A DNA stretch of 64,000 nucleotides from the sequence record OR083247.1; one strand, written 5' to 3'. How positions within the stretch are numbered: the first letter of the stretch is position 1; each line of letters starts with the position of its first letter. The notes under the pieces are model-generated. The model was not told where the DNA came from. It saw only the letters and a list, made by a program, of their open reading frames with translations, and ran no database searches. Shown piece after piece: positions 1 through 64,000 of this stretch. This stretch comes from Escherichia phage Bf23. The position numbers and the translations under genes are program-made.

Positions 1-1239
1 TTTGGTCTAGGAACTTCTTGGGAAGCACGTCTAGTACAGAAAGCAATACTGAAAGTACGTATGGATGGCCTAGGCATCAATAAACGTACAGCTATCTTTC
101 CGAAACTGGTGTTTGTTCTGCGTGATGGCGTAAATATGAAGCCAGGAGATGTTAATTATGACATCAAGAAGTTAGCTATGAAATGTACTGCTGAACGTAT
201 GTATCCCGACTATATCAGCTACGATAAGGTTGTGGAAGTTACTGGTGACTATAAAGTTTCTATGGGCTGCCGTTCATTCCTGGCTGCTACAGAGGATGGT
301 GAAACTGCCGGTCGTAATAACTTAGGTGTTGTTTCTGTAAACTTGCCTAGAATTGCTATCGAAGCTGAAGGGAATATTGATCTATTCTTTGATTTGCTTG
401 AGCTACGTGTGGATACAGCGTTAAAAGCATTGGAGTGGAGAGTTGATCGCTTAAAATACATTCAAGCTAAAGCTGCGCCTATCCTCTATATGTCAGGAGC
501 CTTTGGATTACGCTTAGGGCCTGATGAATATGTATTCGATCATTTCTATAACCGTGCTTCTGTATCTCTGGGGTATATTGGTTGCCATGAAATGCTACAG
601 TTCATGTTTGGCAAAGATGTAGATACAATGTCTGAGACCTGCATCAAGTTTGTTCAGCGTGTGCTGCAGTACATGCGGGATAGGGTCGATCAGAAGAAGG
701 AAGAGACTAAGTTAGGTTATAGCCTGTATGCTACACCATCAGAGTCCCTATGTGATCGCTTTTGTCGTCTAGACCGTGAATATTTCCCGGAGCATGAAGA
801 TATTCTGTCCAAAGGATACTACACTAACTCTCACCACCTTGATGTGGAACGTAAAGTTGCTCCTAACGTGAAATTTGATTATGAATCTAACTTTACTCCG
901 ATTGCTTCTGGTGGATGTATCTCTTATGTAGAACTACCAGATATGAAACGATTCCCGGATGCACTGGAATGGGTTATTAATTATGCTGCTAGTAAGGTTC
1001 ATTACTTCGGTATTAATACTCCAGTGGATTCCTGTGGTAAATGTGGATTCTTAGGTGAAACAGTAGCATCCGAAGATGGATTCAAGTGCCCTATCTGTGG
1101 TAATCATGACCCTGAAACTCTTGAAGTAACTCGTCGAGTTTGTGGGTATCTTGGAAATCCAGGTGCTCGTCCGTTTAACCCAGGAAAACAACATGAGGTT
1201 ATGGGCAGGGTGAAACATCAGGATATTCGAGCTAAATAA
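1..1239 (+). CDS. nrdD: Anaerobic (class III) ribonucleoside-triphosphate reductase, C-terminal part; 5' end lies upstream of the window
   Basis: Reading frame is open from base 1 (first ATG at 61 is internal). C-terminal Cys cluster CGKCG..CPICG and glycyl-radical motif RVCGYLG near the C-terminus are typical of NrdD. Confidence 0.85.
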   Translation, partial: FGLGTSWEARLVQKAILKVRMDGLGINKRTAIFPKLVFVLRDGVNMKPGDVNYDIKKLAMKCTAERMYPDYISYDKVVEVTGDYKVSMGCRSFLAATEDGETAGRNNLGVVSVNLPRIAIEAEGNIDLFFDLLELRVDTALKALEWRVDRLKYIQAKAAPILYMSGAFGLRLGPDEYVFDHFYNRASVSLGYIGCHEMLQFMFGKDVDTMSETCIKFVQRVLQYMRDRVDQKKEETKLGYSLYATPSESLCDRFCRLDREYFPEHEDILSKGYYTNSHHLDVERKVAPNVKFDYESNFTPIASGGCISYVELPDMKRFPDALEWVINYAASKVHYFGINTPVDSCGKCGFLGETVASEDGFKCPICGNHDPETLEVTRRVCGYLGNPGARPFNPGKQHEVMGRVKHQDIRAK

Positions 1240-1247
1240 GCTAAACA

Positions 1248-1280
1248 GCCAGGTTGCTAGTCGACCTGGCTTTTATTTTA
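1248..1280 (+). terminator. Rho-independent terminator after nrdD
   Basis: Stem GCCAGGT / ACCTGGC with 9-nt loop followed by TTTTATTTT. Confidence 0.6.
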
Positions 1281-1325
1281 TTTGCTTTCAGCTAAAAATA
1301 TATGTATAATAGATTTATAAATTTG
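1280..1325 (+). promoter_or_regulatory. Strong sigma70 early promoter (T5 early-promoter family)
   Basis: TTGCTT (1282-1287), 17-bp AT-rich spacer, TATAAT (1305-1310), then conserved leader ATAAATTTGAGAGGAG carrying the RBS. Confidence 0.7.
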
Positions 1326-1338
1326 AGAGGAGAAAGAT

Positions 1339-1620
1339 ATGAGCGAATTGCTTCCGAAAGTAGATATTTCTCATCTTGGAGAGCCTAGTGAAGAACGTAA
1401 GGCTCTTGATTGGCTAGGTTACTTTGATTATCGTCGTGTTGTTGCAACATGGAATGATAAGAAAGTTAAGAAGTTTCGGGTACATTATGTAGGTAAAGAC
1501 AAGTGGCTCTGGATTGATTATGAAGAATCGAAGGGGTCTACTAAGGCTGTGAAAATTTATTGTATGTATGGGTATTATTATGCTCACTGTGATAAGAATG
1601 AATTTACAGTACAGAACTAA
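1339..1620 (+). CDS. Hypothetical protein (93 aa)
   Basis: ORF directly downstream of the promoter and RBS; no recognisable motif (no CxxxCxxC, so not NrdG). Confidence 0.5.
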   Translation: MSELLPKVDISHLGEPSEERKALDWLGYFDYRRVVATWNDKKVKKFRVHYVGKDKWLWIDYEESKGSTKAVKIYCMYGYYYAHCDKNEFTVQN

Positions 1621-1629
1621 GGAACAAGA

Positions 1630-1833
1630 ATGAAAAACGTAAAACATCTTAAATATCGCTTAATCTATAATGGACGTATGGAAACTGAAGAGCTAGCTCA
1701 ATTAGCTATTAACTCTAATGAGGTTATGGTGCGTGCGCTAGCAATTGAAAAGTTGCGGGCTTCTTATGAAAGTCGTATTATGGAACTAGAGGAGAAACTT
1801 TATGGCATTCTCGAAGCCGATGCTACCCGATAA
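1630..1833 (+). CDS. Hypothetical protein (67 aa)
   Basis: ORF with RBS AAGGAA upstream, tightly packed in the + strand gene chain. Confidence 0.4.
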   Translation: MKNVKHLKYRLIYNGRMETEELAQLAINSNEVMVRALAIEKLRASYESRIMELEEKLYGILEADATR

Positions 1834-2023
1834 TGGCTTAAATGCTGCGCTGGAAAATGCATTGATGCAGCAGTGGGAGGCTGGATATAAGGATGGGGTT
1901 GAATCTTGTGCGAAAATAATGGATATAATGGCTAATTCTGTAGTTGGGAAAGCCCATCCAGAAGTATCTGATATACTCCATAACCTTAGTAAAAACTTCA
2001 GAGAGCAGGTGAAAAATGCGTAG
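1802..2023 (+). CDS. Hypothetical protein (73 aa)
   Basis: ORF overlapping both neighbours in the + strand chain. Confidence 0.4.
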   Translation: MAFSKPMLPDNGLNAALENALMQQWEAGYKDGVESCAKIMDIMANSVVGKAHPEVSDILHNLSKNFREQVKNA

Positions 2024-2852
2024 ATTAATTATTATTAGTGGTGCAGGTTTGAGTGTTGAAAGTGGTGTACGAGCCTTCCGTACTGATACTGCTAGTGGTA
2101 AAGCATTGTGGGATGATTATGACTTAGAAGAGGTATGTAATATTCATGCCTTTCGTGGTAATTTTTATCATAAAACCCACACGTTTTACAACAAACGTCG
2201 TGAAGAGTTAGAAACTGTTGAACCCAATCTTGCACACCTGCGTATTGGTGAATGGTATAAGAAATATCCGGGTCAAGTAGTAAACTTAACTACCAACGTT
2301 GATGACCTTATTGAGCGTGCTGGCGTTCCACATAGTGACATTCTGCACATTCATGGGTATTTAAAAGAGATTGTTGTAGCTGATAGCTACAATAGTAGCA
2401 ATAAACGAGTTATTGATGTTGGGTATAACTCTATTGACCCAGATGATTATAAATGGGTTAAACCTAATGTAGTCTTCTTCGGAGAACATGCTCCAGCATA
2501 TGCAGAAATGTACAATGTTTTTGATGGTATTACCAGTCAAGATATGATCATTGTGGTTGGTTGCTCTAACCAAGTAATTAACTTCTACTGGGAATTATTC
2601 CCTGTTCTTAATCTGACTGCTGCAAAACTTATGGTAGTTAACTACTACGATAGTGCCTTAGCGGCGGAACCAGGCTATCAAGGTATGACTCGTAGTGATA
2701 TGTACCAACTGGAAGATCGTGGTATTCCTTACTGGAGTAAAGGTGCGGTAGATGCTTTCAGTGACCCTGGTTTTATTGCTCGTGTGGAAGCTCATCTAGA
2801 GGGTAGGCCTTATGTGCCGGAGAGAAGGGGAAACAGATATGTCCATAGTTAA
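2016..2852 (+). CDS. Sir2-family (sirtuin-like) NAD-binding protein without the zinc-ribbon cysteines
   Basis: Sirtuin signature motifs read from the translation: GAGLSVESGVRAFR, TTNVDDLIERAG, HIHG, VVFFGE, VVGCS. No CxxC..CxxC Zn module between HG and VFFGE. Confidence 0.7.
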   Translation: MRRLIIISGAGLSVESGVRAFRTDTASGKALWDDYDLEEVCNIHAFRGNFYHKTHTFYNKRREELETVEPNLAHLRIGEWYKKYPGQVVNLTTNVDDLIERAGVPHSDILHIHGYLKEIVVADSYNSSNKRVIDVGYNSIDPDDYKWVKPNVVFFGEHAPAYAEMYNVFDGITSQDMIIVVGCSNQVINFYWELFPVLNLTAAKLMVVNYYDSALAAEPGYQGMTRSDMYQLEDRGIPYWSKGAVDAFSDPGFIARVEAHLEGRPYVPERRGNRYVHS

Positions 2853-3021
2853 ATCTGTATATACACATCCCGATGATATATTTGTATGGGCGGATGGTAG
2901 TTGGTGCTATCGATGTGAGCTATGGGAAATGGACTATAAATCCGATGACTATGGTGTCATATATGTTGATACAGTTGAGTATGATACGTTCTTAGAAAGG
3001 GACAAAAATGAAAATAAGTAA
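2839..3021 (+). CDS. Hypothetical protein (about 60 aa; start chosen at ATG 2839 after RBS GGGGAAACAG)
   Basis: ORF 2812-3021 in the track; the internal ATG with a better RBS is preferred. Confidence 0.4.
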   Translation: MSIVKSVYTHPDDIFVWADGSWCYRCELWEMDYKSDDYGVIYVDTVEYDTFLERDKNENK

Positions 3022-3514
3022 TACTCCAATTATTTTTCTAGATATTGATGGGGTGCTCAACTCGAGCATCTCCCATCACCATGCACCTGATGATGAAAAG
3101 ATTTTCTTTGGAAGTGACTGGGTCTTTAAACCGCTTCTCAAGGCTTTTCAGGACTTTATTCGTCCTTCTCCAATAATGATTGTTGGGGTATCTTCATGGT
3201 TCTCTGTTAGGAATGAGGTGGAGAACGTTCAGATTATGACCGGATTAGATCTTATCGATCGTTTTCTTGGTACAACGGATTTTACTGGTGGTGGATTATC
3301 TAGAGGTAATTCTGTTCTTCGCTTCGTTGAAAAGCATAAGCTCAAACATTGGTGTGTGCTGGATGACGCTGGTGCTATGATGTACCAGTATCCAACGGTT
3401 ATAGTCAACGGTAGAACTGGAATAAATCTTCAAGATTTAAGAGCTGTTAGCTATATGCTAGAATTTAGCCCAGATCTTGAAATGTGTAAATCCTTACAAC
3501 AATTTAAGGTGTAA
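3008..3514 (+). CDS. HAD-superfamily-like putative phosphatase/hydrolase
   Basis: N-terminal IIFLDIDGVLNS resembles HAD motif I (hhhhDxDGxh). Weak call. Confidence 0.45.
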   Translation: MKISNTPIIFLDIDGVLNSSISHHHAPDDEKIFFGSDWVFKPLLKAFQDFIRPSPIMIVGVSSWFSVRNEVENVQIMTGLDLIDRFLGTTDFTGGGLSRGNSVLRFVEKHKLKHWCVLDDAGAMMYQYPTVIVNGRTGINLQDLRAVSYMLEFSPDLEMCKSLQQFKV

Positions 3515-3516
3515 AT

Positions 3517-3945
3517 ATGTTCAATAATGTATTCTCTAAAGAAGCTAACCCAATTTTGGTTAATTTTTGGCGTACTCTTCCAGCCAACCTGTACAATGAG
3601 GCTATTAATGCTCTGAAAATATGGTGTGAGAATAATGAAATCTCCTTTGCTTTTAAGGGTGAGATTGAAGAAGCTCCCTGTATTGGTTTAATTGTGCAGG
3701 TAGAGGATGGTTTGGAAGAGATTGTCGGCTGGAAAGAGTTGGATGAAATGGGGTTGGTTTTTGCATTAAACTATAAGCTATTTATGCCCAATAAACACCG
3801 TATTGTTGTTAACTATAAAACCAGTGAATCTCCGGGCTTTCAAGTTAATGAACATTACGGTTGGTCTTACTCACCGGAAGAAGTAAATGATGGTATCCAA
3901 AAACTTCGTCGTTTTGGTTATCAAATTCCGGGTTTAACCGCCTAA
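3517..3945 (+). CDS. Hypothetical protein, tandem paralogue A (142 aa)
   Basis: Shares CIG..(E)L(D)..MGL(V/I)(F/V)ALN(Y/F)(K/S)LF(M/H)P and a C-terminal ..(I/Y)(Q/V)(I)PGL block with the next ORF. Confidence 0.55.
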   Translation: MFNNVFSKEANPILVNFWRTLPANLYNEAINALKIWCENNEISFAFKGEIEEAPCIGLIVQVEDGLEEIVGWKELDEMGLVFALNYKLFMPNKHRIVVNYKTSESPGFQVNEHYGWSYSPEEVNDGIQKLRRFGYQIPGLTA

Positions 3946-3954
3946 GGGGGCACA

Positions 3955-4347
3955 ATGGAACAAGTATATTGGCGTCAGATTGATCCTAGTTTGGTGAAGC
4001 GTGCGGAGAAGCTGCTACAACGTTGGTTGGGGGTAAGACAAGCCTCCTTCACTTTTCCGGAGCAGCAAATAGACGATCCCTGTATTGGTGTTTTCCTATC
4101 AGGCTACGCTAGGGAATGGGAATTGGATTGGAATGAGTTGTCTGCTATGGGTTTAATTGTTGCACTAAATTTCTCTTTGTTCCATCCACGTGGTTTGGCC
4201 CTATGTCGTGTGCCTGATGACGGTTGTTCGCCCCATCTTTTACAGGTGGAAGATGATATTTGGGAGTACACTCCAGATATTCTCAAAGAAGCTAAAGAAC
4301 AGTTAAACCATGTTGGGATCTATGTTCCAGGCTTGAATGATGAATGA
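3955..4347 (+). CDS. Hypothetical protein, tandem paralogue B (130 aa)
   Basis: Paralogue of 3517-3945 by eye; RBS AAGGGGG upstream. Confidence 0.55.
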   Translation: MEQVYWRQIDPSLVKRAEKLLQRWLGVRQASFTFPEQQIDDPCIGVFLSGYAREWELDWNELSAMGLIVALNFSLFHPRGLALCRVPDDGCSPHLLQVEDDIWEYTPDILKEAKEQLNHVGIYVPGLNDE

Positions 4348-4370
4348 TTTTTATTAGCTGAACTCTGATT

Positions 4371-4396
4371 ACCGAGTCATTTTGGCTCGGTTTTCT
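4371..4396 (+). terminator. Rho-independent terminator
   Basis: Stem ACCGAGTC / GGCTCGGT (one G-U pair), loop ATTTT, followed by TTTTCTCTGT. Confidence 0.55.
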
Positions 4397-4438
4397 CTGT
4401 GCTTAAAGACACTGATAGCACCTTTGGGAAAAATTTAC

Positions 4439-4480
4439 TTGCATGATGCCCAAAATCTTGATATAATATTTATATTGAAT
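4439..4480 (+). promoter_or_regulatory. sigma70 early promoter with extended -10, followed by an atypically long (about 490 nt) untranslated leader
   Basis: TTGCAT (4439-4444), 17-bp spacer, TGaTATAAT (-10 at 4462-4467), family leader TATTGAATTGAGAGA. Confidence 0.6.
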
Positions 4481-4964
4481 TGAGAGACATTAGTAAAAAT
4501 TGATTTTGCTAATTTTTCTTGTTTACAATCCGCGATACGGAACAGTTAGGCTGCCCCATTAAGGGTTGTTTTAACTATTACTAGTGTTTATATTGCATTA
4601 GTTAATCTTCAATTAAGTGATCTGTGTACCCTGAATTCGGAAAGGTAAATCCAAACCGTGCATATTTAGCTCGTTATATAGGCAGAGTTTTATATGGGGG
4701 TGCGAACGAAAAGAGCAGCGAATGGCGGCACGTACAGTAGTCACCTACCAATAGGATAGTGAGGACAAATAGAATCGGCTTAGCGGCCAATGACCTAGGT
4801 TCTATTCTGTATATGAGCGAAGAGAGCACAGCACTGAGATATGATAACTTATTCATATTGTTTGATGATAATTGATGTTTACGTAAATAGTAGTAATAGT
4901 TGTTCTATTCTTTCTGAATAGTCCTAAAGAAAAGATTTCGATTAACCAACATAGGAGTATTGTT

Positions 4965-7754
4965 GTGTTTTCTATCCTCCAAGGTCACGCCGGGTTTTCT
5001 CGTGATTTAGCAACAGGTATTTGGCGAGAAATCAAAGCGGAAGATTATACCTTTGCCAAGCGATTCTCGAAAGAGCATCCAGAAGGTAAACCAGCTTCTA
5101 TGCCCTTCAAATTTGATGTAATAGAAGAGCACGACCCACAAAGCCTTGCCGAAATGTTACCCCTTATGAGACGTTTAACGTCTGATCCTCATATCGTTGC
5201 GGTACGAGGTCGATGTCTTGCACCTAAAAATAATGTGCGGCGTAAGAAAGGTAACTTTAATGTATCTAATCCTAGTAATATTATTGCTATGGACGTGGAT
5301 GGTATCCTAGATACCGGTGGGTACGACAAATTTAATCTTGTTGGTATGGCTCGCCACATTATTAAGATGTTGAATAGTATTAGTGAGGATATGTTCCCTC
5401 TTGATGCAGGCTTTATAGCTCATGCATCGTCTTCGGCTGGGCTAAAACCAGGTATCCGAATGCACTTAATGCTAGAATCTAATGTCAAGGTAACTCAGGG
5501 TCAGCTAAAGTTCTTATTTACATCTATCAACGATAGTAGTAAGCAAAAATTTGGTTTTGATATTGCCGACCTAGCTTATTATTCATCTGTCCAGCTCCAC
5601 TATTTTGCCGACCCCTTATTTAGCGATGGTATTGTTGATCCGTTTAAAGCGGAGAGTAAGCCACGTCTGGTGTATGTTAAAGGTTCGAAAGTAAATTTGC
5701 CCAATAATCTGGTTGACTATGAAACAACTAGAGGGGAGTTTAAGGAAGAGTTTTATTCCTTACTTGATCAAATTAAAGGCAAAAAGATTGCTTCTGATAA
5801 AGTAGAAGAAACCATCAGCGAGTTAGAAGAGGCTGATGATGGGGTGTATTTGCGTATTATCCCCAAACTATACCATAGAGCATTAGAGGATGGGGTTGAT
5901 TTTGCATGGCTAGAACGTGAGATTAAACCAGCTTTATCTGAATATATTGCAACTAAAGATAACAGTCGTAATATTCAAGATTACTTTAATAACGGTCGTA
6001 AGCAGGCTCTCAAAGCGTTTGTTAATAATTCTAAACGTGAGATTCCATTAAATCTGAAAGGTGTTCCACTTAAGAAATTAGAAGTGGATTCTCCACCAGA
6101 AGTTCCATACCTGAAGATTAACATTGTGCCCCCCAAAGGCCATATAACATTTGTTAAGGCAAGTCTTGGTACTGGTAAAACTACGGCAGTAACTAAATGG
6201 CTGGACGCAGGTGTTCTTCCGGGCAACTTTTTAGCAGTTACAAATACTAGAGCACTGGTATCTTCAAATGCCAAGAAATTTAGTGCAGGACAATACGATA
6301 AGTCTGTAGATATGCTCAACTTTAAACGTGGAGCTATTGATCGTATGTCCACAACTATTCACTCTTTGCATAAGTTCAAAAGTTTTATTGGGCAAATAGA
6401 CACCATTTTTATTGATGAATGTGACGCTGTAATGAATGACCTATTATTCGCCCCTGTTGTTAAACAACGTCGCGAGTGTATTCAAGTTCTACGTGACATC
6501 CTCATGACAGCTAAGACTGTAATCTTATCCGATGGTGATATTAGCGCTGAGACGATTGAAGCATATGGTTCTCTAATTGATTTTGATAAACCAGTAGCAT
6601 TTTATAATCATCACCGTAAAATGCTGTCAAAAGCACACGCTTATGAGTTCCCTGATGAATCCAGTATTTGGGTTGCACTTCAGACTTCTCTAGAGATGGG
6701 TGAGAAATCTATTCTAGTATCTGATTGTGGTCCTGATGAGCTGAATGAGAAGGGTATGGCACTACGTCGTAATACTGGTGCGTTAGTTAAGGAAATCCAT
6801 TCAAACTCTACGTCAGATGTGGATATTCGACGTATTCTGGATTATACAACTAATGAGCTAATTGATCAACAAATTGATTGCTTATTATGTAGCCCATCCG
6901 TAACGAGTGGTGTTGACTTTAACTACTTTGATAACGTATTTGTTATTACTAGAACCAGTAATCAAGCGCCAAACATGCGTTTCCAAGCAATCAGGCGCGA
7001 CCGTGGTGCTCAGAATATCTATTATTTTATTGATAAATCCACTAGTGGGTTCTCCGCAGGTTCTGAACAATATAATATTGATGAAGGTTGGCTGGAGTTA
7101 GCACAGCAATTATACGCACGTCGCAGGGAACTGGAATCCAGGAACTATACTAGTACTTTACGTTATTACTTGCTTGATCAAGGTGCAACTATTGATATTT
7201 TCAGCGAAAGCTGGGGAACTATTGAAGGTGCTGGTAAAGAGTACACAGAAGAGCGAATCAAAGCTATTCTGCATTCAACTCCAGATTATTGTGCTCCACG
7301 TCATGCGGATGCGTATGAAGCTAAACTACTTCTTGTTCGCTATTATCATCTTGAGTCTATTAAAGATGTAACAGTTGAGCATGTTGAACAATATATCAAA
7401 GATAAACCGAATGATCGAGCTGCATTCTTCCATAAGATGCACGAGATGTTTTGGGAAGATATTAAGAAGTGTTCAAACGTCACTATCAAACCATTCATAG
7501 AAGCTCTGAAAGGTAAGAAGAAAGATTTCTTCCTTAAAACAGGTCAGAGTGCTAATGCAAAATATGCTAGAATGTATCTTGGTATGATGGGCATTGGTAA
7601 AGATATGAACACGGAGAATATTGTAGACTGGTATAGAACCTATTGTAAAATCGAGTGTATGCCAATTCCTTATAAGTTCATGACTGACGAGGAAAAACAT
7701 ATGCATGATGAAGCAATGTCAGAGCTAGGTGCTAGAAATGACAGTGAAGAATAA
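4965..7754 (+). CDS. Large P-loop ATPase, putative replication-initiation/origin-binding helicase-like protein (929 aa)
   Basis: GTG start with RBS AGGAG; Walker A SLGTGKTT, Walker B-like FIDECDAV. Function inferred from motifs and its position at the head of the replication module. Confidence 0.55.
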   Translation: MFSILQGHAGFSRDLATGIWREIKAEDYTFAKRFSKEHPEGKPASMPFKFDVIEEHDPQSLAEMLPLMRRLTSDPHIVAVRGRCLAPKNNVRRKKGNFNVSNPSNIIAMDVDGILDTGGYDKFNLVGMARHIIKMLNSISEDMFPLDAGFIAHASSSAGLKPGIRMHLMLESNVKVTQGQLKFLFTSINDSSKQKFGFDIADLAYYSSVQLHYFADPLFSDGIVDPFKAESKPRLVYVKGSKVNLPNNLVDYETTRGEFKEEFYSLLDQIKGKKIASDKVEETISELEEADDGVYLRIIPKLYHRALEDGVDFAWLEREIKPALSEYIATKDNSRNIQDYFNNGRKQALKAFVNNSKREIPLNLKGVPLKKLEVDSPPEVPYLKINIVPPKGHITFVKASLGTGKTTAVTKWLDAGVLPGNFLAVTNTRALVSSNAKKFSAGQYDKSVDMLNFKRGAIDRMSTTIHSLHKFKSFIGQIDTIFIDECDAVMNDLLFAPVVKQRRECIQVLRDILMTAKTVILSDGDISAETIEAYGSLIDFDKPVAFYNHHRKMLSKAHAYEFPDESSIWVALQTSLEMGEKSILVSDCGPDELNEKGMALRRNTGALVKEIHSNSTSDVDIRRILDYTTNELIDQQIDCLLCSPSVTSGVDFNYFDNVFVITRTSNQAPNMRFQAIRRDRGAQNIYYFIDKSTSGFSAGSEQYNIDEGWLELAQQLYARRRELESRNYTSTLRYYLLDQGATIDIFSESWGTIEGAGKEYTEERIKAILHSTPDYCAPRHADAYEAKLLLVRYYHLESIKDVTVEHVEQYIKDKPNDRAAFFHKMHEMFWEDIKKCSNVTIKPFIEALKGKKKDFFLKTGQSANAKYARMYLGMMGIGKDMNTENIVDWYRTYCKIECMPIPYKFMTDEEKHMHDEAMSELGARNDSEE

Positions 7755-7971
7755 AAAATGGGAAACAAGGAAGTTTCCAGTAAAGGAACGTAAAGTTCCT
7801 GTTTATGATACTTCGGAAAAGCTATGTAGGGTGGTACCACATAGATTAGCTGGTATCCCTAACATATCCGAGTGGTTACTTAAACAACGGAGGACTAACG
7901 TATCTCTTCGCATAGGGTTTGAGTTAGATAAAGTATATGCTGAACTTTCTTCTTTGCTCAAAGAATCATAA
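7729..7971 (+). CDS. Hypothetical protein (80 aa)
   Basis: ORF overlapping the 3' end of the upstream gene; no motif. Confidence 0.35.
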   Translation: MLEMTVKNKKWETRKFPVKERKVPVYDTSEKLCRVVPHRLAGIPNISEWLLKQRRTNVSLRIGFELDKVYAELSSLLKES

Positions 7972-7977
7972 AAAATT

Positions 7978-8030
7978 TATTTGCTTTCAGGAAAATTTTT
8001 CTGTATAATAGATTTATAAATTTGAGAGAG
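7978..8030 (+). promoter_or_regulatory. Strong sigma70 early promoter, near-identical to the classical T5 PN25 promoter as I recall it
   Basis: TTGCTT (7981-7986), 17-bp spacer, TATAAT (8004-8009), leader ATAAATTTGAGAGAGGAG; surrounding sequence TCATAAAAAATTTATTTGCTTTCAGGAAAATTTTTCTGTATAATAGATT. Confidence 0.75.
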
Positions 8031-8040
8031 GAGTTTAAAT

Positions 8041-8745
8041 ATGGCTGGTTCTCGCAGAAAGAAACATATCCATGAAATCCCGGATGAAGTCTTTAAAAAA
8101 GTTATAGAGCATCTGGAGAACGGTGGTACTAAGAAAGCAGCATGTGAAATGCTCGGGGTATCATCCAACCCAACTATGGAAAGGATGATAGAAGAATGGC
8201 AAGATCGCCAAATTCAAGTTGCCGAGATGAAGAAAAAGAAACGTGGTACACTCATTGAAGGTATTGAGTTGGCCAACGTTATTGAACAGTATCTATCTGG
8301 CGATTCTTTTGAAGAGATTGCCGATCGTAATTACCGCTCTGTAGCAATGGTTAAATCTGTTCTGGAACGATATGGTGCTCTACTTCGTTTGAACGATATT
8401 GTAGACCCATTGAATCCTCCAATTATCCCTGACGATGCTGTAGCAGAAGAATTTGAAGTTGGAGAACTAGTTTGGGTTCCTGGATACCAGTGTATCGGTG
8501 AAATCAAAAAAGCAATGGATAATCCTGTTGGTTGTTATCGAGTCTGGTTACTATCGGAAGGCAAACAACAGAACGTTCATTATATGAATTATGAGCTGGC
8601 TTCTGTTAAACATCTGGAAAAGTTAGGGGTTGACGTAAAATCTCTGGGGTACAAGTGGACTCGTGAAGAAGTTATTACGTTGATTAACGAAGCTGTTAAG
8701 GCTGCCCTGAAACTTGATAAAGAAAAAGGAAAACGCCGTGAGTAG
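8041..8745 (+). CDS. Putative DNA-binding protein with N-terminal HTH (234 aa)
   Basis: N-terminus ..GGTKKAACEMLGVSSNPTMERM.. looks like a helix-turn-helix; first gene after the PN25-like promoter. Confidence 0.5.
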   Translation: MAGSRRKKHIHEIPDEVFKKVIEHLENGGTKKAACEMLGVSSNPTMERMIEEWQDRQIQVAEMKKKKRGTLIEGIELANVIEQYLSGDSFEEIADRNYRSVAMVKSVLERYGALLRLNDIVDPLNPPIIPDDAVAEEFEVGELVWVPGYQCIGEIKKAMDNPVGCYRVWLLSEGKQQNVHYMNYELASVKHLEKLGVDVKSLGYKWTREEVITLINEAVKAALKLDKEKGKRRE

Positions 8746-8989
8746 ACTAACCGATTTACTTAAAGATGGGGAAGTAAAAACACTATATCGTAGAAGCTGG
8801 GATAACGATAATAACGGCTTAGTGTTATTAACTTTAGATGCTGACTCAGATGTAGCTACTCAGCATACCTGGGTAGCGGGTAACTATCCCTATAGCGAGA
8901 TTGTTCCATTAACAGTATGCGAAGCTATTGCGGACGATTGGGAGGTTGCCAGCATTGATGATATGCTCGCTGTTGGCCTGGTGGAGTAA
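8714..8989 (+). CDS. Hypothetical protein (91 aa; alternative GTG start near 8741)
   Basis: ORF overlapping the end of the upstream gene. Confidence 0.4.
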   Translation: MIKKKENAVSRLTDLLKDGEVKTLYRRSWDNDNNGLVLLTLDADSDVATQHTWVAGNYPYSEIVPLTVCEAIADDWEVASIDDMLAVGLVE

Positions 8990-9004
8990 CTACTTAAAAA
9001 TTTC

Positions 9005-9050
9005 AGTTGCTTAATCCTACAATTCTTGATATAATATTCTCATAGTTTGA
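9005..9050 (+). promoter_or_regulatory. sigma70 early promoter
   Basis: TTGCTT (9007-9012), 17-bp spacer, TATAAT (9030-9035). Confidence 0.6.
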
Positions 9051-9092
9051 AAGAACTATTCTGTTTAATTCTTAATTAAGGAAATATAAAAT

Positions 9093-9503
9093 ATGACTAC
9101 TCCAACTCAGTGGACTGATGAACTGTTCGAAAAAATGTCTTCCGAATACGTTGCTCGTATGGAGCAATTCCCAGAGGATGAACGTCCGGGTGTTAGCATG
9201 GAAATTGTTAGCGAAATTGCCCAGGAAAATGGTGTAACTCCGAACGGTTTTCGTATGAAGCTGACTAAAGCAGGTTTGTATATCAAGAAAGCTGCTGGCT
9301 CTGCTTCTAAATCTAGCGCATCTACTGGAGAAAAAGCTTCCGGTGGTTCTCGTACCTCCAAAGCTCAAGCCCATGCCGACCTTCGTTCAGCTTTCTCTGA
9401 TGCTGGCTTAGCACCAGATTTTCTGGATGATGCAATTATCGACAAACTGACCGGTAAAGCGGCTGCTCATCTGGCAGAAGCAATCCGAGCTATCACTAAG
9501 TAA
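9093..9503 (+). CDS. Hypothetical protein (136 aa), Ala/Ser-rich middle
   Basis: ORF with RBS AAGGAAAT; host-like codon usage (GCT, CGT, CTG, GGT). Confidence 0.5.
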   Translation: MTTPTQWTDELFEKMSSEYVARMEQFPEDERPGVSMEIVSEIAQENGVTPNGFRMKLTKAGLYIKKAAGSASKSSASTGEKASGGSRTSKAQAHADLRSAFSDAGLAPDFLDDAIIDKLTGKAAAHLAEAIRAITK

Positions 9504-9540
9504 TATTTAGATAAATCCACCAACAAAAGGAACTATAGCT

Positions 9541-9837
9541 ATGACTAAAGCTGAAATTATTGCACAGTGCGAAAAATTTGGTGAGTTTTATCTTCATTAC
9601 GAGAAACTTCGTCAGAAAGGAACCACGTACCTTCAGGGTACAATGGAATTTGATCCGGCCCAAGATAAATATCTGGCTGAGCGTATTAAACGTGAACGTA
9701 TTCGTAAAGCGAAAGATGATGAAATCCTTGTCTTCTCTCGTACTAATGATAGCTTCCGTTTTATTCCTGTCGAGAAAGTTCGTCGTGTGACTAGCCTCCA
9801 ATCAGAGTTAGATCGTGCTTCTCCAGTAGGCCGATAA
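9541..9837 (+). CDS. Hypothetical protein (98 aa)
   Basis: ORF with RBS AAAGGAAC; terminator immediately downstream. Confidence 0.5.
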   Translation: MTKAEIIAQCEKFGEFYLHYEKLRQKGTTYLQGTMEFDPAQDKYLAERIKRERIRKAKDDEILVFSRTNDSFRFIPVEKVRRVTSLQSELDRASPVGR

Positions 9838-9847
9838 GAAAACAATT

Positions 9848-9869
9848 AGCCCCTATATGGGGCTTTTTG
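9848..9869 (+). terminator. Rho-independent terminator
   Basis: AGCCCC-TATAT-GGGGCT followed by TTTTT. Confidence 0.7.
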
Positions 9870-9887
9870 TGTATTTGGGATATGTAA

Positions 9888-10196
9888 ATGAGCGAACAGG
9901 TAAATCAAAACTATGAAGGACACGTTGATGACCAGTCCATCATACTTTGGGAGAAGGAGGGGGAACAAGTAAGATTAACAGTATCTGAATTTCGTGGGAA
10001 TCTATACATGGGTATTCGTTACTGGCTTCTTGATATTAATGATGAATGGTTTCCAACGAAATCTGGCTTCTCTTTTCCTTACACCCTAGAAACAACATCA
10101 CAGCTTTTCTATGCGTTTACACAGATTCTTAGCGAATCTGAGGTTTTACATGAAGTACAGAAACGAGCTGAAGAACTCAAAGCCAAGAATGCCTAG
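9888..10196 (+). CDS. PC4/Sub1-like ssDNA-binding protein
   Basis: VRLTVSEFRGNLYMGIRYW and PTKSGFSFP resemble the PC4 C-terminal domain (..VSVRDFKGK.LIDIREYW..P.RKGISL). A PC4-like protein is known from T5-like phages. Confidence 0.55.
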   Translation: MSEQVNQNYEGHVDDQSIILWEKEGEQVRLTVSEFRGNLYMGIRYWLLDINDEWFPTKSGFSFPYTLETTSQLFYAFTQILSESEVLHEVQKRAEELKAKNA

Positions 10197-10210
10197 TTCT
10201 TGGCTTTTTC
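10182..10210 (+). terminator. Rho-independent terminator overlapping the stop of the PC4-like gene
   Basis: GCCAAGAA-TGCCTAG-TTCTTGGC followed by TTTTTCTTT. Confidence 0.65.
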
Positions 10211-10220
10211 TTTATAAATG

Positions 10221-10275
10221 TATTTGCTTTCAACTCAGTTTTGTTATATAATATTTATATAAATTAATGAGAGAT
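10221..10275 (+). promoter_or_regulatory. sigma70 early promoter
   Basis: TTGCTT (10224-10229), 17-bp spacer, TATAAT (10247-10252), leader ATAAATTAATGAGAGA. Confidence 0.65.
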
Positions 10276-10283
10276 ATAAATAA

Positions 10284-11255
10284 ATGACCAATGTAAAAGA
10301 ATTTATTAAACGCTGTCAAGAAGCATATTATCAAGGTATGTCTTTAATCTCTGATGAGGAGTATGATTGCCTAGTAAAACGCTTCCCGTTAGAGGAAGAG
10401 ATCGGGCCTAAGGGTGATATTCCACATCTGTATCGTATGTATTCTTTACAGAAAGTTTACTATAACCGTGGAGATAAACCACCATTCAATCCTTTAGGTC
10501 AGGTGGAAACCGATAAGTTAGATGGTTGTGCAATTTCTCTGCTATATATTAATGGCGAATTTGTTCAAGCACTAACTCGTGGTAATGGTATTCTGGGGAA
10601 TGATGTCACAAGCAACATAAGATTGCTGAACATCCCTAAAAAGATTTCCCAAAAAGTACCTACTCAAATCACTGGTGAAGTTCTAATTACAAAAGAAGTA
10701 GAAAATAAACGTAACTTTGCCTCTGGTGCTATTAACCTCAAAGATAGCGATGATTTCGTACAACGTATCGGGGAAGGTGGTTTAATCTTTGTTGCTTATG
10801 GTATCCAATGTTCTGCTGAATCTGTGGGTATTACAGAAGCATATTTAAAAGATATGCTTTGGCTAGAGAATGAGAACTTCTTAACAGTTGTTAATGTGCG
10901 TTCCTTCTTTAAATGGATTCCGACGGACGGTAAAGTTGTTCGTATTAATGACAACAACAAATTCTTCCGTGAAGGCTGGACTAATAAATTCCCTCGTGGA
11001 GCATTCGCCATTAAAGAGGATGAAGAAGGCGAGATTACAACTCTTACTAAGGTTGAATGGCAGGTAGGGGCTTCTGGTAAAGTAACTCCAGTTGGTTATT
11101 TCGAACCGGTAATTATTGATGATGCTACAATTGTTAAAGCGACTCTTAATAACGTTGATTATATTAACTCTCTCGATCTAGAGATCGGTTGCCAGATTCG
11201 AGTGATTCGTGCTGGTGGTGTAATCCCGTGCATAGTAGAGCGAGTATACGATTAA
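10284..11255 (+). CDS. ligA: NAD-dependent DNA ligase, adenylation (N-terminal) subunit
   Basis: Adenylation motif I KLDG in ETDKLDGCAISLLY; size and position fit a split ligase. Confidence 0.75.
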   Translation: MTNVKEFIKRCQEAYYQGMSLISDEEYDCLVKRFPLEEEIGPKGDIPHLYRMYSLQKVYYNRGDKPPFNPLGQVETDKLDGCAISLLYINGEFVQALTRGNGILGNDVTSNIRLLNIPKKISQKVPTQITGEVLITKEVENKRNFASGAINLKDSDDFVQRIGEGGLIFVAYGIQCSAESVGITEAYLKDMLWLENENFLTVVNVRSFFKWIPTDGKVVRINDNNKFFREGWTNKFPRGAFAIKEDEEGEITTLTKVEWQVGASGKVTPVGYFEPVIIDDATIVKATLNNVDYINSLDLEIGCQIRVIRAGGVIPCIVERVYD

Positions 11256-11395
11256 TACATAATCCTTTGCTACCCATCTACCATATCGGAATTATAAAGT
11301 GGTTATTGACATTTTCGCCGCTTAGGTATATACTATTATCATTCAGTTGAGGGATAGAAAGTTATGGCGAGGGTAAGCAAAGTTAGTTAAAATTG

Positions 11396-11445
11396 TAGTT
11401 GCTAAATGCTTAAATACTTGCTATAATATTTATATAAATTGATAA
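11396..11445 (+). promoter_or_regulatory. sigma70 early promoter inside the ligase split
   Basis: TTGCTA (11399-11404), 17-bp spacer, TATAAT (11422-11427), leader TATAAATTGATAAGGAAG. Confidence 0.6.
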
Positions 11446-11454
11446 GGAAGAAAT

Positions 11455-12237
11455 TTGATGAAAATCGAAATTCCAACACAATGTCCCTCTTGTGGTTCTA
11501 AGCTAGATCTTGTCAACGGACAATTATTTTGTCGTAATAAGTCCAACTGTCCAGCGCAATCAAGTAAGTTAATTGAGAACTTCTGTACAAAAATGAAGTT
11601 AAAGGGTTTTGGCCCGAAAACTATTGAGAAGCTGGAGCTGACGAAGATTTCAGAACTATTTTACCTAACCGAAGAAGATTTGGTTAGAGCCGTGGGTAGC
11701 AAGGTTGCCGCTAAGTTAATTAGCGAATTAAATACTAAAGTTCGCGGAGACATTGACTTTGGTTCAGTTCTCGGTTCTTTAGGAATCTCTCTAATTGGAG
11801 AGGTTGCAGCAAAGAAATTATCCCAAAATTGCACTAGCTTCCACGATGTGAAGGCTGACGGCAAGGCTGGAGAAAACTATAAAGCCTGGCTAAATTCCCC
11901 ACAAGGCAAGGATGTTATCGAATTACCGTGGAAATTCACAACTGGTATTAAAGGTGCTAAAGCTGACATCATCATTACTGATGGTCTAGTAGCCCAACCA
12001 AACGGAATAACGGTATGTATTACCGGATCTTTGCAAGATTTTGCAAATAGAACGGATGCAACAAACTATTTAGAAGGTCTAGGATATACGGTTAAGAAAT
12101 CCGTTACCAAAGACGTCAAATACCTAATCTGTGAGGATGAATCGAAGCGTTCTTCCTCATCTTATAAGAAAGCCGAAACGAATGGGATAGAAATCCTGTC
12201 GATTAAAGAACTATTGGAGAAAAATAATAATGTCTAA
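11455..12237 (+). CDS. ligB: NAD-dependent DNA ligase, C-terminal subunit (Zn finger / HhH / BRCT-like part)
   Basis: Cys4 zinc finger CPSCGSKLD..CRNKSNCP at the N-terminus, as in the C-terminal half of LigA-type ligases. Confidence 0.65.
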   Translation: MMKIEIPTQCPSCGSKLDLVNGQLFCRNKSNCPAQSSKLIENFCTKMKLKGFGPKTIEKLELTKISELFYLTEEDLVRAVGSKVAAKLISELNTKVRGDIDFGSVLGSLGISLIGEVAAKKLSQNCTSFHDVKADGKAGENYKAWLNSPQGKDVIELPWKFTTGIKGAKADIIITDGLVAQPNGITVCITGSLQDFANRTDATNYLEGLGYTVKKSVTKDVKYLICEDESKRSSSSYKKAETNGIEILSIKELLEKNNNV

Positions 12238-12997
12238 ACTGAACTGGAACGTAGAAGGTGTAACCGAGTCTCTGAAAGCAAAAGCCACTGCTCTGGGTGT
12301 TGATGTAATCTCTCAAGAACAAGTAGCTGCTATCGCCGCTGAACTGGCTGCTGAAACTGGCAAAGACGTTACCGCTCGCTCTGTTGGCTCTAAGCTGCGT
12401 AAAGAAGGTTTCGAAGTACAGAAAGCTAACGAAGTACAGAAATCCCCGTGGACTCCTGAGCAGGAAGCTGAACTGGTTGATTTCCTGAACGCTCACGCTG
12501 GTCAGTATACCTATGCTGAAATCGCTGCTGCTGTAGCTGGTGGTCAGTTCGGTGCTAAACAGGTACAGGGTAAGATCCTGAGTCTGGAAATGACCGCTTC
12601 TGTTAAACCAACTGAAAAAGCTGCTGCTGTTCGTTCCTTCACTCCGGATGAAGAAACTGATTTTGTTAATCAGGTTGTTGCTGGTGCTACTATTGAAGCT
12701 ATCGCTGCTCACTTCGGTCGTAATATCAAGCAGATCCGTGGTAAAGCTCTGAGCCTGCTTCGTGAAGGTCGTATCGCTGCTATGCCGGTACAGGAAACCT
12801 CAAGTGCTAAAACTCGTGAAGATCTGTTAGAAGGTCTGGATCTGGTTAACATGACTGTTGCTGAGATCGCTGAGAAAACTGGTAAATCTGAGCGCGGTGT
12901 TAAATCTATGCTGTCTCGTCGTGGTCTGGTTGCTAAGGACTATGATGGTGCCGCTAAGCGTGCTAAACTGGATGCAAAAGCTGCGGCTGCTGAATAA
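12230..12997 (+). CDS. Hypothetical, probably abundant Ala-rich protein with an internal duplication (255 aa); possibly a D5-like DNA-binding protein
   Basis: Strongly host-like codon usage (CTG, CGT, GGT, GCT); two similar segments by eye (..TPEQEAELVDFLNAHAG..AEIAAAV.. and ..TPDEETDFVNQVVAGAT..IAAHF..). Confidence 0.55.
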   Translation: MSKLNWNVEGVTESLKAKATALGVDVISQEQVAAIAAELAAETGKDVTARSVGSKLRKEGFEVQKANEVQKSPWTPEQEAELVDFLNAHAGQYTYAEIAAAVAGGQFGAKQVQGKILSLEMTASVKPTEKAAAVRSFTPDEETDFVNQVVAGATIEAIAAHFGRNIKQIRGKALSLLREGRIAAMPVQETSSAKTREDLLEGLDLVNMTVAEIAEKTGKSERGVKSMLSRRGLVAKDYDGAAKRAKLDAKAAAAE

Positions 12998-13028
12998 TCT
13001 GGTAAATTAAACCTAAGGGGAGGGGGCT

Positions 13029-14552
13029 ATGCTCCTTCCCCTTTTTGCATTTAGAAGGCACGAAAGCGTGCAAAGGAGAATGACCTTGTTTAACGTGCAA
13101 GCTGTAGTGTTGAAGATGCTTCTAGCTTCCGAACAGAAGCAAATAGCATTGGAAACATTCTCAAAACTGCATAAAGATCATTTTAATGACGCTTTCTCCT
13201 CAATTTACCAAGCCGTCCAGAATTATTATAAAAAATATAACACAATGCCGTCCATTGACGCACTTATGCTTGAAGCTAATAGGAACGCCCGCCTTTCTCA
13301 AGCTCTAGTCGTCTTAGCTAACACTCAAATTCCAGAAGTGAGCATGGAACAGGCACTTGAAGTCCTAGAGGCTGAATATACACAGGATTTATTCCTGAAG
13401 CTTCTAGAAACAGACGTGCTTCAAGATTTAACAATGCTGGATCAGGGAGAAATTCTCAACCGAGTTGCCTCCCTTCACTTAAAATTAGAAGAGAAAGTAA
13501 CGAATACTGGAAAAGTATTCAACGCAGATAACATGCGTATTTTCCAGAGAGAAGAAGATACCAAACTGAACTTAATCGCTCTTGGTATTTGTAATGAGTT
13601 CGACGCTCAAATTGGTTTAGCTCGCACAGAAACGTTACTGCTTGGTGGTTGGCGTGGTACTGGTAAATCCATTATCTGTTCAAACATACAGGTTCAGCAA
13701 TATTTGAATGGGGATATTGCTCCATACTTCTCAATTGAGATGAAAGAACATGAAGTATTTAGACGTAATCTAGCCATGTTAGCTGGTGTATCAGCACTAG
13801 CAATGCGTAATAATACTCTAGAAGGTGCGGCTCTGTTGAGATTAGCCAGAACTAGAGCTAGGATGTTTAACGGTGGTGAAGAGCTTTTCGATAACTTCGT
13901 TAAACAGTACACAATGGCTAAGATGAGTGATTTCTACGATATGGAAAGTAAGCTAATAGAAGGGTATGAGCTACATACTCCTATGATTATTGTTTATGAT
14001 CCTGAGCTGTCTATTACAACAGTTGACGTAGAATTAAATAAATTAGTTGCTAGATATGGGGATAAAGTTACAGTAGCTTTACTTGACTATATTAACCAAA
14101 CCCGACTTCCAGATTCTAAAACCATTGATATGTATGACTGGAAAGAACAGATGGTTGTTAGCTCGTCTTTCAAATCTATCTGTCAGAAACATAACGTGGC
14201 TGGTGTAGCTCCTTACCAGATCGATCAAGATGGTAGAACACGTATGTCAAAAGGGATTCTTGATTCCGCAGACATGGCTGCTAATCTTAACGCTGCAAAA
14301 GCTGATAATGGTCAAGGTGCTATTATGTTTGACTTCGTTAAGACTCGTTCTTCTGATAGCGTGAAGTTTATGCCTAAAATGAACTGGGAAACCCTGCGGA
14401 TGGATAACACTACCAACCTAGCAATGGAAGATATATCTCAAATGGAAGCTGAGTTCGTTATCCCTATTGAGAAGGATAAGCCGGCTCAATCTAAACGTGC
14501 TAAGAAAGACAAAGCTGAAAATTCAACAGGTGAACAGGCCAGCGATATATGA
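13029..14552 (+). CDS. Replicative DNA helicase (RecA-fold P-loop ATPase; alternative start at ATG 13080)
   Basis: Walker A GGWRGTGKS, Walker B-like MIIVYDPEL; 4-nt overlap with the downstream primase gene. Confidence 0.65.
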   Translation: MLLPLFAFRRHESVQRRMTLFNVQAVVLKMLLASEQKQIALETFSKLHKDHFNDAFSSIYQAVQNYYKKYNTMPSIDALMLEANRNARLSQALVVLANTQIPEVSMEQALEVLEAEYTQDLFLKLLETDVLQDLTMLDQGEILNRVASLHLKLEEKVTNTGKVFNADNMRIFQREEDTKLNLIALGICNEFDAQIGLARTETLLLGGWRGTGKSIICSNIQVQQYLNGDIAPYFSIEMKEHEVFRRNLAMLAGVSALAMRNNTLEGAALLRLARTRARMFNGGEELFDNFVKQYTMAKMSDFYDMESKLIEGYELHTPMIIVYDPELSITTVDVELNKLVARYGDKVTVALLDYINQTRLPDSKTIDMYDWKEQMVVSSSFKSICQKHNVAGVAPYQIDQDGRTRMSKGILDSADMAANLNAAKADNGQGAIMFDFVKTRSSDSVKFMPKMNWETLRMDNTTNLAMEDISQMEAEFVIPIEKDKPAQSKRAKKDKAENSTGEQASDI

Positions 14553-15439
14553 GTAGAATAACAGAACTACTTGATCTGAAAGGCATTGAATATAAAGACA
14601 CAGGTGGGGACATCCTCATCTGTTGTCTCAATCCAGATCATGACGATAAACACCCAAGTTTGCGTATTGACCCTGAAACAGGTATTATGCACTGCTTGAG
14701 TTGTGGCTTCGGTAAGGGTATACCGAGCATTTACCATTATTTTAATGAGACTCAGTACCGACAGTCCCCAAGGCTATCGCAAGTACGTAAAAAGATTTCA
14801 GAGATTAGGAATGGATCAACGAATCTTGCAATCCCTGAATCTGCTTACCTTTTCGAAGGTGATTTCCGAGGTATAAGTTCTAAGACCTTGAAGAAATATT
14901 TTGCTTTCCAACACCAAGCAGACTGGGAAGGCAGAATTGTATTCCCAATCACAGATGCTGTTGGACGCAATATCCTATTTTTGGGTCGTTCTATAAACAG
15001 TTCTGCCCCTCCTAAATACTTAGTAAAACCAAAACAAGTTTCACCACCAATTTTTCCTGTACGATATAATACTCCAGTCCTTATTCTAGTTGAAGGCATC
15101 TTTGATATGCTAAACCTAGAGGATAATGGTATAGACTATGCTTCTTGTTGCTTTGGTACACATCAGTTTACTTCGGATAACATTGCAGATAAGTTCAGTC
15201 CTTATATTATTGCCGGCGTAAAAGTTGTTGTTATCTTACTAGATAATGATGCTTCTGGTAATAAAGCTGCACAAGCATTGGCCAAGCTAATTCGTACAAA
15301 AACGCGTTTAACACCTATAGTTGCTAACTTTCTTCTGCCTGAAGGTAAAGACCCTGGTGACTTAAATAAAGAAGAGATTGATATGTTAGCAAAACGTATT
15401 GAAATTTTAGTTGCTGAATCGCTTAAAGATTTGGTATAA
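14549..15439 (+). CDS. DNA primase (DnaG-like: CHC2 zinc finger plus TOPRIM)
   Basis: Zinc finger CCLNPDHDDKHPSLRID..HCLSCGFGKG; TOPRIM-like LVEGIFDMLNL and LLDNDASGNKAA. Confidence 0.8.
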   Translation: MSRITELLDLKGIEYKDTGGDILICCLNPDHDDKHPSLRIDPETGIMHCLSCGFGKGIPSIYHYFNETQYRQSPRLSQVRKKISEIRNGSTNLAIPESAYLFEGDFRGISSKTLKKYFAFQHQADWEGRIVFPITDAVGRNILFLGRSINSSAPPKYLVKPKQVSPPIFPVRYNTPVLILVEGIFDMLNLEDNGIDYASCCFGTHQFTSDNIADKFSPYIIAGVKVVVILLDNDASGNKAAQALAKLIRTKTRLTPIVANFLLPEGKDPGDLNKEEIDMLAKRIEILVAESLKDLV

Positions 15440-15465
15440 TAGTCCTAAATAACTGAGGAGCTACT

Positions 15466-15795
15466 ATGGAATATGTATATATTTATGAGGATGTTCCAGT
15501 ATACGATAGTATAACACACGAAGAGGTTAAACTAGAGCTGTTTACAGTACTAGAGTCCCTTAATAAACGGAAGGATTTTCATTTATTTGGTGATCCTAAA
15601 TTACCTGCATCTTATATTTTCTTTAAAGTAAAAGATACAGGTCAAGAGGTGTATCTAACTTATGATTGGGCTGTTGTAGAAAATACTGAGCAATCTATGA
15701 AAGTGTTAGGCGCTTTTCTGCGTATAGATGAAGAATTTCAGGCACTAGAAAAGCAGCGCAATGAAATGCGTAAATTACTACATACCTATAAATAG
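15466..15795 (+). CDS. Hypothetical protein (109 aa)
   Basis: ORF with RBS GAGGAG upstream. Confidence 0.45.
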   Translation: MEYVYIYEDVPVYDSITHEEVKLELFTVLESLNKRKDFHLFGDPKLPASYIFFKVKDTGQEVYLTYDWAVVENTEQSMKVLGAFLRIDEEFQALEKQRNEMRKLLHTYK

Positions 15796-15804
15796 TATTT
15801 GCTA

Positions 15805-15850
15805 TTATCCCAATATTTTGATATAATATATTGGTAAGTTAGAGAAGAAA
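15805..15850 (+). promoter_or_regulatory. sigma70 promoter (extended -10, weak -35) upstream of the DNA polymerase gene, followed by a leader hairpin
   Basis: TGaTATAAT (-10 at 15832-15837); leader contains inverted repeat TGGTAAGT..ACTTACCA. Confidence 0.5.
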
Positions 15851-15888
15851 CACTGAAGTTATACTTACTTACCAAGAGGAGATTAAAT

Positions 15889-18456
15889 TTGAAAATCGCA
15901 GTAGTTGATAAAGCTCTAAACAACACTCGTTATGATAAACATTTCCAGCTATACGGCGAGGAAGTTGATGTATTCCATATGTGTAACGAGAAGTTATCCG
16001 GTCGTTTGCTCAAAAAGCATATTACCATCGGGACTCCGGAAAACCCATTTGACCCAAATGATTATGATTTTGTTATACTGGTAGGTGCCGAACCTTTCCT
16101 GTACTTTGCAGGTAAGAAAGGTATTGGTGATTATACCGGTAAACGTGTAGAGTATAATGGATATGCTAACTGGATTGCGAGTATCAGCCCAGCCCAGTTA
16201 CACTTTAAACCTGAAATGAAACCAGTTTTTGATGCAACAGTAGAGAATATCCACGATATTATCAACGGTCGTGAGAAGATTGCAAAAGCTGGTGATTACC
16301 GTCCTATTACTGACCCTGATGAGGCAGAAGAATATATCAAGATGGTGTATAATATGGTTATCGGACCTGTCGCATTCGACTCCGAAACCTCAGCACTATA
16401 CTGTCGAGATGGTTATCTGCTTGGTGTTTCTATGTCTCACCAAGAGTATCAGGGTGTATATATCGATTCTGATTGTCTCACAGAGGTTGCAGTATATTAT
16501 CTCCAGAAAATTCTGGATAGTGAAAACCACACTATTGTTTTTCACAACTTGAAGTTTGATATGCACTTTTATAAGTACCATCTGGGGCTTACTTTTGATA
16601 AAGCACATAAAGAACGCAGGCTCCATGATACCATGTTGCAGCACTATGTTCTAGATGAACGTCGTGGTACTCATGGCTTGAAGTCTCTAGCAATGAAGTA
16701 TACCGATATGGGTGACTATGACTTTGAACTGGATAAGTTCAAAGATGATTACTGCAAAGCACATAAAATCAAGAAAGAAGATTTCACCTATGATTTAATT
16801 CCGTTTGATATTATGTGGCCTTACGCTGCGAAAGATACAGATGCCACCATACGTTTGCACAACTTCTTCTTACCAAAGATTGAGAAGAATGAAAAACTTT
16901 GCAGTCTGTATTACGATGTTTTGATGCCTGGTTGCGTATTCTTGCAACGTGTTGAAGATCGTGGTGTACCTATTTCTATCGATCGTTTAAAAGAAGCTCA
17001 GTATCAGTTAACCCATAATCTGAATAAAGCCCGTGAGAAACTGTACACTTATCCAGAAGTTAAACAGCTAGAACAAGATCAGAATGAAGCGTTTAACCCG
17101 AACTCTGTTAAGCAACTTCGTGTTCTTCTGTTCGATTATGTTGGTTTGACTCCAACTGGTAAGTTAACAGATACTGGGGCAGATTCTACGGATGCAGAAG
17201 CTCTGAATGAACTGGCTACGCAGCATCCGATTGCTAAAACTCTTCTAGAGATTCGTAAGCTGACTAAGCTAATCTCTACTTATGTTGAGAAGATTCTTCT
17301 GAGTATTGATGCAGATGGTTGCATTCGTACTGGTTTTCATGAACATATGACTACTTCTGGTCGTCTGAGTTCTTCTGGCAAACTGAACCTGCAACAGTTA
17401 CCCCGTGATGAATCTATTATCAAAGGTTGTGTAGTAGCTCCTCCTGGGTATCGTGTAATCGCGTGGGACTTAACAACTGCGGAAGTTTATTATGCTGCTG
17501 TTCTATCTGGGGATAGAAATATGCAACAGGTATTTATCAACATGAGAAATGAACCTGATAAATACCCAGACTTCCACTCTAACATCGCACACATGGTGTT
17601 TAAGCTGCAATGCGAACCCCGTGATGTTAAGAAGTTGTTCCCAGCACTACGTCAGGCAGCTAAGGCAATTACCTTTGGTATTTTGTATGGTTCTGGCCCA
17701 GCTAAAGTAGCTCATTCTGTTAATGAGGCTCTTCTGGAACAGTCTGCTAAAACAGGCGAACCGTTTGTTGAATGTACTGTTGCGGATGCGAAGGACTATA
17801 TCGAAACTTACTTCGGTCAGTTCCCACAGCTTAAGCGTTGGATTGATAAGTGCCACGATCAGATCAAGAATCATGGATTTATCTATAGTCACTTTGGTCG
17901 TAAACGTCGTCTGCATAATATCCATTCCGAAGACCGTGGCGTTCAGGGTGAAGAAATTCGTTCTGGATTTAACGCAATCATTCAGTCTGCTTCTTCTGAT
18001 AGTCTCCTTTTAGGTGCTGTAGATGCAGATAATGAGATCATTTCTCTTGGCTTAGAACAAGAGATGAAGATTGTTATGCTGGTTCATGACTCCGTAGTTG
18101 CTATTGTTCGCGAGGATTTGATCGACCAGTACAATGAAATCCTGATTCGTAATATTCAGAAAGACCGTGGTATCAGTATTCCTGGCTGTCCTATTGGTAT
18201 TGATTCAGATTCTGAAGCTGGAGGTTCTCGTGACTATTCTTGTGGTAAGATGAAGAAACAGCACCCATCAATCGCTTGTATTGATGATGATGAATATACT
18301 CGTTATGTCAAGGGTGTATTACTTGATGCAGAGTTCGAGTATAAGAAACTAGCTGCAATGGATAAAGAGCATCCAGACCACAGCAAGTACAAGGATGATA
18401 AGTTTATTGCTGTATGTAAAGATCTGGATAACGTGAAAAGGATTCTCGGTGCTTAA
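15889..18456 (+). CDS. DNA polymerase, family A, with 3'-5' proofreading exonuclease domain (855 aa)
   Basis: TTG start with RBS AGAGGAG; exo motif VAFDSETSAL, pol motif B RQAAKAITFGILYGSG, motif C VHDSVV. Length equals that recalled for T5 DNA polymerase. Confidence 0.9.
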   Translation: MKIAVVDKALNNTRYDKHFQLYGEEVDVFHMCNEKLSGRLLKKHITIGTPENPFDPNDYDFVILVGAEPFLYFAGKKGIGDYTGKRVEYNGYANWIASISPAQLHFKPEMKPVFDATVENIHDIINGREKIAKAGDYRPITDPDEAEEYIKMVYNMVIGPVAFDSETSALYCRDGYLLGVSMSHQEYQGVYIDSDCLTEVAVYYLQKILDSENHTIVFHNLKFDMHFYKYHLGLTFDKAHKERRLHDTMLQHYVLDERRGTHGLKSLAMKYTDMGDYDFELDKFKDDYCKAHKIKKEDFTYDLIPFDIMWPYAAKDTDATIRLHNFFLPKIEKNEKLCSLYYDVLMPGCVFLQRVEDRGVPISIDRLKEAQYQLTHNLNKAREKLYTYPEVKQLEQDQNEAFNPNSVKQLRVLLFDYVGLTPTGKLTDTGADSTDAEALNELATQHPIAKTLLEIRKLTKLISTYVEKILLSIDADGCIRTGFHEHMTTSGRLSSSGKLNLQQLPRDESIIKGCVVAPPGYRVIAWDLTTAEVYYAAVLSGDRNMQQVFINMRNEPDKYPDFHSNIAHMVFKLQCEPRDVKKLFPALRQAAKAITFGILYGSGPAKVAHSVNEALLEQSAKTGEPFVECTVADAKDYIETYFGQFPQLKRWIDKCHDQIKNHGFIYSHFGRKRRLHNIHSEDRGVQGEEIRSGFNAIIQSASSDSLLLGAVDADNEIISLGLEQEMKIVMLVHDSVVAIVREDLIDQYNEILIRNIQKDRGISIPGCPIGIDSDSEAGGSRDYSCGKMKKQHPSIACIDDDEYTRYVKGVLLDAEFEYKKLAAMDKEHPDHSKYKDDKFIAVCKDLDNVKRILGA

Positions 18457-18946
18457 TTTCAATCTGCCCGTCTATGCGTTACGGGCGTTTGTATCAATTG
18501 AGCAAGAAGGTGATTATTCCGTAATTACAACAAGATATAATAAATATGTGCTAGATAACAGGAAGTTGCCTGGCACGTTTTCTCAACGTAGGCTTATTCT
18601 ATTTGAGAAACGGAAAGAATTACCATACAAGCTCTATCCTATTAGGGGCAGAATATCAATGTTGTCTCAATTAGTTGGGTCAAAGCGTAACCAATTTATA
18701 GATTCTGATGGAAATCTTATTAATTGGAAGAAAACTACGTTCTATGATGTTGTCACCTCTAAAGTTTTACATTCAGCTAGAATTTATAATGGAAAATACC
18801 AATGCTATGTGGCTAAAGTCCCTTATCCATTTGTATTATCCTATGTTCCAGCTTATATAAGCTATATTCTGGTAAATAATAGCCCTGTTATTTATCAAGT
18901 CCATCAAGAGGAGCCTGAAATTCCTAGACTTAGAATAAAATTATGA
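18449..18946 (+). CDS. Hypothetical protein (165 aa)
   Basis: ORF overlapping both the polymerase and the downstream helicase gene. Confidence 0.45.
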   Translation: MLNFNLPVYALRAFVSIEQEGDYSVITTRYNKYVLDNRKLPGTFSQRRLILFEKRKELPYKLYPIRGRISMLSQLVGSKRNQFIDSDGNLINWKKTTFYDVVTSKVLHSARIYNGKYQCYVAKVPYPFVLSYVPAYISYILVNNSPVIYQVHQEEPEIPRLRIKL

Positions 18947-20295
18947 AGGTTGTTATATCTAATAAAGCCTATTTCAAGCCCGATGATGAACTTTGGGATT
19001 ATTGTAGTAAGCAAACCACTTATCACATAGAGACAATGACTAGTAAATACCCTATCATGTATAAGAATAGTGGTGTTGTTGCCAAAGAGATTAAGTGGAT
19101 TCCTATTACGCGTCTGGACTTACTAGATGCTAAAGGAGTAAAATACGAATTAGTCGATAAACGCACATTAGCTCCGGTAGATATACCAAAACCTAAGTTC
19201 AAGCTGCGTGAAGAAGATCAGCTTCCAATATACGAAGAATGCGATGATACCTGTATTATTAATGGTAAGCCTGGATTTGGTAAAACTATCCTAGCCCTTG
19301 CACTTGCGTATAAATTTGGCCAGAAAACTTTGGTAATCTGTACGAATACATCCATTCGTGAAATGTGGGCGGCAGAAGTTCGTAAATGGTTTGGGTTTGA
19401 ACCAGGCATCATAGGTTCTGGGAAATACAATATTGATCCACCAATTGTAGTCAGTAATATTCAAACAGTGAATAAACATGCGAATAATCTTTCTAAAGTA
19501 TTCGGTACTGTTATAGTTGATGAAGTTCACCATTGTGTGGCTACAACTTTCACTAACTTCCTAGAAATATCATGTGCTCGCTATAAAATTGGACTATCTG
19601 GTACACTAAAACGAAAAGATGGTTTACAAGTTATGTTCAAAGATTTCTTTGGATATAAGATATTTAGCCCACCGGTTAATAATACTGTTGCACCTACAAT
19701 CCATAGGTACTCCGTGCCTGTTGAGCTATCAGGAAACCAAAACGTACCGTGGGCATTACGTGCTAACGATGTGTATAACCATCCTGAATATCGAGAGACT
19801 ATTATAAACCTAGCACATTTATATGTGAATATGGGACATAAAGTACTCATTGTAAGTGATAGAACAGAGTTAATCCAAACAGTACTAGAAGCACTATCTC
19901 AGCGAGGAGTCACAACCTATGAGATTATTGGCGCAACCCACTTAGATGACCGATTAAAAATTCAGGAAGATATAGCAAAAGGTGGGCCTTGTGTGCTTGC
20001 AGCAGCTCAAAGTATCTTCTCGGAAGGTATTTCCCTTAATGAGCTATCTTGTTTAATAATGGGAAGCCTCATTAATAATGAATCTCTCATTGAACAGCTT
20101 GCAGGCCGTGTTCAACGTATTGTTGATGGTAAACTCGACCCTATTGTTGTAGATCTAATTATGAAAGGTGGCACTGGGCTAAGACAGGCTTCTGGACGTA
20201 TGGCAGTATATCGTAACAATGGGTGGAAAACTATTACTATGACTCCGGAGAAAGCAGTTCAATTAGCTAAAATTGCATTTGGCAACAGCTCATAA
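18943..20295 (+). CDS. SF2 DNA helicase (DExH box), T5 D10-like
   Basis: Walker A GKPGFGKT, Walker B VIVDEVHH. Confidence 0.75.
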   Translation: MKVVISNKAYFKPDDELWDYCSKQTTYHIETMTSKYPIMYKNSGVVAKEIKWIPITRLDLLDAKGVKYELVDKRTLAPVDIPKPKFKLREEDQLPIYEECDDTCIINGKPGFGKTILALALAYKFGQKTLVICTNTSIREMWAAEVRKWFGFEPGIIGSGKYNIDPPIVVSNIQTVNKHANNLSKVFGTVIVDEVHHCVATTFTNFLEISCARYKIGLSGTLKRKDGLQVMFKDFFGYKIFSPPVNNTVAPTIHRYSVPVELSGNQNVPWALRANDVYNHPEYRETIINLAHLYVNMGHKVLIVSDRTELIQTVLEALSQRGVTTYEIIGATHLDDRLKIQEDIAKGGPCVLAAAQSIFSEGISLNELSCLIMGSLINNESLIEQLAGRVQRIVDGKLDPIVVDLIMKGGTGLRQASGRMAVYRNNGWKTITMTPEKAVQLAKIAFGNSS

Positions 20296-20325
20296 ATGAT
20301 GTATAATATATACATAAATTTGAGA
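20279..20325 (+). promoter_or_regulatory. sigma70 early promoter (first of a tandem pair)
   Basis: TTGGCA (20279-20284), 17-bp spacer, TATAAT (20302-20307), leader ACATAAATTTGAGAGAGAAAG. Confidence 0.55.
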
Positions 20326-20378
20326 GAGAAAGTTTCGGATTGATAAGAAAGTCCGAAGCAGAAAAATAAAAATTTTAG

Positions 20379-20425
20379 TTGCTAAATTCTCTCGAAATCT
20401 AGTATAATATATACATAAATTCGAG
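20379..20425 (+). promoter_or_regulatory. sigma70 early promoter (second of the tandem pair)
   Basis: TTGCTA (20379-20384), 18-bp spacer, TATAAT (20403-20408), leader ACATAAATTCGAGGAGAAAAC. Confidence 0.6.
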
Positions 20426-20515
20426 GAGAAAACAAAAATTAAATTCTTCGATTATGAAAAGCTATACTTACTAGCTAGAGGAAATTCCGACCTAATTATT
20501 AAGCTCTTTAAAAGA

Positions 20516-20800
20516 ATGCTTACAGAGCCTGATGCTCACCAATTATTGGTCGGTTCCTCATTCATTTTGAATGAATCAACAATAGTTGATAATACAAATA
20601 AATTGTCTAATAGACAACTGGCAGAATATCTAGGAATTTTAAGTCTACGAAATTATGCCGAATACAAGTTTACAAACGATCCTAGCTTGGACATACAATA
20701 TGTTCCAGTATGGATACCACGTTTAGTAATCGACACTAACCCACTAATCGCAATTAACAAATCGAAATTAATCTTTAAAGAGGAAATAAAATATGGCTAA
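20516..20800 (+). CDS. Hypothetical protein (94 aa)
   Basis: ORF between the tandem promoters and the next gene; no motif. Confidence 0.35.
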   Translation: MLTEPDAHQLLVGSSFILNESTIVDNTNKLSNRQLAEYLGILSLRNYAEYKFTNDPSLDIQYVPVWIPRLVIDTNPLIAINKSKLIFKEEIKYG

Positions 20801-21566
20801 GTCTTGGGGCGAAACTACTGGCGGTTCTAACGATAAAATCGAATTCCTGAAGTTCAACAACGGTATCACTCGTGTTCGTATCGTTTCTGGTGTTCTTCCA
20901 CGTTATGTCTATTGGCTGACTAATAAAGAAGGTAGCGTAGCTCCTTTCGAATGTCTCCGTTTTAACCGCGACAAAGAGAGCTTTGTTCGTGGTAAAGCTG
21001 ATCCGGTTCATGAGATGGGCTTCTTTGAGAAAGAGCTAGATAAAGATGGTAATCGCGTTCCGCTGAAACCAAAGAAAAACTATATCGCTTTTGTTATCGA
21101 CCGTTCTGATAACAAACTGAAAGTAATGGAAGTCAAAGCTACTATTCTGAAAGGCATCCAGTCTATCATGAAGCAGTTGAATCTGGCAACTCCGTTTGAT
21201 ATTGATATTTCTATCGAGAAAAAAGGCAAAGGTTTCGATACTGAGTATGATGTACAACAGATTGCTGCTATGCAGTTCCAGATTAAGCTGCAAGATCCTA
21301 ATAGTGCAGAATCTAAGCAATATGCTGCTGATGTAGATCTGATCGGTGAAGCTATGTGTGACGAAGATGGCGACATCATTAAGTTCGAAAAAGTTCCTTC
21401 TCTGGAACAAACCTATCCGGTTCCTACCTATGAAGAGCAGAAAGAAGCAATTCAAGCCTTCATGGAAGGTCGCGAGAATAAAGATGATGATGCCAAATCT
21501 GGTAACAGCAATGCTGGTTCCCAGAAAGGTATTGATCACGAAGCTGCAAGCGATCTGGATGACTAA
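20793..21566 (+). CDS. Putative ssDNA-binding protein with acidic C-terminal tail (257 aa)
   Basis: Host-like codon usage; acidic C-terminus ..HEAASDLDD as in SSB/gp32-type proteins. Speculative call. Confidence 0.45.
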   Translation: MAKSWGETTGGSNDKIEFLKFNNGITRVRIVSGVLPRYVYWLTNKEGSVAPFECLRFNRDKESFVRGKADPVHEMGFFEKELDKDGNRVPLKPKKNYIAFVIDRSDNKLKVMEVKATILKGIQSIMKQLNLATPFDIDISIEKKGKGFDTEYDVQQIAAMQFQIKLQDPNSAESKQYAADVDLIGEAMCDEDGDIIKFEKVPSLEQTYPVPTYEEQKEAIQAFMEGRENKDDDAKSGNSNAGSQKGIDHEAASDLDD

Positions 21567-21572
21567 TAGATA

Positions 21573-21597
21573 GAGGGGCTTCGGCCCCTTTCTTTTT
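21573..21597 (+). terminator. Rho-independent terminator
   Basis: GGGGC-TTCG-GCCCC tetraloop hairpin followed by TTTCTTTTT. Confidence 0.75.
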
Positions 21598-21602
21598 AAC
21601 TT

Positions 21603-22580
21603 ATGAGAATATTATTTAGTGCTGATCATCATATCAAACTAGGACAAGATAAAGTTCCAAAGGAATGGCAGAAGCGTCGCTTCCTGATGCTAGGAGAACG
21701 GTTAAATGATATATTCCATAATCATAACTGTGATCTTCATATTGCTGGTGGTGATATACTTGATGTTGCCGACCCGTCGTCAGAAGAAATAGAACTGCTT
21801 GAACAGTTCATGTCAAGACTTGACCATCCAGGCAAAATCTTTACTGGAAATCATGAAATGTTAACTAAAACCATTTCGTGTCTGTATCATTACGCGGGGG
21901 TTATTAATAAAGTAACTAGTGGGAAGTGGGAAGTAATTACCAAACCATATCGTTCCCCTGAATTTGATATTGTTCCATATGATGAGATCCATAAATCTAA
22001 GTGGAAACCTCCTGTATCAAAACTATGTTTCACGCATGTTCGTGGTGAAATCCCTCCACATGTAAAACCAGAAATTGATCTAACTAAGTACAACTGTTAT
22101 GATACTGTAATTGCTGGCGATTTACATTCTTATACTAATAGCCAGACTATCGGATCTACTAGACTTCTCTACCCAGGATCTCCATTAACTACATCGTTCC
22201 ATAGAGAACGCACAAAAGGTACAAATGGTTGTTTTATCGTTGATACCGACACATTAAAAGTAGAATGGATTGAACTAGGTGATTTACCACAACTGATTCG
22301 TAAAACAATCGGAGCAGGTGAAGAGATGGAACCTAGTGATTATGATCGTGTAGTCTACGAAGTTACTGGTGACGTTGTTCAATTAAAGTCTATTAAAGAC
22401 TCTGATTTATTAGATAAGAAGATTAACCATCGAGTTACTAAAGATGCTAAGTTAAATCTTGTTGATCTTGATATGTTGGGCGAACTTGAACTTTACTTCC
22501 GTGAAGTCGAGAAGCTATCTCAAGGCGACATTGATAGAATCTTGGCTAGAGCTGCGAAATATGTCAAAGATTACAATTAA
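21603..22580 (+). CDS. sbcD: SbcD/Mre11-like nuclease subunit
   Basis: Calcineurin-like phosphoesterase motifs LFSADHH and FTGNHEM. Confidence 0.85.
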   Translation: MRILFSADHHIKLGQDKVPKEWQKRRFLMLGERLNDIFHNHNCDLHIAGGDILDVADPSSEEIELLEQFMSRLDHPGKIFTGNHEMLTKTISCLYHYAGVINKVTSGKWEVITKPYRSPEFDIVPYDEIHKSKWKPPVSKLCFTHVRGEIPPHVKPEIDLTKYNCYDTVIAGDLHSYTNSQTIGSTRLLYPGSPLTTSFHRERTKGTNGCFIVDTDTLKVEWIELGDLPQLIRKTIGAGEEMEPSDYDRVVYEVTGDVVQLKSIKDSDLLDKKINHRVTKDAKLNLVDLDMLGELELYFREVEKLSQGDIDRILARAAKYVKDYN

Positions 22581-24399
22581 GACACTAAAATTTAGTAACG
22601 TTATGTCTTACGGTAAGGACATCGTAATTCATTTCGATAAGAATCCAGTTACTCAATTAATTGGTGGCAATGGGCTAGGGAAGTCCACCATCGCCACGGT
22701 TATCGAGGAATTGTTTTATAACAAGAACTCTCGAGGTATCAAGAAGGATGCTCTATTCTCCTGGGCTTCTCCGAAGAAAGAGTATGATATGCACGCTTAC
22801 TTCTCAAAAGATGAAGATGAGTATGAATTGCATAAAGTAGTTAAATCAACTGCTAAGATTACACTCATTAAGAATGGGGAAGATATTAGCGGACATACGG
22901 CAACCCAAACATATAAGATGATTGAAGAAATTATGGGTGGTGACTTTCAAACATTCACCAAACTGATTTATCAATCAGTGGGTTCCAACCTAGATTTTCT
23001 AAAAGCAACAGATGCAACACGTAAGGCTTTTCTTGTTAATTTGTTCAATCAAGAACAGTACAAAGAAATGTCGGAAACTATTAAGGCTGACCGTAAAGAA
23101 ATAGCAAATACCTTAAATAATTTGCAGGGCCAAATGGCTGTAATTACAAAAATCCTTAATGGAAAAAATAATCTAGGAACTTTGCAGGAACCTGTAGAAG
23201 TACCGGAGTTTGATGAAGAGCCATTAGCACAAGAACTTACTGAATCGAAAATTAAGGCGGCATTAGCCAAGTCTCAAGAGGCTAATATTACTAAGTTGCG
23301 TAATTTGGACAAAGCTGTACAAGTTGCCGAACAATCTTTCGAACCTTTCAAAAATTTGCCCGCGCCCACCGACCTAAATGAAGAGATCTCGAGTGTTACG
23401 CGTGACCTAACGATTGTGACCTCACGTGCGAGCGAAGTTAAGAAACGTTATCAGAAGTTCAAGCAAGAGGCTTCAAATACTGAATGTCCTACTTGTGGTA
23501 CTCATCTGGATACAACTGCTGCTCAAAAAGCAATGGATATGGCTAGAGTAGAATATGATCCTCTGTTCAAAGAGAAGCAATCTCTTGAAGCTAAGCTAGA
23601 ACAGTTGAAGAAAGAACAACTTGAGTACGTTGCGTATACTAGAGCAAAGGATGCTTTGGATAAAGCAGTGGTAGCTAGAGACGAGTTCAAAAATTCAATG
23701 AGTGATGCTTCTTTTGAAGAACTCAATGTGCAAATCCTACAGGTGCAAATCCGACAACTAGAACAGGAAATCGCTGATGGCCGCTCTAAGGTTGCAATTG
23801 CCAAAGAGCATAATGCAAATGTCGAATTAGCCAATGCAAAATATAAAGCAAAGTTAGAGCAGATTGAGAAAGCAGAAGCAGAAATGACTGAGATTACTTC
23901 CAAACTTGATGGAGTAGCCGAAGCTGTAGCTGATCTCGATATTCTAATTGCTGCATTGAAAAATCTGGTGGGGTATAAACTAGAGCATAGTGTGAAAGTA
24001 TTTGAAGAGCTAATTAATAAATACCTTTCTATTATGACTGGCGGTAAATTCGCACTTGGATTTGAACTAGATGAAACTAAATTACAAGTAGTAATCTTCA
24101 ATGATGGAAATCGTACCAGTATGGAGAACTGCTCTACTGGTCAGCAAAGTCGAATCAACCTAGCAACTCTGTTAGCGATTCGTATGCTGTTAACATCTAT
24201 TAGTAAAGTTAATATTAATCTTCTATTCCTTGATGAAGTAATTAGCTTTATTGATACGAAAGGGCTTGATACTCTCGTTGAACTATTAAATGAGGAAGAA
24301 AGTCTAAATTCTATCATTGTTTCTCATGGGCATACGCATCCATTAGCTCATAAGATTACTGTCAAAAAAGATGCAGAAGGATTTTCCTACTTAGAATAA
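22561..24399 (+). CDS. sbcC: SbcC/Rad50-like ATPase subunit (start moved to ATG 22561, MSKITIKTL..)
   Basis: Walker A GGNGLGKST, long coiled-coil middle with zinc hook CPTCGT, Walker B LLFLDEVISFID. The upstream in-frame stretch from 22459 overlaps sbcD and is probably not translated. Confidence 0.85.
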   Translation: MSKITIKTLKFSNVMSYGKDIVIHFDKNPVTQLIGGNGLGKSTIATVIEELFYNKNSRGIKKDALFSWASPKKEYDMHAYFSKDEDEYELHKVVKSTAKITLIKNGEDISGHTATQTYKMIEEIMGGDFQTFTKLIYQSVGSNLDFLKATDATRKAFLVNLFNQEQYKEMSETIKADRKEIANTLNNLQGQMAVITKILNGKNNLGTLQEPVEVPEFDEEPLAQELTESKIKAALAKSQEANITKLRNLDKAVQVAEQSFEPFKNLPAPTDLNEEISSVTRDLTIVTSRASEVKKRYQKFKQEASNTECPTCGTHLDTTAAQKAMDMARVEYDPLFKEKQSLEAKLEQLKKEQLEYVAYTRAKDALDKAVVARDEFKNSMSDASFEELNVQILQVQIRQLEQEIADGRSKVAIAKEHNANVELANAKYKAKLEQIEKAEAEMTEITSKLDGVAEAVADLDILIAALKNLVGYKLEHSVKVFEELINKYLSIMTGGKFALGFELDETKLQVVIFNDGNRTSMENCSTGQQSRINLATLLAIRMLLTSISKVNINLLFLDEVISFIDTKGLDTLVELLNEEESLNSIIVSHGHTHPLAHKITVKKDAEGFSYLE

Positions 24400-24402
24400 A
24401 AC

Positions 24403-24885
24403 ATGGCTGTAGATAGTAGAGATAAAGGTAAACGTGGTGAATATCAGGTAAGAGATATTCTACGTGAGCGTACAGGTCTTGAGTGGGAACGTGTTCCTGG
24501 CTCTGGTGCTTTTGGCCAGAGCCACGGACTGAAAGGTGACATCTACCTTCCACCACAAAGTGGACACATTAGTAAATACTGCTTCGAAGTTAAGTGGTAT
24601 AAAGATGATAATATATCAAGTAATTTATTTAATGTTGGTGAATCCACTCTAGAGAAGTGGTGGCAGCAGTGCTCACGTGAAGGTGAGCAGATGAACTCCA
24701 AACCTGCATTAATATTCAAAAAAGACAGAGGACAGTGGTTAATAGCTTTGGATAGCTCAGACCCGATGGTTGACAACTTAATGAGTCGTACCCATATGGT
24801 GTTAAATAAGAAAGGCATGGAAATCGTAATCGGTTTATTTGAGCCGTGGCTACATAATGCATCTGTTGAGGACTTAATTAAATAA
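24403..24885 (+). CDS. PD-(D/E)xK-type putative nuclease (160 aa)
   Basis: ..GDIYL.. followed by FEVKW fits the D..(D/E)xK core. Weak call. Confidence 0.45.
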   Translation: MAVDSRDKGKRGEYQVRDILRERTGLEWERVPGSGAFGQSHGLKGDIYLPPQSGHISKYCFEVKWYKDDNISSNLFNVGESTLEKWWQQCSREGEQMNSKPALIFKKDRGQWLIALDSSDPMVDNLMSRTHMVLNKKGMEIVIGLFEPWLHNASVEDLIK

Positions 24886-25760
24886 TGAGTAAATCCTGGG
24901 GAAAATTTATTGAAGAAGAGGAAGCTGAAATGGCTTCCCGTCGTAACCTAATGATTGTCGATGGAACTAACTTAGGCTTTCGCTTCAAACATAACAACAG
25001 TAAAAAACCATTTGCCTCAAGTTATGTTTCCACTATCCAGTCTCTAGCAAAATCTTATTCTGCTAGAACTACAATAGTTTTAGGGGATAAAGGGAAGTCT
25101 GCATTCCGCTTAGAGCATCTTCCTGAGTATAAGGGGAATCGAGATGAGAAATACTCGCAGCGTACGGAAGAGGAGAAAGCACTAGATGAGCAGTTCTTCG
25201 AGTATTTGAGAGATGCTTTCGAATTATGTGAAACTACATTCCCAACTTTCACTATTCGTGGTGTAGAAGCAGATGATATGGCGGCTTATATTGTTAAACT
25301 CATTGGGCATCTATATGATCATGTTTGGTTAATCTCTACAGACGGTGACTGGGATACTTTACTAACAGATAAAGTTTCTCGTTTTTCTTTCACAACACGT
25401 CGTGAATATCATCTTCGTGATATGTATGAGCATCATAATGTTGACAATGTAGAGCAGTTTATCTCTCTAAAAGCAATTATGGGGGATCTAGGAGATAATA
25501 TTCGTGGTGTTGAAGGTATTGGGGCAAAACGCGGATATAATATTATTCGTGAGTTTGGCAACGTACTGGATATTATTGATCAGCTCCCACTACCTGGAAA
25601 ACAGAAATATATACAGAATTTAAATGCTTCGGAAGAATTGCTTTACCGAAACCTAATTCTGGTTGATTTACCTACCTACTGTGTGGATGCTATTGCTGCT
25701 GTAGGTCAAGACGTATTAGATAAGTTTACAAAAGATATTTTGGAGATTGCAGGACAATGA
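24885..25760 (+). CDS. 5'-3' exonuclease / flap endonuclease (T5 D15-like)
   Basis: N-terminal MIVDGTNLGFRF and H3TH motif GDLGDNIRGVEGIGAKRG; 291 aa as recalled for T5 flap endonuclease. Confidence 0.9.
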   Translation: MSKSWGKFIEEEEAEMASRRNLMIVDGTNLGFRFKHNNSKKPFASSYVSTIQSLAKSYSARTTIVLGDKGKSAFRLEHLPEYKGNRDEKYSQRTEEEKALDEQFFEYLRDAFELCETTFPTFTIRGVEADDMAAYIVKLIGHLYDHVWLISTDGDWDTLLTDKVSRFSFTTRREYHLRDMYEHHNVDNVEQFISLKAIMGDLGDNIRGVEGIGAKRGYNIIREFGNVLDIIDQLPLPGKQKYIQNLNASEELLYRNLILVDLPTYCVDAIAAVGQDVLDKFTKDILEIAGQ

Positions 25761-26203
25761 TTAAAATTAAATTAACTCATCCAGATTGTATGCCTAAGAT
25801 TGGTTCCGAAGATGCCGCAGGTATGGATCTGCGGGCATTCTTTGGTACTAACCCTGCAGCGGATTTACGTGCTATTGCACCAGGCAAATCCCTAATGATT
25901 GACACCGGTGTTGCGGTAGAAATTCCGCGAGGTTGGTTCGGTTTAGTGGTTCCGCGTAGTTCTTTAGGAAAGCGCCATTTGATGATCGCAAACACCGCAG
26001 GAGTGATCGACTCAGACTATCGTGGAACTATTAAGATGAACCTGTTCAACTACGGTTCTGAAATTCAAACTCTGGAGAATTTCGAGAGACTTTGTCAACT
26101 AGTGGTACTACCACATTACTCAACCCATAATTTTAAAATCGTTGACGAACTAGAGGAGACTATTCGTGGAGAAGGTGGATTTGGAAGCTCAGGAAGCAAG
26201 TAA
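25757..26203 (+). CDS. dut: dUTP diphosphatase
   Basis: dUTPase motifs AAGMDLRA, PRSSLGKRH, GVIDSDYRG, RGEGGFGSSG. Confidence 0.85.
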   Translation: MIKIKLTHPDCMPKIGSEDAAGMDLRAFFGTNPAADLRAIAPGKSLMIDTGVAVEIPRGWFGLVVPRSSLGKRHLMIANTAGVIDSDYRGTIKMNLFNYGSEIQTLENFERLCQLVVLPHYSTHNFKIVDELEETIRGEGGFGSSGSK

Positions 26204-26429
26204 TTTTGTTGATCCTAGTATGATAGGTATTGATACTAATATGTCAACTTATCGAACTAAAACTACAGAACCAGAAACATTTGTACTAAAAACAGACAAA
26301 GAAGGTAATGTTACTTTCTGGGATCCTGAAGGTTTTGTAGAGCTTTGTAATAATACAGATAATGAGCAGTTAAAATTACTACTAACTATTTATAATCTTG
26401 GTATTATAGAAGGTTGTAGAAGCAAATAA
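26166..26429 (+). CDS. Hypothetical protein (87 aa from GTG 26166; alternative ATG 26220)
   Basis: ORF overlapping the 3' end of dut; start uncertain. Confidence 0.35.
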   Translation: MEKVDLEAQEASNFVDPSMIGIDTNMSTYRTKTTEPETFVLKTDKEGNVTFWDPEGFVELCNNTDNEQLKLLLTIYNLGIIEGCRSK

Positions 26430-26435
26430 TAGAAA

Positions 26436-26471
26436 AACCCCAGTGGACAAAATCCACTGGGGTTTCTTTTT
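26436..26471. terminator. Bidirectional rho-independent terminator between the convergent early (+) and late (-) modules
   Basis: 12-bp stem AACCCCAGTGGA / TCCACTGGGGTT with A-run on one side and T-run on the other. Confidence 0.75.
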
Positions 26472-26475
26472 ATAT

Positions 26476-29400
26476 TTAACTATTTTTCATAGTAGTCAAC
26501 AAGTGCTCTACTACAGTTTTCAAATCTTCCACATCTTTCTCAAGTTTATTAATACGTTCGGTTTTCTCCTCATCCCGTTGTGCTAATACTTTTATAGCAC
26601 ATAGCGCGTCTAGTAAAAGAACGTTATTATCTAGAACGATCCTTTCCTTCGTATCAGTATACCCTTGAACAACCCCATCATCATCAACAATGGGTTCCCC
26701 ACATGGTTCATATGTGTGCTTGACGTATGTAGGATCTATCTCCTCAATCTGTTGAGCAATGACCCCTCTGCGAGTACGTTTTTTCTCATCATCCTTAAAT
26801 ACAAAAGTAACAAGATCCATAGCCTTAATATTTTCTATGGAACGAATACCATCATATTCTTCTATGTTAGTCTTGTAGTTAATGTCAGATGTTCCACTTA
26901 ATGCAAGTGTACCCGCCGCTGTAGGAAAGTTAATGATCCATTGTCCAGTATTGTTAGCATTATTACGACGTGCTACATATAATGCACCATCGGGAGATAC
27001 TTCAAATAAGTTACGTGTACCAACTGTCGCATCACCTTTAGCAGTAGTAGTAATAGCAATGCCACTATATCTTGTAGTAGTTACATCTACAGAACCTTTA
27101 GACGTCCATCCCTGCTCAAACCTAGTATTTAGAGTAAAGTAAGAACTTACCCCCAATTTAAGCTCGTTCTGAGTACGACTATAGTTGAATAGTTCAGCTC
27201 CAGCAGTGCTATCTCTATTAAGTCTAAACCCACCACCATCTGCTACAAACATGTAAGTAGAGTTATCTGCGTCAGACTCCACAAATGATAGCGTTGGATT
27301 ACCAGACTTAAGAGTAAGCGGATTGGCAGCACTACATAGAATATCTCCAAGAAAAGTATTACTTCCTGTGAATCTATTATCCAGCTCTAGCATCGCAGCA
27401 CTTTTCCAAGGAACATCCGTTTTTGAGGTTGTAGGCTGATTAGTTGTTAGAAATCTGCTGTAGAGTCTTCCAGCACCATCAATCCAGCTCTGCATAATGC
27501 GGTTTTCAGCATAACTAGACTGAAAACCACCACCGTTGCTAGGTGCCCAGGAAGGGTCCCCCGCGTTATCACTGATGAAACCATCTCGTGCATCCGTAGG
27601 AATTTTAGGGGCTAATGTAGCAGTAATAAGTTTTAACCATTCACCTACAGTACCCCCTTCAATACTTCTAGCAAAGAATTTTGAGTTACGTCCGGCAAAT
27701 TGGGTTGCGTATGTGCCGCTAAATCCAACATGAAAACCACCATAAGTTATGCTGCTTTCAGGTGTGTTAAGATTCCCGGCAATAGCTTTAAATTTGTTTA
27801 CGCCGTCTGACTGCTGAGCGTTCCAGTCCTGGTCTGAATACGTTCCCAATCCGTTTGGTGGCTGTATAATTCCGTTTGCTTGTACAACCTGGTAAGAGTC
27901 ACCATACTTATTGCGGTATGTATCGCTGCAATAAAATCCTGTTGCACCCGATGTAAAATCAAGTAAATTTCCGTATATACCTAGACCACCGTCAATGCCG
28001 TCACTTGCATCTGAGATACCCCATTTATAAACAGGAGCATCACTTGCAGTTGCTGGCGACCAATCTGCTGTAGGAATGGTGATAGTAGATCCTACTGTTG
28101 CAGCAAGTCTAATTGGGAAAGCGTCACCGCGAACATAGATCGCGTTATGTGGATAGTATGCCTTGTCAGTACCACGCACGCAAAGTATAGCTACCTCACC
28201 AGAATCATAGCAATGGTAGTGCCCAAAAGCTCCCTGACCCATATCAGACCAACCAGCATCACGAATCCACATATGTATCATGTTACAGTTTGGCTCCTGT
28301 GATCCACTAAGAGATCGTGTACGCATTGATACTTCTACAAATGCATCGCCATTCCATCCTGCCGGATGACTAATAATTACTGGGTAATACTTTTTAGCTT
28401 CAGCTCCTGCGGGGGCATTATAGTCATACCAACGAGATAATCCAGTATTAGGAATTAATAGACTATCTTTTGTTTGTTGCAATTTTGCTTTGGGAACGGA
28501 TAGAAGAGCAGCCTGTACATTTGGTAAATCAATCTGGTCATTTTTATAGCTATAACCTATTACGTATTCACCATTATACCCGTCTCCATCTTTTTGTATA
28601 CGCCAGTTACCACCATCAAAAATGAAGTTGTAGTAAGGGGCATTAGCTGGGCGATCAGTTTCATTGAATTGGATCGTAGGATGCTGGCTTGTCAGAGTTA
28701 GTGGGTTACTTACATTAGATCTTAATTCAGCACTAGAACCAATAAATTTTCCATTAGTGGCTACGTTGCCATCTTCGTCCATTCCAAGATACTGATTTTT
28801 ATCGCCAGTTTGTAGATGCAAGGTAGCCCATCCGCGGTTATCTCCTCGAAATTCTGGGTATAAGCGAAGCCTCGTTCTTTGTGTACCGGCACCATTATTT
28901 AGAATGCACTGTAATATACCACCAGCCACCTGATTTGCATCGGAAGATCTTACAAGATTAAGAGCGTAGAATTGTGGAGTACTTGTCCAATCATATGACT
29001 GAAAAATCTTCCACTCGGTCCACTCCCAGCCAGTTGTCGAGGATTGCTTGATATATTGGCGCATATAGAACGAACCATTAATGGAGTTGTAAGGAAAGTA
29101 TAGCTGAGTACCTCCTTGCGGGCCATTAGCGTTATTCTGCATTACAAGAAGTGCACCAGCACTAGTTACAGGGAAGTGGTTCGCCGACGTAGCACCAGCA
29201 TTGGCACCTTGATGATAAAAACCTGCCCTAGTACCATCAAGCGTGTTAAGATCAGTACCATTAAGATCTGCTTTTTGGTCTCTCATTGCATTAAGATTGG
29301 TTAACGCAGAATTATAGTCACGTGCACCAGTACCACCCTGCTCTATTGCTAATGGCTTCCAATTTTGATCAGCTGGACTGTAATATCCCCATCTTCCACT

Positions 29401-30273
29401 AGCATCAAGCTGTAAATAACACCCTGTACTTTTATCGTCAGATGAAAATATAACTGTTCTTTCGCTGGAGCTATGACTGAATCTCGAAACCTCATCTTTA
29501 CGTGCATGACGTGTCCACTGTGGGCCTAGATTGCTTGCCCAACGATAGGTGTATAATGAGCGACTACTCCATCCCTGAAAAATACCAGTATAAGAAGGAG
29601 AGCCATCATTAATAGATATAAAACCTGTTAAGTAGGCTTCTCCCGATGCAATAGAAGGCCACCCAGGCACACCCTCACGAATACGCATAAAACCAATATA
29701 CGCAGAAGGATTACCGGAAATATCCGGGCAATCACGAACTGAATTACCAAGGCCTATAGAAGCTTTCATACCAGAAGCTACATTTTCAGCTTTAGTAGCA
29801 GATGCCGCCGCATTAGTTTCTGAGGTCTTAGCATTGGTTTCTGATGCTTTAGCAGCATTAGCACTGTTAGCAGCAGCAGTTTTACTATTATTAGCATTAG
29901 TTTCTGAAGTTTTAGCAGCCGTCTCACTAGCTTTTGCGTTAGTCTCAGAAGTCTTAGCAGCTTTAGCACTATTAGCAGAAGCAGTAGCAGAAGAAGCAGA
30001 CTGAGTTGCAGACTGCTGGGAAGATGCCGCAGAAATTTCTGCTTCATTCTCAGAATCTTTGGCATTTAGCTCTGACTGTTTTGCATTAATTTCAGATTGT
30101 TTAGCTGCTGCTGCAGAAGTCTTAGAGGATTCTATTGCAGTAGTTAGCTCACCAGCAGTGATAGAACTAATAGAATTAGAAAGCACAACTGTATACTTAG
30201 GATATTTACTTGCAGTTATACTATTCTGGTCCATAGTGACCATTTGCTGTAGAATTATTTTAGTTATAGCCAT
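26476..30273 (-). CDS. ltf: L-shaped tail fibre protein with C-terminal intramolecular-chaperone (peptidase S74-like) domain
   Basis: 1265 aa; low-complexity coiled N-terminal region; C-terminal ..SDINYKTNIEEYDG.. chaperone-type motif; position at the distal end of the tail module. Confidence 0.8.
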   Translation of the reverse strand: MAITKIILQQMVTMDQNSITASKYPKYTVVLSNSISSITAGELTTAIESSKTSAAAAKQSEINAKQSELNAKDSENEAEISAASSQQSATQSASSATASANSAKAAKTSETNAKASETAAKTSETNANNSKTAAANSANAAKASETNAKTSETNAAASATKAENVASGMKASIGLGNSVRDCPDISGNPSAYIGFMRIREGVPGWPSIASGEAYLTGFISINDGSPSYTGIFQGWSSRSLYTYRWASNLGPQWTRHARKDEVSRFSHSSSERTVIFSSDDKSTGCYLQLDASGRWGYYSPADQNWKPLAIEQGGTGARDYNSALTNLNAMRDQKADLNGTDLNTLDGTRAGFYHQGANAGATSANHFPVTSAGALLVMQNNANGPQGGTQLYFPYNSINGSFYMRQYIKQSSTTGWEWTEWKIFQSYDWTSTPQFYALNLVRSSDANQVAGGILQCILNNGAGTQRTRLRLYPEFRGDNRGWATLHLQTGDKNQYLGMDEDGNVATNGKFIGSSAELRSNVSNPLTLTSQHPTIQFNETDRPANAPYYNFIFDGGNWRIQKDGDGYNGEYVIGYSYKNDQIDLPNVQAALLSVPKAKLQQTKDSLLIPNTGLSRWYDYNAPAGAEAKKYYPVIISHPAGWNGDAFVEVSMRTRSLSGSQEPNCNMIHMWIRDAGWSDMGQGAFGHYHCYDSGEVAILCVRGTDKAYYPHNAIYVRGDAFPIRLAATVGSTITIPTADWSPATASDAPVYKWGISDASDGIDGGLGIYGNLLDFTSGATGFYCSDTYRNKYGDSYQVVQANGIIQPPNGLGTYSDQDWNAQQSDGVNKFKAIAGNLNTPESSITYGGFHVGFSGTYATQFAGRNSKFFARSIEGGTVGEWLKLITATLAPKIPTDARDGFISDNAGDPSWAPSNGGGFQSSYAENRIMQSWIDGAGRLYSRFLTTNQPTTSKTDVPWKSAAMLELDNRFTGSNTFLGDILCSAANPLTLKSGNPTLSFVESDADNSTYMFVADGGGFRLNRDSTAGAELFNYSRTQNELKLGVSSYFTLNTRFEQGWTSKGSVDVTTTRYSGIAITTTAKGDATVGTRNLFEVSPDGALYVARRNNANNTGQWIINFPTAAGTLALSGTSDINYKTNIEEYDGIRSIENIKAMDLVTFVFKDDEKKRTRRGVIAQQIEEIDPTYVKHTYEPCGEPIVDDDGVVQGYTDTKERIVLDNNVLLLDALCAIKVLAQRDEEKTERINKLEKDVEDLKTVVEHLLTTMKNS

Positions 30274-30695
30274 TATTGAGTTACTCCATCACTAATATAA
30301 ACCTTGCCTTCCATAATACGGAAAGAACTAGCAGCACTACCAACAGCTGTTCTAGTAATAATTACATCATAGTATCCAGCCAATCTCTGTCTAGGGTTAT
30401 ATCTATCTCTTTCTTTGGATGCTTTGGAAGCAATAGTAGTTACAGCACTAACAGGTAGACTTATAGAGGCTACTCCTTGTGCAGCATCAACAATAGATGT
30501 AGTAAAAGATGCTAAAGTTTCAGCCCCGTCTTCTAAGCTACTTTTAATACTTCCTCTAAGAGAAAAGCCAGTAAGATCTACCGGCTTAGATGTAGCAGGA
30601 TAAACACTATCATCTACATCCATAAATTGCATAAGTAAACCATAAGGTACGTTCTCATCTACTACTAAATCAATAACTCTATTTTCTGTACTCAT
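30273..30695 (-). CDS. Small tail protein, T5 p132-like (collar) candidate (140 aa)
   Basis: Size and position between the tail fibre and pb4-like genes. Confidence 0.5.
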
Positions 30696-30699
30696 TATT

Positions 30700-32820
30700 T
30701 TACCTTATATGGATATACCCGTTTTGCAGGTCTATCTTCATTTTGTAAGATCCCTCTGGATTAGAGGATAGTGCTGCTGCACGATCATATATAATATTTA
30801 CACCAATTTGTGATAAGAAAGCATTGTTAGCAACAATTTTACTGGCAGTTACCGTACCATTAACTATCATATCTCCATGTAAAACCATTGCAGGGCTAGT
30901 CCATGCTGAACCATTCCACTGCCTAGTAAACGCTGTTCCTGGTGCCCCACTTTTATACTCAGTTAATACATCATATTTAACAGGACCAGTACCAAAGTTA
31001 GATGTAAAAAACGCATTAGCCTGAGAATCGTTCCATGCCGTTAAATTAGCAATAGCAAGAGAGTACATTCCAGGACCACGTTGTCCATTATCACCTGGTC
31101 GTCCATCTGCTCCTGGTTTACCATCAGCTCCTGGTTTACCATCCGCTCCGGGTCTACCATCAACACCTTCTGTACCACTCCATTGAACTACGTCTGACCA
31201 GCTAGTTCCAGATACTAATTGATTAGTAACAGGATCTAAAGTACCTGTAGAACAGTAAATATTTTGAGTATTAGATGTTCTATTGGGTGGAGTTTTTGAC
31301 CAGCCTGAAGGCGGATATGCAGGGCTTGTAGGCTTAGCAGGTAGTGAGGTTCCTAGAGTATAGATAAATACTGTTTGCTTACCTTGTATACCTGTTGCTA
31401 TATCGATGTCACCGTTAGGTGTACCAATTACAACCCCACTAGAGATTCTTAATGTATCACCGTCATAACGAATGTACTGGGTAGCATTGCCAATATCCAG
31501 TTTTGGTTTAGCAGTAGCATTATCCATACCCATCCAGATACCAGATCTTGTATCACCCCAAGTTTTGCCTTGAGTATAAATTGCTGGGTTATCTTGACCG
31601 GTTAAATTAGTCATGACAAAGTTAGCAGCGTTAATAGTTTTAGTTATTACACTTCCATCAACGTTAACTATCTTTTTAATAGGGTCAAAGGATATTGGAG
31701 CTTTTCCTTCCGCATCTAGAAGACCTATATTAATAGCACCAGTAGCAGCATCTATCAGGAAAGTTTGTTTCCAAGTAGAACCATCTTTGATCTTACCTTT
31801 AATATACGCGTAGTTTACCTCAATACCAGTTTCATTTACAAAACTATTATCTAGTGGAGTATCCTCCTTTAGTATAAAAGTTTGTACAGCAGAGTCGGTA
31901 ATATCCTGCTTACTTGGCCCCCAGGCAATAGACGACACTTTAAATTTATGCTCTACTTTCCACGGGAATGATATAATTGTTGCTGATTGGGCAGCACCCA
32001 CGTTAATTTTTTGTGCTTTAGTCCATCCAGTTCTTGCAAACTCTGCTGAATCTATATAGGATAGAACAAACTCACGAACATTAGCCCCTGCACCTCTATT
32101 CCAATCCCACTGAACACGCAAATCATAGCGTTCTTTACCGTCGGCTATACGTGCTGCTTTAAACTCAATATTAGTAGGTGCGGTAGGAGGAACAAAATTA
32201 TAGTTAACTTCAAAGACAGTAGGATACTCATAGTATCCAGATGAATCAATAGTAACACCGTCTGGTAGGCTTATTTGACCAGAAATTCTTACTTTATAGA
32301 ATCCGATTGGCACGCCCCCAAACATAATAGTTGGCATTAGTGCACCAACGTAATATTTAACCCACGGATTATTAGCATTAGAATTGTTTTTTAACTCTAT
32401 AGTACAATAATCAGCTTCTCCAGTAGTATCGATAAAAACTATGGGTGCTCCAACACCAACATCTACTGGTTCTGACTCACATCGAGCGCCAGTGATTCTG
32501 GGTGCTGATTTCATTTTAAGAGTTTGTTTGTCAGATAAATTAATACCTATCTGAGCATTAAGTAGTTCAGAGTCTATTATAGAATCATAAAATGCACCCT
32601 GAACTTCATAAGTTGTTGTAGGTTTTAGGTTATTAATAGTTACAGAGAAGGTATCAACTCCAGTAAAATCTCTACGAGTAACGTTGCTACCTTCTTTAAG
32701 CCAAAAAGATCTGCCTATAACGTCATAATCAGAATAGATAGAATGCTGGATATACGCCAACGTATATCCAGTTAAGACGCTATTTAGGACCATTTTAGCT
32801 GGTGCATTATTTGAAATCAT
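30700..32820 (-). CDS. Tail tip/central fibre protein, T5 pb4-like, with a collagen-like Gly-X-Y stretch
   Basis: 706 aa; [30 protein letters not shown]; gene order. Confidence 0.6.
31085..31178 (-). repeat. Collagen-like triplet (Gly-X-Y) tandem repeat inside the pb4-like gene
   Basis: DNA repeats of CCTGGTTTACCATC(A/C)GCTCC on the + strand encoding [13 protein letters not shown]. Confidence 0.7.
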
Positions 32821-35670
32821 TTAAATAGTAGCCCAACCAACAGATTGCTCACCATTTTCCCCTTCTGCTCTAATCCTAAATCGTAGTTTACGATTAATTC
32901 CTAAAGCACCAGAGTTTAATAGTGCAAAATCCGCCTTATTATATGTTAATAGATAGTCATAAGTACAGGCATCCTCTATCCTAATACTACGAAGCATTCT
33001 ATCCTGAGAATCATGTATTTCTAGAGTATAATAAATTTCTGGAATTATTTCTTCCTCAGGTATCTTATCCCAAGCAAGTTTCACGTCTGGTCCAACAAAT
33101 TCAGTCACGTCTCCAGAAGCTGTATTAGTTACTCTAAAGTTACTAACTACACTTAAGTTTCTAGCAGAATTAAGATCCACGGAAAGAGTAACAGGAGAAC
33201 TACGTCTACCATTAATATCAACGGCACGTAATTCAAAAATAGCTAAACCAGCAGGCTCACCTATAATCTCCTGAATCATCCTTTCATTAGGATTATTCTC
33301 TAATTGCTGAATTATGTAAGGATCTACATGACCTGAATGAGCTATAGAGTAATATACTACGTTATTAGTAAAACTAGGTAGCCAAGATAGTTCCCCATTT
33401 TTACCTATAGCACCTATCGTACCACCAGGAGTTGGTGTATACTTAAAGTCTCTAGGAGGAAGAACATTATTACTAATATCTGGAATATCATTACCACTAT
33501 TATCTACTTGATCAGAGTTGATAAATACATCTTCACCATACTCTTGTAGTGTTAAGTTAATCCTACCATCACGAGTATTTTCTACTTCATCTACTAGGAA
33601 GAACTTGTCTTTCCACCCATAACGCTCATAAGTAAACGCAATCGGATCATTTGGCTCTATACCAATGAATTTATAAGGTACTGAGAAGCTAAGCGTACGT
33701 GAGTATCTAGATTTTTTAAGCTCCCTATCTGCATAACTACGAGCAGTGTAGTAGTTAGTAATATTTGCAAAAGATAGCTGAAGTTTTTTATCCAAGCCCT
33801 TGTCTTGTTCTTTAAACTTAGAGTTATAGAATGTAATAGAGTTTGTTTTCCAACTTAGCGCAGGGTCTACTAGGGATGCTTGTACTGAGTTAAACTTATT
33901 TCTACCAGTAGTATCAGATAAGTCTAAGTCCCCATAAGTATCTAGAAAACTTATATTCAAAGGAGTTGTAGAGTGCTTCTCTACAGTTATTCTATACTCA
34001 CCAGATAAGTTATTTATAGCTCCTCCAAAAGAATCCAGTACTCCTTGAACATTTTTAAATACTGATTCGGAGGTATCTAATATAGTGTTTAACTGAACTA
34101 CTTGGCGATGTTCAGAAATAGAATCACTCCAACCAACATATCTCCAATATGGTTGCCAGCTAATCTGATAAGATTCATCAATTATATCTAGAATTTTTGC
34201 TTCTGATATAATCTTTTGTAGGGGGAACTGATCTAGAGTTATATTAGCTCCATAACGTTCAGAGGTTAGATAGTCCATAAGCTGCCAGATACCGTTAAGG
34301 CTAGTTTTATCAGCTTTAACAGACCCATCAGAACTATATACTTTGACTTTCTTACCTTGTACTTCAGCACTAATTTCTGGAATTTCAGTTCTATTCTCAT
34401 TAATAGTAAATCTAACTACAGCGTAGGCTGTGTCTAAGAGCTTATAACGAGAATCCCAGTATTCAGGTCCATTGCCGTTTTGATTCTGTAAATAGAAACC
34501 TTTTCTTTTAGCAATATCCACTAATACTTGAGCTGCTGTCTGGTCTGGTTTGCCATGAAAGGTCCATATTCTTATGTCACCATTACCATCATTATACTTA
34601 TACTCCTGACCATGAACAGAAGGTTGAGAAGTACTTGTACCCGCAGCTAGTCTATGCATTGTATCACCCACTAGTTTCTTACGACCGAAGCAGGTTCTAG
34701 TATTGGAATCCGTTTCATCGAAACAGATCATTGGGCTGTCCCCAATATAGAAATCCAGGAATCCGTCTATTTCTCCTTCCGAAAAAGCATAGACTACATA
34801 CACTATATTAGGGTTATTTAGCTCAGTATCTGCAAAAATAGGGATACCAGGAATTTTCTGAACCCCATATACAACAGGTATAAATTTAGCTGCTAAGTTA
34901 AAGTCCAGGTCCACTTCTTTAGTTACAGTCTCATAATACTTTTTAAGACTGTAACTTCTTGATAGACCAAAGAGCTTCTTCTTGGACTGAAGTTTATAGC
35001 GTTCTTCTTTTACTTGATACTTAGCTAAGATAGTGGTACTTTTATTAGAGTGGAAGAATCCATAGTCTTCTTGATATTCAGGACGTTTAGCACCATTAGA
35101 AGGTTGTAATTGTCCATTAACAACTTCAAGTCCTCGGTGGGAAGCATCATCGGTATAACGACCATTCACCCTATCAAAGTCATAGAACTGGTTGGAACAG
35201 TTCCATGTGATAACAGAAGTTCCTATTCCTGAAGTAGTAACATTATCTTTTATTCCGCCTCCGGTAATTCTACCACGGAAGAATAATAAAGGGCCGTCTG
35301 TACTAGGATCTACTGGAAGAATATTTCCTTCTTCATCAATTATCGCTTGATGTATAGTAATAGTTCTATCTAAGAAAGATACCCCATTTTGAACTAGTTT
35401 TAATACTTCATCTTCTGCTGTACCAGTTATAGTGAAAGATAAACTACCAATAGATAATTGACGGTTCTGCTTATGGGAGCTTATACTTTTTACTTTACCT
35501 GATCTATATAAGATTCCGCTATAAGTAACATCTCTAAAATAGTCTGTCAGGTAGATATAAGTAGCTGCGGAACCAGATGAACTAGGAAGCTCTAAAGCTA
35601 TAAGACAAGCTGTTTTTAGCTTGTCATGAGTATTAAGATATGTTTTAGCACTATCGAGTATCTGCTTCAT
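32821..35670 (-). CDS. Baseplate hub / tail-associated lysin-like protein, T5 pb3-like (949 aa)
   Basis: Size equals that recalled for T5 pb3; position between Dit-like and pb4-like genes. Confidence 0.65.
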   Translation of the reverse strand: MKQILDSAKTYLNTHDKLKTACLIALELPSSSGSAATYIYLTDYFRDVTYSGILYRSGKVKSISSHKQNRQLSIGSLSFTITGTAEDEVLKLVQNGVSFLDRTITIHQAIIDEEGNILPVDPSTDGPLLFFRGRITGGGIKDNVTTSGIGTSVITWNCSNQFYDFDRVNGRYTDDASHRGLEVVNGQLQPSNGAKRPEYQEDYGFFHSNKSTTILAKYQVKEERYKLQSKKKLFGLSRSYSLKKYYETVTKEVDLDFNLAAKFIPVVYGVQKIPGIPIFADTELNNPNIVYVVYAFSEGEIDGFLDFYIGDSPMICFDETDSNTRTCFGRKKLVGDTMHRLAAGTSTSQPSVHGQEYKYNDGNGDIRIWTFHGKPDQTAAQVLVDIAKRKGFYLQNQNGNGPEYWDSRYKLLDTAYAVVRFTINENRTEIPEISAEVQGKKVKVYSSDGSVKADKTSLNGIWQLMDYLTSERYGANITLDQFPLQKIISEAKILDIIDESYQISWQPYWRYVGWSDSISEHRQVVQLNTILDTSESVFKNVQGVLDSFGGAINNLSGEYRITVEKHSTTPLNISFLDTYGDLDLSDTTGRNKFNSVQASLVDPALSWKTNSITFYNSKFKEQDKGLDKKLQLSFANITNYYTARSYADRELKKSRYSRTLSFSVPYKFIGIEPNDPIAFTYERYGWKDKFFLVDEVENTRDGRINLTLQEYGEDVFINSDQVDNSGNDIPDISNNVLPPRDFKYTPTPGGTIGAIGKNGELSWLPSFTNNVVYYSIAHSGHVDPYIIQQLENNPNERMIQEIIGEPAGLAIFELRAVDINGRRSSPVTLSVDLNSARNLSVVSNFRVTNTASGDVTEFVGPDVKLAWDKIPEEEIIPEIYYTLEIHDSQDRMLRSIRIEDACTYDYLLTYNKADFALLNSGALGINRKLRFRIRAEGENGEQSVGWATI

Positions 35671-36281
35671 AGACTTTCCCTCAAGGAAAGTGAAATACCA
35701 GAATAAGTACCATTGTTATTTAGGGTAGAACCGAAGGAATCTCCGTTCATTAGCTTAGTTCTAAATAAGATACCATTAAAAACTGGTTTTTCACTACCCG
35801 TAGTAGTAATAAATAGATCAGGATATAGGGAAATATTCCATACGTTTCCTGAGCTACTAAAATTTGTTATTTTATAAACTTTAGGATGATTAGATAACTT
35901 AAATAAATCCCCAGCTTTTGGCTGCCCAGTCAAGGTTCCATTAGTATTTAGTATAATTTGAGAACCTTTTTGACCGGCAGGTATGGTAACACTCTTAGTA
36001 TCACCACGTACTCTAAATGCTTCATACTGAGGCAGGAGTACATCTAAATAATCTCCAGTTCTTTTATATTCTAAAAGCCTAGAGTCTAGAAATGCATATT
36101 CATCCGGGAAAAGTTCCGGGTATGAGATATTAATTCCCCAGTATTGAGCAGATATTTTAACCTCTTTGACTTTACCATTAGGTAATTCATCACGAATCAT
36201 AGGGTCGTTATCTACTAAATTGACGCTTTCAAAACCTAACCCTGGGTACTCTGGGTTCGTGTATGGATCTGGTAGTCTCAT
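35667..36281 (-). CDS. Distal tail protein (Dit), T5 pb9-like (204 aa)
   Basis: Size and position immediately downstream of the tape measure gene; 4-nt overlap with the pb3-like gene. Confidence 0.6.
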   Translation of the reverse strand: MRLPDPYTNPEYPGLGFESVNLVDNDPMIRDELPNGKVKEVKISAQYWGINISYPELFPDEYAFLDSRLLEYKRTGDYLDVLLPQYEAFRVRGDTKSVTIPAGQKGSQIILNTNGTLTGQPKAGDLFKLSNHPKVYKITNFSSSGNVWNISLYPDLFITTTGSEKPVFNGILFRTKLMNGDSFGSTLNNNGTYSGISLSLRESL

Positions 36282-36390
36282 AGTTAATTTCTCCTCTTTA
36301 ATAACAATATTATAATAGTATTGGAAAATTTTATCAAGAAATTTTTATTTTTCCATAAAGAAAAGGAGGACATAAAGTCCTCCTCCAATA

Positions 36391-39300
36391 TTAAGAATTA
36401 CCAAGAGATTTCAGGGTGGTTCCATTCTCATTAAGAGCCAGTTCCACGGCATCCCTGAAAGCAGTACTATTATTCGATGCAAAATCTCTGAAGCTTGCTG
36501 CATCCATAGTGCTGATATTCAGGATAATAGGTCTACCAGAAGAGGACCTTGATCCTTCGGAAAGCTGATCATTAGGCGTAGCTTTCATAGGAACCATAGG
36601 AGTAATTACCTCGGTACCATGCTCACCCATTTGATAGCTTACTCCAGGATACATCATACCGCCTTCCGCACGTGGAACAAAGGAGTTAGCATTACCGATA
36701 CCTTTATCACCACGTAGATAGGATAATTCTCCTGAGCTAGCTTGCATAGATACATCAACGTTCTTCTGTCGTTCACCTAGAGTTAAGTACTGAGTAGTAT
36801 CTGCCCCAGAATCCGCAATAGAAGACATGCCAGATGCAGAAGATGCTTGAGCAAGAGCTAACGCACCTGCTAAACCTGCCGCCACCATCAAAGGAATAGA
36901 GAACGGATATGGTACAGCTGTTGCTGCTTGCATTACTGCTACTGCTGTCTGGATGATGATCTGTTTCTTAGCTGCATCTTGCTGAATCTTCAGCTTTTCA
37001 GCTTCTAATTTTTTCAGCTTAGCTTTAGATGCCTCAGATTTGCCATCACGCTTCTGCTCTGCTGCAATAGCCTGATCAATTGCACTAACCTGCTGACTAG
37101 TACTGTATTGAATCATAGAAGCCACAGTCTGCATACCAGAAGCAATCATAGATGTAGTATCTAAAGACCCCTGGGAGAACTGAATCATAGAGTTGGTTAA
37201 ATTACCCATACTCTGAGCCACCGCGGTTGCTTCAGAATTTAATTCAGATAGCTTAGAGATCGCCTGGTCATAGGAGGCCATTCTATTCTGCATATCAGCA
37301 AAATCTTTATCCTCTCCAGATAGCCCAGTTGTAGGAGTATACGTAGCTCCCACAGAAGATCCTACTTGTTGCTGCATCTGACTTTCTCTCTGCTTTCTAA
37401 GTTGCTCTAAAGCGGCAGCAGTTTTATAAATCTCATTACGATACTTAAGCTCTTCTTCTGTATTACCCTTAGATAGCTCCAGCTGTTGCTGCAGAATGGA
37501 TAATCTTTCCGTAAGAATTTGGGATTGGCCAGTAACATTTCTTTGTGTTTGGCTGACTTCTAGTGCATCCATGAGAGCTGATACATGTGAGGCAGTTGCC
37601 TGCTTTTCTGCTTCCCATAGCTCTCTACTTATCTGTGCCTGAGCACGTCTTGACTGTTCTACCTTAGCTTGACCATCCGCTTGTTTAGAGTATAACTTCG
37701 CTTTTTCCTGCTCTAACTGCAGCTCTAGTCTTAACTGCGCCAAACGATACTGAGTACTCGTCATAGTGCGGTCATTCAGAAGAGCTATTTCTCTGTCAAC
37801 ACCAAGAATCTTATCAGTATAGTCTTTAACTTTCTTCTGAGCTTCCATACCCTGATTGGTAAGTTTAAGTTTCTCTAGCTGAATTTTTTCAATTTCTTTC
37901 TCAACAGCTTTATTCCCCTGGTTTGTTTGAAGAACACGGCGTAAAGCAGCTTCTTGCTCTTCTAACTGTTGCAACTCTAAACGTCTACCAGCTTCCTGAG
38001 CTTTTTCCTTATCCTTAGTTTGATTATATACATCAGCTATCTTCTGTTGAACTGCTAACTGATTTTTAGTCTCATTACCTGTTAATTTAACATATTCAGA
38101 TAGAGCTTGAGAAGCAGTTTTCATTTCAGATAGGGTATTAAACCCTAAGTTAAGATTTTTAACATACTCATCCGCACTCTTACCAGTTCCTGCGGAGAGA
38201 GATTCTACATTTCTAATTACCTCTTCAAAAGTTGCACTAGTTTTAGCAGCGGTATCTGTACTACTAGCTATATTTTGAAAGTCATTAGCTAAATCACTAG
38301 ACGTTTTCTTAGTTTGGTTATATGCTTTTTGTTGCTCTGTCAGACCTTTTAGAGCAGCAGAATTAAAGTCATATACAGCATCTGGGTCATATATATCTTT
38401 CTGTAGGTTAATCTGTTTCTGGAACTCTGGGTTAGCTTTTGTAGCAGCAGCCCCCGCGGTTTGAAATGCAGATTTCCAGGCATTGAGGTTCTCGGTAGAA
38501 TCAGTAACTTCTTTATCCAAGCGTGCTACTTGTAGACCCATAGCTGCAGTTTCTGCTACAAATTGCTTATTGGCCTCCGAAGCACCTGCTGCTGCAAGAC
38601 CAACAGGAATACCTTCACCAACTTGACGTATAGCTAATTTTGTATAGAAATCTGCTTGTTCCATTCGTTTATCGAACTCAGATTTTAGCTTATTACGCTT
38701 ATCAAGGGATTCCCTATACATATCTAGAGCTTTATTATATCCTTCCTCAGAAGCAGCCAAACTTAAAGCAACAGCACCAACGTTGGTAGGATCTATCTGT
38801 TTATTAGTTTTTTCTTGAGCTCTAGCTGCCTCAGCAGATACAGAAGCCTGAGATATATAGAATACCGTATTGATGGCATCGACTACTGGCCCTAAATACT
38901 TAGCAGCAGCTTGTTGTATTGTTCTTAGTGCAGCATCTGCGTTAGCAGCAAACTGCTCCCACGGAGTAGCACGCAGAACTTCATCTAGATATCCGAATTG
39001 TTTAGTAGATTCTGCTATAGCAGCCTTAGCGTATGCCTGCTGTTTCTGGAAAGTAGTAAGACTATTAATGTTATAAGTTATACCCGTGTTAGCAGCATTT
39101 AGCTGTTTAACATAGTCAGCATAAGCATCGTTAAGACGAATAGTAATACCAAGTTCATCCATAAGTTCGATTTCTTGTTTAGATATACCCTTAATTACAC
39201 GGTTAAGTGCATCAGTCATATCAACACCAAGAACAGCAGCTGCACGACGTGCTATCAAACCAAACTGCTCCAGTTGTTCCCTGTCAAATCCATAAGCGGA

Positions 39301-40071
39301 GGCAGTAGATGCTTGCCTCATAGCTTCTTCAAAAGAGATTGCATAGCCAGCTGCCTCTTGTAGTGATCTAGCAAGGGACTGAACAGGAGTACCTGTTATG
39401 GTGCCAACAATAGTACCAAACTGTTCTAACCTGTTTAGCTGATCACCTACTTTTAGGCTCTCAAAAGCAGTCTGTAGGACGAATACGTTAGAAGCAATAG
39501 CAGCGTATAATATTGGTAAACCACCACCAACTTTAGCCATTGCAGCAAAGTCACGAGTAGCTCCGCGTGCGGAACCGGAAGTATTACCTAAAGCTCTAGA
39601 AGCCCTACCAGCAGCACCAGCAGTGTCATTAAAACCTCTAGTTGTACCGCCTAAAACTCTATTGGTGTCATACAATCTATCTTGAACTTTCTCTGTTGCA
39701 GCTGCAACATCATTACCCATTGCTTTAACAGATCTAGAAACTCCATCAAATCCAATTTCTAGTTTATCTGTTACTTCAATAAGTTGGATAGCCAGGTAAT
39801 CTAGCTTATCACCAATACCATCAATGGATTTAGTGATGCCAGCCATACCCCTACTAGCTTGCATTTTAGTAAGACTTTTTGCTGCCCTGTCTGCTGCCCT
39901 CTCAATGGAGTATAGAGTTTTGGGCATTTTACCTAACTGTTCATTTGTCAGTTCGGAAGCAGCAGCAGCATTTTCTAATGCATCAGATACGTTTTCAATA
40001 GACTTTGCAGTACGGGTTGCCCCCTTCTGTTTAACGTCTATCAGTAATTCTCGTATTAGCTTATCAGTCAT
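36391..40071 (-). CDS. Tail tape measure protein, T5 pb2-like (1226 aa)
   Basis: Very long, Ala/Gln/Leu-rich, largely coiled-coil protein with hydrophobic segments near the C-terminus; canonical position. Confidence 0.85.
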   Translation of the reverse strand: MTDKLIRELLIDVKQKGATRTAKSIENVSDALENAAAASELTNEQLGKMPKTLYSIERAADRAAKSLTKMQASRGMAGITKSIDGIGDKLDYLAIQLIEVTDKLEIGFDGVSRSVKAMGNDVAAATEKVQDRLYDTNRVLGGTTRGFNDTAGAAGRASRALGNTSGSARGATRDFAAMAKVGGGLPILYAAIASNVFVLQTAFESLKVGDQLNRLEQFGTIVGTITGTPVQSLARSLQEAAGYAISFEEAMRQASTASAYGFDREQLEQFGLIARRAAAVLGVDMTDALNRVIKGISKQEIELMDELGITIRLNDAYADYVKQLNAANTGITYNINSLTTFQKQQAYAKAAIAESTKQFGYLDEVLRATPWEQFAANADAALRTIQQAAAKYLGPVVDAINTVFYISQASVSAEAARAQEKTNKQIDPTNVGAVALSLAASEEGYNKALDMYRESLDKRNKLKSEFDKRMEQADFYTKLAIRQVGEGIPVGLAAAGASEANKQFVAETAAMGLQVARLDKEVTDSTENLNAWKSAFQTAGAAATKANPEFQKQINLQKDIYDPDAVYDFNSAALKGLTEQQKAYNQTKKTSSDLANDFQNIASSTDTAAKTSATFEEVIRNVESLSAGTGKSADEYVKNLNLGFNTLSEMKTASQALSEYVKLTGNETKNQLAVQQKIADVYNQTKDKEKAQEAGRRLELQQLEEQEAALRRVLQTNQGNKAVEKEIEKIQLEKLKLTNQGMEAQKKVKDYTDKILGVDREIALLNDRTMTSTQYRLAQLRLELQLEQEKAKLYSKQADGQAKVEQSRRAQAQISRELWEAEKQATASHVSALMDALEVSQTQRNVTGQSQILTERLSILQQQLELSKGNTEEELKYRNEIYKTAAALEQLRKQRESQMQQQVGSSVGATYTPTTGLSGEDKDFADMQNRMASYDQAISKLSELNSEATAVAQSMGNLTNSMIQFSQGSLDTTSMIASGMQTVASMIQYSTSQQVSAIDQAIAAEQKRDGKSEASKAKLKKLEAEKLKIQQDAAKKQIIIQTAVAVMQAATAVPYPFSIPLMVAAGLAGALALAQASSASGMSSIADSGADTTQYLTLGERQKNVDVSMQASSGELSYLRGDKGIGNANSFVPRAEGGMMYPGVSYQMGEHGTEVITPMVPMKATPNDQLSEGSRSSSGRPIILNISTMDAASFRDFASNNSTAFRDAVELALNENGTTLKSLGNS

Positions 40072-40085
40072 AATTTATTTTTCCC

Positions 40086-40118
40086 AATAAAAAAGGCTCT
40101 GGGCAAATCACCCAGAGC
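40086..40118 (-). terminator. Rho-independent terminator upstream of the tape measure gene
   Basis: On the - strand: GGCTCTGGG-loop-CCCAGAGCC followed by TTTTTTATT; shares the module TTTTTTATTGGGAAAAATAAAT with 45079-45100. Confidence 0.65.
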
Positions 40119-40154
40119 CAAGCCTCATCGTGGAACGCCCATTGGAGGAAACTT

Positions 40155-40523
40155 TTACCGTGCGCGAGATCTAGCATGTGGCTTAACGTTAGGAATCCTT
40201 CCGTTTTGCGGTTTATGCTTCTCAGCACGTTTACGTGCAGCATCTACAGCTTTAGCATCAAATATATTGATAATGTGTAGAACAAATTCTTTTTCTATGG
40301 GATCAGTAATCCCATAAATATCAAATAAAACACCTAAAGCAGCCTTGTCTTTACCTATAAAAATAGGGAAGTCACCAGGTATGAAACAGTCAACTAGACT
40401 ATTATAAATATTCATACTAATAGCTACAATAGGTGGAAAGTCTTCAAGTTCAACAGGCATAGCTTTAGGATCAGGCTCTATACCCATTGATTCACAAAGT
40501 ATTAAATATTGTTGTTTAGTCAT
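40155..40523 (-). CDS. Putative tail assembly chaperone (122 aa)
   Basis: Position immediately upstream of the tape measure gene; weak own RBS; its frame is open for 9 codons into the 3' end of the upstream gene. Confidence 0.45.
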   Translation of the reverse strand: MTKQQYLILCESMGIEPDPKAMPVELEDFPPIVAISMNIYNSLVDCFIPGDFPIFIGKDKAALGVLFDIYGITDPIEKEFVLHIINIFDAKAVDAARKRAEKHKPQNGRIPNVKPHARSRAR

Positions 40524-40584
40524 TTTAGATGCTGAGCTTTTAATACACTTATCTGCAAAATCAGCAACAGCATCTAGTAATTCT

Positions 40585-40989
40585 TTACGCTTTTGAGCTA
40601 CGAAAAGTATCTAAGTGGAACACTGTCTGGTTGATCCAAGAATCAAACGCAGCAGAGTTCTGCATAAGCATTACAGCATTATCACGACTAAATGGAACTT
40701 CAGTAGCAGGATCAGCATCTGTTTCAATCAGCATGAGTTTTTCAACGTCACCTACAGTCAAACCAGTCCAACCTTTAATCGCAGCATCAACGAAAGCTTC
40801 AATGAACTTATCATCATCCTGTACCTGAATCAAAGTACCATTAACCCACTCATCACGCTTAGCAGAGGTGATAACTCGTTTAGAAGTAGCACGAGACATA
40901 TAATTAAGCTCTAGCTTAAAGTTTGGCATACCTGGGTATGCAAGAGTGACAGTACGAGTTTCTAAAGTAATATCTTTTAAGTTAATCAT
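40585..40989 (-). CDS. Putative tail assembly chaperone (134 aa)
   Basis: Position between tail tube-side genes and the tape measure gene. Confidence 0.45.
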   Translation of the reverse strand: MINLKDITLETRTVTLAYPGMPNFKLELNYMSRATSKRVITSAKRDEWVNGTLIQVQDDDKFIEAFVDAAIKGWTGLTVGDVEKLMLIETDADPATEVPFSRDNAVMLMQNSAAFDSWINQTVFHLDTFRSSKA

Positions 40990-41885
40990 TATTTTCTTTC
41001 TCCAAAGAAGTTTATTTCTACAGGATCTGAATCAGCAGTAGGAATTACATCATACTCTACCTGATACAAATCTGAGAATTTTAGGCGTTTTGAAATACGT
41101 GCTAAAGGAAATGTTACAGAAACATATTTATTTTTAATAATTAGTGGAGTTCTTGTTTCAGGATCTAGATTCAAGAACTTATCTCCTACCAATCTCTTAA
41201 CGTAATAGAAAGCTAACGTTGCAGAAGCATTCATTTCATTGACATAAGCTCGTTTATTAGTATAAACTTTATTTATATCAAATATACTTCTATCTTCTCT
41301 CCAAGAACATTGTTGCTGGAAGGACATAGATGCTGAAACTAATGCAGGCAATGGTGCGCTATTAGTATACACAGCTGGAGGACTATATGGGAGTACTTCA
41401 CCTTGTGTAATCGTATATCCATCACGGAAAGTAGATACTTCAGAGAATTTTCCAGACTCAATACCAACATTTAGGATCGGTATACTCTTATCTAGAGAAA
41501 AGTCAACTGTTGATACATAACAGTTTTCAAAGTAAATACAGCTATTATTACGGTTAATAATATACATATTGAACATAATAGGTTCAATATTGGGAGTATT
41601 TCTTGGCAAAAATAAAGAATTTCCCTCACGCGTGAATCCCATCCAATCAAAGAAGTTAGATTCAATAAGCGTAGTACTGAAATTTATTGCCAATGAAATA
41701 GATGAAGGATCTTGAGCATTAATAATAGAGTCTGCATAGTTTGTACGATTATGAATAGTACGTCTAAGAGTTTTAAACTCTTGAAAAGACGTACTAGCGT
41801 CATAGTTAGAGAGGGCATCGAAATGATACCCTCTACCGTCGTACTCAATAACTATTTTAGACTCTCGCATGAGAGAATAAAACAT
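40989..41885 (-). CDS. Minor tail protein, T5 p140-like candidate (298 aa)
   Basis: Gene order directly downstream of the tail tube gene; no motif. Confidence 0.5.
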   Translation of the reverse strand: MFYSLMRESKIVIEYDGRGYHFDALSNYDASTSFQEFKTLRRTIHNRTNYADSIINAQDPSSISLAINFSTTLIESNFFDWMGFTREGNSLFLPRNTPNIEPIMFNMYIINRNNSCIYFENCYVSTVDFSLDKSIPILNVGIESGKFSEVSTFRDGYTITQGEVLPYSPPAVYTNSAPLPALVSASMSFQQQCSWREDRSIFDINKVYTNKRAYVNEMNASATLAFYYVKRLVGDKFLNLDPETRTPLIIKNKYVSVTFPLARISKRLKFSDLYQVEYDVIPTADSDPVEINFFGERK

Positions 41886-41889
41886 TTAA

Positions 41890-43284
41890 TTAACCACCTG
41901 CTGTTACAGTAATAACTTTAGTGCCTTTAACACCAGAGCCATCTTTAGCCGTAGCTTCAACAGTTACCGCACCTGTTTTACTAGCATCTGCTGTTAACAG
42001 TCCTGTTGCATTGATAGTAGCTGCATCACCGGCAGTGATAGCCCAAGTAACTTCCTTATTCTTTGCGGAAGAAGGAGTAACTTCAACACTCATCTGAAGA
42101 GTAGCTGATCTATTTAATGTAGCAACATTTCCAGCAGACTTAACAGTAATTGCGGTTACAGCTTCAGAAGCACCGTCACCATTAACAATTAGATTATTAA
42201 TAGTTGTTCTAGTATACTTACTAGAGAAGCCTAAGTAACCTTCGTCACCAGCATCCAGATCTGACGGAATAGCCTTAAATTCTACTGAAGTACCAAGCAC
42301 ATCATCAGTCTCAATAGTAGGAATATTAACGTGCGCCTGTTTAGCTACCAGAATGGCAGCAGGACGTTCCTCGTCATATTCGCCACCAAGTACTAGAGCA
42401 ATTTCGAAGCGGTTAACTACCTTCAGAGTTTTGATAAGATCTTTATATAGTTCCATAGAACCAAGAGATTTATCATTCAGGTAAGCAGTTAATGAACCAG
42501 TTAACTCAAAAGCACCAGTAAATGAGCCGATCGGAATAGTAACACGAGACATTACGTTAGGTGTTAGGTAAGTAATGTTGTTGTTAATAGTAAAAGTACC
42601 ACCGGTAATCGGTATATCATAAGACTTATCGGTATCCATGTCCTTGATCTTCAAGATCGTTAGTTTGTTCTTAATGTAAGAACCCTGGATAGTCATATAA
42701 GTTTCGTCATCAATACCTATTTGATCTGGATCAAATGGTTGCTCATCCAGTGGGATTAGCTGGTTACCATTACCAGACCAAGTTACACGACCAATATCTT
42801 CAATATCAACGTTAACTTCTGCCTGATTAATCTGACAGGAATCGATATAACTCCATGTTTTATCAGTCAGAATGTAAATATGTAACATTGCTAACTCATG
42901 ATAGGAGTTATCTTTAAAGTTAACCATGAAGTTAGTAGCATTATTATGTGCTCCAGTAGTTCCTTCAAGATTAATAGCTCTACCACTAGAAAGTGCATGC
43001 CATAACATATAGTCAGGAACAATTTGTTTGCTAGTAGTTTTATCTTTATACGGCAGGATGTAAGTAGAGAAACTCCACTCAGCTGCGTTTAAAGAGTCGT
43101 TAAAACGTTTAGAACCACGAGTTGGACGCGGACCAGCTTCATTAACAGTAATATCTGTTGAGTTACTGTCCTGACCCCAAGAAATATCATCCTGAACTAG
43201 AATCTCTTGCGTGTTGGTCTTATTGTGACCAGTCTTAACCGTAGACACGAAGATTCGAGTATTACGTAATAGTTGTAAAGACAT
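41890..43284 (-). CDS. Major tail tube protein, T5 pb6-like, with C-terminal Ig-like (Big_2-type) domain
   Basis: 464 aa as recalled for T5 pb6; C-terminal ..VTWAITAGDAATINATGLLTA..VTVEATAKDG.. Ig-like pattern. Confidence 0.75.
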   Translation of the reverse strand: MSLQLLRNTRIFVSTVKTGHNKTNTQEILVQDDISWGQDSNSTDITVNEAGPRPTRGSKRFNDSLNAAEWSFSTYILPYKDKTTSKQIVPDYMLWHALSSGRAINLEGTTGAHNNATNFMVNFKDNSYHELAMLHIYILTDKTWSYIDSCQINQAEVNVDIEDIGRVTWSGNGNQLIPLDEQPFDPDQIGIDDETYMTIQGSYIKNKLTILKIKDMDTDKSYDIPITGGTFTINNNITYLTPNVMSRVTIPIGSFTGAFELTGSLTAYLNDKSLGSMELYKDLIKTLKVVNRFEIALVLGGEYDEERPAAILVAKQAHVNIPTIETDDVLGTSVEFKAIPSDLDAGDEGYLGFSSKYTRTTINNLIVNGDGASEAVTAITVKSAGNVATLNRSATLQMSVEVTPSSAKNKEVTWAITAGDAATINATGLLTADASKTGAVTVEATAKDGSGVKGTKVITVTAGG

Positions 43285-43310
43285 TTAATTATTTTCTCCT
43301 AATCTGTAAC

Positions 43311-43796
43311 TTATCTGCGAAGTGACCTACGTGGAGGCTGATACCTCACTGTTACATTTATTTCTGCTAAACCATATGGGGCCAGTAGACCCTCATCTGT
43401 ACTAACTGATGTAATGATCATATCAGTTGCCTCACATGGGAAGGTCGATCCATTAGGTTTACTAACAGTATATTCTAAATTTCCACCTGTGTCAATAACG
43501 GTTTTTATATCCGCTACGAGTTTTTCAAGTTGCTCTTGAATGTCTGTTTTCTCTTTATCGTACACCAGGATTGGAAGTTCTAAAAACATCCACTGTTGGC
43601 CTGAAGGAAGATACTGCCCAGTTTCAGTTCCGATATGAACTGCTACATAAGGAAACTCTCGTATTTCCTCAAATTTATAAGTTTGACGAGAAACGTTTCC
43701 ATATAGGTTATTAAAATATTCGTCAGGTTGAGAACCATCCATTTGTTTAGAGATTCGGTCAACCATAGCTTGTGCAATACTTGTTCTATGGTCCAT
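43311..43796 (-). CDS. Tail terminator-like protein (161 aa)
   Basis: Position just upstream of the tail tube gene; size. Confidence 0.5.
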   Translation of the reverse strand: MDHRTSIAQAMVDRISKQMDGSQPDEYFNNLYGNVSRQTYKFEEIREFPYVAVHIGTETGQYLPSGQQWMFLELPILVYDKEKTDIQEQLEKLVADIKTVIDTGGNLEYTVSKPNGSTFPCEATDMIITSVSTDEGLLAPYGLAEINVTVRYQPPRRSLRR

Positions 43797-43799
43797 TTA

Positions 43800-44567
43800 T
43801 TAGGTTCCTTGATTAACCTTAATTTTATATCTGGAGTGAATCAGGTCTCTTGCAGCTTTTGCTATAGCCTCACCAATAAGTTTTTGTGGGTTTCTAGCGC
43901 CAGGATAAGGTCGTAGAGATAATCTTCTATATGTAGATACTGCTGGGTTGAATACAGAATATGGACGAGTCATATAATTATATGTTACGTTTAATTCAGG
44001 AGAGCCTTTACTAATTTCAGAATCACGAAGCATAACATCTTTAATTTTTAAAGAGTTTGCAAAGCGACCAGTTCTAAATTTTAACGGTGCTCCAGCTTTT
44101 TTCATATCCTTTATTAAGTATTCTTTAGCAACTATCTCTAATATAATTTTCATATTGCTGTTAGACACGAAACGTCCAGAAGCACCTGTTACTGCACCAG
44201 AATATCCATCTTCAACATCACTAGGATCACCAAAGTTTACCTGCACTCTACCAGTAGAACGTTTTTTACCTACTGAGGATTTTTTACCAGCGGTTGCTTG
44301 TATTAGGCTCTCCAGAGCACCTAAATCTCCAGAAAGATCTAAACTAGAGGATATAGCCTTTAATATAGAAGCTGTTCTAATGTTAAGGAGATCTTGTGAT
44401 ACAGGTTTTGAAAACTTAAAAGATACTTGAGCAACAGTACCATCTCTAGTAGGATCTTTTAATCCTGTTTCAACAGAGTATACAACAGTATTCTTATTGT
44501 TCTCAGATCGGCTTGCAGTATCTAGCTGCTCTTTAATAATTTGTCTAGCTAGATCAGAAAGAGACAT
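43800..44567 (-). CDS. Putative tail completion / neck protein (255 aa)
   Basis: Gene order between head and tail genes only. Confidence 0.45.
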   Translation of the reverse strand: MSLSDLARQIIKEQLDTASRSENNKNTVVYSVETGLKDPTRDGTVAQVSFKFSKPVSQDLLNIRTASILKAISSSLDLSGDLGALESLIQATAGKKSSVGKKRSTGRVQVNFGDPSDVEDGYSGAVTGASGRFVSNSNMKIILEIVAKEYLIKDMKKAGAPLKFRTGRFANSLKIKDVMLRDSEISKGSPELNVTYNYMTRPYSVFNPAVSTYRRLSLRPYPGARNPQKLIGEAIAKAARDLIHSRYKIKVNQGT

Positions 44568-45079
44568 TATACTCTCCTATATACTTCAATAATAGTACGA
44601 ATATGCTCTGGAATACCAGATTTAGTATTATTGAATGTTACTGTTTCACCACCAATTGTTTTAGCTTGGCGATAATCTTGTTTGTGCCAATGATCTACTA
44701 GCATACATGCTGCAAGTTTGAGATCTTCAGGCATTGGATTAAATCCACCTTGTGTATATTCTACGTCCATATAACCTTCCGGAGGGTTAAATTTAAGAAG
44801 TATAACCCCATCAGAATACAGCTTATACTGTTCGGGATCTATCTCCTTATCATTAATAGTCATTTTGGTTACTGAAGTAGCTGAGGGAGAACTTAAAAAG
44901 TATTTTTTTCGAGCAGGTTTTGTATTGATTAACTGGTCTACCGCATCAGCATCATCCATACCTAAAAGGCTAGTAATCAGCGCATTGGCAGCAGTAATCA
45001 TCACCTCTACTCCAGATTCTAGTTCCGGTCGTTTTAACCCGCCGTATAATCTATAGTCTTCAGCTGTGATTATTTGCAT
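44567..45079 (-). CDS. Putative head completion / head-tail adaptor protein (170 aa)
   Basis: Gene order directly downstream of the major capsid gene and terminator. Confidence 0.45.
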   Translation of the reverse strand: MQIITAEDYRLYGGLKRPELESGVEVMITAANALITSLLGMDDADAVDQLINTKPARKKYFLSSPSATSVTKMTINDKEIDPEQYKLYSDGVILLKFNPPEGYMDVEYTQGGFNPMPEDLKLAACMLVDHWHKQDYRQAKTIGGETVTFNNTKSGIPEHIRTIIEVYRRV

Positions 45080-45089
45080 TTATTTTTCC

Positions 45090-45118
45090 CAATAAAAAAG
45101 GAGAGCCGAAGCTCTCCT
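45090..45118 (-). terminator. Rho-independent terminator downstream of the major capsid gene
   Basis: On the - strand: GGAGAGC-TTCG-GCTCTCC followed by TTTTTTATT; same flanking module as 40086-40118. Confidence 0.7.
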
Positions 45119-45138
45119 TATCGGCTGAAAAGCCTGTA

Positions 45139-46515
45139 TTAAGATGCAGCGTAAGTACCAGATACAACGCCATTATTAAAGTAACGTTGCAGGTTAACAC
45201 GCTGAGTAACGTAGTATGCATCACGCTGTTTACCAGCTTGGCGCTCACGTTCAACAGTAACAGCACGCTGACGCGGCATTACGAAGTTATCTTTATAAAC
45301 AATAACTGCGAACTCTGCTGAGTTAGCTTTAGCTGGGAAGAATTCAGAAACTACAACCGGCAGACCATAAATACGACCAACCTGACCTTGCAGTTTAACA
45401 GCATCGTTACCAACCTGTGCAACATCCTGCCATTCTTCATCTTCCAGCAGATCGTAGTAAGCATCCATAGATACGATCAGTACCAGCTTACTCAGTTTCA
45501 GACCATGACGGCCCAGTTTACGACGCAGTTTAGAGATAGTCTTAGCAGTTACTTTTATGGAACCATCAGCTTTAGCTTCTGTAACAACCTTAGCACTATC
45601 TTCACTAGCAAGGGTCAACAGACCTTTCGGCTTACCAGAACCATCACCAGTCATAAACGCTTCTTCGATAGAAACAGCGTGTGCTTCAATCAGACGCTTA
45701 CGCAGCAGCGGCAGCAGGGAGAAGATTGCATCTTCTTCAGTTTCATCAGTAATGAAGGATTTAGCAGCCAGTTTGTAGGTTTTAAAACTAATTTCAGTTA
45801 ATGTACCTTTAACTTCGTTACCAGTAGTAGTATCAGTACCATAAGCGGAAGCATCTACCCAAGTAGCTTTACCAGCTTCTGGTTCAACCAGCATAGTAAG
45901 AATCTTACTAGACATCGGCAGCTCTTCGAACAGTGCGCCAACTACCAGTTCTTTCTGCAGGTCACGAATGATACGGGTAGAGAAAATAGTTTCGTAGTTT
46001 TCGCTAGAAACCTGAACTGAGGAAGAAGTGTTTACAGCTTTAAGGTGATTCTGACCATGTTCAGTTTCGAATACGCCTTTTTCCATTACATAAGATAACA
46101 GAACCAGTTTTTCAACTTCATCTTCAAAGGCTTCCTGAGTACCGTACAGTGCTTTAGCAACACTATCACCAACGAAGGAACGACCTTCACGAGCTGTTAG
46201 CAGAGATTTGATTTCGTCCTGAAGACCAACAATAGTTTCCTGCTGTTTTTCTACGGTTTGTGCAAACAGTTCTGCACTCTTCTTAGATTTCTCATCCAGC
46301 GACTTAACCAGTTCCAGAGCCTCTTCCAGACGCTTACGGTCTTCGCCAACTGCTTTAGAAACCAGGTCATTCATACGAGCCAGTTCTTTTTCTTCCTGCT
46401 CTTTACGCATACGTTCAGCTTCCTGAGCTTTCTGAGCAGCGGTCAGACCTTCCAGAGATTTAGCCAGATCACCCAGACCAAGTTCTTCTTTCAGCTTATT
46501 AATATCAATAGTCAT
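45139..46515 (-). CDS. Major capsid protein precursor, T5 pb8-like (458 aa)
   Basis: N-terminal coiled-coil scaffolding-like region (MTIDINKLKEELGLG..KEQEEKELARM..), size equals that recalled for T5 pb8; followed by a terminator. Confidence 0.8.
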   Translation of the reverse strand: MTIDINKLKEELGLGDLAKSLEGLTAAQKAQEAERMRKEQEEKELARMNDLVSKAVGEDRKRLEEALELVKSLDEKSKKSAELFAQTVEKQQETIVGLQDEIKSLLTAREGRSFVGDSVAKALYGTQEAFEDEVEKLVLLSYVMEKGVFETEHGQNHLKAVNTSSSVQVSSENYETIFSTRIIRDLQKELVVGALFEELPMSSKILTMLVEPEAGKATWVDASAYGTDTTTGNEVKGTLTEISFKTYKLAAKSFITDETEEDAIFSLLPLLRKRLIEAHAVSIEEAFMTGDGSGKPKGLLTLASEDSAKVVTEAKADGSIKVTAKTISKLRRKLGRHGLKLSKLVLIVSMDAYYDLLEDEEWQDVAQVGNDAVKLQGQVGRIYGLPVVVSEFFPAKANSAEFAVIVYKDNFVMPRQRAVTVERERQAGKQRDAYYVTQRVNLQRYFNNGVVSGTYAAS

Positions 46516-46532
46516 TTTTAAATAATTCTCCG

Positions 46533-47165
46533 TTATTCTTTAACGTAGCCTAAAGCTATCGCAAGTTTTTCTAGTTCAGAAAGATTACGTTCTTGAGCTG
46601 GGACAGCTTTAGAACTTATTGCAGTAAAAGATTTACGCCATTCAGTATAATCATGACCATTCATGCTCTTAGCGAGATTGAACGTTGAGTCTTGATTACA
46701 AGGTACAGAAACTACCGAAACTTCGTATAGTTCTAAATCTTTAATAATAAATATATCAGTAGCTTCATCCCACTCTGCATCTAGGCAGCGGAATCCGATA
46801 CTAAAAGTTTTCAGTACACCGTTCTTAATTAGTGAAAAGATAGCCGGATCAGAACTTTCATAGATCTCGCATTCTATTTCGAGACCCATTTCAGTAGGGT
46901 TAAGATCAATACACTTACCGATTGGACGACGATGATCGTGTCCGAAAAGAATAATCGGGTTTTTCATGTAGTTAGTAAGTGCATTAGACGTTTTCCACGC
47001 AGAAGCAGGAATTACATCACCAGCGCGATCTTTACTAATTGTATTAGCGAATCCACGGATTTTTACAACACCTTCTTTGGATTCGCTATCAATAGATTTA
47101 ATATAAGCATCTAAATGAACGGGTGCTGATTTTAACTTGTTATAGTCAATAGCAGCTTGTGTCAT
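46533..47165 (-). CDS. Prohead protease, T5 pb11-like (210 aa)
   Basis: Position immediately upstream of the major capsid gene; size. Call by synteny. Confidence 0.6.
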   Translation of the reverse strand: MTQAAIDYNKLKSAPVHLDAYIKSIDSESKEGVVKIRGFANTISKDRAGDVIPASAWKTSNALTNYMKNPIILFGHDHRRPIGKCIDLNPTEMGLEIECEIYESSDPAIFSLIKNGVLKTFSIGFRCLDAEWDEATDIFIIKDLELYEVSVVSVPCNQDSTFNLAKSMNGHDYTEWRKSFTAISSKAVPAQERNLSELEKLAIALGYVKE

Positions 47166-47168
47166 TTA

Positions 47169-47660
47169 TTAGCCTCCAACACCAGGGTTAACTGTCACAG
47201 TACACGCAGTAGAGTCCTTACTTACTCGCTTACTATCTGTTACAGTTACTTTATAAGAGCCGGCATCCTCAGCTGCTGCTGCAGGCTTAGTATATGTAGC
47301 TCCTGAAGCTTCCGGAATAGGGGAACCATCTTTAGTCCATGCATAAGTATATGGACCAGTACCACCAGTTGCAGTAACAGAAAGAGTTAACGTTGCTCCA
47401 GTATCAACTGACATGCTAGCAGTTAAATCTTTAGAAAGAGTTAACGGTGGGGCCGGTGGAGCAGGAGGAACTGCTTTACCATAAGCCTCTACAAATTTCT
47501 TCCATACTTTACGGTTAGTATGCGCAGATGAAAGCCCTAGTTCTCTACGCAGAAAAGCATAGCTAGGAACATATTTATGCGCAGCAACCGTAGCAAAGAA
47601 GATATGAGATTCTGGCAGTTTTTCACCAAAAATGGTCTTTAGACCATTATAATCAATCAT
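47169..47660 (-). CDS. Capsid decoration protein with Ig-like C-terminal domain, T5 pb10-like
   Basis: C-terminal ..LTLSVTATGGTGPYTYAWTKDGSPIPEASGATYTKPAAAAEDAGSYKVTVTD.. Ig-like pattern. Confidence 0.6.
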   Translation of the reverse strand: MIDYNGLKTIFGEKLPESHIFFATVAAHKYVPSYAFLRRELGLSSAHTNRKVWKKFVEAYGKAVPPAPPAPPLTLSKDLTASMSVDTGATLTLSVTATGGTGPYTYAWTKDGSPIPEASGATYTKPAAAAEDAGSYKVTVTDSKRVSKDSTACTVTVNPGVGG

Positions 47661-48874
47661 TCTTTATCTCCCTCGGTGGAACCTTGAGGTCTACCACCTT
47701 CTTGACCAGATACACCTGTTGCAGAACCAGCAACGTTAGCAGGAATACGAATCCTATCCATCTGCTCATCATCTAAAGGTTCAAGGTTCAGCTCTAAACG
47801 AGCTTCGTTACCAGTCATAATACCATTATTAACCAATGAGGTTAAATGTTTAGCCTCAGCTTCTTTATCTGGTGTTAATGCAGCTACCTCCTTAGTATTA
47901 GGGGTAATCTTATAACCAAAAAAGAAAGTAAGAGAACTAGTCAGTTTGTTCAGCATAGGAATGATAGTCATATAATAGAACAATTCGATGTTTGGTCGAA
48001 TATTCGCATTATTACCACCATCAAGCAGTACTTGCGGAACTCCAAAGGCTAGACAAATAGATTTATTAAATCCTTCGATGTCTTCCTTAAAGTCTAGATC
48101 TTTAAAAGAGGATATTTGGGAGTACGGTTTAGCTTTCATACCACCATCTAGAATCAGGACAGAAGACTGACCCGTACTAGGATTATAATCGAGTTGTAAT
48201 TCTTCTTGTTTACGCTCACGCAATTTCTTGTTCAGGATTTCATCCGTTTCAAGAATAAGACCAATCACGGTTCCGTTATCGAGGAATTTCTCTTTAAAGT
48301 TAAGCATTTTAGAACGCTTTTCAAGGGAATCAATAACAGTAGCAACACGAGATTGTCCAGAAATTTGAGAGTTTGTGCCACACACGTAACTGTTATCCTT
48401 TATAAAGATAATCTCATCTACGCGATAGTTTATCTGATTATTAAATATAAATTTTTTGATAAACTTATTGGCATCTGCCTCGACCTGCATAAGAGCAGCC
48501 GGGACATGGTAAAGCGATGTGCCATCCCAATAGATGTATGCACAACCTTCAAAAAGTAGGTCAGTGACTACAAGTCTACGGAATGTGCTTATATCCATGA
48601 ATGGATTAGGTCGTACATTTAAGAGAGTGTCTAGAGTCTTTGTCTTGACGCCATTGGCATACGTGACAATATTATATTTATCTCCGACAGTATAAGAACA
48701 CTCCGCCGCACTATCTATAACCATATTAGCAGTTCGATTGAGAATCTCAATCTTGCTATAGGCTTGTCCAGTGGTAAAAGGCTTACGGTTAGTGCGATGA
48801 CTAACTGGTTCCATGTCTCTTATAATACGTTGACCCGGATTTAGCTTTTCAGTAATCCAGCTTTTAAAACCCAT
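47657..48874 (-). CDS. Portal protein, T5 pb7-like (405 aa)
   Basis: Size and position between the terminase-side genes and the head genes. Confidence 0.7.
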   Translation of the reverse strand: MGFKSWITEKLNPGQRIIRDMEPVSHRTNRKPFTTGQAYSKIEILNRTANMVIDSAAECSYTVGDKYNIVTYANGVKTKTLDTLLNVRPNPFMDISTFRRLVVTDLLFEGCAYIYWDGTSLYHVPAALMQVEADANKFIKKFIFNNQINYRVDEIIFIKDNSYVCGTNSQISGQSRVATVIDSLEKRSKMLNFKEKFLDNGTVIGLILETDEILNKKLRERKQEELQLDYNPSTGQSSVLILDGGMKAKPYSQISSFKDLDFKEDIEGFNKSICLAFGVPQVLLDGGNNANIRPNIELFYYMTIIPMLNKLTSSLTFFFGYKITPNTKEVAALTPDKEAEAKHLTSLVNNGIMTGNEARLELNLEPLDDEQMDRIRIPANVAGSATGVSGQEGGRPQGSTEGDKE

Positions 48875-49311
48875 TATAAGAACCTTGAGAATCCTGATTT
48901 TGTTTCAGTCTTGACTTGTGTCTTTTCTTGAGGATTCTGTATTTTGTCTTTCTGCTTTTGAACCCATGCTTTCTGTTTATTAGCAGAAAATAATGGAGGT
49001 TCTTTTGTGTAAACCTTATGTAGTAGTTGGTGATGGTGTACACAAAGGGTAACAGTGTCTTCTACTAGCTCATGCCTATATCGATCATAGAATGCCGTCC
49101 TATTTGAAAGGACTGTTTCTTCGTCAGTGAAATCCAATTGGAGTTCTTTAGCAAATTTTTTAACTAGTAGAGACACCGTATGGTAATGATGAAGCTCTAA
49201 TTCTTCAGCACAACCGCAGATAGCACATTGAGAGTCTTTTTTATATTGACTTTTTATTCCGTCTCTCATAAGGGATATAGCATCGCGTTTATATTTTATA
49301 TTGCTTGCCAT
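48874..49311 (-). CDS. HNH endonuclease-like protein (145 aa from ATG 49311 after RBS GAGGAG)
   Basis: CAICGC..ELHHYH..N..CVHHHQLLH fits the HNH zinc-finger nuclease pattern. Confidence 0.6.
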   Translation of the reverse strand: MASNIKYKRDAISLMRDGIKSQYKKDSQCAICGCAEELELHHYHTVSLLVKKFAKELQLDFTDEETVLSNRTAFYDRYRHELVEDTVTLCVHHHQLLHKVYTKEPPLFSANKQKAWVQKQKDKIQNPQEKTQVKTETKSGFSRFL

Positions 49312-49425
49312 AGTGTTCTCCTCAACTGTATGAATATAGTATACATAATCGTATCGAATTTGTAAAGGGGATTTTAAAATGCAGGAATGGGATACCAACT
49401 GAGTAGTATCCCATCCTATACTTAT

Positions 49426-50742
49426 TTATTTACCACGGGAAATAGAGTAAATTCCATAGCGGAGCGCATCACAAAGGTGAGAGTTAGCATCATGACGTGG
49501 TTTTTCACGCGATAATTTCTCTTCACCTTCTTGGAAGTCCCACTTATAGTTCTGCAATGCATGAATTAAGGAAGAACATGAGGCATCCACAATAATCTTA
49601 CCCTGCTGGAATAACGCTTGCAAACATGCTAGGCCATCTAGGACAGATTTTTTAGCTGGAGCTGATGCAATTTCGTGCTCGTAAGCTAAGTCCTGGCGGA
49701 ACTGAGCGGCGGCAGAGTCAACAAAAATACGATCAACTTTATAACGATCTATACAGTGCTGAATATAAGCAGCATGCTGAGCTGTAGTTTTCTCCGCCTG
49801 CTGGTATTCTTCTAGTACATAGTAGGTATCCGTATCGTAATGATATTTAATAGTAAGAACTGCTGTAGGATCACGATAACCAACGTCAATACCAAGCAAT
49901 GTTTCGAATGCTTCATCATCTTTAAAGAAGTGACGCATACCTTTGAGGTCTTTAACATGATCGATAGCATTAAAGGTATCAAAGATCTGACCTTCGAATA
50001 CAGAGAAGTCAGCCTCGTATTCCTGGCGGAAGTAGTTTTTACTAACTGTACGCCGTGCTTCCTCAATGTCATTCAGGTCAGCACGTGGGTTATCACGGTA
50101 TGTACCATGAATAGATACCCAGTTAGGTAACGTATCATCAAATCCGTAGGCGTAAAATTCTTTAAACCAGTTACCTCCACGAGGTGTGGAAATAAATAGA
50201 GCCTTAGAGTTAGGTTTATCTAGAGTAGGACGCAGCTGAACCCTGAAGGCATCACCACCCACATCGGAAATTGCCGCTTCGTCAAAGATGATAAAATCAT
50301 ATGAACGTCCAACTGCGGAGTCAGCCTGGGCCGCGGAAGCTAGTTTAAATAGAGAACCATTAGCTAACTCAATCTCTTTATCTTTAGCGTTCTCACGTTC
50401 TGTTTGCAACCCATACTTCTTAATAAGACCACGAATCTGAGACCATCCGATATTGGCCAGTGAGTAGTTCGGGGCAACTACTAGTACCTTCACATTAGGT
50501 TCCAGCAATTTTAGGAACCCAAGTGTATATGCTATAAAAGATTTACCTACACGGCGTGATACACACGCCGTTACAAAACGATGTCTAGGGTCTTCTAGGG
50601 CATTGATAATTGCTATTTGAGGGCCGTTAGGTGTAATACCCTCTTGTGCTAATATTCCAGAAACAGGTAGACGGAAGAAACGTTTGTCTATTCCGAAATC
50701 AATAACGTCTACTGTATTAACATAGGGTCTTGATACTTCCAT
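49426..50742 (-). CDS. Terminase large subunit
   Basis: Walker A-like ACVSRRVGKS, Walker B FIIFDEAA, C-terminal nuclease-like region; canonical position. Confidence 0.85.
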   Translation of the reverse strand: MEVSRPYVNTVDVIDFGIDKRFFRLPVSGILAQEGITPNGPQIAIINALEDPRHRFVTACVSRRVGKSFIAYTLGFLKLLEPNVKVLVVAPNYSLANIGWSQIRGLIKKYGLQTERENAKDKEIELANGSLFKLASAAQADSAVGRSYDFIIFDEAAISDVGGDAFRVQLRPTLDKPNSKALFISTPRGGNWFKEFYAYGFDDTLPNWVSIHGTYRDNPRADLNDIEEARRTVSKNYFRQEYEADFSVFEGQIFDTFNAIDHVKDLKGMRHFFKDDEAFETLLGIDVGYRDPTAVLTIKYHYDTDTYYVLEEYQQAEKTTAQHAAYIQHCIDRYKVDRIFVDSAAAQFRQDLAYEHEIASAPAKKSVLDGLACLQALFQQGKIIVDASCSSLIHALQNYKWDFQEGEEKLSREKPRHDANSHLCDALRYGIYSISRGK

Positions 50743-51224
50743 TACTTTTTACCTCCAGTAGCTAGGGAAGTAATTAAGTCCATGTAGTTTTGGTCCCCAG
50801 CTCCAGCAATAATGTTATTCTGAATATTGGTCTGATTAGCAGGAGCACGGACAGCAGCTTTAGCTTTTTCTAACTCCACCATCATTTTCATCTCTTCCAT
50901 CTTCATTTTGTGTGCTTTCCAGAGAATATCCATAATATCCTGGTCAGAACCCATGCCAGTTTCTTCTAGCTCCTCTAGTTTACGTTTAATAACTTCATCT
51001 AGAACACCAAACAAACGATCCCTATTACGGAATCCACTTTCCATAAAAATATCATTTAAGTAGTTCTTAACTTCACTACGATTCATAATATCTCGGAAAG
51101 CAATTTCGGACATTCCAAGACTCCGTGCGGCAGAAGGCACATCACTGCCGCACTGTAAATAAGCTTCAATCACATCCATCCCTTCAGGGGACATAAGATC
51201 TGGTACTAATACATCATTTGCCAT
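50742..51224 (-). CDS. Putative terminase small subunit / HTH DNA-binding protein (160 aa)
   Basis: HTH-like segment [19 protein letters not shown]; directly upstream of and overlapping the terminase large subunit gene. Confidence 0.5.
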
Positions 51225-51234
51225 ATTTCCTCCT

Positions 51235-53022
51235 TTAGGTAAGGCGTTGAATTGTTACTCTTAATCTAGGTAAGAAGACGGCGGCGGATTCATTTGCATG
51301 TATAACCACACCTAGCTCAGCATTACCATTACCCAGATTTTTAATAGTATAAATAAACCCACTTCTACGAAATGTTAAATCATCTGGTCGGCTAGCCCAC
51401 CGTTGTGTATAACTATAGGAAGCTGTAGTATGAAATGGCACCAAATGGTTAGGAGGTAGGGTTAATATTTGATGAAATATCCCATCACCTCCTGTATAAC
51501 TTTGCTGCCTTCTCCCCTGCACTTGCCATGCAGTGCCACCATATGTTCGTATAGGACCTCCTGCTGTATTAAGATTTCCAGCAACCACCTCAGTAGTTAG
51601 GATTACTGTAGAGTTTGCATTTGGTAGCCCAAGACTTACTGTGGATAAGGCTACATACTTATTACCTGTACCCGGGTAAGAAGGGTTTATATCATCGCCT
51701 ATGTAAGTACTGGCTACGTTATTTGGTAGTAATCGTAAAGGCACTGACGAAGGTCCCCAAACAACCCCGTGCTCATTACCTATAGTATTATTGTTGGAAT
51801 TAACGTACCATTGTTTACCGGCGGAGAACTTGTAAATACTTATCTGAGACTTAGAACCCCCATAATTTACGGGAGACCATAGAGACCCCTTATTAGACCC
51901 CACAATTTCGCATCTTGCTGTAGTATCTCCAAATACTCCAGTATAAGCAACGTTATTTCCAATATATTCCATATCAGGCCTATACCCTAAGTTACCAAAA
52001 GCATTCTGATTAATAAATTTGTAGCTAGTATTTGGAAGACTAACACCTTTTATAGTAAAGTTAGAGGGGCTTATACGAATATCGGATCCAGTAAATGGAT
52101 TACTAGCAACGCTCATACCACCATTAGAGTACCTAAGATTCAGCACATACCAGATAACTTTGGTTGGAGTAATATTATAACTATCCTGCACATACTGCTT
52201 CTTTGCTGCTTGTGATGCTAAGTTAGATGTTGAGCCTCTACATACATAAACCTTATCTGGGTAGGTTGAAGAGTTGTATAGTACACTAACATTACTTGGC
52301 GTAGTACCTTTTTTACCAGCGTATCCACGTATATTGGAGTTACAAACATAAAACCAAGTATGCCCCCTTTTCCCCGCCCCTATAGGAGCCTGCCAGTTAG
52401 GGTGCCAGAAGTCAACATTACCACTATTTATCGATACTTTAGATGCTCCGGCTGGAAATCCTGCTAAAGTCCACGCTCTGCCCATAGCTTCAGCAGCGTA
52501 CGCCCCTCCTGGTCCGTATAAGTTAAACCCAGAAGCCTGTGATATAGTACCACCAGTACCTTGTCTAGCTATTGACTCCTCATGGCCTAGACTAGAGCTA
52601 TACGTATAGGTACCATGTGCTAAACTATTACCAGATGCAAAAGCTGATGTAAGACCTACTTCAGCACCAGCCCTACCAATAGGGGGGTCTTCAAAAAATG
52701 CAAGAAATTGTCCAACTTGGGATTGAGTACCATTCAAAAAACCACGATGAGTACCATTAATTTCAACAGCGGTTAGTATAACTCTACCAGGATCATTGCT
52801 CTTTAGATTAGCTATTACAGAAGGCATTTGGCATACAAAGAACCCATTACCCGCGTTACTTAACGCACTCTCATATGTACTCTCGACTAGAACAAATGGC
52901 ATATCAGAATGAAATATAGTATTGGCGTTAGGAGTTTTGTGAGCATTAATATCCCCACCATTCACCTTGTTTAGTGATAATACAGTTTTACCATCACTAT
53001 ATTTTCCAGCGAAAAAACCCAT
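51235..53022 (-). CDS. Receptor-binding tail protein, T5 pb5-like (595 aa)
   Basis: First gene of the late strand, divergent from llp; N-terminus MGFFAGK..TIFHSDM resembles my recollection of pb5. Receptor specificity cannot be read from sequence. Confidence 0.6.
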
Positions 53023-53047
53023 ATAATCTCCTATTATAAAAATGTAT

Positions 53048-53095
53048 TTGCTTTTATCTCTCTATTTTGCTATAATAGACTCATAAATTAGAAAT
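53048..53095 (+). promoter_or_regulatory. sigma70 early promoter for llp
   Basis: TTGCTT (53048-53053), 17-bp spacer, TATAAT (53071-53076), leader TCATAAATTAGAAATGGAGAG. Confidence 0.65.
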
Positions 53096-53107
53096 GGAGA
53101 GATAAAT

Positions 53108-53374
53108 ATGAAAAAGTTTGTGATTGCACTAGTTGCCGCAGTTATGTTATCTGGTTGTGCACCTGCTCCCAAACCATTTTGTACGGGATTTGTAAAATCT
53201 TTTGGTGGTGCGGGAGAGGAACATTACGGTCTCAAGGTTCAGAAAGTTCGTATTAAGGGAGATCGCTTTCCAGTAGTACAGCTCCGTACTAAGTTTGGGT
53301 GGTGGGATCTCAGTCAGTTTGACCTTAAATACGGTGATTGTAAATTTAAACTAGAGCAATCTAATTACCTGTAA
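53108..53374 (+). CDS. llp: Lipoprotein, Llp-like superinfection-exclusion (receptor-blocking) protein
   Basis: Signal peptide with lipobox MLSGCAP; small size; divergent from the pb5-like gene. Confidence 0.7.
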   Translation: MKKFVIALVAAVMLSGCAPAPKPFCTGFVKSFGGAGEEHYGLKVQKVRIKGDRFPVVQLRTKFGWWDLSQFDLKYGDCKFKLEQSNYL

Positions 53375-53550
53375 TTAGTATAAAGCAAAAAGACATCCAA
53401 GTAAACTAAATTTTTTATTTCTTGGACGGTATACTGGCAGAAACCACTATATAAGAAAAGTAGAAGTCCTTCTAGGAGTTCACAGGCATGGTTGGTTGTG
53501 CACAAATTATAGACTATTTTAAATATCACAGTTATAGGAGCATGAAAGAT

Positions 53551-53679
53551 ATGTCAAACAAAAGAAAGAGCAGACGCGGAGAAGTGTATGATAGCTGGAT
53601 TAATAGTTTTGGACTTGGGACTATCCTATTCTTTATTTTCGTAGGTTTTTGGTTAGCAGCTATGGCGGGGTGGATTTAA
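53551..53679 (+). CDS. Small membrane protein (42 aa; start at ATG 53551 after RBS AGGAG)
   Basis: Basic N-terminus KRKSRRGE then hydrophobic helix GTILFFIFVGFWLAAMAGWI; first of four overlapping small ORFs. Confidence 0.4.
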   Translation: MSNKRKSRRGEVYDSWINSFGLGTILFFIFVGFWLAAMAGWI

Positions 53680-53786
53680 TGGAATGGGTAATTATTGCAT
53701 TGCTAGGGATTGTGATTATCGGGCAATGTATTTTAGATAATCACTTAGCTAGAATTGAAACTTTATTAACGGAGAAACGTAAATGA
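53679..53786 (+). CDS. Small membrane protein (35 aa; not in the ORF track)
   Basis: ATG overlaps the upstream stop (TAATG); MEWVIIALLGIVIIGQCIL.. hydrophobic helix. Confidence 0.35.
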   Translation: MEWVIIALLGIVIIGQCILDNHLARIETLLTEKRK

Positions 53787-53977
53787 TAGAAGTAGTAGCT
53801 ACACTAATAGTAATACTAGTCTGGGCAACTTTCATTGTTTCTTATAACGCGTATGTTCGCCTAAAAACTCTAGAAGCTCAAGTAAAACAACAACAATTTG
53901 CGCTAGAAAAATTAGTAGAACTGCAACGTTGTGATAGTACCCGCATTCTACAAATTGAGAGGGAATTAGATGTTTAG
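53783..53977 (+). CDS. Small membrane protein with coiled-coil tail (64 aa)
   Basis: ATGA overlap with the upstream ORF; N-terminal helix ATLIVILVWATFIV, then ..LKTLEAQVKQQQFALEKLVEL.. Confidence 0.45.
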   Translation: MIEVVATLIVILVWATFIVSYNAYVRLKTLEAQVKQQQFALEKLVELQRCDSTRILQIERELDV

Positions 53978-54215
53978 TATTATAGTTGCTTTTATTATCG
54001 GGATAATCGCGGGAGTTTTCGGAATGACTGCGGCTATTAACAAGCATCGTAAGTATACTGCGGAAGTATCGCGGGAGATTGCGGAGAGGGAGCGGAAGTT
54101 TGATGAGAAACGTGCGGAGTTTGAGCGGGAGTGGTCGGATGGATCTCGGGCGTCGCGGAAGAGATTTCGTGAGTTTAGACCTGAACATCGGTTTGATGAC
54201 CCTTCTATGCGCTAA
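53970..54215 (+). CDS. Small membrane protein with highly charged E/R/K-rich C-terminal helix (81 aa)
   Basis: 8-nt overlap with the upstream ORF; N-terminal helix IIVAFIIGIIAGVFGMTAAI, tail REIAERERKFDEKRAEFEREW; GAG/CGG-rich codons. Confidence 0.45.
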   Translation: MFSIIVAFIIGIIAGVFGMTAAINKHRKYTAEVSREIAERERKFDEKRAEFEREWSDGSRASRKRFREFRPEHRFDDPSMR

Positions 54216-54379
54216 TTAACTTTTTGCCAAATTTCATAAGATTACACATGAGGATGTGCTCACTGCCTCCGGCGAAAATACTTAGTCTGCTAACCGCCAC
54301 ACCCGTTATTATTACCATGCTAACTGTTTCACCCTGCAACCATTTTAATTGCAAGGTGAAACAATTTCAACCTTAATTA

Positions 54380-55114
54380 TTATGCGACTTTTAGTTTTTC
54401 AATATATTGTTGCGGGCTGCAACTATATTCTGCGCGTTCTTCCTCGGTCATACTTTCCCAACATAATTGCAAGCGATCGGCTAGGAACTGATAATCATTA
54501 TCATCGTCGAGCGATTCATCGATAAAGGTTTCACCTATCAATGTCACGCCGATTGATAGAATATCATTAATAGCTTGTGCGTCCAGCGTTTTAAACCCGT
54601 ATGATGCCGCCGCCGATAGCACGCCCTTATGATCATCAATCATCGTGAAATCAGCGTTTGGATATAGCTGTTTAAATAACTCAAAGTAATGGCTTTTATA
54701 TATAGCATCTTTACTGTGGTATATTTCGCTAACTTTATCAGCCTCAAAATATTTGTGTAGTGTGTCGCGGGAAAATACACGGATATTACTATCCCCACGC
54801 CCTCGCAGTCCTTGTTTGCGTAGGTAATAATAATCTGACTTACTCATCAGTCGAGCGGTACAAATAATGTTTAACGTGTTAACGTCATTCATACATTGGC
54901 GCATATATGTAACAAGCGGCAATAGTGTGTCCTGCATTATTAAATCATGTTTACATGCTTCATTCTTATATTTATTTAAATCTAAATTACCATCGTTATC
55001 AAAGCAAGGCGCTACGCGATGGAATGAGTTAACGATAGTGCCGTCCAGATCCCAGATCATGACGCGGGAAATATGCGGGAAATTACGGGTAATATTCGTT
55101 TTAACTTGATTCAT
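54380..55114 (-). CDS. dmp: 5'-deoxyribonucleotidase, HAD family, T5 Dmp-like (244 aa)
   Basis: HAD motif I in VMIWDLDGTIVNS; size and position among pre-early-type genes. Confidence 0.65.
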   Translation of the reverse strand: MNQVKTNITRNFPHISRVMIWDLDGTIVNSFHRVAPCFDNDGNLDLNKYKNEACKHDLIMQDTLLPLVTYMRQCMNDVNTLNIICTARLMSKSDYYYLRKQGLRGRGDSNIRVFSRDTLHKYFEADKVSEIYHSKDAIYKSHYFELFKQLYPNADFTMIDDHKGVLSAAASYGFKTLDAQAINDILSIGVTLIGETFIDESLDDDNDYQFLADRLQLCWESMTEEERAEYSCSPQQYIEKLKVA

Positions 55115-55188
55115 TTTGTTACGTTCTCCATTAAAGGGATTAAATTAAATTAATCCAGCCCACTGGATGGGCTGGGCTATTCCAGCTA

Positions 55189-55584
55189 TTAAAGACCATA
55201 AGCCAACGCATCAGCGATGACGGTAATATCTTCACCCGATACATCGGAACGGATGCCCGCGCATGTAAATACTTTTGCGCTCATTAGCTGATCATCAAGG
55301 CAAGCGGGACAAGGGGCAACTACTGCGAAAGCTAAACCTGATTTTACGGCATCGATGATAATCGTTTCTTGTTTCACCGTGTCAATATAAACGCCTTTCG
55401 CCTTGATGCGGCTGGATAACTTGCCCGTGGTATAGGCGAAAGTAGTGATCTGTAGCGCCTCGTTAAACTCGATTAAATCATCGACAACGTGACCGGCCTC
55501 AACGTGATACCGCTCACCATTAGAATAAACTAGGACGATAGAAGACTGAGCGCGATCGAATGGAATACGGTTAGAAATAGCCAT
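55189..55584 (-). CDS. Hypothetical protein (131 aa)
   Basis: ORF in the - strand pre-early chain; GC-richer codons. Confidence 0.5.
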   Translation of the reverse strand: MAISNRIPFDRAQSSIVLVYSNGERYHVEAGHVVDDLIEFNEALQITTFAYTTGKLSSRIKAKGVYIDTVKQETIIIDAVKSGLAFAVVAPCPACLDDQLMSAKVFTCAGIRSDVSGEDITVIADALAYGL

Positions 55585-55653
55585 GTTTATAACTCCAATT
55601 AATTTAATAAACTTTTATAGCGGCGGTATATTTCAACCGCCAACCTGATTTAT

Positions 55654-57318
55654 TTACGCAAAAAATTTACCATTCTTAAAGTCAATCAAGGTGCGCTGAC
55701 CGTTTGCATAGGTAATAACATGCGTTTGTGTCCAGCTTGACGCGCCAACGTTGTAACCCATGTCCAGACTACCAGACACGCCAGCGGTGTATACGCCGCC
55801 GTAAATACTGGCGGTATGAGTGTGCCCCGTGTTCAGTTTACCCAATTTCTTAAATTGCTTCGGATTGCCACGGCTCCCGTTAATGCCATTGTGACCGTGT
55901 ACGCCGCATTCAATGCCTGCAATCTTGAAAGATTGGTCAGTCGTTAGGAAAATGGCGTTAAACTCGCAACCTGCAACCTTGCGCAACGCATAATCTAGCA
56001 CGTTGAAAGTATCGTCTTTTTCTGCAATAGCTCCATAAATCGCGGCATTAAGGCGGTGATATAGTTCGGCGTTGGCTGGATCGTCTTTGATGTTAGCATT
56101 ACGATCATCCAGCCAACGGGATAGCGCCAGATCGTGGTTTGATTCTACGATGATCGTTTGAGAAAAATCGCGCTCCATTGATTCCAACACGCGACCGGTA
56201 TCGATAAGATCATCCAGAACTTTATCACGTCCGGCGGCGTATTGTTTTGCTAGGAATACACCCGAAGCGCGATTGTGATGGTTGCGTGATGTAAAATCAT
56301 GCACGTCATGGACAAATTGATATTTTGGTTTAAGAATATCAAGCAAGCTATTTTCGCCAGCCCATGACGCAGCGGCGCAATCATCATCCAGTTTTTCAGC
56401 GTGGACGTCGCCATATTGTAAACCTAAAACGTGCCCCGTTGTTTCATAGCATCCGGCGGGAGTAGCGCAAACATTCAGATCGTAAAAAACGCCGCTTTCG
56501 TCCATAGTTTCAAGCTGGCGCACAAAAAACTCACCGTCCTCGTCGAACTCGACAACAAGCGCACCGAAATTATGCAACGCTTCCGCTTTCTGTCCTGCTT
56601 TCTGCTGGATGTAGTTTTTTAGCGTTGCCGTGCCGGTTGAATACATACGGCGCACTACTTCACCTTTTAAAGCTGGGACGCTCTCGGCGGTGATTTTAGC
56701 CGCTCCAATTGCCAGACCTTCAAGGTTGAGCGCGGTTGCAGTTTCAGCAAATCCAGAAAGCGGATAATCTGCGGTAGGTAAAACGTTAATTTCAGCCATG
56801 AAAGCAAAGCGGCGATTATTCAAAAACACGTTTTTATTGCAGATATATTTGTCAAATGCGGAATCATATTTGATTCCTTCGGCGCCCTCGCCATTTTGAA
56901 AACCGTTTTTGTTATAAATAAACTTGCTAACCAGCAAATCAGCGCCGATATATTTAGCAAATTGCTCCAGTGAGGCTAAAAAGTTTTTATGCGGGAAAGT
57001 ATTATTCTGAATCGACGTAATAATAAAGCGTTTACCCTGCTTTACTTCCCAGCTTTCAACCGTGCTAGAAACAATCCCCGCCGCTTCTGGGCGCTCATCG
57101 TTTTTAATGGCTTTTGCTACTTTCGCCGCTTTCGGTTTAGCTGGTTTATTTGCTTCCAACCAATCACAAATCGCGGTCGAGTGTTTTGTAGTATCATAGA
57201 CCGCCTTTGATATATCGTCGCAGACTTCCAGTTTAGTGGCGCGCAGACGTTTACCATAGAAATTAAAGTCAGCGGCCATTTTCAGGATAACGGTTTGTTT
57301 TTCTGCGGAAATAATCAT
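55654..57318 (-). CDS. A1: Pre-early protein A1-like (554 aa), putative metallophosphoesterase-type nuclease
   Basis: Size close to that recalled for T5 A1; metallophosphatase-like His clusters (..GVHGHNGINGSRG.., ..GHTHTASIYGG..); neighbours dmp and A2-like genes. Confidence 0.65.
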   Translation of the reverse strand: MIISAEKQTVILKMAADFNFYGKRLRATKLEVCDDISKAVYDTTKHSTAICDWLEANKPAKPKAAKVAKAIKNDERPEAAGIVSSTVESWEVKQGKRFIITSIQNNTFPHKNFLASLEQFAKYIGADLLVSKFIYNKNGFQNGEGAEGIKYDSAFDKYICNKNVFLNNRRFAFMAEINVLPTADYPLSGFAETATALNLEGLAIGAAKITAESVPALKGEVVRRMYSTGTATLKNYIQQKAGQKAEALHNFGALVVEFDEDGEFFVRQLETMDESGVFYDLNVCATPAGCYETTGHVLGLQYGDVHAEKLDDDCAAASWAGENSLLDILKPKYQFVHDVHDFTSRNHHNRASGVFLAKQYAAGRDKVLDDLIDTGRVLESMERDFSQTIIVESNHDLALSRWLDDRNANIKDDPANAELYHRLNAAIYGAIAEKDDTFNVLDYALRKVAGCEFNAIFLTTDQSFKIAGIECGVHGHNGINGSRGNPKQFKKLGKLNTGHTHTASIYGGVYTAGVSGSLDMGYNVGASSWTQTHVITYANGQRTLIDFKNGKFFA

Positions 57319-57414
57319 AGTAATAAAGCTCCATTAAAGGGATTAAAAACGTTTGTTATTGGCAAATATTGCCAAATATAACGCCTTGAATAATAGGCGT
57401 TATAATTTGCAACA

Positions 57415-57612
57415 TTAATTTAAAGGCATAAGGCTAGAACTAACACCACAAGCAACGGCGGCAATAAAACAAATCAGACCTAAACGCTTTGCCAATTTAG
57501 ACTTACGCTTAAAATAATATGAATCTAAATCATTTTGAAAGTATGCAAATAATAATGAGGCCGCCATAATAAATAAGCCTAGAATTAACGATTCAGTGGG
57601 GTAAAAGATCAT
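57415..57612 (-). CDS. Small membrane protein (65 aa; start moved to ATG 57612 with RBS GGAG)
   Basis: Two hydrophobic helices; the upstream in-frame extension to 57660 would read through a perfect 20-bp palindrome. Confidence 0.4.
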   Translation of the reverse strand: MIFYPTESLILGLFIMAASLLFAYFQNDLDSYYFKRKSKLAKRLGLICFIAAVACGVSSSLMPLN

Positions 57613-57669
57613 TTTAATAACTCCAGTCAAAGGGAAATTATAGTGGGGAATATTCCCCACTAATTAAAT

Positions 57670-58086
57670 TTATTCACCTGCGGCTTGTTTTACTTCATCG
57701 GCAACGCCTAACAGTTGCGCCACGGCGTCCAGCGTTTCTAACTTTGCGCTTTCCAGACTTGCCAAATCGTCGGCGTCTTTGATAATGCCGGAATCAATAG
57801 CATGTTTAGCGATAACGCGTACATAATGAGCTTTGCGAATTGAACTACCGCCGCCAACTTTGCGCGGCTTATCGCTTTTCTGATACGCTTTCGCGCTGGT
57901 CAATTTTGAGCGAACAGACACGGGAGAAGCCGCGCCAACTGTTTTAGCAATCTCTTTCAGGCCGTCGCTGTTGGCGAACTCCAAGCCGTTTTCGTTGATC
58001 AACTGTTGATACATGGTAACAGCCTGTTGGGTGTTTTCTTCATTCCAAGCAAATTTTGCGGATTTTTCGGTTTTAACGTTAGCCAT
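57670..58086 (-). CDS. A2: Pre-early protein A2-like, putative DNA-binding protein (138 aa)
   Basis: Size and position relative to the A1-like gene; Lys/Ala-rich. Confidence 0.55.
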   Translation of the reverse strand: MANVKTEKSAKFAWNEENTQQAVTMYQQLINENGLEFANSDGLKEIAKTVGAASPVSVRSKLTSAKAYQKSDKPRKVGGGSSIRKAHYVRVIAKHAIDSGIIKDADDLASLESAKLETLDAVAQLLGVADEVKQAAGE

Positions 58087-58184
58087 GATTATAACTCCTA
58101 TTGAATTAATTTAAGGGATAAGATTAACATAATGTTAATCGTTATATACCCCAAACTACTGGGGTATATAAAGTTAACACTAAG

Positions 58185-58436
58185 TTATAAAACAGCTTCC
58201 CATTTTTCGTTGCGTTGAACAACCTTTACAACGTCGCCGGATTTAACGCGAACGCTAAAAACGGTTTTGCCGTTGTTACTACGTTCATTTTCAGCGTATA
58301 CCGCGTCGATTGTATCAAACGGCATAAGCGCCACACCTTTAATGCGTTCGGTTTTTCCGGTTAATTCGTCCGTTTTAGTAACGAAAGGAATAAAAACGGA
58401 TTGACCAATTTTAGGCGCGGTAATAACGTTTTTCAT
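58185..58436 (-). CDS. Hypothetical protein (83 aa)
   Basis: ORF with RBS AGGAG; leader contains a 10-bp-stem hairpin. Confidence 0.45.
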   Translation of the reverse strand: MKNVITAPKIGQSVFIPFVTKTDELTGKTERIKGVALMPFDTIDAVYAENERSNNGKTVFSVRVKSGDVVKVVQRNEKWEAVL

Positions 58437-58663
58437 AGTATAAACTCCTAGTTATTTGGGGATTGTTCCGCATTACCTGCTAGAAAGTAGCAGGTAATAA
58501 GAAAAAATCCGCTCGCCAATATAATCAATTTAAAGAACTCCACTCAGGCCGCTATATCCCAGTTAGGGGGCGGGACACATTATGGTAAGTGCCGACCGTC
58601 AAATTGTATCAAGTTATCGCTCTTATCGAACTGGGTACATCTTAAAGCCTATCGGCTAGGGTG

Positions 58664-58867
58664 TCAAACAATTTTTTGCAGTTTTTTATGATTTTCTTTC
58701 AGGTCAATCATAATATTTCGCCAGATCATTTCCAGACCTTGCTGGCGGCCTTTCTTGTACTGCGTGAATCTATATCTTACGGATTGTTGAGCTACTGTCA
58801 ACAATTTTTTAGTAGTAACATCTAATTTTTTAGCTGGTTTACCAGTGATCAAAAGCGTTTGTTTCAT
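58664..58867 (-). CDS. Small basic protein (67 aa) bracketed by 24-bp inverted repeats
   Basis: Lys/Arg/Gln-rich ORF with RBS AAGGA; inverted repeats at 58633-58654 and 58904-58927. Confidence 0.4.
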   Translation of the reverse strand: MKQTLLITGKPAKKLDVTTKKLLTVAQQSVRYRFTQYKKGRQQGLEMIWRNIMIDLKENHKKLQKIV

Positions 58868-59320
58868 ATCTGCGATTCCTTATATAATTGATAAGTTTAC
58901 CGCCGATAGACTTTAAGATGTACCCAATTTTTAAAGAGCGTGGCGGTAAACTTCCCGCCGTGTAGTTCGTCATTGCCGCCCTACGAGATAAATAATAGGG
59001 GATTCCCAAAAATGGCGCAACCTTATTTTTGTAAAGAAACGTAAAGAAAGCAAATACTCGCAAGGTGTCCGGCGATTGCCCAAGTTTAAAGGAAACGGGC
59101 GCACGAATACCATAAAACCCAGCAGGTTGGCAAGTAATTTTTTCATTTATATTTGCCTTACCCTACTTGACAAAATCTAAAAAGCTCGTGGTAGCGATAA
59201 ACGAGGGTAGGCAATGCAATGGCCTGGCTAAAACTTTCATCGCGTTCTAGGGCGTTTTAGGCGCATTCTAGCCTTGTTGATAACTTATCCCCAGAAGCAA
59301 AAATGAAATTTTCCTAGTTA

Positions 59321-59351
59321 TCCACTTGACTTTTATTTTCCAGTGGATAAC
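59321..59351. promoter_or_regulatory. Inverted pair of DnaA-box-like sequences
   Basis: AGTTATCCACT..AGTGGATAACT around a 14-bp AT-rich centre. Confidence 0.5.
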
Positions 59352-59494
59352 TACTTATTTTATGAAATAAATTAATTGACTTTTATTTGTTAGTATGCAT
59401 CGGAAAGATAGCAGACTAATAATTGCTAGGATGATAATCATGCTGGTGGATTGTAACGGCTTAAACTATCAGCGGACTATTAATCACGGAAAAT

Positions 59495-59545
59495 CTCGTT
59501 AGCTAACTAACTATTTCATGATGTATAATATACATATAAATTAAT
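59495..59545 (+). promoter_or_regulatory. Early-family sigma70 promoter facing the + strand cassette
   Basis: TATAAT (59524-59529) with the family leader ATATAAATTAATGAGAAATAA; -35 is weak (AGCTAA). Confidence 0.5.
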
Positions 59546-59633
59546 GAGAAATAATAATTATAATAAATAATAACTACAGTAAATAATAACTATAAGAAAC
59601 TATCGGCCTAAGTGAGAACCACTATCATTTAAG

Positions 59634-59741
59634 TTATCCACAAGTTTATTAACAGCACAAAATGATTTGACACGATAGGCGGCGATATAAAGACTTATCC
59701 ACAGACTTATCCACAGGTTATCCTACTGTATAAATATACAG
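59634..59741. promoter_or_regulatory. Cluster of three consensus DnaA boxes plus a LexA-box-like palindrome
   Basis: TTATCCACA at 59634-59642, 59695-59703 and 59707-59715; CTGTATAAATATACAG (CTGT-N8-ACAG) at 59726-59741. Confidence 0.6.
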
Positions 59742-60007
59742 GGTAAATGGGTAGTGTTAACAACTGCAATCAATTTTAAGCGGCCTAAAACGCTTTCTAA
59801 CGAGCTAAATGCGGTGGGGTAATATTAAAGTAAAGCCTTCACCCGTCGCCCTGGTGGCTTCGCCGTGTTTTGCTCTTTACTATACCGCTGCGCGGTTAAC
59901 ATAAAAATAAGCGTTAGGCAAGGAAAATAAAAAGGTAAAATAATATTTGCCCCTAGAAAGAAAATACCTTTATCATTCACTCACCGATTAACGAGGGAGG
60001 CCAACAA

Positions 60008-61000
60008 ATGAGGCTATATAAACCAGATAACGCAACCGTCTTAAAAGGTGCGCTGCGTAACCTGCTGGACGGTAGCAGAACAACCAGCATTAAACACTTT
60101 GTTAACAAGGCCGAAGATATTCACCAAAACTTTTTTGATGATTTCGATGCCTATGATATGAGTAGTTTTTTACAACTGTATAAGCAAGGGGCAACGCTTG
60201 TTTTGTATAATCGAGATAATCACCTGCTTACTAGTAGGGGGCCGGATACCGATTTCATAATTGTAAAAGGTAGCACAGTAAAAGCCTATGACACTGGAGC
60301 GGGCTTAGAAGTTTTTTCAATAGAAAACTATGAAGCCAACCCCAATGATCTTTATGACGTTGAAAACTTTCTTGATTCATTTTGGCGTTATTTATCCGTT
60401 GGCTGGAATCGGTCAATTGGTGACGGGTATCGTCTGGCGGCTGTAATGACCTTTGATGATGATGGCAATTTTTTGCTACCGTCGGAAGTATACCCATACG
60501 TATATGATGGGGATATAGAAAGCGCGGGCTTTTCTTTCTGGAAAGAGGGGAATCAGCCTATTGACAACACGGAAAAACATGCTGTAAATTCTAACACTCA
60601 AAGCGTTAATACTCAAATCACTGAAAACAAAGGAAAAAACACCATGACCAAGATCGCTAATATTGTTGCCGCTAATAAATCCGCTGTTGTAAACGCTGCA
60701 AAACTGGAAGCGGGTAAAATTGCACTGACTCAAATTACGAAAGTAGCGGCTAAAAAAGCGCCGTTCATGATCAAAGGCTATATTGATACGCCGATTGGTC
60801 GAGTAGTGATTGCCAACCTGCTTAGCGTAGCGGTTGACCAGTACGCCCCGAGTAACCAGAAAGCGAAAGCGGTAGCAGGGGCAGCTATGGAAGCGGCAAT
60901 GCTAGAAATGGTGCAAAGTTTTAACATCGCTGAGATGATCGATGAAATGGTAAAAGGTATCGATATTTCTACTTTCACCGTTAACAACGAAAGCGAGTAA
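60008..61000 (+). CDS. Hypothetical protein (330 aa)
   Basis: ORF with RBS GAGGGAGG; Ala/Lys-rich C-terminal half; no motif. Confidence 0.5.
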   Translation: MRLYKPDNATVLKGALRNLLDGSRTTSIKHFVNKAEDIHQNFFDDFDAYDMSSFLQLYKQGATLVLYNRDNHLLTSRGPDTDFIIVKGSTVKAYDTGAGLEVFSIENYEANPNDLYDVENFLDSFWRYLSVGWNRSIGDGYRLAAVMTFDDDGNFLLPSEVYPYVYDGDIESAGFSFWKEGNQPIDNTEKHAVNSNTQSVNTQITENKGKNTMTKIANIVAANKSAVVNAAKLEAGKIALTQITKVAAKKAPFMIKGYIDTPIGRVVIANLLSVAVDQYAPSNQKAKAVAGAAMEAAMLEMVQSFNIAEMIDEMVKGIDISTFTVNNESE

Positions 61001-61065
61001 TAATATTAAGCGGGGATTGTTACCCCGCTTTAATGTTCCCTTGTTAATTAATAGGAGGCTAATTA

Positions 61066-61560
61066 ATGGCTGAAGAAAAATATGGCTTCTCACTGGGAGA
61101 AGTGAGCACGGCAAAACATGATATGATCATTTTGGTCGATTGCCATACTGGCTATTGCGGAGAAGGTTGGACGGAGGAACATTTTGTTCCAGCTGGCTGT
61201 AATCTGGACGCTTTCGCTCAGGAAATGGCTATTGATAATGCTTCTCGTTTTGGTAGCGATGGTTACGAAGACGAAGAAACTGGCGAATGGTATGAAAATG
61301 AAAACGTATATGCAAGCCTTTATCATTATCAGCTAAGTAAATCCGGCACATATGTAAACGGCGGCGATCCTATTAATTCCGTCATGAAATTAATTATTAA
61401 ATATGGCGGAGTAGAGATAGTTGGTAACAAAGCGGTAATATACGCAAACCGATTAAAACAGCTTGTTTATATTCCTGATAGTACCCGATGGGATGAATAT
61501 GCTGTTTTGCATGACGAATTGAAACGATGTTTCAATATTGAAACCTTACAAGTAGTCTAA
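61066..61560 (+). CDS. Hypothetical acidic protein (164 aa)
   Basis: ORF with RBS AGGAGG; no motif. Confidence 0.5.
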   Translation: MAEEKYGFSLGEVSTAKHDMIILVDCHTGYCGEGWTEEHFVPAGCNLDAFAQEMAIDNASRFGSDGYEDEETGEWYENENVYASLYHYQLSKSGTYVNGGDPINSVMKLIIKYGGVEIVGNKAVIYANRLKQLVYIPDSTRWDEYAVLHDELKRCFNIETLQVV

Positions 61561-61664
61561 TGTAAAGTTTTGTAAAGGTCGCCTTTTATGGTGGCCTTTT
61601 TTGTTATAATGCTTTTACACCAAAACGGTGGATTGAAAATTTCCCAAAAATTTGGAGGCTTAAA

Positions 61665-61895
61665 ATGGTTGCATATTCTTCTTCTGACGCTCTTTTCACT
61701 GGAAAAGGCTGGGTATCAAATCGCTGGATCATTCATGAAATGGTGCAAGAATACGGCATTGCTAAAACTTACACTACCATCCAGGCGCTTTATGATAATG
61801 ATCAAATTGATCAGCAAACGGCTGGTTTTTTGCTGGATACCCTGAAAGCGGAGCACTGTACTAAAAAACAAGCCGCCAAAATTGTTTTAATGTAA
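61665..61895 (+). CDS. Hypothetical protein (76 aa)
   Basis: ORF with RBS GGAGG upstream. Confidence 0.4.
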   Translation: MVAYSSSDALFTGKGWVSNRWIIHEMVQEYGIAKTYTTIQALYDNDQIDQQTAGFLLDTLKAEHCTKKQAAKIVLM

Positions 61896-61941
61896 TTAAT
61901 AACGGGGCGTTACTTTCGCCCCGCTAACTAGGAGAATGAAA

Positions 61942-62091
61942 ATGGTTATTTTTCGAGCTATTCTAGCAGGTATCTTGGGCGCTATTTTATCCCTTTTTGC
62001 TATAGCTTTTGGCGTTCACGCGGTTACTATTGGTGCTGGCATTGCTGTATTTTCTTATCTGCTGGGCTGCATGACTAGTAAAGGAGAATAA
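61942..62091 (+). CDS. Small hydrophobic membrane peptide (49 aa; not in the ORF track)
   Basis: RBS AGGAGAA then ATG; MVIFRAILAGILGAILSLFAIAFGVHAVTIGAGIAVFSYLLGCM.. Confidence 0.35.
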   Translation: MVIFRAILAGILGAILSLFAIAFGVHAVTIGAGIAVFSYLLGCMTSKGE

Positions 62092-62093
62092 AA

Positions 62094-62306
62094 ATGATCC
62101 GCAACGTTTCTCTTGCACGTTCGAAAGGCTTTAAGCTGGTGGATGTTAACACGTTCGAGCGGGAAGATTGTAAAATCGAATATGTAGCACGTAATAAAAA
62201 TGCCTTTCGTGTTACCGAGAAAAAATTCGATAAGCGGGGCAACGTGATAGCTGAAACGGTTAAACATTTTGCCACCTTTTACGCTGCATTTCGTGGGGTA
62301 CTATGA
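62094..62306 (+). CDS. Hypothetical basic protein (70 aa)
   Basis: ORF with RBS AGGAGAA upstream. Confidence 0.4.
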   Translation: MIRNVSLARSKGFKLVDVNTFEREDCKIEYVARNKNAFRVTEKKFDKRGNVIAETVKHFATFYAAFRGVL

Positions 62307-62427
62307 AAAGCGTTATTGTTGTTATCCTTGCAATGGTTGGAGGTTTTACCGCCACCTTATTTAAGAATGACCCCCTTTTACTGGGGGTTTTTATGCTTTT
62401 ATCTGGATACCTGATTGGGAGGTTATA
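62303..62427 (+). CDS. Small membrane peptide (41 aa; not in the ORF track)
   Basis: ATGA overlap with the upstream ORF; MKSVIVVILAMVGGFTATLF..LLGVFMLLSGYLIG. Confidence 0.3.
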
Positions 62428-62429
62428 AA

Positions 62430-62774
62430 ATGGTTATTTATGAAGGCAACCGCTTTGTTACTAATTGCCGTCCGGCATTACTAGCAAACTACTTAAATCA
62501 GCTTTCCCCAGCTTATAAGGGCGTCATTAATATTTATGAAGGCAAGGCGCATTATAAAATTAATGCGGTCGTTGCCCGTGAACTAGCGTTTCAATTTTTG
62601 ACCTTTGCATCTTGTGATATTCAGGTCATGGGTGAGGCGTTAATTGCAGAAAATGAAGATGATTTTATTAATATTTTTCGCAAAGTATGCACCGAGCGCC
62701 TGATAATGAAAGGCGCATATATTCAATCCACTGCGGATAGTATTGAAACAGCGTTTCGAAAGGTGGCACAATGA
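62430..62774 (+). CDS. Hypothetical protein (114 aa; start at ATG 62430 after RBS GGGAGG)
   Basis: ORF 62415-62774 in the track, trimmed to the ATG with a proper RBS. Confidence 0.45.
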   Translation: MVIYEGNRFVTNCRPALLANYLNQLSPAYKGVINIYEGKAHYKINAVVARELAFQFLTFASCDIQVMGEALIAENEDDFINIFRKVCTERLIMKGAYIQSTADSIETAFRKVAQ

Positions 62775-62874
62775 AATTATATATTTTCGCGGGTAATGTT
62801 GAGGCTGCAAATGATTCCGCTGGTGGCGATAACGTTCGCCACTATTGGCAAAAATATATTTACTAGGCGTTATT

Positions 62875-63069
62875 ATGAGCAATAAAATTATTATAACTAA
62901 AACTACCACAATGGTTGACGTTTTTTATGTGCCCGATACGCTGGAAAACCGGCGAGCGGTCGAGCGGGGCGAATATGATAGCGTTATTTATGATGCCGAT
63001 GGTTACTACCGGCATTTGGTCGATTCCTATGGGGAGGAGGAGAAGATCACGCATCAATTACCGGACTGA
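62875..63069 (+). CDS. Hypothetical protein (64 aa from ATG 62875)
   Basis: ORF 62845-63069 in the track begins at a TTG; the internal ATG is preferred. Confidence 0.4.
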   Translation: MSNKIIITKTTTMVDVFYVPDTLENRRAVERGEYDSVIYDADGYYRHLVDSYGEEEKITHQLPD

Positions 63070-63210
63070 TAACAAGCGGGGAGCAGATCCCCGTTTTTCA
63101 CGCCTCCAGTTAAATACCCCTTTGTTTTAGTATCCCCACCAAAATTAAACGCGTTAGAATGCGATTCAGGACGTTTTAGGCGTATATTAGAATTATTCAC
63201 TACGTAGGAA

Positions 63211-63320
63211 TACTGTATAAATATACAGTAGAATAACTTGGGGATAAGTCTGTGGATAACGCCTCAAAATGGCTGGGATTCTGTCAAGTCAAATCGTGCT
63301 GTTAATAAGTCTGTGGATAA
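63211..63320. promoter_or_regulatory. LexA-box-like palindrome plus two consensus DnaA boxes, in inverted orientation relative to 59634-59741
   Basis: TACTGTATAAATATACAGTA at 63211-63230; TGTGGATAA (reverse complement of TTATCCACA) at 63251-63259 and 63312-63320. Confidence 0.6.
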
Positions 63321-63351
63321 CTTAAATAACAGTGTTTCTCACTTCCGTTTT

Positions 63352-63507
63352 TAAATGCGAATCATTATCATTCGCATTTCACTATCTAACCGATAATCAT
63401 TCCACTTTTTAAATGAGATTGATTCTCATTTCACTTTCTAAATGCGAATTATTATCATTCTCATTCCGCTTTTTAAATGAGAATGATTCTTATTATCATT
63501 CTCATTT
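63352..63507. repeat. Cluster of four related palindromic repeats (AAATG(C/A)GAAT..ATTC(G/T)CATTT units)
   Basis: Four units, each an inverted repeat with 10-13-bp arms around a short AT spacer, at about 63352-63380, 63411-63432, 63440-63468 and 63474-63507. Confidence 0.7.
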
Positions 63508-63531
63508 AGCGCAGGGCAATTGCCCTGCGCT
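63508..63531. repeat. Perfect 24-bp GC-rich palindrome containing two GCGC tetramers
   Basis: AGCGCAGGGCAATTGCCCTGCGCT, followed by TTTTG on the + strand. Confidence 0.7.
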
Positions 63532-63533
63532 TT

Positions 63534-63756
63534 TGTGCAAATCCGACATTTGCTCCAAGGGTTACGTGCTGGCGTATATGTGCAAATCCGACAATTTTTG
63601 GTAGTGTGCAAATCCGACCCGAAAAATTTTTATAGTGTGCGAATCCGACAATGAATTTTCCTAAAAACTCCAGCAATCACGAACTGCGTTCGAATCCTGT
63701 GGGATATGTGCAAATCCGACACGGTTTTTCTAGGGTTAAGATGTGCGAATCCGACA
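63534..63756 (+). repeat. Iteron-like array: six direct copies of TGTGC(A/G)AATCCGAC(A) with irregular AT-rich spacers
   Basis: Copies at 63534, 63579, 63605, 63636, 63707 and 63742, plus one degenerate copy near 63688; spacers 11-56 bp, usually ending in a T-run. Confidence 0.75.
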
Positions 63757-64000
63757 AGATTTTTGTGACTTCGATGGGAGGGTGTGTGATTGTATAGGTT
63801 TGAGGGGAAGATGAGAGAGCGAGAAAAATTTGAGGGGATAGAAGGATGTGGGCGCAGGATTGGTGCGGAGCACCTGATTTGCGGGGATTTTGGGGAAGAG
63901 TTGAGATAATTTGGGAAGATTTGAGATAGGTGCAGAAAAAGTAAAATTTTATTAGCAAAATGGGGCAAAATAGCTTGACAAGTGAAAATTCTTGTGGATC

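Follow-up and report, generated by a model that had tools for sequence, protein, structure and literature searches.

Early and late genes of phage T4 reportedly differ in codon usage, an observation attributed to Cowe and Sharp in 1991. Further examples come from a comparison of 14 phages, in which codon-usage classes were tied to expression time (Mioduser et al., 2017; PMC5683454), and from GC3 and CAI genome landscapes of phages, where T5 tops the phage Table 2 (CAI controlling for GC3, p = 1.4e-31; GC3, p = 1.7e-19) (Lucks et al., 2008; PMC2266997). No specific description of codon usage in the T5 pre-early region was found in the literature searched. The locus described here resembles these temporal classes in that synonymous usage varies by expression time within one genome. 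It departs from them in that the earliest class is set apart chiefly by CpG, GpC and a change from T to C at third codon positions, with tAI and CAI nearly unchanged, and in that the shifted domain takes in non-coding DNA and matches a terminal repeat. Genomic islands acquired by horizontal transfer are likewise contiguous, sharp-edged and atypical in GC3 and dinucleotides (delta* ~0.2), whereas the present domain is syntenic, conserved family-wide and compositionally stationary, and carries essential functions at the core of the infection strategy.

The window analysed, a stretch of 64,000 nucleotides from Escherichia phage Bf23 (OR083247.1), belongs as a whole to a T5-like phage (Tequintavirus) and shares ~90% identity with phages Baret and mar004NP2. 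Its 54-64 kb section is the T5-type pre-early module of first-step-transfer, terminal-repeat DNA, with dmp, A1, A2 and small ORFs. The gene identities proposed in an earlier note on this sequence proved correct, with dmp, A1, A2 and the + strand cassette matching T5 left-terminal-repeat genes at 64-100% protein identity (at least 79% for all except one gene), and positions 54257-64000 share 88-90% nucleotide identity with the terminal-repeat regions of T5-like phages. Positions 54257..64000 would represent the long terminal repeat in one copy, its left end being placed by T5 homology and its right end (T5 position 10,219) being expected at ~64,130, slightly past the window edge. This ~10-kb DNA is the first to enter the cell and the untouched host expresses it before the other 92% of phage DNA arrives. 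As in T5 (NC_005859, positions 1-10219), the genes follow the order dmp, T5.002, A1, T5.005, A2, T5.007 and T5.008, then a divergent promoter gap and T5.011 to T5.015, and the module adjoins pb5 and llp. Unlike T5, the window holds only one repeat copy with its right end outside, lacks T5.003 and apparently the hegG homing endonuclease, and carries an additional 164-aa ORF at 61066-61560. No tRNA genes were detected within the 64-kb window, and T5 carries its own at 28-41 kb, within second-step DNA.

The region had been described as visibly GC-richer from about 54 kb onward, with frequent GCG, CCG and CGC codons. A clear step in bulk GC is not seen, with 41.1% at 54380-63069 against 39.2% at 1-54379, within the top 4.5% of equal-size windows (mean 39.3%, sd 0.9), but the shift at the codon and dinucleotide levels lies far beyond chance. 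The GC-richest 2-kb stretch in the window (55.15-57.15 kb, 45.6%) covers the 131-aa ORF and A1; elsewhere in the region, 57.3-60.0 kb has 38.4% and the + strand cassette 40.9%, and bulk GC outliers are limited to A1, the 131-aa ORF and A2, with dmp not among them. The three codons are indeed frequent, at 106/2137 (4.96%) in pre-early genes against 1.70% in early and 1.56% in late genes (Fisher p = 3e-19). Mean GC3 falls from 0.39-0.40 in pre-early genes through 0.31-0.33 in early ones to 0.26 in late ones (Mann-Whitney p = 0.002-0.003 for pre-early versus early, ~1e-5 versus late), four-fold-site GC is ~0.46 (0.45-0.475) in the module versus 0.19-0.25 in the second-step genome, and the synonymous-codon chi-square between pre-early genes and the rest reaches 520 on 41 df (p ~1e-84). 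This is not a plain GC rise: AAG, GAG, CAG, CTC, TTC and AGG are lower or flat, and the bulk of the change is from T to C at the third position following G or C at position 2, where one tRNA reads both codons.

The maximum-likelihood GC3 change point is sharp and falls at 53,991-53,994, at the minimum of the GC3 landscape. This point lies ~400 nt to the left of 54,380, and the domain extends past 63,069 to the window end. The adjacent pb5 and llp genes have GC3 z-scores, computed per gene given the amino acids, of ~0. The first gene with the signature is the T5.162 homologue (53970..54215, + strand), an 81-aa membrane protein with GC3 0.475 and CpG observed/expected (o/e) 1.56-1.8; in T5 the corresponding values are 0.50 and 1.73 for T5.162 and 0.22 and 0.82 for its neighbour T5.161, and T5.162 sits 42 nt beyond the terminal repeat despite the signature. 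The - strand cassette comprises dmp (deoxynucleoside-5'-monophosphatase; 54380..55114; 95.9% amino acid identity to T5), with unshifted bulk GC (39.3%), GC3 0.383 (z = 2.4) and CpG o/e 1.62; the 131-aa T5.002 homologue (55189..55584; 84% identity), with GC 46.5% and GC3 0.446 (z = 4.4); and A1 (55654..57318; 95.7%), the DNA transfer protein involved in host-DNA degradation, which has the strongest shift of all genes (GC 45.6%; GC3 0.447, z = 7.9; 127 CpG, o/e 1.47). The T5.005 homologue, a small membrane protein (57415..57612; 100%), is unshifted in GC3 (0.281, z = -0.5), yet its GpC o/e is 2.19. A2 (57670..58086; 93.5%), a DNA-binding protein required for second-step transfer, has GC 48.1% and GC3 0.474 (z = 4.9), the T5.007 homologue (DUF7177; 58185..58436; Pfam PF23801, E = 6e-41) a CpG o/e of 2.53, and the small T5.008 homologue (58664..58867; 94%) no shift (GC3 z = 0.0). 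A non-coding gap with promoter-like sites on both strands (58868..60007) separates this cassette from the divergent + strand one, which opens with the 330-aa T5.011 homologue (DUF7566; 60008..61000; Pfam PF24450, E = 1e-112; GC3 0.407, z = 4.0). The remainder of the + strand cassette (61066..63069; 64-100% identical to the T5 left repeat by tblastn) consists of the 164-aa ORF without T5 orthologue, the homologues of T5.012 (61665-61895), T5.013 (61936-62091), T5.014 (62094-62306) and T5.015 (62430-62774), and a 64-aa ORF (62875-63069; GC3 z = 4.1), with GC3 z from -0.3 to 4.1 and GpC o/e of 1.15-2.28 in each gene. At 63131..64000 begins a large non-coding region, placed relative to T5 9140-10149, whose T5 counterpart holds the injection stop signal.

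The sharpest step is found in dinucleotides. CpG o/e is 1.2-1.6 versus 0.6-0.85 (1.1-1.6 in all 1.5-kb windows from 53.25 kb on, 0.57-0.94 across 45-54 kb), and the repeat region differs from the remainder of the window by a Karlin delta* of 198, with a maximum of 79 among 10-kb control chunks. CpG odds across codon boundaries are 1.30 in the module versus 0.75, and within it they are nearly equal at the three codon-position pairs (1.56, 1.38 and 1.30). GpC o/e is raised in each repeat gene, those unshifted in GC3 included. The non-coding DNA of the module contains 126 CpG against 93 expected at the rest-of-phage ratio (p = 6e-4): the gap at 58868..60007 is AT-rich (GC 37.1%) with CpG not depleted (48, o/e 1.22; GpC o/e 1.50), 63131..64000 has 36 CpG (o/e 1.08), and in the untranscribed T5 iss region CpG o/e is 1.01 inside the repeat versus 0.67 immediately outside.

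A matching compositional domain was found in T5, Pectobacterium My1, Vibrio phi3 and Proteus phage 1, representing four Demerecviridae lineages; the shift is real, sharp and common to the phage family. The T5 repeat resembles the window in GC3 (0.385 versus 0.28-0.31 outside), CpG o/e (1.31 versus 0.75) and GCGC frequency (5.4 versus 0.8-1.0 per kb). A separate evolutionary origin, as suggested in the earlier note, would mean that the pre-early genes were taken from a host-like, GC-richer genome and retain its composition, and the module does lie nearer to E. coli than the rest of the phage, in RSCU (r 0.65 versus 0.27 and 0.03) as in delta* (126 versus 188-210). This account is nevertheless largely refuted and very improbable: the shifted module is common to lineages with different hosts (E. 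coli, Pectobacterium, Vibrio and Proteus), A1 represents a phage gene family with homologues in 1134 phage records, CTAG avoidance, an E. coli hallmark (z = -5.3), does not extend to the repeat (z = +0.9 to +1.5), CCWGG (Dcm) sites are ~4x rarer in the module than elsewhere in the phage, and TpA is not host-like. Nor is there amelioration. Polarised four-fold-site substitutions number 89 strong-to-weak and 94 weak-to-strong, CpG in the module shows 43 gains and 50 losses, and composition is stationary because the substitutions are balanced and imply an equilibrium GC4 of 0.47, in agreement with the 0.45-0.475 observed. The module is at its own stable equilibrium, maintained and not a decaying or foreign-origin relic.

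The best explanation for the host-like pre-early composition, with a probability of roughly 0.45, is a different selective regime for genes working in an unmodified host. GC3 is ordered pre-early > early > late, and codon usage shifts towards average E. coli genes (R2 0.65): delta-RSCU (pre-early minus rest) correlates at 0.81 with the corresponding E. coli difference (average minus rest), a partial r of 0.69 (p = 1e-9) remains once GC3 is controlled for, with GC3 itself falling to -0.09, and the E. coli term holds after CpG and GpC controls (t = 6.3-8.8). Host-rare codons read by T5 tRNAs, which are encoded in second-step DNA, account for 13.3% of their codon families in pre-early, 19.7% in early and 24.5% in late genes (Fisher p = 2e-5 versus early, 2e-13 versus late), and no comparable class difference is seen for host-rare codons that lack a phage tRNA. 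The conservation of a stationary domain in four lineages also favours this reading, and the four-fold divergence of the module (0.24-0.26), ~2x that of the D-gene early set (0.105-0.167) and above that of most capsid, portal and terminase genes, is consistent with second-step genes being more tightly constrained at synonymous sites. The different expression regime put forward earlier fits the direction of the shift, but translation before phage tRNAs become available contributes little to it. Host-only tAI comes to 0.302 in pre-early, 0.291 in early (p = 0.47) and 0.271 in late genes (p = 0.008), the modelled gain from added phage tRNAs shows no difference by gene class, and CAI against ribosomal-protein and EF genes does not separate pre-early from early genes, with weak or no difference across classes. 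The shift moreover leads away from the codon usage of highly expressed host genes (coefficient -0.375, t = -5.2), its main component exchanges codons read by one tRNA, codon boundaries and non-coding DNA (the iss region included) share the signature, synonymous sites inside the module show no sign of purifying selection, and T5.162 is shifted although it lies outside the T5 repeat and is hence not expected to be pre-early.

Because tRNA-adaptation indices barely differ, a DNA-level cause stays a serious rival. It is possible, if rather unlikely, that a neutral process confined to the region is responsible, the mutation, repair or recombination balance of the repeat differing from that of the rest, and added CpG and GpC steps would then give rise to host-like codon usage as a by-product. 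Host enzymes might repair lesions in first-step DNA until pre-early proteins disable them, or the cause might lie in repeat-to-repeat recombination in each cycle with heteroduplex repair, or in extra copying of the repeat at packaging. Besides the nearly flat translation indices, such a process would fit the similar CpG odds at the three codon-position pairs, the GpC excess in genes without a GC3 shift, the signal that extends to codon boundaries and non-coding DNA, and a per-site weak-to-strong substitution rate 1.5-2x higher in the module with synonymous divergence not reduced. It would also fit the position of the domain end, ~200-1000 nt from the repeat end in the phages with an annotated repeat, to which this comparison was limited (T5 ~10.0/10.22 kb, phi3 ~8/7.77, My1 ~13-14/12.85), and the coverage of any gene held in the repeat, My1-specific ones included. 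Plain GC bias is excluded, however, with NAG codons dropping and NTC codons flat, and an E. coli repair footprint is missing, CTAG not being avoided and CCWGG being rarer in the repeat. Furthermore, four-fold-site GC rises by ~0.25 and non-coding GC by just 0.03 to 0.06, all phage DNA is copied by T5 polymerase, T5.162 is shifted outside the repeat whereas hegG inside the T5 repeat has GC3 0.234, and a mechanism of this kind is undocumented. Selection on the DNA itself is more doubtful still. In one version, second-step DNA would have been purged of short CpG/GpC-rich targets preferred by a nuclease, possibly in A1-dependent host-DNA degradation, with first-step DNA exempt, otherwise protected, or meant for shut-off along with the host. 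In all four phage lineages GCGC occurs at 0.57-0.97 per kb in second-step DNA and 3.7-5.4 in the repeats, with 5.4-7.1 in E. coli, rest-of-genome signatures are alike across hosts (delta* 38-91), the escape of unmodified T5 DNA from A1 has still to be explained, and A1 is needed to shut off host and pre-early but not early expression. Yet GCGC is neither over- nor under-represented in any compartment after di- and trinucleotide correction (z = -0.9 to -2.5), a search for an extended repeated motif found none, the right-hand repeat, identical in sequence, must survive for replication and packaging, and A1 has no known sequence preference.

Under a difference in selective regime, the two compartments would be selected differently owing to their time and place of action. 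The pull may act on first-step genes towards host-like usage or on second-step genes away from a shared neutral state, and the data fit either. The second-step genome is CpG-poor and abounds in codons ending in T or A, among them host-rare ones that the phage's ~23 tRNAs read, and its genes may be co-adapted with these tRNAs and with a cell stripped of DNA and mRNA. First-step DNA would be the sole phage DNA facing an intact host, with genes that would rely on host transcription and translation alone, in competition with host messages.

The DNA between 54,000 and 63,500 of the window has matches in 547 phage records, the top ones belonging to Tequintavirus (Escherichia phages Baret and mar004NP2 and several Salmonella phages) at 88–90% identity. 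Genes have been named from the annotation of these relatives and of T5 (NC_005859), which places early replication genes (D5, primase, polymerase, D10–D15 and dut) at 1–26.4 kb on the + strand and late structural genes, from ltf to terminase, at 26.5–53.0 kb on the - strand. Directly upstream of the module lie homologues of the receptor-binding protein pb5 (51235–53022) and of llp/Cor (53108–53374), so that it adjoins the late-region junction in the manner of a T5-type module. T5 homology then identifies dmp (54380–55114), a T5.002 homologue (55189–55584), A1 (55654–57318), a T5.005 homologue between A1 and A2, A2 itself (57670–58086) and, after it, homologues of T5.007 and T5.008, followed by 1.1 kb of non-coding DNA and, from 60008 to 63069, a cassette on the + strand. 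No match to dmp, A1 or A2 was found in Pfam; they were named by homology to the annotated T5 proteins. Comparison of each module gene with T5 by tblastn gave 64–100% identity, concordant with the annotation of relatives, and the syntenic arrangement of dmp, A1 and A2 on one strand with a divergent cassette of small ORFs is that of the pre-early module of the Demerecviridae. When compared to T5, the non-coding DNA separating the divergent cassettes (58868–60007) is some 440 nt shorter and apparently without the HNH homing endonuclease hegG, T5.003 is missing from the window, and the T5 repeat offers no orthologue of a 164-aa ORF found at 61066–61560.

In T5, the corresponding module is a terminal repeat of 10.2 kb and makes up the first-step-transfer DNA, the first to enter the cell, and two-step injection, with pre-early expression before the remaining genome enters, is an experimental property of T5 and BF23. 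From T5, My1 and phi3 we infer that the genome of the present phage carries, at each of its ends, a long direct terminal repeat, which by homology would start near 54,257 and end near 64,130, just beyond the window. The window contains one copy of the repeat, and several relatives have been deposited with the repeat collapsed. No tRNA genes occur within the window; in T5, 23–25 of them are located at 28–41 kb, in the second-step DNA.

Synonymous codon usage differs between the temporal gene classes when amino acids are controlled for, with a summed synonymous chi-square of 520 on 41 df. Averaged over 14 pre-early, 31 early and 21 late genes, GC at third codon positions (GC3) is 0.39–0.40, 0.31–0.33 and 0.26, respectively (Mann-Whitney p = 0.002–0.003 for pre-early against early and p ~1e-5 against late), and GC at four-fold sites (GC4), taken from three-way alignments, is 0.445–0.475 in the module, 0.234–0.257 in early genes and 0.185–0.199 in late genes. 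An earlier note on this DNA had remarked on frequent GCG, CCG and CGC codons, and these indeed constitute 4.96% of pre-early codons vs 1.70% and 1.56% elsewhere (Fisher p = 3e-19). Given the amino acids encoded, GC3 z-scores reach 7.9 for A1, 4.9 for A2, 2.4 for dmp and 4.4, 4.0 and 4.1 for three other module genes, with values near 0 for pb5 and llp and at most 2 for all late genes. Within 1–53000, early and late genes also differ in GC3 (0.31–0.33 vs 0.26, p ~1e-4), and from early to late the RSCU of AGA rises from 0.96 to 1.91 and that of ATA from 0.37 to 0.86; the pattern is therefore a gradient from pre-early through early to late and not a single step.

The same DNA had been described as GC-richer from about 54 kb onward, a description which is right at the codon level and holds poorly for bulk composition. 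The flagged region (54380–63069) has 41.1% GC vs 39.2% in the rest, placing it in the top 4.5% among windows of its size, and the only GC outliers within the module are a 131-aa ORF together with A1, which at 45.6% form the most GC-rich 2-kb stretch of the window, and A2 (48.1%); dmp is unshifted at 39.3%, and the DNA at 57.3–60 kb has 38.4%. A second GC peak at 11.8–13.5 kb is formed by the homologue of the D5 DNA-binding protein (12230–12997, + strand, 48% GC), where the excess resides at codon positions 1 and 2 (GC1 0.66, GC2 0.44, GC3 0.34) and is thus amino-acid-driven, unlike that of A1. Bulk GC is consequently misleading and was rejected as a measure: its profiles are nearly blind to an effect that GC at four-fold sites and the observed/expected (o/e) ratio of CpG display sharply.

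By maximum likelihood the change point is located at 53,991–53,994, where the GC3 landscape also reaches its minimum; this upholds the step reported at about 54 kb and shows its start to have been set some 400 nt too far to the right. The change point falls inside the homologue of T5.162 (53970–54215, + strand; 111245–111490 in T5), a small Arg-rich membrane protein. T5.162 and its homologue carry the full pre-early signature (GC3 0.475–0.50, CpG o/e 1.6–1.8), the neighbouring T5.161 lacks it (GC3 0.19–0.22), and in T5 the gene stands outside the terminal repeat, at a distance of 42 nt; possibly the boundary of the repeat has shifted, or the domain may not be set by the repeat. An ORF of 118 aa on the opposite strand (53832–54188, -), with 10% GCG/CCG/CGC codons, was at first taken as a gene and then dropped, as it lies antisense to the homologues of T5.161 and T5.162, goes unannotated in relatives and so is probably spurious.

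The shift extends to dinucleotides. In 1.5-kb windows, CpG o/e is 0.57–0.94 at 45–54 kb and 1.09–1.59 in all windows from 53.25 kb onward, and the fifteen highest values of the 64 kb all belong to the module. In coding DNA the ratio is 1.42 in the module vs 0.80 and 0.66 elsewhere, with CpG odds raised at all three codon-position pairs, the codon boundary included (1.30 vs 0.75), and the non-coding DNA of the module holds 126 CpG where 93 would be expected at the ratio found elsewhere (p = 6e-4). GpC o/e is likewise elevated (1.53 vs 1.06–1.16), with AG/CT, GA/TC and AC/GT steps depleted. Module and rest are separated by a Karlin delta* of 0.198, when 10-kb control chunks average 0.056 with a maximum of 0.079. 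GCGC, the annotated nick consensus of T5, is present at 4.7–4.9 per kb in the module vs 0.6 per kb elsewhere, an 8-fold difference; it was rejected as a specific motif (maximal-order Markov z = -0.9 to -2.5), its density being fully accounted for by di- and trinucleotide content, and the flanks of its sites have no consensus. A repeated binding site was also rejected, given that the enriched 6-mers AGCGGG, GCGGGA and AGGGCG are scattered in unrelated contexts, a few of them in terminator stems.

The compositional domain is a family trait, detected in four phages of the Demerecviridae. GC3 and CpG o/e in the domain and in the rest are 0.385 vs 0.28–0.31 and 1.31 vs 0.75 in T5, 0.421 vs 0.333 (p = 4e-7) and 1.04 vs 0.59 in Pectobacterium phage My1, 0.478 vs 0.394 and 1.00 vs 0.67 in Vibrio phage phi3, and 0.351 vs 0.301 and 1.03 vs 0.66 in Proteus phage 1, for which no repeat is annotated. 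The domain ends at about 10.0 kb in T5 and about 8 kb in phi3, where the repeats end at 10,219 and 7,769, and in My1 it spans the entire 12.85-kb repeat, including genes absent from T5. Signatures of the remaining genome are alike across the four phages (delta* 0.04–0.09), the modules differing more. The smallest GC3 shift is that of the phage with an AT-rich host, four phages being too few to establish host tracking.

A separate evolutionary origin, proposed in the earlier note, finds no support in these data. Among 724 four-fold sites polarised with the window, mar004NP2 and T5, changes in the module are balanced, with 89 strong-to-weak and 94 weak-to-strong, and the implied equilibrium GC4 of 0.47 equals the observed value, which indicates that module composition is stationary; CpG shows 43 gains and 50 losses, and the per-site ratio of strong-to-weak to weak-to-strong rates is 1.1, vs about 2.1 elsewhere. 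Presence in four lineages is unlike the patchy distribution of a horizontal island, no drift towards recipient composition was seen in the polarised changes, and A1 is a widespread phage gene (1134 records). Stationarity, family-wide distribution and the prevalence of A1 together rule out a recent foreign origin, and foreign origin in general can be considered essentially excluded. Four-fold divergence in the module, at 0.24–0.26, is about twice that of the early D-gene set and above that of most capsid, portal and terminase genes. Between the window and T5 it is 0.26 in the module (54380–63069), 0.105 in replication genes (18659–26203) and 0.01–0.2 in most capsid, portal and tail-assembly genes (30700–53022), reflecting either faster evolution of the module or another recombination history.

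As to its direction, the shift points towards average host genes. The RSCU difference between pre-early genes and the rest correlates with that between average E. coli K-12 genes and the rest at r = 0.81, and at a partial r of 0.69 (p = 1e-9) with GC3 controlled, GC3 itself dropping to -0.09; the E. coli term persists when CpG and GpC are controlled, and the coefficient for ribosomal-protein and EF usage is negative. RSCU correlations with average host genes are 0.65 for pre-early, 0.27 for early and 0.03 for late genes, and the ten dinucleotide odds correlate with those of E. coli at 0.76 in the module and -0.19 in the rest. The gain is chiefly from T to C at third positions, only where position 2 is G or C, and AAG, GAG, CAG, CTC, TTC and AGG are lower or flat in pre-early genes. 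The partial correlation and the fall of NAG codons therefore speak against a simple GC3 increase of the kind seen in biased gene conversion, and it was rejected. The resemblance is only partial, with TpA and CTAG not avoided and CCWGG rarer in the module.

The earlier note had also suggested translation before phage tRNAs are available, an explanation which is supported only weakly. In its favour, host-rare codons read by T5 tRNAs (AGA, ATA, CTA, GGA, ACA, TCA and CCA) account for 13.3% of their codon families in pre-early genes, 19.7% in early and 24.5% in late genes, and host-rare codons without a phage tRNA do not differ between the classes. Against it, host tAI, calculated from the number of E. 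coli genes per tRNA and weights for wobble pairing, is 0.302 in pre-early, 0.291 in early (p = 0.47) and 0.271 in late genes (p = 0.008), the modelled addition of phage tRNAs benefits all classes about equally, and pre-early and early genes are not told apart by CAI against ribosomal genes. With differences small or non-significant, tAI and CAI were rejected as explanations.

Restriction sites are likewise unevenly distributed. The module (53970–64000) has zero sites for EcoRI, EcoRV, HindIII, BamHI, PstI and EcoKI, the rest of the window having 1–8 of each; Dcm sites (CCWGG) occur at roughly a quarter of the density of the rest (0.30 vs 1.19 per kb), with 2 in the T5 repeat (1–10219) vs 88 in the rest of T5, and CAGCAG at roughly a third. 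In the module, CCGG, CGCG and GGCC are below Markov expectation (z = -2.3 to -3.4). This scarcity fits the known restriction exposure of first-step DNA, recent work having indicated that only this part of T5 DNA is exposed to restriction. In Proteus phage 1 (MT679223 52700–102298), GGCC is absent from about 47 kb where a Markov model expects about 55 (z = -4.7 and -5.7), a HaeIII-type site being strikingly avoided here.

For a step of this size and position, at both codon and dinucleotide level, in a conserved and stationary module of known identity, the cause to which we give the most weight, with a rough probability of 0.45, is a difference in selective regime. First-step DNA would have to function in, and be exposed to, an intact host, and second-step DNA would function once the host has been shut off, using tRNAs of the phage itself. 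The chief competing explanation is a neutral process tied to the repeat through repair or recombination; the non-coding and codon-boundary CpG signal and the near coincidence of domain ends with repeat ends speak for it, and we regard it as rather unlikely. Selection on the DNA itself, such as would clear second-step DNA of nuclease targets, is unsupported at the motif level and appears improbable. More improbable still is that the CpG/GpC dichotomy serves as a composition-based way to tell DNA apart during T5 infection. Host and first-step DNA have a CpG/GpC-replete signature in common, from which the second-step genome, its GCGC density purged about ten-fold in every Demerecviridae lineage examined, departs, and A1-dependent degradation and shut-off could then hit host and pre-early templates and spare the unmodified early and late genome. 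If this reading is true, it would solve the long-standing puzzle of how T5 keeps its DNA from the destruction that it brings on the host's.

Within phages, temporal gene classes are known to differ in codon usage (PMC5683454), and T5 tops the list of phages with non-random CAI and GC3 (Lucks et al., 2008, Table 2; PMC2266997); the composition of the pre-early region is not mentioned in the T5 literature examined. The partition of this known module is real, strong and conserved; its kind is ordinary, its details are under-described. It bears on the co-evolution of phage tRNAs and codons, as genes expressed before and after tRNA arrival can be compared here. T5 is a classic model phage, for which recent work considers the evasion of A1 by unmodified DNA to remain unclear, and the partition may be linked to this open question. 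A 2026 preprint has demonstrated the feasibility of recoding and genome engineering. A stable, family-wide 10-kb module unlike the remaining genome offers a concrete handle, testable by recoding, on the escape from A1 and on the exposure of first-step DNA alone to host defences.

Follow-up and report, generated by a model that had tools for sequence, protein, structure and literature searches.

A C-rich element 5' of the Shine-Dalgarno sequence marks translation start regions of pre-early genes in T5-like phages

The window, i.e., the whole stretch of DNA analyzed here, comprises 64,000 nucleotides of Escherichia phage Bf23 (sequence record OR083247.1). Its pre-early genes, those injected first, include dmp, A1, and A2, which were identified by approximately 89% DNA identity to annotated T5. 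A1 is an RNA-polymerase-associated, metallophosphoesterase-like protein. It is a major pre-early protein, and a share of up to 10% in newly synthesized membrane protein is quoted for it in bioRxiv 10.1101/866236. A preliminary description of this DNA had reported an identical 17-mer located 10–11 nt upstream of the ATG of dmp and A1, with a relative before a 65-aa gene and degenerate versions before A2 and an 83-aa gene, and all of these were recovered. The 17-mer, TAATCCCTTTAATGGAG, was present in two exact copies on the minus strand (55126–55142 and 57329–57345), and the identity extended to a 19-nt block, TTTAATCCCTTTAATGGAG (55126–55144 and 57329–57347). With up to three mismatches allowed, the 17-mer had 3 matches against a chance expectation of 0.25, and none of 100 shuffles reached 3; the repeat is thus non-random. 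In the dmp start region, the C-run occupies 55136–55138 and GGAG 55126–55129, followed by an 11-nt spacer and the ATG at 55114; in the A1 start region, the C-run is at 57339–57341, GGAG at 57329–57332, and the ATG at 57318 after a 10-nt spacer. Both genes thus have GGAG alone as the Shine-Dalgarno sequence (SD), with a spacing of 10–11 nt. A terminator-like hairpin, CCAGCCCATCCAGTGGGCTGG (55155–55175, minus strand), lies between a 131-aa gene and the dmp element.

The 19-mer is no private repeat of two genes but the best-preserved copy, or archetype, of a widespread element, which we call the C-box: a run of 3–5 C within an A/U-rich stretch, with approximately 24 nt from the first C to the ATG. 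Seven pre-early genes in the window carried it, whichever strand was the sense one. On the minus strand, the C-box and SD were found in front of the 65-aa membrane-protein gene (T5.005-like; TTTCCCTTTGACTGGAG, 57621–57637, ATG 57612, 8-nt spacer), A2 (ATCCCTTAAATTAATTCAATAGGAG, 58095–58119, ATG 58086), and the 83-aa gene (T5.007-like, DUF7177; ATCCCCAAATAACTAGGAG, 58445–58463, ATG 58436). Two plus-strand copies, absent from the preliminary description, were located in the divergent rightward pre-early operon, before a 164-aa gene (TCCCTTGTTAATTAATAGGAG, 61037–61057, ATG 61066) and a 76-aa T5.012-like gene (TCCCAAAAATTTGGAG, 61642–61657, ATG 61665), the latter arranged alike in T5. The box was missing at the 67-aa, 330-aa, and 131-aa pre-early genes of the window. 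A general lack of the box at first cistrons did not hold, since the 83-aa gene, the first cistron after P-D/E20, is boxed.

The start regions shared a common order of parts: an A/U-rich leader with the C-box, 5–16 A/U-rich nt, a minimal SD (usually U/C-UGGAG), 8–11 nt, and the ATG. The first C was placed at a median of −24 (sd 3.6; IQR 22–28), and the end of the box was separated from the SD by a median of 8 nt (IQR 6–12). This position corresponds to the 5' edge of the region covered by the 30S subunit. Most boxed start regions were preceded by terminator-like hairpins; however, the hairpin-to-box distance was far more variable than the box-to-start distance (sd 10.7 vs. 3.6 nt), and 13 of 40 boxes had no strong hairpin within 100 nt. 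A link of the element to the hairpins or terminators before it was therefore rejected: the C-box is anchored to the start codon and not to upstream hairpins.

The distribution of the element among temporal gene classes was determined by positional and strict-pattern tests, as a crude count of CCC anywhere upstream was too noisy owing to hairpin arms and tRNA ends. CCC was found at −34 to −12 in 40 of 67 pre-early start regions from seven genera, against an expectation of 11.3 ± 2.8, and none of 2000 shuffles exceeded 20. GGG was almost absent from the same regions, so the motif is orientation-specific. In an unbiased k-mer test, CCC was the top 3-mer (41/67 pre-early vs. 7/83 early/late regions, p = 2.5e-12), and CCCTT had 16 pre-early occurrences vs. 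0. The strict pattern (W-N-CCC, G-free spacer, SD, 4–12 nt, start) was present at 5 of the 13 pre-early genes in the window vs. none of its 35 other genes and 1 of 58 T5 early genes (p = 7e-5). Klebsiella phage Torridgeon, a second-genus control, gave the same picture (8/9 pre-early vs. 7/40 other, p = 1e-4). The loose motif is frequent in coding sequence (53 per strand) and not rare genome-wide.

Among T5-like phages, the C-run and GGAG formed the most invariant intergenic columns, while the upstream hairpins were swapped between lineages. ATCCC and GGAG were invariant at the dmp start in 23 distinct relatives, ATCCCTTTAA was nearly invariant at the A1 start in 24 distinct relatives, and AATCCCTTAAATTA was invariant at the A2 start; at the start of the 83-aa gene, CAATCC was invariant and later C positions varied. 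Exact matches to the 17-mer in IMG/VR were located in front of A1 in 25 of 42 cases. Within Demerecviridae, the box recurred in seven genera, among which A1 identity was as low as 31–34%, and it did so before pre-early genes that are not homologous; other copies read CCCAUUAAC, CCCCAAAUA, and CCCAAUAAA. What was retained between genera was no more than the C-run with its A/U context, and the flanking sequence diverged, with AAUCCC, UAACCC, UUUUCCC, and AAACCG as 5' flanks by genus. The conservation beyond GGAG proposed earlier is thus real, strand-specific, start-linked, confined to pre-early genes, and, as it spans seven genera, much older than was visible from the sequence alone, but the 13 nt before GGAG do not form the conserved unit. 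Only A1, A2, and dmp among the pre-early proteins were conserved across the genera sampled (L045–L048). A1 homologues outside Demerecviridae (L039–L044) had no box; hence, the presence of A1 does not in itself entail a box. Overall, the C-box is sense-strand specific, keeps a fixed distance to the start codon, is limited to the pre-early class, and is maintained family-wide.

From this placement, we infer that the C-box is read in mRNA during translation initiation, and it probably tunes or controls translation of the pre-early genes. It is best understood as a putatively single-stranded RNA element that belongs to the translation initiation region of this one gene class. As to its mode of action, we tentatively favor a positive role, with the pyrimidine-rich box as a site where the host 30S subunit makes contact or stands by and ribosomal protein S1 as the candidate partner. 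S1 has a high affinity for polypyrimidines, including poly(C), and binds 5' of the SD; it is, to our knowledge, the sole known host candidate for such a contact. The C-box lies where an S1 or standby site is expected, directly 5' of the SD at about −15 to −35. Such a contact would allow cistrons with no more than a 4-nt SD and long spacing, such as A1 and dmp, to be translated at once by the unmodified host ribosome, so that they could compete with host mRNA during the first minutes that follow first-step DNA transfer. Against this reading, the C-run was predicted to be unpaired with a mean probability of only 0.54 (range 0.06–0.99). A reading as a ribosome enhancer is weakened by the near-absence of the box from early and late genes, since a general enhancer would be expected in highly expressed members of these classes too. 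Known E. coli enhancers are A/U-rich and not C-rich. At least one gene can do without the element: the 131-aa gene has no box here, although most of its orthologues are boxed.

The 5' flank is genus-specific despite near-identical ribosomes of several hosts, which fits a phage-encoded reader better than the ribosome itself. Such a reader is the core of another possible explanation, somewhat less likely in our estimation, in which a factor encoded by the first-step-transfer DNA recognizes the C-box beside GGAG on every boxed pre-early mRNA and acts either by preventing initiation or by cleaving the transcript. The outcome would be A1-dependent shut-off of pre-early protein synthesis, with A1 itself as a candidate reader. 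As in an operator, the element is shared by one temporal class of mRNA at the ribosome-binding site; the strict class specificity, the genus-specific flank expected with a co-evolving reader, the conservation of A1, A2, and dmp alone across L045–L048, and the possibility of autoregulation through the boxes on these three genes all point the same way, and T4 RegB provides a precedent for a low-information, class-specific, SD-linked target (PMC1702504). However, a search among pre-early proteins by domains, solved structures, and folds yielded no convincing RNA-binding reader: neither an RNA-binding nor an RNase domain was detected in any of them, A1 included, and A2 was modeled as a helical HTH/Myb/GcrA-like DNA binder. 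Moreover, several pre-early genes have no box, context must supply specificity given how common the loose motif is in coding sequence, and the pre-early switch is discussed as a matter of transcription, since A1 and RNA polymerase purify together (PMC7472727). By virtue of its conservation, the shared RNA-level operator of the preliminary description is well founded as a shared cis-acting element read in mRNA; its link to shut-off is, for the reasons just given, unsupported so far. That the box serves as the handle of a first-step-transfer factor, most economically A1, for a post-transcriptional class-wide switch-off, RegB-like but independently invented and extending throughout Demerecviridae, seems unlikely to us. 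Reading at the level of transcription or DNA is quite improbable. Here, the box would be recognized in the non-template strand, nascent RNA, or duplex, either by the DNA-binding protein A2 or by an RNA polymerase that A1 or a small pre-early protein has modified. It would tune read-through of the intercistronic hairpins or halt elongation at the time when pre-early transcription is to end. A1 and an 11-kDa pre-early protein do co-purify with RNA polymerase (PMC7472727), terminator-like hairpins precede most boxed regions, boxA-like sequences in the operon leaders indicate that read-through is actively managed, and the modeled fold of A2 is HTH/Myb-like. The anchoring of the box to ATG and SD rather than to the hairpin argues against this, as do the boxes without a nearby strong hairpin and the genome-wide frequency of the loose motif, and strict sense orientation is unexpected for a duplex-binding protein. 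Internal sigma-70 promoters were rejected as well: the spacing to TTGCCA-type hexamers was wrong, and no promoter-like match overlapped the boxes.

It is very unlikely that the box has no dedicated function. In that case, start-region cassettes would resemble each other through shared ancestry or gene conversion, as short homologies used in module shuffling, and compositional quirks would add to the similarity. The dmp and A1 leaders do swap a 24-nt cassette, ATTAATCTAATCCCTTWAATGGAG, among relatives, at least 15 nt were common to both leaders in 18 of 38 loci, and mosaic junctions fell just upstream of the C-box. Nevertheless, the element recurs before non-homologous genes in seven genera with the C-run alone conserved, which is too short for recombination, and it is under strong positional constraint and class-specific. 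We consider it highly improbable that a small hairpin between CCC and the G-G-(A)-G of the SD attenuates or conditions translation, in the manner of fourU or ROSE elements. Three C do stand opposite three G, about half of the boxes are 5–9 nt from GGAG, pairing was predicted in roughly half of short fragments, and ACCGC...GCGAGG in Vibrio IW18 and Providencia PR1 looks complementary. Predicted SD pairing was, however, below that of composition-matched shuffles (0.56 vs. 0.62, p = 0.014), in silico changes of C to A or C to U produced no consistent SD opening (0.34 vs. 0.40 and 0.39; p = 0.09 and 0.27), a 3-bp stem with a bulge is unstable at 37°C, and start regions with GAGA or GAGAG as the SD still have boxes. 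With neither the pair-probability nor the mutant tests supportive, an SD-occluding hairpin was rejected.

No mention of the motif was found in full-text searches of the T5 literature and in T5 papers. How T5 shuts off its pre-early genes, and how a few kilobases of DNA suffice for their rapid expression, is a 50-year-old question, with the switching mechanism still called unknown (PMC7472727), and a short, mutable, class-specific element before A1, A2, dmp, and their neighbors is a concrete handle on translation, mRNA fate, and shut-off. Continued pre-early expression kills the host, an outcome termed “mutual destruction” (PMC13250531), which makes the C-box relevant to the engineering of T5-like therapeutic phages. 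It is also relevant to the reuse of pre-early leaders in expression systems.

Among known systems, the site of host 30S and S1 contact that we tentatively favor resembles in its position the S1-dependent leaders and standby sites of E. coli and phage mRNAs, in which a single-stranded tract borders the SD directly on its 5' side, where the 30S footprint begins, and compensates for weak SDs. Unlike the C-box, known S1-dependent leaders are A/U- or U-rich and not class-specific, and we know of none described with a conserved CCC core. The epsilon enhancer of T7 gene 10, UUAACUUUA, is also a short non-SD sequence directly 5' of a phage SD, and its target in 16S rRNA is nt 458–466. The T5 archetype UUUAAUCCCUUUAAUGGAG resembles UUUAACUUUAAGAAGGAG with a UCC insertion. 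However, epsilon has no C-run, the conserved part of the C-box, and most boxes have no CUUUA: instead of UUAACUUUA next to the SD, the archetype has UUUAAUCCCUUUAAU, and most copies share the A/U context at most. Nor was one accessible 16S segment such as nt 458–466 targeted. The best E. coli 16S duplexes of 24 boxes fell in at least 8 different places, with a mean of −12.1 kcal/mol vs. −11.0 kcal/mol for shuffles; only three boxes, those of dmp and A1 (one identical sequence) and one of a Proteus phage, mapped near nt 448–449. Pairing to a single 16S site, including the region beside the epsilon target, was rejected since targets were scattered and energies were about at shuffle level. With boxA, the NusB/NusE antitermination signal, the archetype shares CUUUAA and an upstream hairpin as in rrn leaders. 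Compared to the boxA consensus GCUCUUUAACAA, the C-box lacks G and U at the defining positions of GCUC, and it decays to CCC and A/U in other genera. True boxA copies are located at 58932–58939 (minus strand) and 59872–59879 (plus strand), as well as in L045, L046, L047, L050, and L051; genuine boxA, GCTCTTTAA[C/A]AA, stands at other sites of these operon leaders in every genus examined, where it is perfectly conserved, and this coexistence excluded a degenerate boxA. The element belongs to no family of Rfam 15: a covariance-model search over 54000–63500 gave only three sub-threshold chance matches, none at a start region. The logic of an operator would resemble that of T4 RegB or RegA with unrelated parts. 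The T4 RegB/S1 target, like the C-box, marks a class of earliest genes by a low-information signature around GGAG in the ribosome-binding site, which makes the class treatable as a unit after transcription, with S1 involved. RegB depends on GGA together with an A-rich stretch on its 3' side and needs no 5' sequence (PMC1702504), whereas the C-box adds information 5' of GGAG in the form of the C-run; no RegB-like nuclease is known, or was found, among the pre-early proteins. Within the same phage, the T5 early-promoter leader, ATAAATTTGAGAGAGGAG, is likewise a class-specific signature of 5' leader and SD. It differs in being a purine-rich extended SD joined to the promoter, without a C-run and restricted to early genes, and its existence shows that T5 marks its gene classes in their start regions.

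The preliminary description reported two exact copies of the 17-mer TAATCCCTTTAATGGAG, before dmp (55126-55142, - strand) and before A1 (57329-57345, - strand). Exactly two were found in the window, at these positions, and a search allowing up to three mismatches returned 3 matches versus 0.25 expected. The identity of the two leaders extends to 19 nt (repeat family D15), and, promoters and injection-stop repeats aside, the 64 kb contain few other exact repeats of 17 nt or longer. Between the end of GGAG and the ATG there were 11 nt in dmp, 10 nt in A1, and 8 nt in the other pre-early genes. The related sequences reported before further pre-early genes were all located as well, and two additional copies, missing from that list, were detected on the + strand before the 164-aa and 76-aa genes. 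We designate as C-box the run of 3-5 C in the A/U-rich leader, just 5' of the Shine-Dalgarno sequence (SD). Another exact repeat, the 24-nt ATTTATTTTTCCCAATAAAAAAGG (family D9), lies between late genes at 40073-40096 and 45078-45101 (+), with a third copy (79%) at 36343.

The leftward pre-early operon begins near 59150 and extends to 54380 (-), and the divergent rightward one starts at 60008 (+). Segment 54300-59000 (-) shares 89-92% identity with T5-like phages (Tequintavirus); its equivalent in T5 is the left terminal repeat, the home of the first-step-transfer (pre-early) genes, there dmp, T5.002, A1, T5.005, A2, T5.007, and T5.008. Leaders of every pre-early gene were extracted from 43 IMG/VR loci around A1 homologues. 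In these relatives, the core ATCCC...GGAG was invariant or nearly so before dmp, A1, A2, and the 65-aa gene, partly kept (CAATCC) before the 83-aa gene, and weaker before T5.002. Since the hairpin directly upstream of the dmp box takes one of at least three unrelated forms, the C-box moves together with the gene. The leader of the 131-aa (T5.002-like) gene (55189-55584, -) has no C-box in the window or in four relatives (L016, L017, L023, L024) lacking T5.003, and in most relatives it contains AAATCCCTTATTAAACTAATTGGAG; this natural variation could be a ready-made test case.

In 18 of 38 loci, the leader of dmp had at least 15 nt in common with that of A1. The 24-nt cassette ATTAATCTAATCCCTT(T/A)AATGGAG precedes dmp in some phages and A1 in others, a placement that indicates exchange between the two start sites. 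Two A1-leader haplotypes were observed (loci L002, L010, L018, and L035 vs. L001 and others), and the dmp-type block ATTAATCTAATCCC in one of them provides evidence that the dmp and A1 start regions, separated by 2.2 kb, have undergone ectopic exchange. The exact 17-mer had 42 matches in IMG/VR: 25 before A1, 6 before dmp, 9 in terminator arms, and 2 elsewhere. The nine belong to one unrelated metagenomic phage group, where the 17-mer forms one arm of a terminator-like hairpin (AATGGAGCGTA...). This identity is due to chance; therefore, the 17-mer by itself is not diagnostic.

The decisive step was the comparison with annotated pre-early regions of six phages from six other genera: Klebsiella phage Torridgeon (Sugarlandvirus, A1 identity 72%), Pectobacterium phage My1 (Myunavirus, 66%), Proteus phage 1 (Novosibvirus, 42%), Vibrio phages phi 3 (Jesfedecavirus, 34%) and IW18 (Thalassavirus, 31%), and Providencia phage PR1 (Priunavirus). 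In all six, most intercistronic pre-early genes had a leader that was A/U-rich except for a C-run a few nt 5' of the SD (e.g., cctaaCCCCttaaataaaactGGAG, ctatatCCCattaactGGAG, tattttCCCtttaattAGGAG, aaattaaaCCCataaatGGAG), and many of the boxed genes had no homologue in T5. Apart from the C-run, these leaders shared no conserved feature. The box was frequently shrunk to AACC(G) in Priunavirus and Thalassavirus. Loci of A1 homologues outside the family did not contain the motif.

Of 67 pre-early start regions, 40 had CCC at -34..-12, compared with 11.3 +/- 2.8 predicted by the composition of these regions, and GGG was almost never seen in that interval. When 83 early and late start regions with similar intergenic space served as the reference, the most discriminating 3-mer was CCC (41/67 vs. 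7/83, p = 2.5e-12) and the most discriminating 5-mer CCCTT (16 vs. 0). The strict C-box pattern was found in 5/13 pre-early genes vs. 0/35 in the rest of the window and 1/58 in the T5 early region. For Torridgeon, the counts were 8/9 pre-early vs. 7/40 other genes. Early promoters (1277-1329, 7976-8028, 53043-53095, and others; repeat family D1) share the known conserved leader ATAAATTTGAGAGAGGAG, so early genes own a separate class-specific start region. Counted from the ATG, the first C of the box had a median position of -24 (sd 3.6), roughly where 30S subunit coverage ends on the 5' side, and 8 nt (IQR 6-12) separated the box end from the SD. Spacing from the upstream hairpin varied much more (sd 10.7), and one third of boxes had no strong hairpin nearby. 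The C-box is thus a sense-strand component of the translation start region. Together, the comparisons show a family-wide, class-specific, start-codon-anchored, sense-strand element.

We infer that the C-box acts in mRNA on translation initiation. Tentatively, it may be a positive element, offering the host ribosome, through S1, a pyrimidine contact or standby site; we lean to this role because A1 and dmp have GGAG alone with 10-11 nt spacing and need immediate synthesis by the unmodified host. The operator proposed in the preliminary description, which we hold somewhat less probable, fits about equally well with two features: the box is missing from early and late genes, and its flavour changes from genus to genus. 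Since the loose motif is frequent within coding sequence, a reader of the C-box would rely on start-region context, not sequence alone. Of the pre-early proteins, only A1, A2, and dmp were shared with L045-L048, distant relatives of four genera. For the 83-aa DUF7177 protein, a small beta-barrel, the Tudor/KOW/SH3-like matches were no more than weak, and no RNA-binding protein was identified among the candidate readers.

A co-transcriptional or DNA-level role is unlikely given the anchoring to the ATG, and a box without function even a little more so, set beside its recurrence across genera. Masking of the SD is the least probable explanation: predicted SD pairing with upstream sequence was slightly below that of shuffles, and in-silico replacement of the C-run had no consistent opening effect on the SD. 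A search for a common 16S rRNA pairing target of the boxes yielded none, and the C-box had no match in Rfam.

Identity with boxA was rejected; genuine boxA copies are present elsewhere in the same leaders. These rrn-type sequences occur in both divergent operons, at 58932-58939 (-, CGCTCTTTAAAAA), 58530-58538 (-, one mismatch, GTTCTTTAA), and 59872-59879 (+, TGCTCTTTACTAT), and in leaders of five distant relatives. Perfect GCTCTTTAACAA was found in the Klebsiella, Pectobacterium (2 copies), Proteus, and Providencia phages, the last, PR1, with 2 perfect copies and one GCTCTTTAAAAA; Vibrio IW18 had only a GCTCTTTAAGGC variant. Their presence suggests antitermination of the NusB/NusE type, by which RNA polymerase would pass the intercistronic hairpins. 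A literature search found no connection between boxA and T5. Directly upstream of the A2 C-box, a 19-nt near-perfect palindrome (GATTAACATTATGTTAATC, 58122-58140, -, one central mismatch) was unchanged across 25 distinct T5-like leaders, and in My1 a comparable inverted repeat, GAATAAC...GTTATTC, precedes A2. The palindrome resembles a protein operator more than a terminator. Near the terminal-repeat end, a purine-rich non-coding tract (63770-63930, +; about 9995-10150 in the T5 record) contains repeated GAGGGGA/GGGGAT/TTGGGAAG units; its - strand reads C-box-like TTCCCAAAT, ATCCCCTCAAAT, and TTCCCCAAAA, all without SD. The tract could be unrelated to the C-box or a site cluster for the same reader.

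No mention of the C-box was found by full-text literature searches or in the T5 papers Klimuk 2020 (PMC7472727), Davison (bioRxiv 10.1101/866236), bioRxiv 10.64898/2026.04.02.716235, and PMC13250531. Among described systems, the T4 RegB/S1 site (PMC1702504), the T7 epsilon enhancer, and S1-dependent leaders come closest, and all of them differ from the C-box in sequence; in T4 RegB and the C-box, the information is carried on opposite sides of GGAG.

Follow-up and report, generated by a model that had tools for sequence, protein, structure and literature searches.

Hairpins of the pre-early operon of a T5-like phage as probable stem-loops of its mRNA

The pre-early operon and its hairpins

The window analysed here is a 64,000-nucleotide stretch of Escherichia phage Bf23 (OR083247.1), in which the terminal-repeat (first-step-transfer) region of a T5-like phage occupies 54.3 to 64 kb. 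This region matches the T5 terminal repeat, and A1, A2, dmp and the promoter P-D/E20 are all present. The pre-early genes form one operon on the minus strand in the order P-D/E20, T5.007, A2, 65-aa gene, A1, 131-aa gene and dmp. The genes for A2, a 65-aa membrane protein and the 83-aa homologue of T5.007 had been correctly assigned from the sequence, and all three are on the minus strand. The pre-early leftward polycistronic mRNA starts at the host sigma-70 promoters P-H22/P-D/E20, and its expression in T5 governs the host takeover and the second step of DNA injection. The promoter driving the transcript that carries all the hairpins (Table 1) is identical in sequence in T5.

From a promoter scan, we found good minus-strand promoters near the hairpins only at 58667-58639 and 58801-58774. 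The scan of this strand beside hairpin 2 or hairpin 0 gave no match to the consensus, and internal promoter hexamers proposed at these two places were rejected as unworkable because of their variable spacing. A 'putative promoter' placed upstream of A1 in AY692264 is a weak, poorly conserved sequence.

Table 1. Positions of the hairpins and of the promoter in the window
Feature	Position	Strand	Description	Basis or remark
Hairpin 1	57641..57662	-	perfect 22-bp palindrome TAGTGGGGAATATTCCCCACTA	sequence
Hairpin 2	58142..58171	-	12-bp stem, 6-nt loop, TTATATACCCCA/TGGGGTATATAA	
Small AT-rich hairpin/palindrome	58122..58140	-	GATTAACATAATGTTAATC, GAUUAAC-N3-6-GUUAAUC	
Hairpin 3 (composite)	58460..58510	-	upper stem 58472-58498, imperfect lower stem to the ends	
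Hairpin 0	57377..57404	-	between 65-aa gene and A1, AUAACGCC(U)/(A)GGCGUUAU	
Hairpin before dmp	55155..55175	-	between 131-aa gene and dmp	AY587007 'palindrome A'
Hairpin after A1	55621..55640	-	GGCGGU-N8-ACCGCC, between A1 and 131-aa gene	
Long hairpin after dmp	54326..54362	-	just downstream of dmp, inner edge of terminal repeat	
Promoter	58639..58667	-	TTGACA-17-TAAGAT	10/12 consensus match; equivalent of T5 pre-early P-D/E20

Three inverted repeats had been pointed out in the original prediction. All of them exist and each is slightly longer than described: the 20-bp palindrome at 57642-57661 is the core of hairpin 1, and the arms TATACCCC (58145-58152) and GGGGTATA (58161-58168) of hairpin 2 lie inside the range that had been given for it. 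The small AT-rich hairpin and hairpin 0, which occupy the same gaps, had escaped notice, as had the comparable hairpins that lie downstream of dmp and in the two gaps flanking the 131-aa gene (A1/131-aa and 131-aa/dmp).

On the transcribed strand, the hairpins are located either in the leader or 7-14 nt past a stop codon. Hairpin 1 begins 7 nt past the A2 stop codon (57670-57672), reads UAGUGGGGA-AUAU-UCCCCACUA as RNA (dG -15.2, z -3.0), and is followed on its 3' side by AUAAUUUCCCUUU and then by the Shine-Dalgarno sequence of the 65-aa gene. Hairpin 2 lies 13 nt past the stop of the 83-aa (T5.007-like) gene, and the small AT-rich hairpin is directly 3' of it, upstream of the A2 ribosome-binding site. 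Hairpin 3 belongs to the 5' leader of the 83-aa gene: the inferred P-D/E20 start is ∼120 nt upstream of it, and 23 nt separate it from the ATG on its downstream side. Its upper stem has 11 bp and a 5-nt loop, its lower stem is GGAUU.UU/AA.AAUCC, and the full arms of 23 nt are 83% complementary (dG -24.9, z -6.0). A TTG-initiated 26-codon open reading frame across this hairpin was rejected, as indels of 2 nt and 4 nt in the relatives break the frame. After hairpin 0 comes a palindrome UUGGCAAUAUUUGCCAA (57359-57375). The hairpin between the 131-aa gene and dmp is part of the same intercistronic stem-loop series, and the equivalent of the long hairpin downstream of dmp is described in AY587007 as a putative rho-independent terminator.

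Within the 64 kb, we counted 21 perfect hairpins (stem of at least 9, loop of at most 10) against 3.1 ± 1.6 in 30 dinucleotide shuffles, and five of the 21 fall within 57377-58498 (∼1.1 kb). The folding z-scores of the hairpins range from -3.0 to -6.0, and a chance origin is excluded. Hairpin 1 has a single copy in the window even with three mismatches allowed, and each hairpin has a sequence of its own; a multi-copy or dispersed repeat (REP/BIME, MITE-like) was rejected on these grounds. A search of positions 54000-60000 with the Rfam 15 covariance models (E ≤ 1) returned nothing relevant.

Hairpin 1 had already been annotated in T5, a point that the first reading of the sequence had missed. 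It is the T5 'palindrome B' (AY587007, Wang et al. 2005), identical in sequence, and the hairpin before dmp is 'palindrome A'; the record gives neither a function nor a strand for them. None of the three T5 records examined annotates hairpin 2 or hairpin 3. Literature searches on T5 pre-early terminators, hairpins, RNase III and transcript mapping yielded no study of these elements, and the analyses of Davison deal with repeat regions that lie further right, from T5 4682 onward, rather than with these gaps.

Pairing and sequence of the hairpins in related phages

Conservation in related phages had been suggested as a check on the palindromes. We observed that the pairing is kept while the sequence is not: the hairpins are retained as structures in ∼40 distinct relatives. 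Hairpin 3 has 95.5% of its cells paired across 19 distinct sequences, with eight pairs altered on both sides, and this level was reached in none of 500 shuffles, a statistic that overstates independence because the compared sequences are related. Slid controls were 28-55% paired. For the helix of hairpin 2, 93.4% of the cells are paired over 24 distinct sequences (94.3% together with the adjacent small helix), and U·G wobbles are present. One of its stem positions occurs as C-G in 8 sequences, A-U in 7, U-A in 5 and G-C in 4, with no unpaired cell. The structures of hairpins 2 and 3 were independently predicted by RNAalifold.

The other hairpins changed in comparable ways. At hairpin 1, a U-A pair is replaced by C-G in three relatives (L036-38; AGCGGGG..CCCCGCU), and the centre occurs as AATATT, ATTATT, AATACT or AATAAT, which identifies it as a loop. 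In hairpin 0, the stem is retained even in the Klebsiella phages, with loops of ∼6 to 24 nt. A double compensatory change is found in L006/L007, and U·G variants in L008/L009, L016/L039, L035 and L045. The arms of the small AT-rich hairpin are invariant in the close relatives, where the length of its centre varies, and they covary in the distant ones (GAAUAAC/GUUAUUC in L055 and L105, GAUUAAC/GUUAGUC in L104). A switch between alternative pairings, in which the segment 3' of hairpin 2 could pair either 5' of hairpin 2 or with the segment that follows, was considered and rejected; of the two pairings, the distant relatives support only the small downstream hairpin.

At some sites the whole element is exchanged. 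In roughly half of the relatives, the place of hairpin 1 is taken by an unrelated hairpin of greater length (type B), so that the site holds two non-homologous modules among close relatives and a third in the Klebsiella phages. The type-B module is present in L003 despite 99% identity of A2. Three unrelated sequences occupy the hairpin 3 site across the relatives, including AAUAGCGUUU/GAGGCGCUAUU in L038 and GUUAACACUCU/AGAGUGUUAAC in the Klebsiella phages. In Klebsiella and Vibrio T5-like phages with A2 only 40-64% identical, most of the A2-A1-dmp gaps longer than ∼40 nt contain a strong hairpin. The Vibrio phage Quinn, having UUAGGGGGAAUUAUCCCCCUAA right after A2, had raised the idea that hairpin 1 is a deeply conserved sequence motif. 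This was rejected, as in the Vibrio phage L107 the same base bears a different top, and the likeness in Quinn is treated here as a structural or convergent resemblance.

The loops range from 5 to 13 nt in hairpin 3 and from 6 to 10 nt in hairpin 2. As they vary in length and are inverted in some relatives, neither the identity of the loop nor the spacing of half-sites is constrained. In most variants, folding of the mRNA-sense strand is more favourable than that of the antisense strand by 1.8-3.4 kcal/mol, and the composition controls for this asymmetry are ∼0 for hairpins 2, 3 and 0; the asymmetry of hairpin 1 is no larger than its composition predicts. The G·U pairs are ∼3-fold commoner on the sense strand. 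DNA hairpins also tolerate G·T mismatches, so that a role in single-stranded DNA is conceivable.

The compensatory changes, the G·U pairs on the mRNA strand, the variable or flipped loops and the module swaps together argue for RNA stem-loops and against DNA operators. From these comparisons of sequence, we favour, with some reserve, the reading that the three palindromes are DNA images of RNA stem-loops, which would act post-transcriptionally in the pre-early mRNA. The original prediction had left the choice between operators and RNA stability elements. We would abandon the former, and the latter appears to be the best-supported reading in view of the covariation, the strand asymmetry and the position of the hairpins.

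Possible role in the pre-early mRNA and expression in Bas33

The likeliest role of such stem-loops would be the stabilisation or processing of mRNA segments, with leaky termination at hairpin 1 being possible. In the proposed mechanism, stable helices would delimit segments of the mRNA after transcription. At the end of an upstream cistron, the helix would block 3'-to-5' exonucleases, while hairpin 3 would protect or mark the leader at the 5' end. Endonucleases would cut the AU-rich spacers or the longer of the interrupted helices and would leave cistrons with unequal lifetimes, leading to unequal protein yields. Hairpin 1 may additionally terminate a fraction of the transcripts.

The hairpins have what is expected of an intercistronic stabiliser, namely a stable stem-loop on the mRNA strand soon after the upstream stop, conserved in structure. 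They resemble the REP element of malE-malF and the stabilisers of the puf operon in that the stem-loop lies just past the ribosome footprint of the upstream stop, lacks a U-tract and is accompanied by unequal levels of cistron mRNA in one operon; unlike these, the hairpins described here have one copy each and do not form a dispersed repeat family. As intercistronic hairpins of mRNA are a familiar class, the conceptual gain is modest. If the stem-loops set cistron-specific mRNA stability, the unequal levels of T5.007, A2 and A1 would be explained. For annotation, the hairpins are best not labelled operators, and labelled terminators only cautiously.

Equivalent hairpins are present in the Tequintavirus Bas33, for which published RNA-seq at 20 min offers indirect evidence on expression (supplementary file 2, PMC13250531). 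The approximate TPM in gene order are 12199 (T5.007 homologue), 2647 (A2), 973, 2148 (A1), 650, 2155 and 1392 (dmp), these being gene-level 'max group mean' values converted by the reported fold changes, from a late time point and a different phage. The T5.007 homologue is thus 4.6-fold over A2, and A2 is 2.7-fold over the next gene. The most abundant segment is the T5.007 message between hairpins 3 and 2, and the 65-aa homologue bas33_0181 is low despite a hairpin on its 3' side. The pattern is non-monotonic, and serial termination alone can therefore not produce the levels of the cistrons. The rise at A1 could also be explained by the internal promoter before A1 proposed in AY692264.

Termination, RNase III processing and protein binding as alternatives

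The hairpins, mainly hairpin 1, might instead be leaky intrinsic terminators or attenuators, leaving T5.007 and A2 in excess over A1 and dmp, a possibility that we consider rather unlikely. As at intrinsic terminators, a GC-rich stem-loop lies downstream of a gene, with stems of 9-12 bp and at least four G-C pairs. Hairpin 1 has a GC-rich 9-bp stem followed by AUAAUUUCCCUUU (AUUUUCCCC in L013 and L028). Its distant equivalents in L104 and L105 (A2 55-58% identical) and in the Vibrio phage 70E35.6 carry a clear U-tract right after A2, and the type-B equivalent is annotated as 'terminator' in the phage Shivani. The two drops in the Bas33 profile fit partial termination after T5.007 and A2. They do not account for the later rises: the levels climb again at A1 and bas33_0184, which pure attenuation cannot bring about. 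Moreover, a terminator scan of the minus strand detected none of the three hairpins. As had been stated from the sequence, a U-tract is lacking on the transcribed strand: the 8 nt past the stems of hairpins 1, 2 and 3 have four, two and no T, respectively, compared to 6-7 at the canonical terminators of this phage, so that hairpin 1, with its broken tract, is a borderline case. All three hairpins are inside the transcription unit and upstream of essential genes, and as hairpin 3 precedes the first gene, termination there would silence the operon. The claim that these elements are not terminators is supported for hairpins 2 and 3, which are internal to the operon or its leader and have no U-tract, and is weakly supported for hairpin 1 with its tail AUAAUUUCCCUUU.

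In the early region of T7, RNase III cuts the RNA into stable monocistronic messages at structured sites in the leader and the gaps of the early polycistronic mRNA (R0.3, R0.5, R1, R1.1 and R1.3). By analogy, the longer interrupted helices could be RNase III sites, which we hold to be unlikely. The candidates would be hairpin 0, the type-B form of hairpin 1, hairpin 3 taken together with its lower stem and, possibly, hairpin 2 if its flanks are included. The hairpins do lie in the leader and the intercistronic spacers of an early polycistronic mRNA. This layout would parallel that of T7, with an early mRNA made by the host polymerase from strong host-type promoters, a site in the leader and one per intercistronic gap, all without a U-tract. 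The abundances of the Bas33 cistrons are segmental. Measured with its flanks, the main helix has a median of 21 bp across the relatives in both hairpin 3 and hairpin 0, and of 24 bp in hairpin 2; for hairpins 3 and 0, and possibly 2, these lengths would be comparable to the ∼20 bp of interrupted helices at T7 sites.

On the other hand, the T7 sites have zero sequence similarity to these hairpins. Hairpin 1 has a median of 10 bp across the relatives, and the form present in the window, with only 9-11 bp, is too short. In hairpin 2, the outer extension is in competition with the small AT-rich hairpin, and it is the latter that covaries in the distant relatives. Pair 6-50 of hairpin 3 is a U·C mismatch in 8 of the 19 sequences, that of the window included. 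As the pairs of the outer stems are either invariant or mismatched, these lower stems have no support from covariation. A literature search combining RNase III and T5 found no paper.

A bolder form of this proposal, also drawn by analogy and in our view fairly improbable, is that the T5-like phages cut their pre-early message at interrupted helices of ∼20-25 bp in the leader and between the cistrons; an endonuclease, RNase III of the host or a different one, would make the cuts, and the apical hairpins would protect the ends. If this is true, the amounts of the host-takeover proteins relative to one another, and their lifetimes, would be set by the cutting, the hairpin-flanked T5.007 message would be a deliberately long-lived transcript, and a handle on the shut-off of pre-early expression would be available.

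That a pre-early or host protein binds the hairpins as RNA operators and thereby controls translation or decay of the neighbouring cistron, for instance in the A1-dependent shut-off of pre-early expression, is quite improbable. Neighbouring elements conserved in sequence would suit such a protein, namely the arms GAUUAAC/GUUAAUC, the stem AUAACGCC/GGCGUUAU with UUGGCAAU.UUGCC, and a conserved box AUCCCUUUAAU just upstream of several Shine-Dalgarno sequences. In the three hairpins themselves, sequence and loop are free to change, and unrelated modules take their place in some relatives; this is a misfit with specific recognition. A candidate RNA-binding protein was not identified.

As DNA operators, the palindromes would serve A2 or some other pre-early protein that binds DNA, and this is very improbable indeed: hairpin 1 is perfectly palindromic and the adjoining gene encodes A2, a DNA-binding protein, but none of the three hairpins overlaps a promoter and hairpins 1 and 2 have no adjoining minus-strand promoter-like site, the half-sites are not conserved though their pairing is (by compensatory substitutions), their spacing is not fixed and the loops between them are inverted in some relatives, the changes of G·U type favour one strand, and unrelated palindromes occupy the hairpin 1 site among phages with 93-99% identical A2.

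Hairpins on the transcribed strand of the pre-early operon

The window ends, from 54.3 to 64 kb, with the terminal-repeat (first-step-transfer, pre-early) block of a Tequintavirus, a T5-like phage. When a 2-kb segment containing the hairpins was used as query, 417 phage records matched (best identity ∼92%). A2 matches its counterpart in phage vB_EcoS_VAH1 at 100% identity and T5 A2 at 93%. The minus-strand gene order is that of T5, except for T5.003, which has no counterpart in the window. The promoter sequence is also the same in T5, and its position is that of the annotated T5 pre-early promoter P-D/E20. Hairpin 3 is contained in the ∼195-nt leader of this operon, hairpin 2 in the T5.007/A2 gap and hairpin 1 in the A2/65-aa gap. 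From this gene order and promoter position, all three palindromes lie on the transcribed strand of a single operon.

Features of the pre-early region and its hairpins
Feature	Position	Strand	Description
67-aa T5.008 homologue	between inverted-repeat copies 58617-58660 and 58896-58935	minus	first in order, before the promoter
Promoter	58667-58639	minus	TTGACA-17-TAAGAT
Hairpin 3	58472-58498	minus	stem 11 bp, loop 5 nt; imperfect lower stem to 58460-58510
83-aa T5.007 homologue	58185-58436	minus	
Hairpin 2	58142-58171	minus	stem 12 bp, loop 6 nt
Small AT-rich palindrome	58122-58140	minus	GATTAACAT-A-ATGTTAATC; directly 3' of hairpin 2, 5' of the A2 ribosome-binding site
A2	57670-58086	minus	
Hairpin 1	57641-57662	minus	22-bp perfect palindrome
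65-aa membrane protein gene	57415-57612	minus	
Hairpin 0	57377-57404	minus	stem-loop in the 65-aa/A1 gap
Hairpin 0 plus near-perfect palindrome	57359-57404	minus	AUAACGCC(U)/(A)GGCGUUAU, then TTGGCAAATATTGCCAA; 65-aa/A1 gap
A1	55654-57318	minus	
131-aa protein gene	between A1 and dmp	minus	
dmp	54380-55114	minus	

All three hairpins exist, each slightly longer than originally described. A count of perfect hairpins (stem ≥9, loop ≤10) gave 21 in the window and 3.1 ± 1.6 in dinucleotide-shuffled sequence. Five of those in the window fall inside 57377-58498; the folding-energy z-scores range from −3.0 to −6.0. By this excess, clustering and stability, hairpins 1–3 are not chance occurrences. Two extra palindromes lie beside them (58122-58140 and 57359-57404), and hairpins are also present in the A1/131-aa gap, in the 131-aa/dmp gap and downstream of dmp. 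Hairpins 1, 2 and 0 start 7–14 nt past a stop codon, a distance at which a terminating ribosome would just fail to cover them; hairpin 3 belongs to the leader. None of them appears to block a ribosome-binding site.

Hairpin 1 corresponds to ‘palindrome B’ (3697-3718) of the T5 record AY587007, where no function is given, and its equivalent in the phage Shivani record is labelled ‘terminator’. The two hairpins that flank dmp are also entered in AY587007, the preceding one as ‘palindrome A’ and the following one as a putative terminator. None of the three T5 records examined carries an annotation for hairpin 2 or 3, and our literature search found no publication treating any of hairpins 1–3. Elements of this type are well known, and hairpins 1–3 are a new case, in part annotated before.

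Pairing and sequence turnover in related phages

The spacer comparison drew on IMG/VR, metagenomes and GenBank phages: four spacers were cut out of the homologous regions via flanking-protein anchors, giving 29–43 distinct sequences per spacer. For hairpin 3, 95.5% of the cells were paired (19 distinct sequences, trimmed element), compared to 28–55% in slid controls. Both sides had changed in eight pairs, a level reached by none of 500 shuffles, and RNAalifold also predicted this fold. Sequences unrelated to hairpin 3 fold into a hairpin at the same site in one phage group (AAUAGCGUUU/GAGGCGCUAUU) and, as a third version with its own U·G variants, in Klebsiella phages (GUUAACACUCU/AGAGUGUUAAC). 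For hairpin 2, 93.4% of the helix cells were paired among 24 distinct sequences (94.3% including the adjoining small helix); one stem position is C-G in 8, A-U in 7, U-A in 5 and G-C in 4, with no unpaired cell. One pair of hairpin 1 changed in a compensatory way, with C-G replacing U-A in three sequences. The centre of its palindrome is variable, which identifies it as a loop. In roughly half of the close relatives this spot is taken by a longer hairpin with no homology to hairpin 1, independently of A2 similarity: one relative with a 99% identical A2 (L003) has the other module. In Klebsiella and Vibrio phages with A2 proteins 40–64% identical, most gaps longer than ∼40 nt from A2 through A1 to dmp contain a strong hairpin. 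Conservation in related phages, proposed as a check on the original prediction, thus holds for the pairing, while stem sequences turn over and modules are swapped.

Loop lengths differ among relatives, and the loops of hairpins 2 and 3 are reverse-complemented in some of them (window compared with L010, L029, L058, L113, L046 and L050). The hairpin 3 loop (58483-58487) is CUUUC in the window and GAAAG in phage Bas33 (L113) and others, and the hairpin 2 loop is UGAAAUAU in L046 versus UUAUUUCA in L050, with unchanged stems in both cases. As the stems are retained, loop orientation is neutral. The flips resemble the outcome of hairpin-mediated inversion in the DNA.

The sense (mRNA) strand folds better than its complement by 1.8 kcal/mol in the hairpin 3 spacer, 3.4 in that of hairpin 2 and 3.3 in that of hairpin 0, with shuffled-composition controls of ∼0; these figures come from related, non-independent sequences, and their direction is consistent. 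G·U pairs are about 3-fold commoner in sense-strand folds. The hairpin 1 difference, 1.8, hardly exceeds its composition control of 1.3. The strand asymmetry, together with sequence turnover under preserved pairing, points to selection that would act on RNA structure in the pre-early transcript. Of the two roles originally offered, this favours RNA elements and speaks against operators that a protein would recognise in double-stranded DNA. Hairpins 1–3 form conserved stem-loops in the leader and between cistrons of the T5 pre-early mRNA.

Possible roles in the pre-early transcript

The sole expression data found were gene-level RNA-seq values for the Tequintavirus Bas33 at 20 min (PMC13250531 supplement), which we recalculated for the untreated condition; equivalent hairpins are present in this phage (MZ501074 102600-107900). 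In gene order, the values are approximately 12199 (T5.007 homologue), 2647 (A2), 973, 2148 (A1), 650, 2155 and 1392 (dmp) TPM. As these levels are non-monotonic, serial termination alone is insufficient to explain them. The top message of the leftward pre-early operon is bas33_0179, the small T5.007 homologue (∼12,200 TPM, 4.6-fold above A2), and hairpins 3 and 2 lie on either side of it; that this message is by far the most abundant fits segmental stabilisation. The 65-aa gene, however, has a 3' hairpin yet a low value, which does not fit this role, and the rise at A1 may come from an internal promoter before that gene. Davison counts T5.007 among the few pre-early genes that are consistently conserved.

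Hairpins 3, 2 and 0 may alternatively be the tips of RNase III-type processing helices. Their interrupted helices, flanks included, have median lengths of 21–24 bp, about the size that RNase III needs, and the hairpin layout of the operon recalls the T7 early region. On the other hand, the lower stems either do not vary or contain mismatches (in hairpin 3 of the window, pair 6-50 is U·C), and the hairpin 2 extension competes with the small AT-rich hairpin, which itself covaries in distant relatives.

The original prediction held that none of the three looks like a terminator, as no U-tract follows. The U-tract is indeed absent: the 8 nt 3' of stems 1, 2 and 3 hold 4, 2 and 0 T; terminator-like hairpins at 10179, 26435, 40095, 45098 and 61574 of the window have 6–7 T in this tail. 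Hairpins 2 and 3 are thus unlikely terminators. Hairpin 1 has the best credentials, and leaky termination is possible there: its tail is partly U-rich, and L104, L105 and Vibrio phage 70E35.6 show a canonical hairpin and U-tract at the equivalent position.

Neighbouring elements

The arms of the 58122-58140 palindrome are invariant among close relatives, with a centre of 3 to 6 nt, and covary in distant ones (GAATAAC/GTTATTC in L055 and L105, GATTAAC/GTTAGTC in L104). In the 65-aa/A1 gap, the AUAACGCC(U)/(A)GGCGUUAU stem sequence of hairpin 0 is retained even in Klebsiella phages, with a loop of ∼6 to 24 nt; flanking UUGCAAAU is able to pair with AUUUGGCAA, giving a helix of ∼19 bp. Conservation is higher in this spacer than in the adjacent 65-aa gene.

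The box ATCCCTTTAAT occurs on the minus strand at 55130-55140, 57333-57343 and 58109-58119, just 5' of the GGAG Shine-Dalgarno sequences of dmp, A1 and A2 (one mismatch before A2), and might act in translation or mark a site of cleavage. A looser TCCC...GGAG...ATG pattern has six matches in 64 kb, three in this operon and one in the rightward pre-early operon. Similar (A/U)CCC...AA motifs lie 5' of start sites in Klebsiella and Vibrio relatives.

On the plus strand, a promoter-like TTGCCA-18-AATAAT (10/12; 57489-57518) occurs within the 65-aa gene, ∼120 nt ahead of hairpin 1, which is followed on that strand by AUUAAAUUUAUU and was flagged terminator-like by our scan. T5 does not share this −35 hexamer. 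A short antisense RNA across the start of the membrane-protein gene is conceivable.

Around the T5.008 homologue are two inverted copies of a 24-nt sequence, differing at one position; they correspond to ‘inverted repeat A/A'’ of AY587007. The left copy (58617-58660) overlaps the pre-early promoter; the right copy (58896-58935) has only a weak plus-strand match, TTTACC-12-TAAGAT, whose spacing is too short for a promoter. A second, perfect inverted repeat of 12 bp is at 58893-58904/58942-58953. The inverted repeat TAGTTATCCACTTGA/TCCAGTGGATAACTA at 59276-59353 holds DnaA-box-like TTATCCAC motifs, which match the DnaA boxes described in T5 repeat regions by Davison (bioRxiv 10.1101/866236). In the non-coding region 63211-63531, five long palindromes or hairpins, all perfect and with stems of 9–14 bp, form a cluster.

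Just 3' of dmp, a long minus-strand hairpin without a U-tract (54326-54362) lies ∼100 nt from the T5 terminal-repeat start, as inferred from T5 coordinates (dmp end at T5 position 124). The terminal repeat adjoins unrelated DNA on its left, and is therefore the right-hand copy or a collapsed assembly.

Follow-up and report, generated by a model that had tools for sequence, protein, structure and literature searches.

The inverted repeat around an exchangeable gene slot in the pre-early region of T5-like phages: comparative evidence for a possible role in RNA

Several genera of T5-like phages keep a promoter-less mirror image of a promoter core beyond an exchangeable slot for host-takeover genes, and the question is why they do so. 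It is raised here by a single stretch of DNA, the 64,000 nucleotides (64 kb) of sequence record OR083247.1 from Escherichia phage Bf23, which were analysed as a whole and are called the window below. The part of the window concerned is pre-early DNA from the first-step-transfer terminal repeat of a T5-like phage (Tequintavirus). A search with the 800 bp that surround the repeat gave matches in 393 phage records, and the identity to T5 is 91.5%; over 8 kb, the closest relatives of the window phage are only ~90% identical to it. The gene order is the same as in T5, and the genes lie on the minus strand: A1, the DNA transfer protein (55654–57318); a T5.005-like membrane protein; A2, the DNA-binding protein needed for second-step DNA transfer (57670–58086); a T5.007 homolog (DUF7177; 58185–58436); and then hdi (58664–58867), with one arm of an inverted repeat on either side of it. 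Unlike T5, the window phage does not carry the hegG homing-endonuclease insertion further upstream.

The repeat unit, CCGATAGRCTTTAAGATGTACCCA, is present in exactly two places in the window, 58632–58655 on the minus strand (the left arm) and 58903–58926 on the plus strand (the right arm), and the two copies differ at a single position, G in one and A in the other. The first-pass annotation, made from the letters of the window, had reported an inverted repeat with one mismatch, and both observations stand; the positions that it gave, 58633–58654 and 58904–58927, are off by one base. Chance can be ruled out as the source of the pair, given that 100 dinucleotide-preserving shuffles put the expected number of matches at 0 even when 3 mismatches are allowed. 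In the hdi-sense direction, the left arm is the 3' arm and the right arm is the 5' arm. Complementarity continues beyond the core and reaches 39 nt at 85% (58618–58656 with 58902–58940). Within these extended arms, an outer AAGAGCG block on the left pairs with CGCTCTT on the right, and one part of the extended right arm, GCTCTTTAAAAATTGGG in hdi sense, is kept in every member of the Demerecviridae examined. Neither arm is palindromic internally.

The same pair has a history in T5. GenBank record AY587007 annotates "inverted repeat A" at 4682–4706 and "inverted repeat A'" at 4950–4974, exactly under the match of the window arms, along with a "putative pre-early promoter T5P1" that lies over arm A and a "T5P2" located between the two. 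In record AY543070, the open reading frame between the arms is T5.008, with promoter P-H22 inside it, and a comparison of 25 T5-like phages groups IRA, IRA' and IRB as "Repeat Region 1" (Davison 2020). The T5 pair is a 25-nt sequence, GCCGATAG(G/A)CTTTAAGATGTACCCA, and the window arms agree with those of T5 at every base: the left arm, ortholog of inverted repeat A, is identical to its T5 counterpart, and the right arm, ortholog of inverted repeat A', shows the same G-to-A difference. In both phages the pair has the T5.007 homolog on one side and the repeat/DnaA-box region of the terminal repeat on the other, T5.008/hdi is enclosed, and one arm overlaps the promoter; the two pairs do not differ in any essential way. 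It is essentially certain that the feature is T5 IRA/IRA' around hdi, with the left arm forming the core of promoter T5P1/P_D/E20. The T5 annotation and the listing by Davison (2020) mean that the repeat was therefore already catalogued; repeat and enclosed gene are both in the T5 literature and the GenBank annotation, and finding the repeat is in itself nothing new. The sole new element is comparative evidence, suggestive and not decisive, for a role that may be conserved at the RNA level.

A first possible answer is that the arms serve the gene that they enclose. The first-pass annotation had taken this course, proposing that the arms are operators for a small Lys/Arg-rich protein encoded at 58664–58867 or the ends of a miniature inverted-repeat cassette. 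That reading frame is indeed the sole substantial one between the arms; its 67-aa product is very basic (16 Lys/Arg against 4 Asp/Glu), and the arms flank it symmetrically, all of which would suit either proposal. The protein is, however, a full-length member of DUF7416 (Pfam PF24188, 1.1e-35; phrog_4718) and the ortholog of the host division inhibitor Hdi, with 94% identity to T5 Hdi (T5.008) and 100% identity to a protein of phage FFH1. Expression of T5.008 filaments cells, resistance maps to ftsZ and Z rings are destabilised (PMC10714956), and by orthology the window protein probably inhibits FtsZ as well. Hdi is dispensable, yet it confers a competitive advantage (PMC10714956; preprint 10.64898/2026.04.02.716235). 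A single-sequence AlphaFold (AF2) model of the window protein, which is a shallow model, predicts one long helix spanning residues 17–66 (pLDDT 84.5) and contains no helix-turn-helix, and the searches returned neither a DNA-binding Pfam family nor a homolog of solved structure for Hdi. The arms are also kept in phages that have no hdi between them, namely those of the DT57C type. The literature, the helix model and the DT57C-type phages together lead to the rejection of Hdi as a DNA-binding autoregulator, and the arms are unlikely to be its operators.

The comparison between phages drew on ~100 loci gathered from IMG/VR, metagenomes and GenBank, and the 1.4 kb upstream of the T5.007 homolog were searched for their best inverted repeat without bias towards this pair. 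Among the Markadamsvirinae, ~450 genomes carry hdi and at least 500 carry A2. The same pair emerged as the best repeat in all ~100 Demerecviridae loci with a T5.007 homolog where the search could run. These loci cover Tequintavirus, Epseptimavirus, Sugarlandvirus, Serratia phage Kamaji and the My1-like phages. In Sugarlandvirus, Kamaji and the My1-like phages, the arm sequence has diverged, with both arms changing in step. Epseptimavirus has GTTCCC for GTACCC in both arms, and in its members TrudiRoth and smaug the repeat is 39–40 nt long and near-perfect. The Vibrio Demerecviridae (L102 and L103) have no equivalent pair and carry a different 19-nt motif.

The contents of the slot are much less constant than its borders. 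The first-pass annotation had suggested that related genomes be searched for the same repeat and for presence/absence polymorphism of the enclosed gene, and both are found there: depending on the phage, the arms enclose hdi alone, hdi with an extra open reading frame, or a replacement. The spacing of the arms is 243–245 nt in Tequintavirus and ~398–410 nt where an extra small open reading frame precedes hdi. Phages of the DT57C and L027 types retain the arms and have an unrelated 56-aa gene in place of hdi; in another phage, this gene is the extra open reading frame beside a divergent hdi. The extra open reading frames of the slot belong to two different families, and a Pfam search of the alternative slot genes assigned them to no family. 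The orientation of hdi is the same as that of the T5.007 and A2 homologs in ~47 loci compared by tblastn and in every further hdi-matched locus. Constant orientation, syntenic arms and changing content thus describe a fixed, non-inverting slot with exchangeable genes.

The word cassette can be retained in the loose sense that the content of the slot is exchangeable. It fails as a description of a MITE-like mobile element, which is rejected on the grounds that the window has two arms only in its 64 kb, that the locus is the same in ~100 relatives and that no target-site duplication is seen flanking the pair. An invertible switch is rejected as well, with no opposite orientation in any locus checked and no recombinase annotated around the T5 pair. 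The resemblance to the Hin/hix and Gin/gix switches and to MITEs is one of layout, inverted repeats of ~25 bp around a small promoter-bearing segment; it does not extend to the annotated recombinase or transposase nearby, the second orientation, the target-site duplication or the multiple copies of those elements. As an explanation for the pair, operators of the enclosed basic protein or a mobile or invertible miniature cassette must be considered very improbable.

A second possible answer starts from the promoters of the locus. The first-pass annotation had pointed to TTGACA, 17-bp spacing and TAAGAT on the minus strand at the left arm, and this is confirmed: a sigma-70 promoter, TTGACA-17-TAAGAT, lies at 58639–58667 (minus strand) and is orthologous to T5P1 of T5, also known as P_D/E20. 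Its -35 hexamer overlaps the hdi stop codon; its spacer, its -10 (TAAGAT, 58644–58639) and its start region are contained in the left arm, and an A-rich upstream element is present. On the activity reported for T5, it is the strong pre-early promoter that would drive T5.007-A2-A1 in the window phage, where the first gene after it is the T5.007 homolog. A second sigma-70 promoter, TTGACA-16-TAAGAT, the ortholog of P_H22/T5P2, is found at 58774–58801 (minus strand), inside the hdi coding sequence. This P_H22-type promoter (58801–58774 as read) was missing from the first-pass annotation. Primer extension has shown that P_H22 is active during infection. In a recent description of the T5 locus, P_H22 is fully within hdi and P_D/E20 in part overlaps the 3' end of hdi, and fragments with these promoters could not be cloned (preprint 10.64898/2026.04.02.716235). 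Record AY543070, unlike that preprint, puts the P_D/E20 label at 4338–4664, and the name of the left-arm promoter is therefore not fully settled.

The other arm is an inverted copy of this promoter core, without a -35, and it sits in the 5' leader of the slot. It might itself be a promoter, divergent from the first, or a site that binds RNA polymerase, firing rightward to the repeat region and the 011–016 operon; as such it would mirror the -10 of T5P1/P_D/E20 and the stretch that is transcribed first. The right arm does have the same TAAGAT -10 and downstream region as the strong promoter, with AT-rich DNA upstream, and the pre-early genes are organised as two divergent units. What is missing, in every lineage, is a -35 at 16–18 bp. 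Read rightward, the window arm has ATAAGT at the -35 position, the nearest TTGATA is 20 bp off, and a promoter scan made no call at this arm. Across the lineages, a TTGACA-like -35 at promoter spacing always precedes the 3' arm, on the T5.007 side, and never the 5' arm, and the -10 of the 5' arm is itself degraded in Kamaji (TAAGTT) and Sugarlandvirus. In T5, rightward transcripts from this arm would be antisense to hegG, and the experimentally characterised rightward promoter sits upstream of gene 011. The absence of the -35 from every lineage excludes the right arm as a canonical promoter, and a divergent promoter or polymerase-binding site of any kind appears improbable.

The next leftward promoter-like site upstream of the pair, and the nearest one, is TTCTCA-18-TATAGT at 59589–59618 (minus strand), which has a third GCCGATAG in its spacer, at 59600–59607. 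A promoter and terminator scan of the minus strand from 59589 to the start of hdi found no sigma-70-like promoter and no terminator. With neither signal between 59618–59589 and hdi, any full-length hdi mRNA would contain both arms, and the promoter-like site is the likely source of such transcripts. From this absence of an intervening promoter or terminator we infer that the arms are probably co-transcribed.

A transcript that contains both arms could fold on itself, and the variation of the arms hints at such pairing in RNA. The arms of 40 distinct haplotypes were aligned over the 24-bp core, giving 960 cells from haplotypes that are phylogenetically related, and 99.7% of these cells fall in standard pairs on the hdi-sense strand against ~95% on the other strand. 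When the partner arm is slid by one column, pairing falls to 44–46%. Both bases have changed at three pairs, with UA/AU in 10 sequences, CG/UG/UA in 24, 12 and 4, and a change from CG to UA seen once. The cells with double changes number 15, compared with 4.3 in shuffles, and none of the 500 shuffles came out as high. Pair positions 9, 10 and 19, which are promoter-neutral in the 3' arm, are among those with natural variation. One lineage (L024/L076) has an additional T/A, a +1 indel that is present in both arms. RNAalifold recovers the arm-to-arm helix by itself, and for the window a duplex of 28 + 7 bp between the arms is predicted, which dominates the minimum-free-energy fold as well as the centroid. 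An Rfam search returned sub-threshold chance matches only and no known RNA family. A local 12-bp stem around the right arm (58893–58904 with 58942–53) was considered and rejected for want of conservation, the upstream hairpin being flipped in L003 and L021 and an uncompensated change being found in L027.

The differences between the two arms of one phage are also unevenly distributed over the strands. Read in the hdi-sense direction, they amount to 48 G.U cells at 9 sites and to 3 A.C cells, all singletons, and every pair of the core forms in 36 of 38 haplotypes in the sense direction versus 6 of 38 in the antisense direction. At the CG/UG/UA pair, all three states are found among near-identical phages, and no haplotype has CA. 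Counted by site type, the ratio of G.U to A.C is 11:4 (one-sided p = 0.059), and it becomes 14:5 (p ~0.03) with three distant lineages added by inspection; the significance of the G.U excess is marginal, at p ~0.03–0.06, with sites counted as independent. Arms of the DT57C type have two A.C mismatches. Transitions in the flanking DNA are without strand bias (C>T 43, G>A 39, A>G 49, T>C 55), and biased mutation is therefore not the explanation of the G.U excess.

Covariation of this kind is not a signature of RNA alone, and would also be expected from gene conversion or from two sites that co-evolve with one DNA-binding factor. Gene conversion is at the centre of a proposal in which the second arm has no function at all: it would be an ancient inverted duplication of the promoter core, held by gene conversion, and the arms would be mere homology blocks for the exchange of accessory genes between co-infecting T5-like phages. 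The mosaic content of the slot, with hdi alone, two families of extra open reading frames and a replacement gene, is what such exchange would leave behind. The shared indel and the double substitutions could be products of gene conversion, and hdi is dispensable in the laboratory. A functionless copy should, however, have been lost from some of the ~100 loci in several genera, and instead a copy of 25–40 nt is present in all of them, with the two arms diverging together. Homology blocks for exchange need not be mutual inverted copies, and the proposal does not predict the G.U asymmetry. It seems quite unlikely as an account of the second arm.

Co-evolution with a protein is the other route to covariation, and here the candidate would be a factor other than Hdi. 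A pre-early factor, for example A2 or A1 with RNA polymerase, or else a host protein could bind the DNA of the arms, and perhaps of the third GCCGATAG site, as its operators. If it bound at the promoter arm and looped to the partner arm 270 bp upstream, it would trap both P_H22 and T5P1/P_D/E20 and would assist in the shut-off of pre-early transcription that depends on A1. The -10 and start site of a strong promoter fall within one arm; A1, an RNA polymerase associate, is required for pre-early shut-off; and A2 is a DNA-binding dimer. The motif GCCGATAG is in excess, with 4 occurrences in the window against 1.05 expected and three of the four within this 1-kb control region; one copy, in the spacer of the conserved leftward site at 59589–59618, hints at a motif that acts at the DNA level. 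The covariation of the arms between genera is also as it would be for sites co-evolving with a protein. The closest parallels are the looping pairs OE/OI of gal and O1/O2 of lac, likewise two similar sites a few hundred base pairs apart that bracket promoters, one of them overlapping a promoter core. Unlike the gal and lac operators, the arms have no known cognate protein and are not individually palindromic, as the sites of dimers usually are, and a strand-asymmetric tolerance of G.U is not expected of DNA operators. Operators would not predict the 1-nt indel common to both arms, nor do they sit well with a pair in which CG, UG and UA coexist among near-identical phages and CA does not occur. 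The distinction between pre-early and early promoters could, in addition, rest on the make-up of the -35 and -10 alone. Operators for a factor other than Hdi are a doubtful answer on this evidence.

The answer preferred here, tentatively and with somewhat less than even confidence, is that the arms pair in leftward read-through RNA, where they would form a long-range duplex, a stalk around the swappable slot that serves for RNase III-type processing or for insulation. The second arm would be retained because both arms base-pair in leftward (hdi-sense) RNA. Transcripts from the upstream pre-early promoter (~59589–59618) would run through both arms and fold into a long-range duplex of 25–40 bp, with the slot looped out. 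Such a duplex would be a substrate of the RNase III type, through which the mRNA of the toxic gene in the slot could be cut out, insulated or tuned. Transcripts initiated at P_H22 or at T5P1/P_D/E20 would be without the 5' arm and would escape. The persistence of the arms irrespective of the enclosed gene, with hdi replaced or joined by others, argues for pairing of this kind.

A fuller form of the RNA-duplex proposal is held more loosely. It states that IRA/IRA', kept across several lineages of the Demerecviridae, is an RNA element forming a duplex of 25–40 bp, the 3' half of which is also a DNA promoter core. In upstream-initiated transcripts, the element would loop out a hot-swappable slot for toxic genes, and the slot mRNA would be processed or insulated, in the manner of RNase III, apart from the essential T5.007-A2-A1 message. 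If RNA pairing is indeed the reason for the repeat, T5 pre-early expression would have its first described cis-acting RNA element. Such an element would help to explain how a toxic division inhibitor is dosed apart from the essential A1 and A2, and it would help to explain the layout of the fragment with two strong promoters that resisted cloning and deletion.

Known systems offer precedents for the separate parts of the RNA-duplex proposal. In bacterial rRNA operons, RNase III stalks flank the 16S and 23S rRNA, and RNase III sites also lie between the early genes of phage T7. The rRNA stalks are built, as the stalk proposed here would be, from complementary flanks in one primary transcript, which form a duplex of at least two helical turns and loop the gene out. 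The helix proposed here would tolerate G.U but not A.C on the transcribed strand, as would be expected of such a stalk. It differs from the rRNA stalks in that a 200–400-nt mRNA slot would be looped out, in that its 3' half doubles as a DNA promoter core and in that cleavage is hypothetical here. The T7 sites are local hairpins, whereas the arms would form a long-range stalk.

The retroregulation of int by sib in phage lambda is a case in which the fate of an RNA is set by where transcription began. The logic would be the same in the RNA-duplex proposal, with the complete double-stranded site found only in transcripts of one upstream promoter. In lambda, the site is a local hairpin downstream of the gene and is completed by terminator read-through; here it would be completed by a segment of the upstream leader. 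That 5' arm is invariably followed by a conserved leader and ribosome-binding block, GGCGGTAAACTTAT...TATAAGGAATCGCAGAT (58868–58902, minus strand), which serves whichever slot gene is first. In the window this gene is hdi, and its ATG sits 36 nt downstream of the right arm.

Besides hdi, the ortholog of T5.008, two more small gene families were found among the relatives in the slot between IRA and IRA', the arms of the inverted repeat (loci L027, L028, L048, L049, L104 from phage DT57C, L041, L024, L044 and L110). One family, recognized by 'ITVEQAEAVI.FCANH', encodes proteins of 56-57 amino acids. It is the sole slot gene in DT57C-type phages, where the GenBank record of DT57C leaves it unannotated, and in UTK0009 it adjoins a divergent hdi. 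The other family, recognized by 'HPATHDTIEKIEQW', encodes a 52-amino-acid protein. A Pfam search of both alternative families gave no matches.

The first gene of the slot is preceded by a small invariant CTTA/TAAG hairpin predicted with RNAalifold (window 58868-58890; alignment columns 52-55 with 66-69), which would pair part of that gene's Shine-Dalgarno sequence. The pairing is neither supported nor refuted by covariation, of which there is none. A short ORF on the minus strand that overlaps IRA' (58839-59063, annotated as T5.009 in AY543070) is probably not protein-coding, judging from comparison of the sequences. Its reading frame is not maintained among relatives: a 2-nt indel polymorphism is found ahead of the hdi ATG, and in Epseptimavirus its start codon is lost.

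The two T5 records give conflicting annotations of the promoter that adjoins arm A. The label 'P-D/E 20' is placed at T5 4338-4664 in AY543070, while AY587007 places 'T5P1' at 4663-4737, covering the TTGACA-17-TAAGAT site. The AY587007 placement agrees with the drawing in a preprint of 2026 (10.64898/2026.04.02.716235), in which P_D/E20 overlaps hdi. Farther upstream in the sense of hdi transcription, another promoter-like site on the minus strand, TTCTCA-18-TATAGT (59589-59618), is conserved and is kept in loci of both Tequintavirus and Epseptimavirus. Its spacer contains a third copy of GCCGATAG, the 8-mer found at the beginning of each arm; the window holds four copies of this 8-mer, against 1.05 expected.

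The region upstream of the arms (58930-60000) is the counterpart of the T5 'Repeat Regions 1+2', which are fused in the window because the hegG homing-endonuclease insertion is missing from this phage. In the comparison with T5, window positions 59381-59610 have no counterpart, and T5 5419-6021 is missing from the window phage. The region also includes a 15-nt inverted pair (59315-59329 and 59339-59353) with the DnaA-box-like sequence TTATCCAC within it.

Directly upstream of the 5' arm in hdi sense is a small hairpin, GGCGG-GAAGTTTA-CCGCC (about 58942-58959). The entire hairpin appears as its exact reverse complement in two relatives (L003 and L021), which accounts for its flipped loop there and suggests local inversion of the palindrome. 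The leader of the T5.007 homolog holds a 23-nt hairpin with 83% complementarity and a 5-nt loop (58460-58482 with 58488-58510), and DT57C has this hairpin too. Since it is not followed by a T-run, it is not an obvious terminator. A perfect 12-nt palindrome, TTATATACCCCA/TGGGGTATATAA, is found between the T5.007 homolog and A2 (58142-58153 with 58160-58171).

Vibrio phage D441 (L102), a distant member of the Demerecviridae, is without an IRA-type pair. Upstream of its A2 homolog, the 19-nt motif GCTTAGAATGGCTTACAGG occurs four times, one copy being inverted (locus positions 304, 1208 on the minus strand, 1513 and 1972), and three of the four copies overlap annotated start codons.
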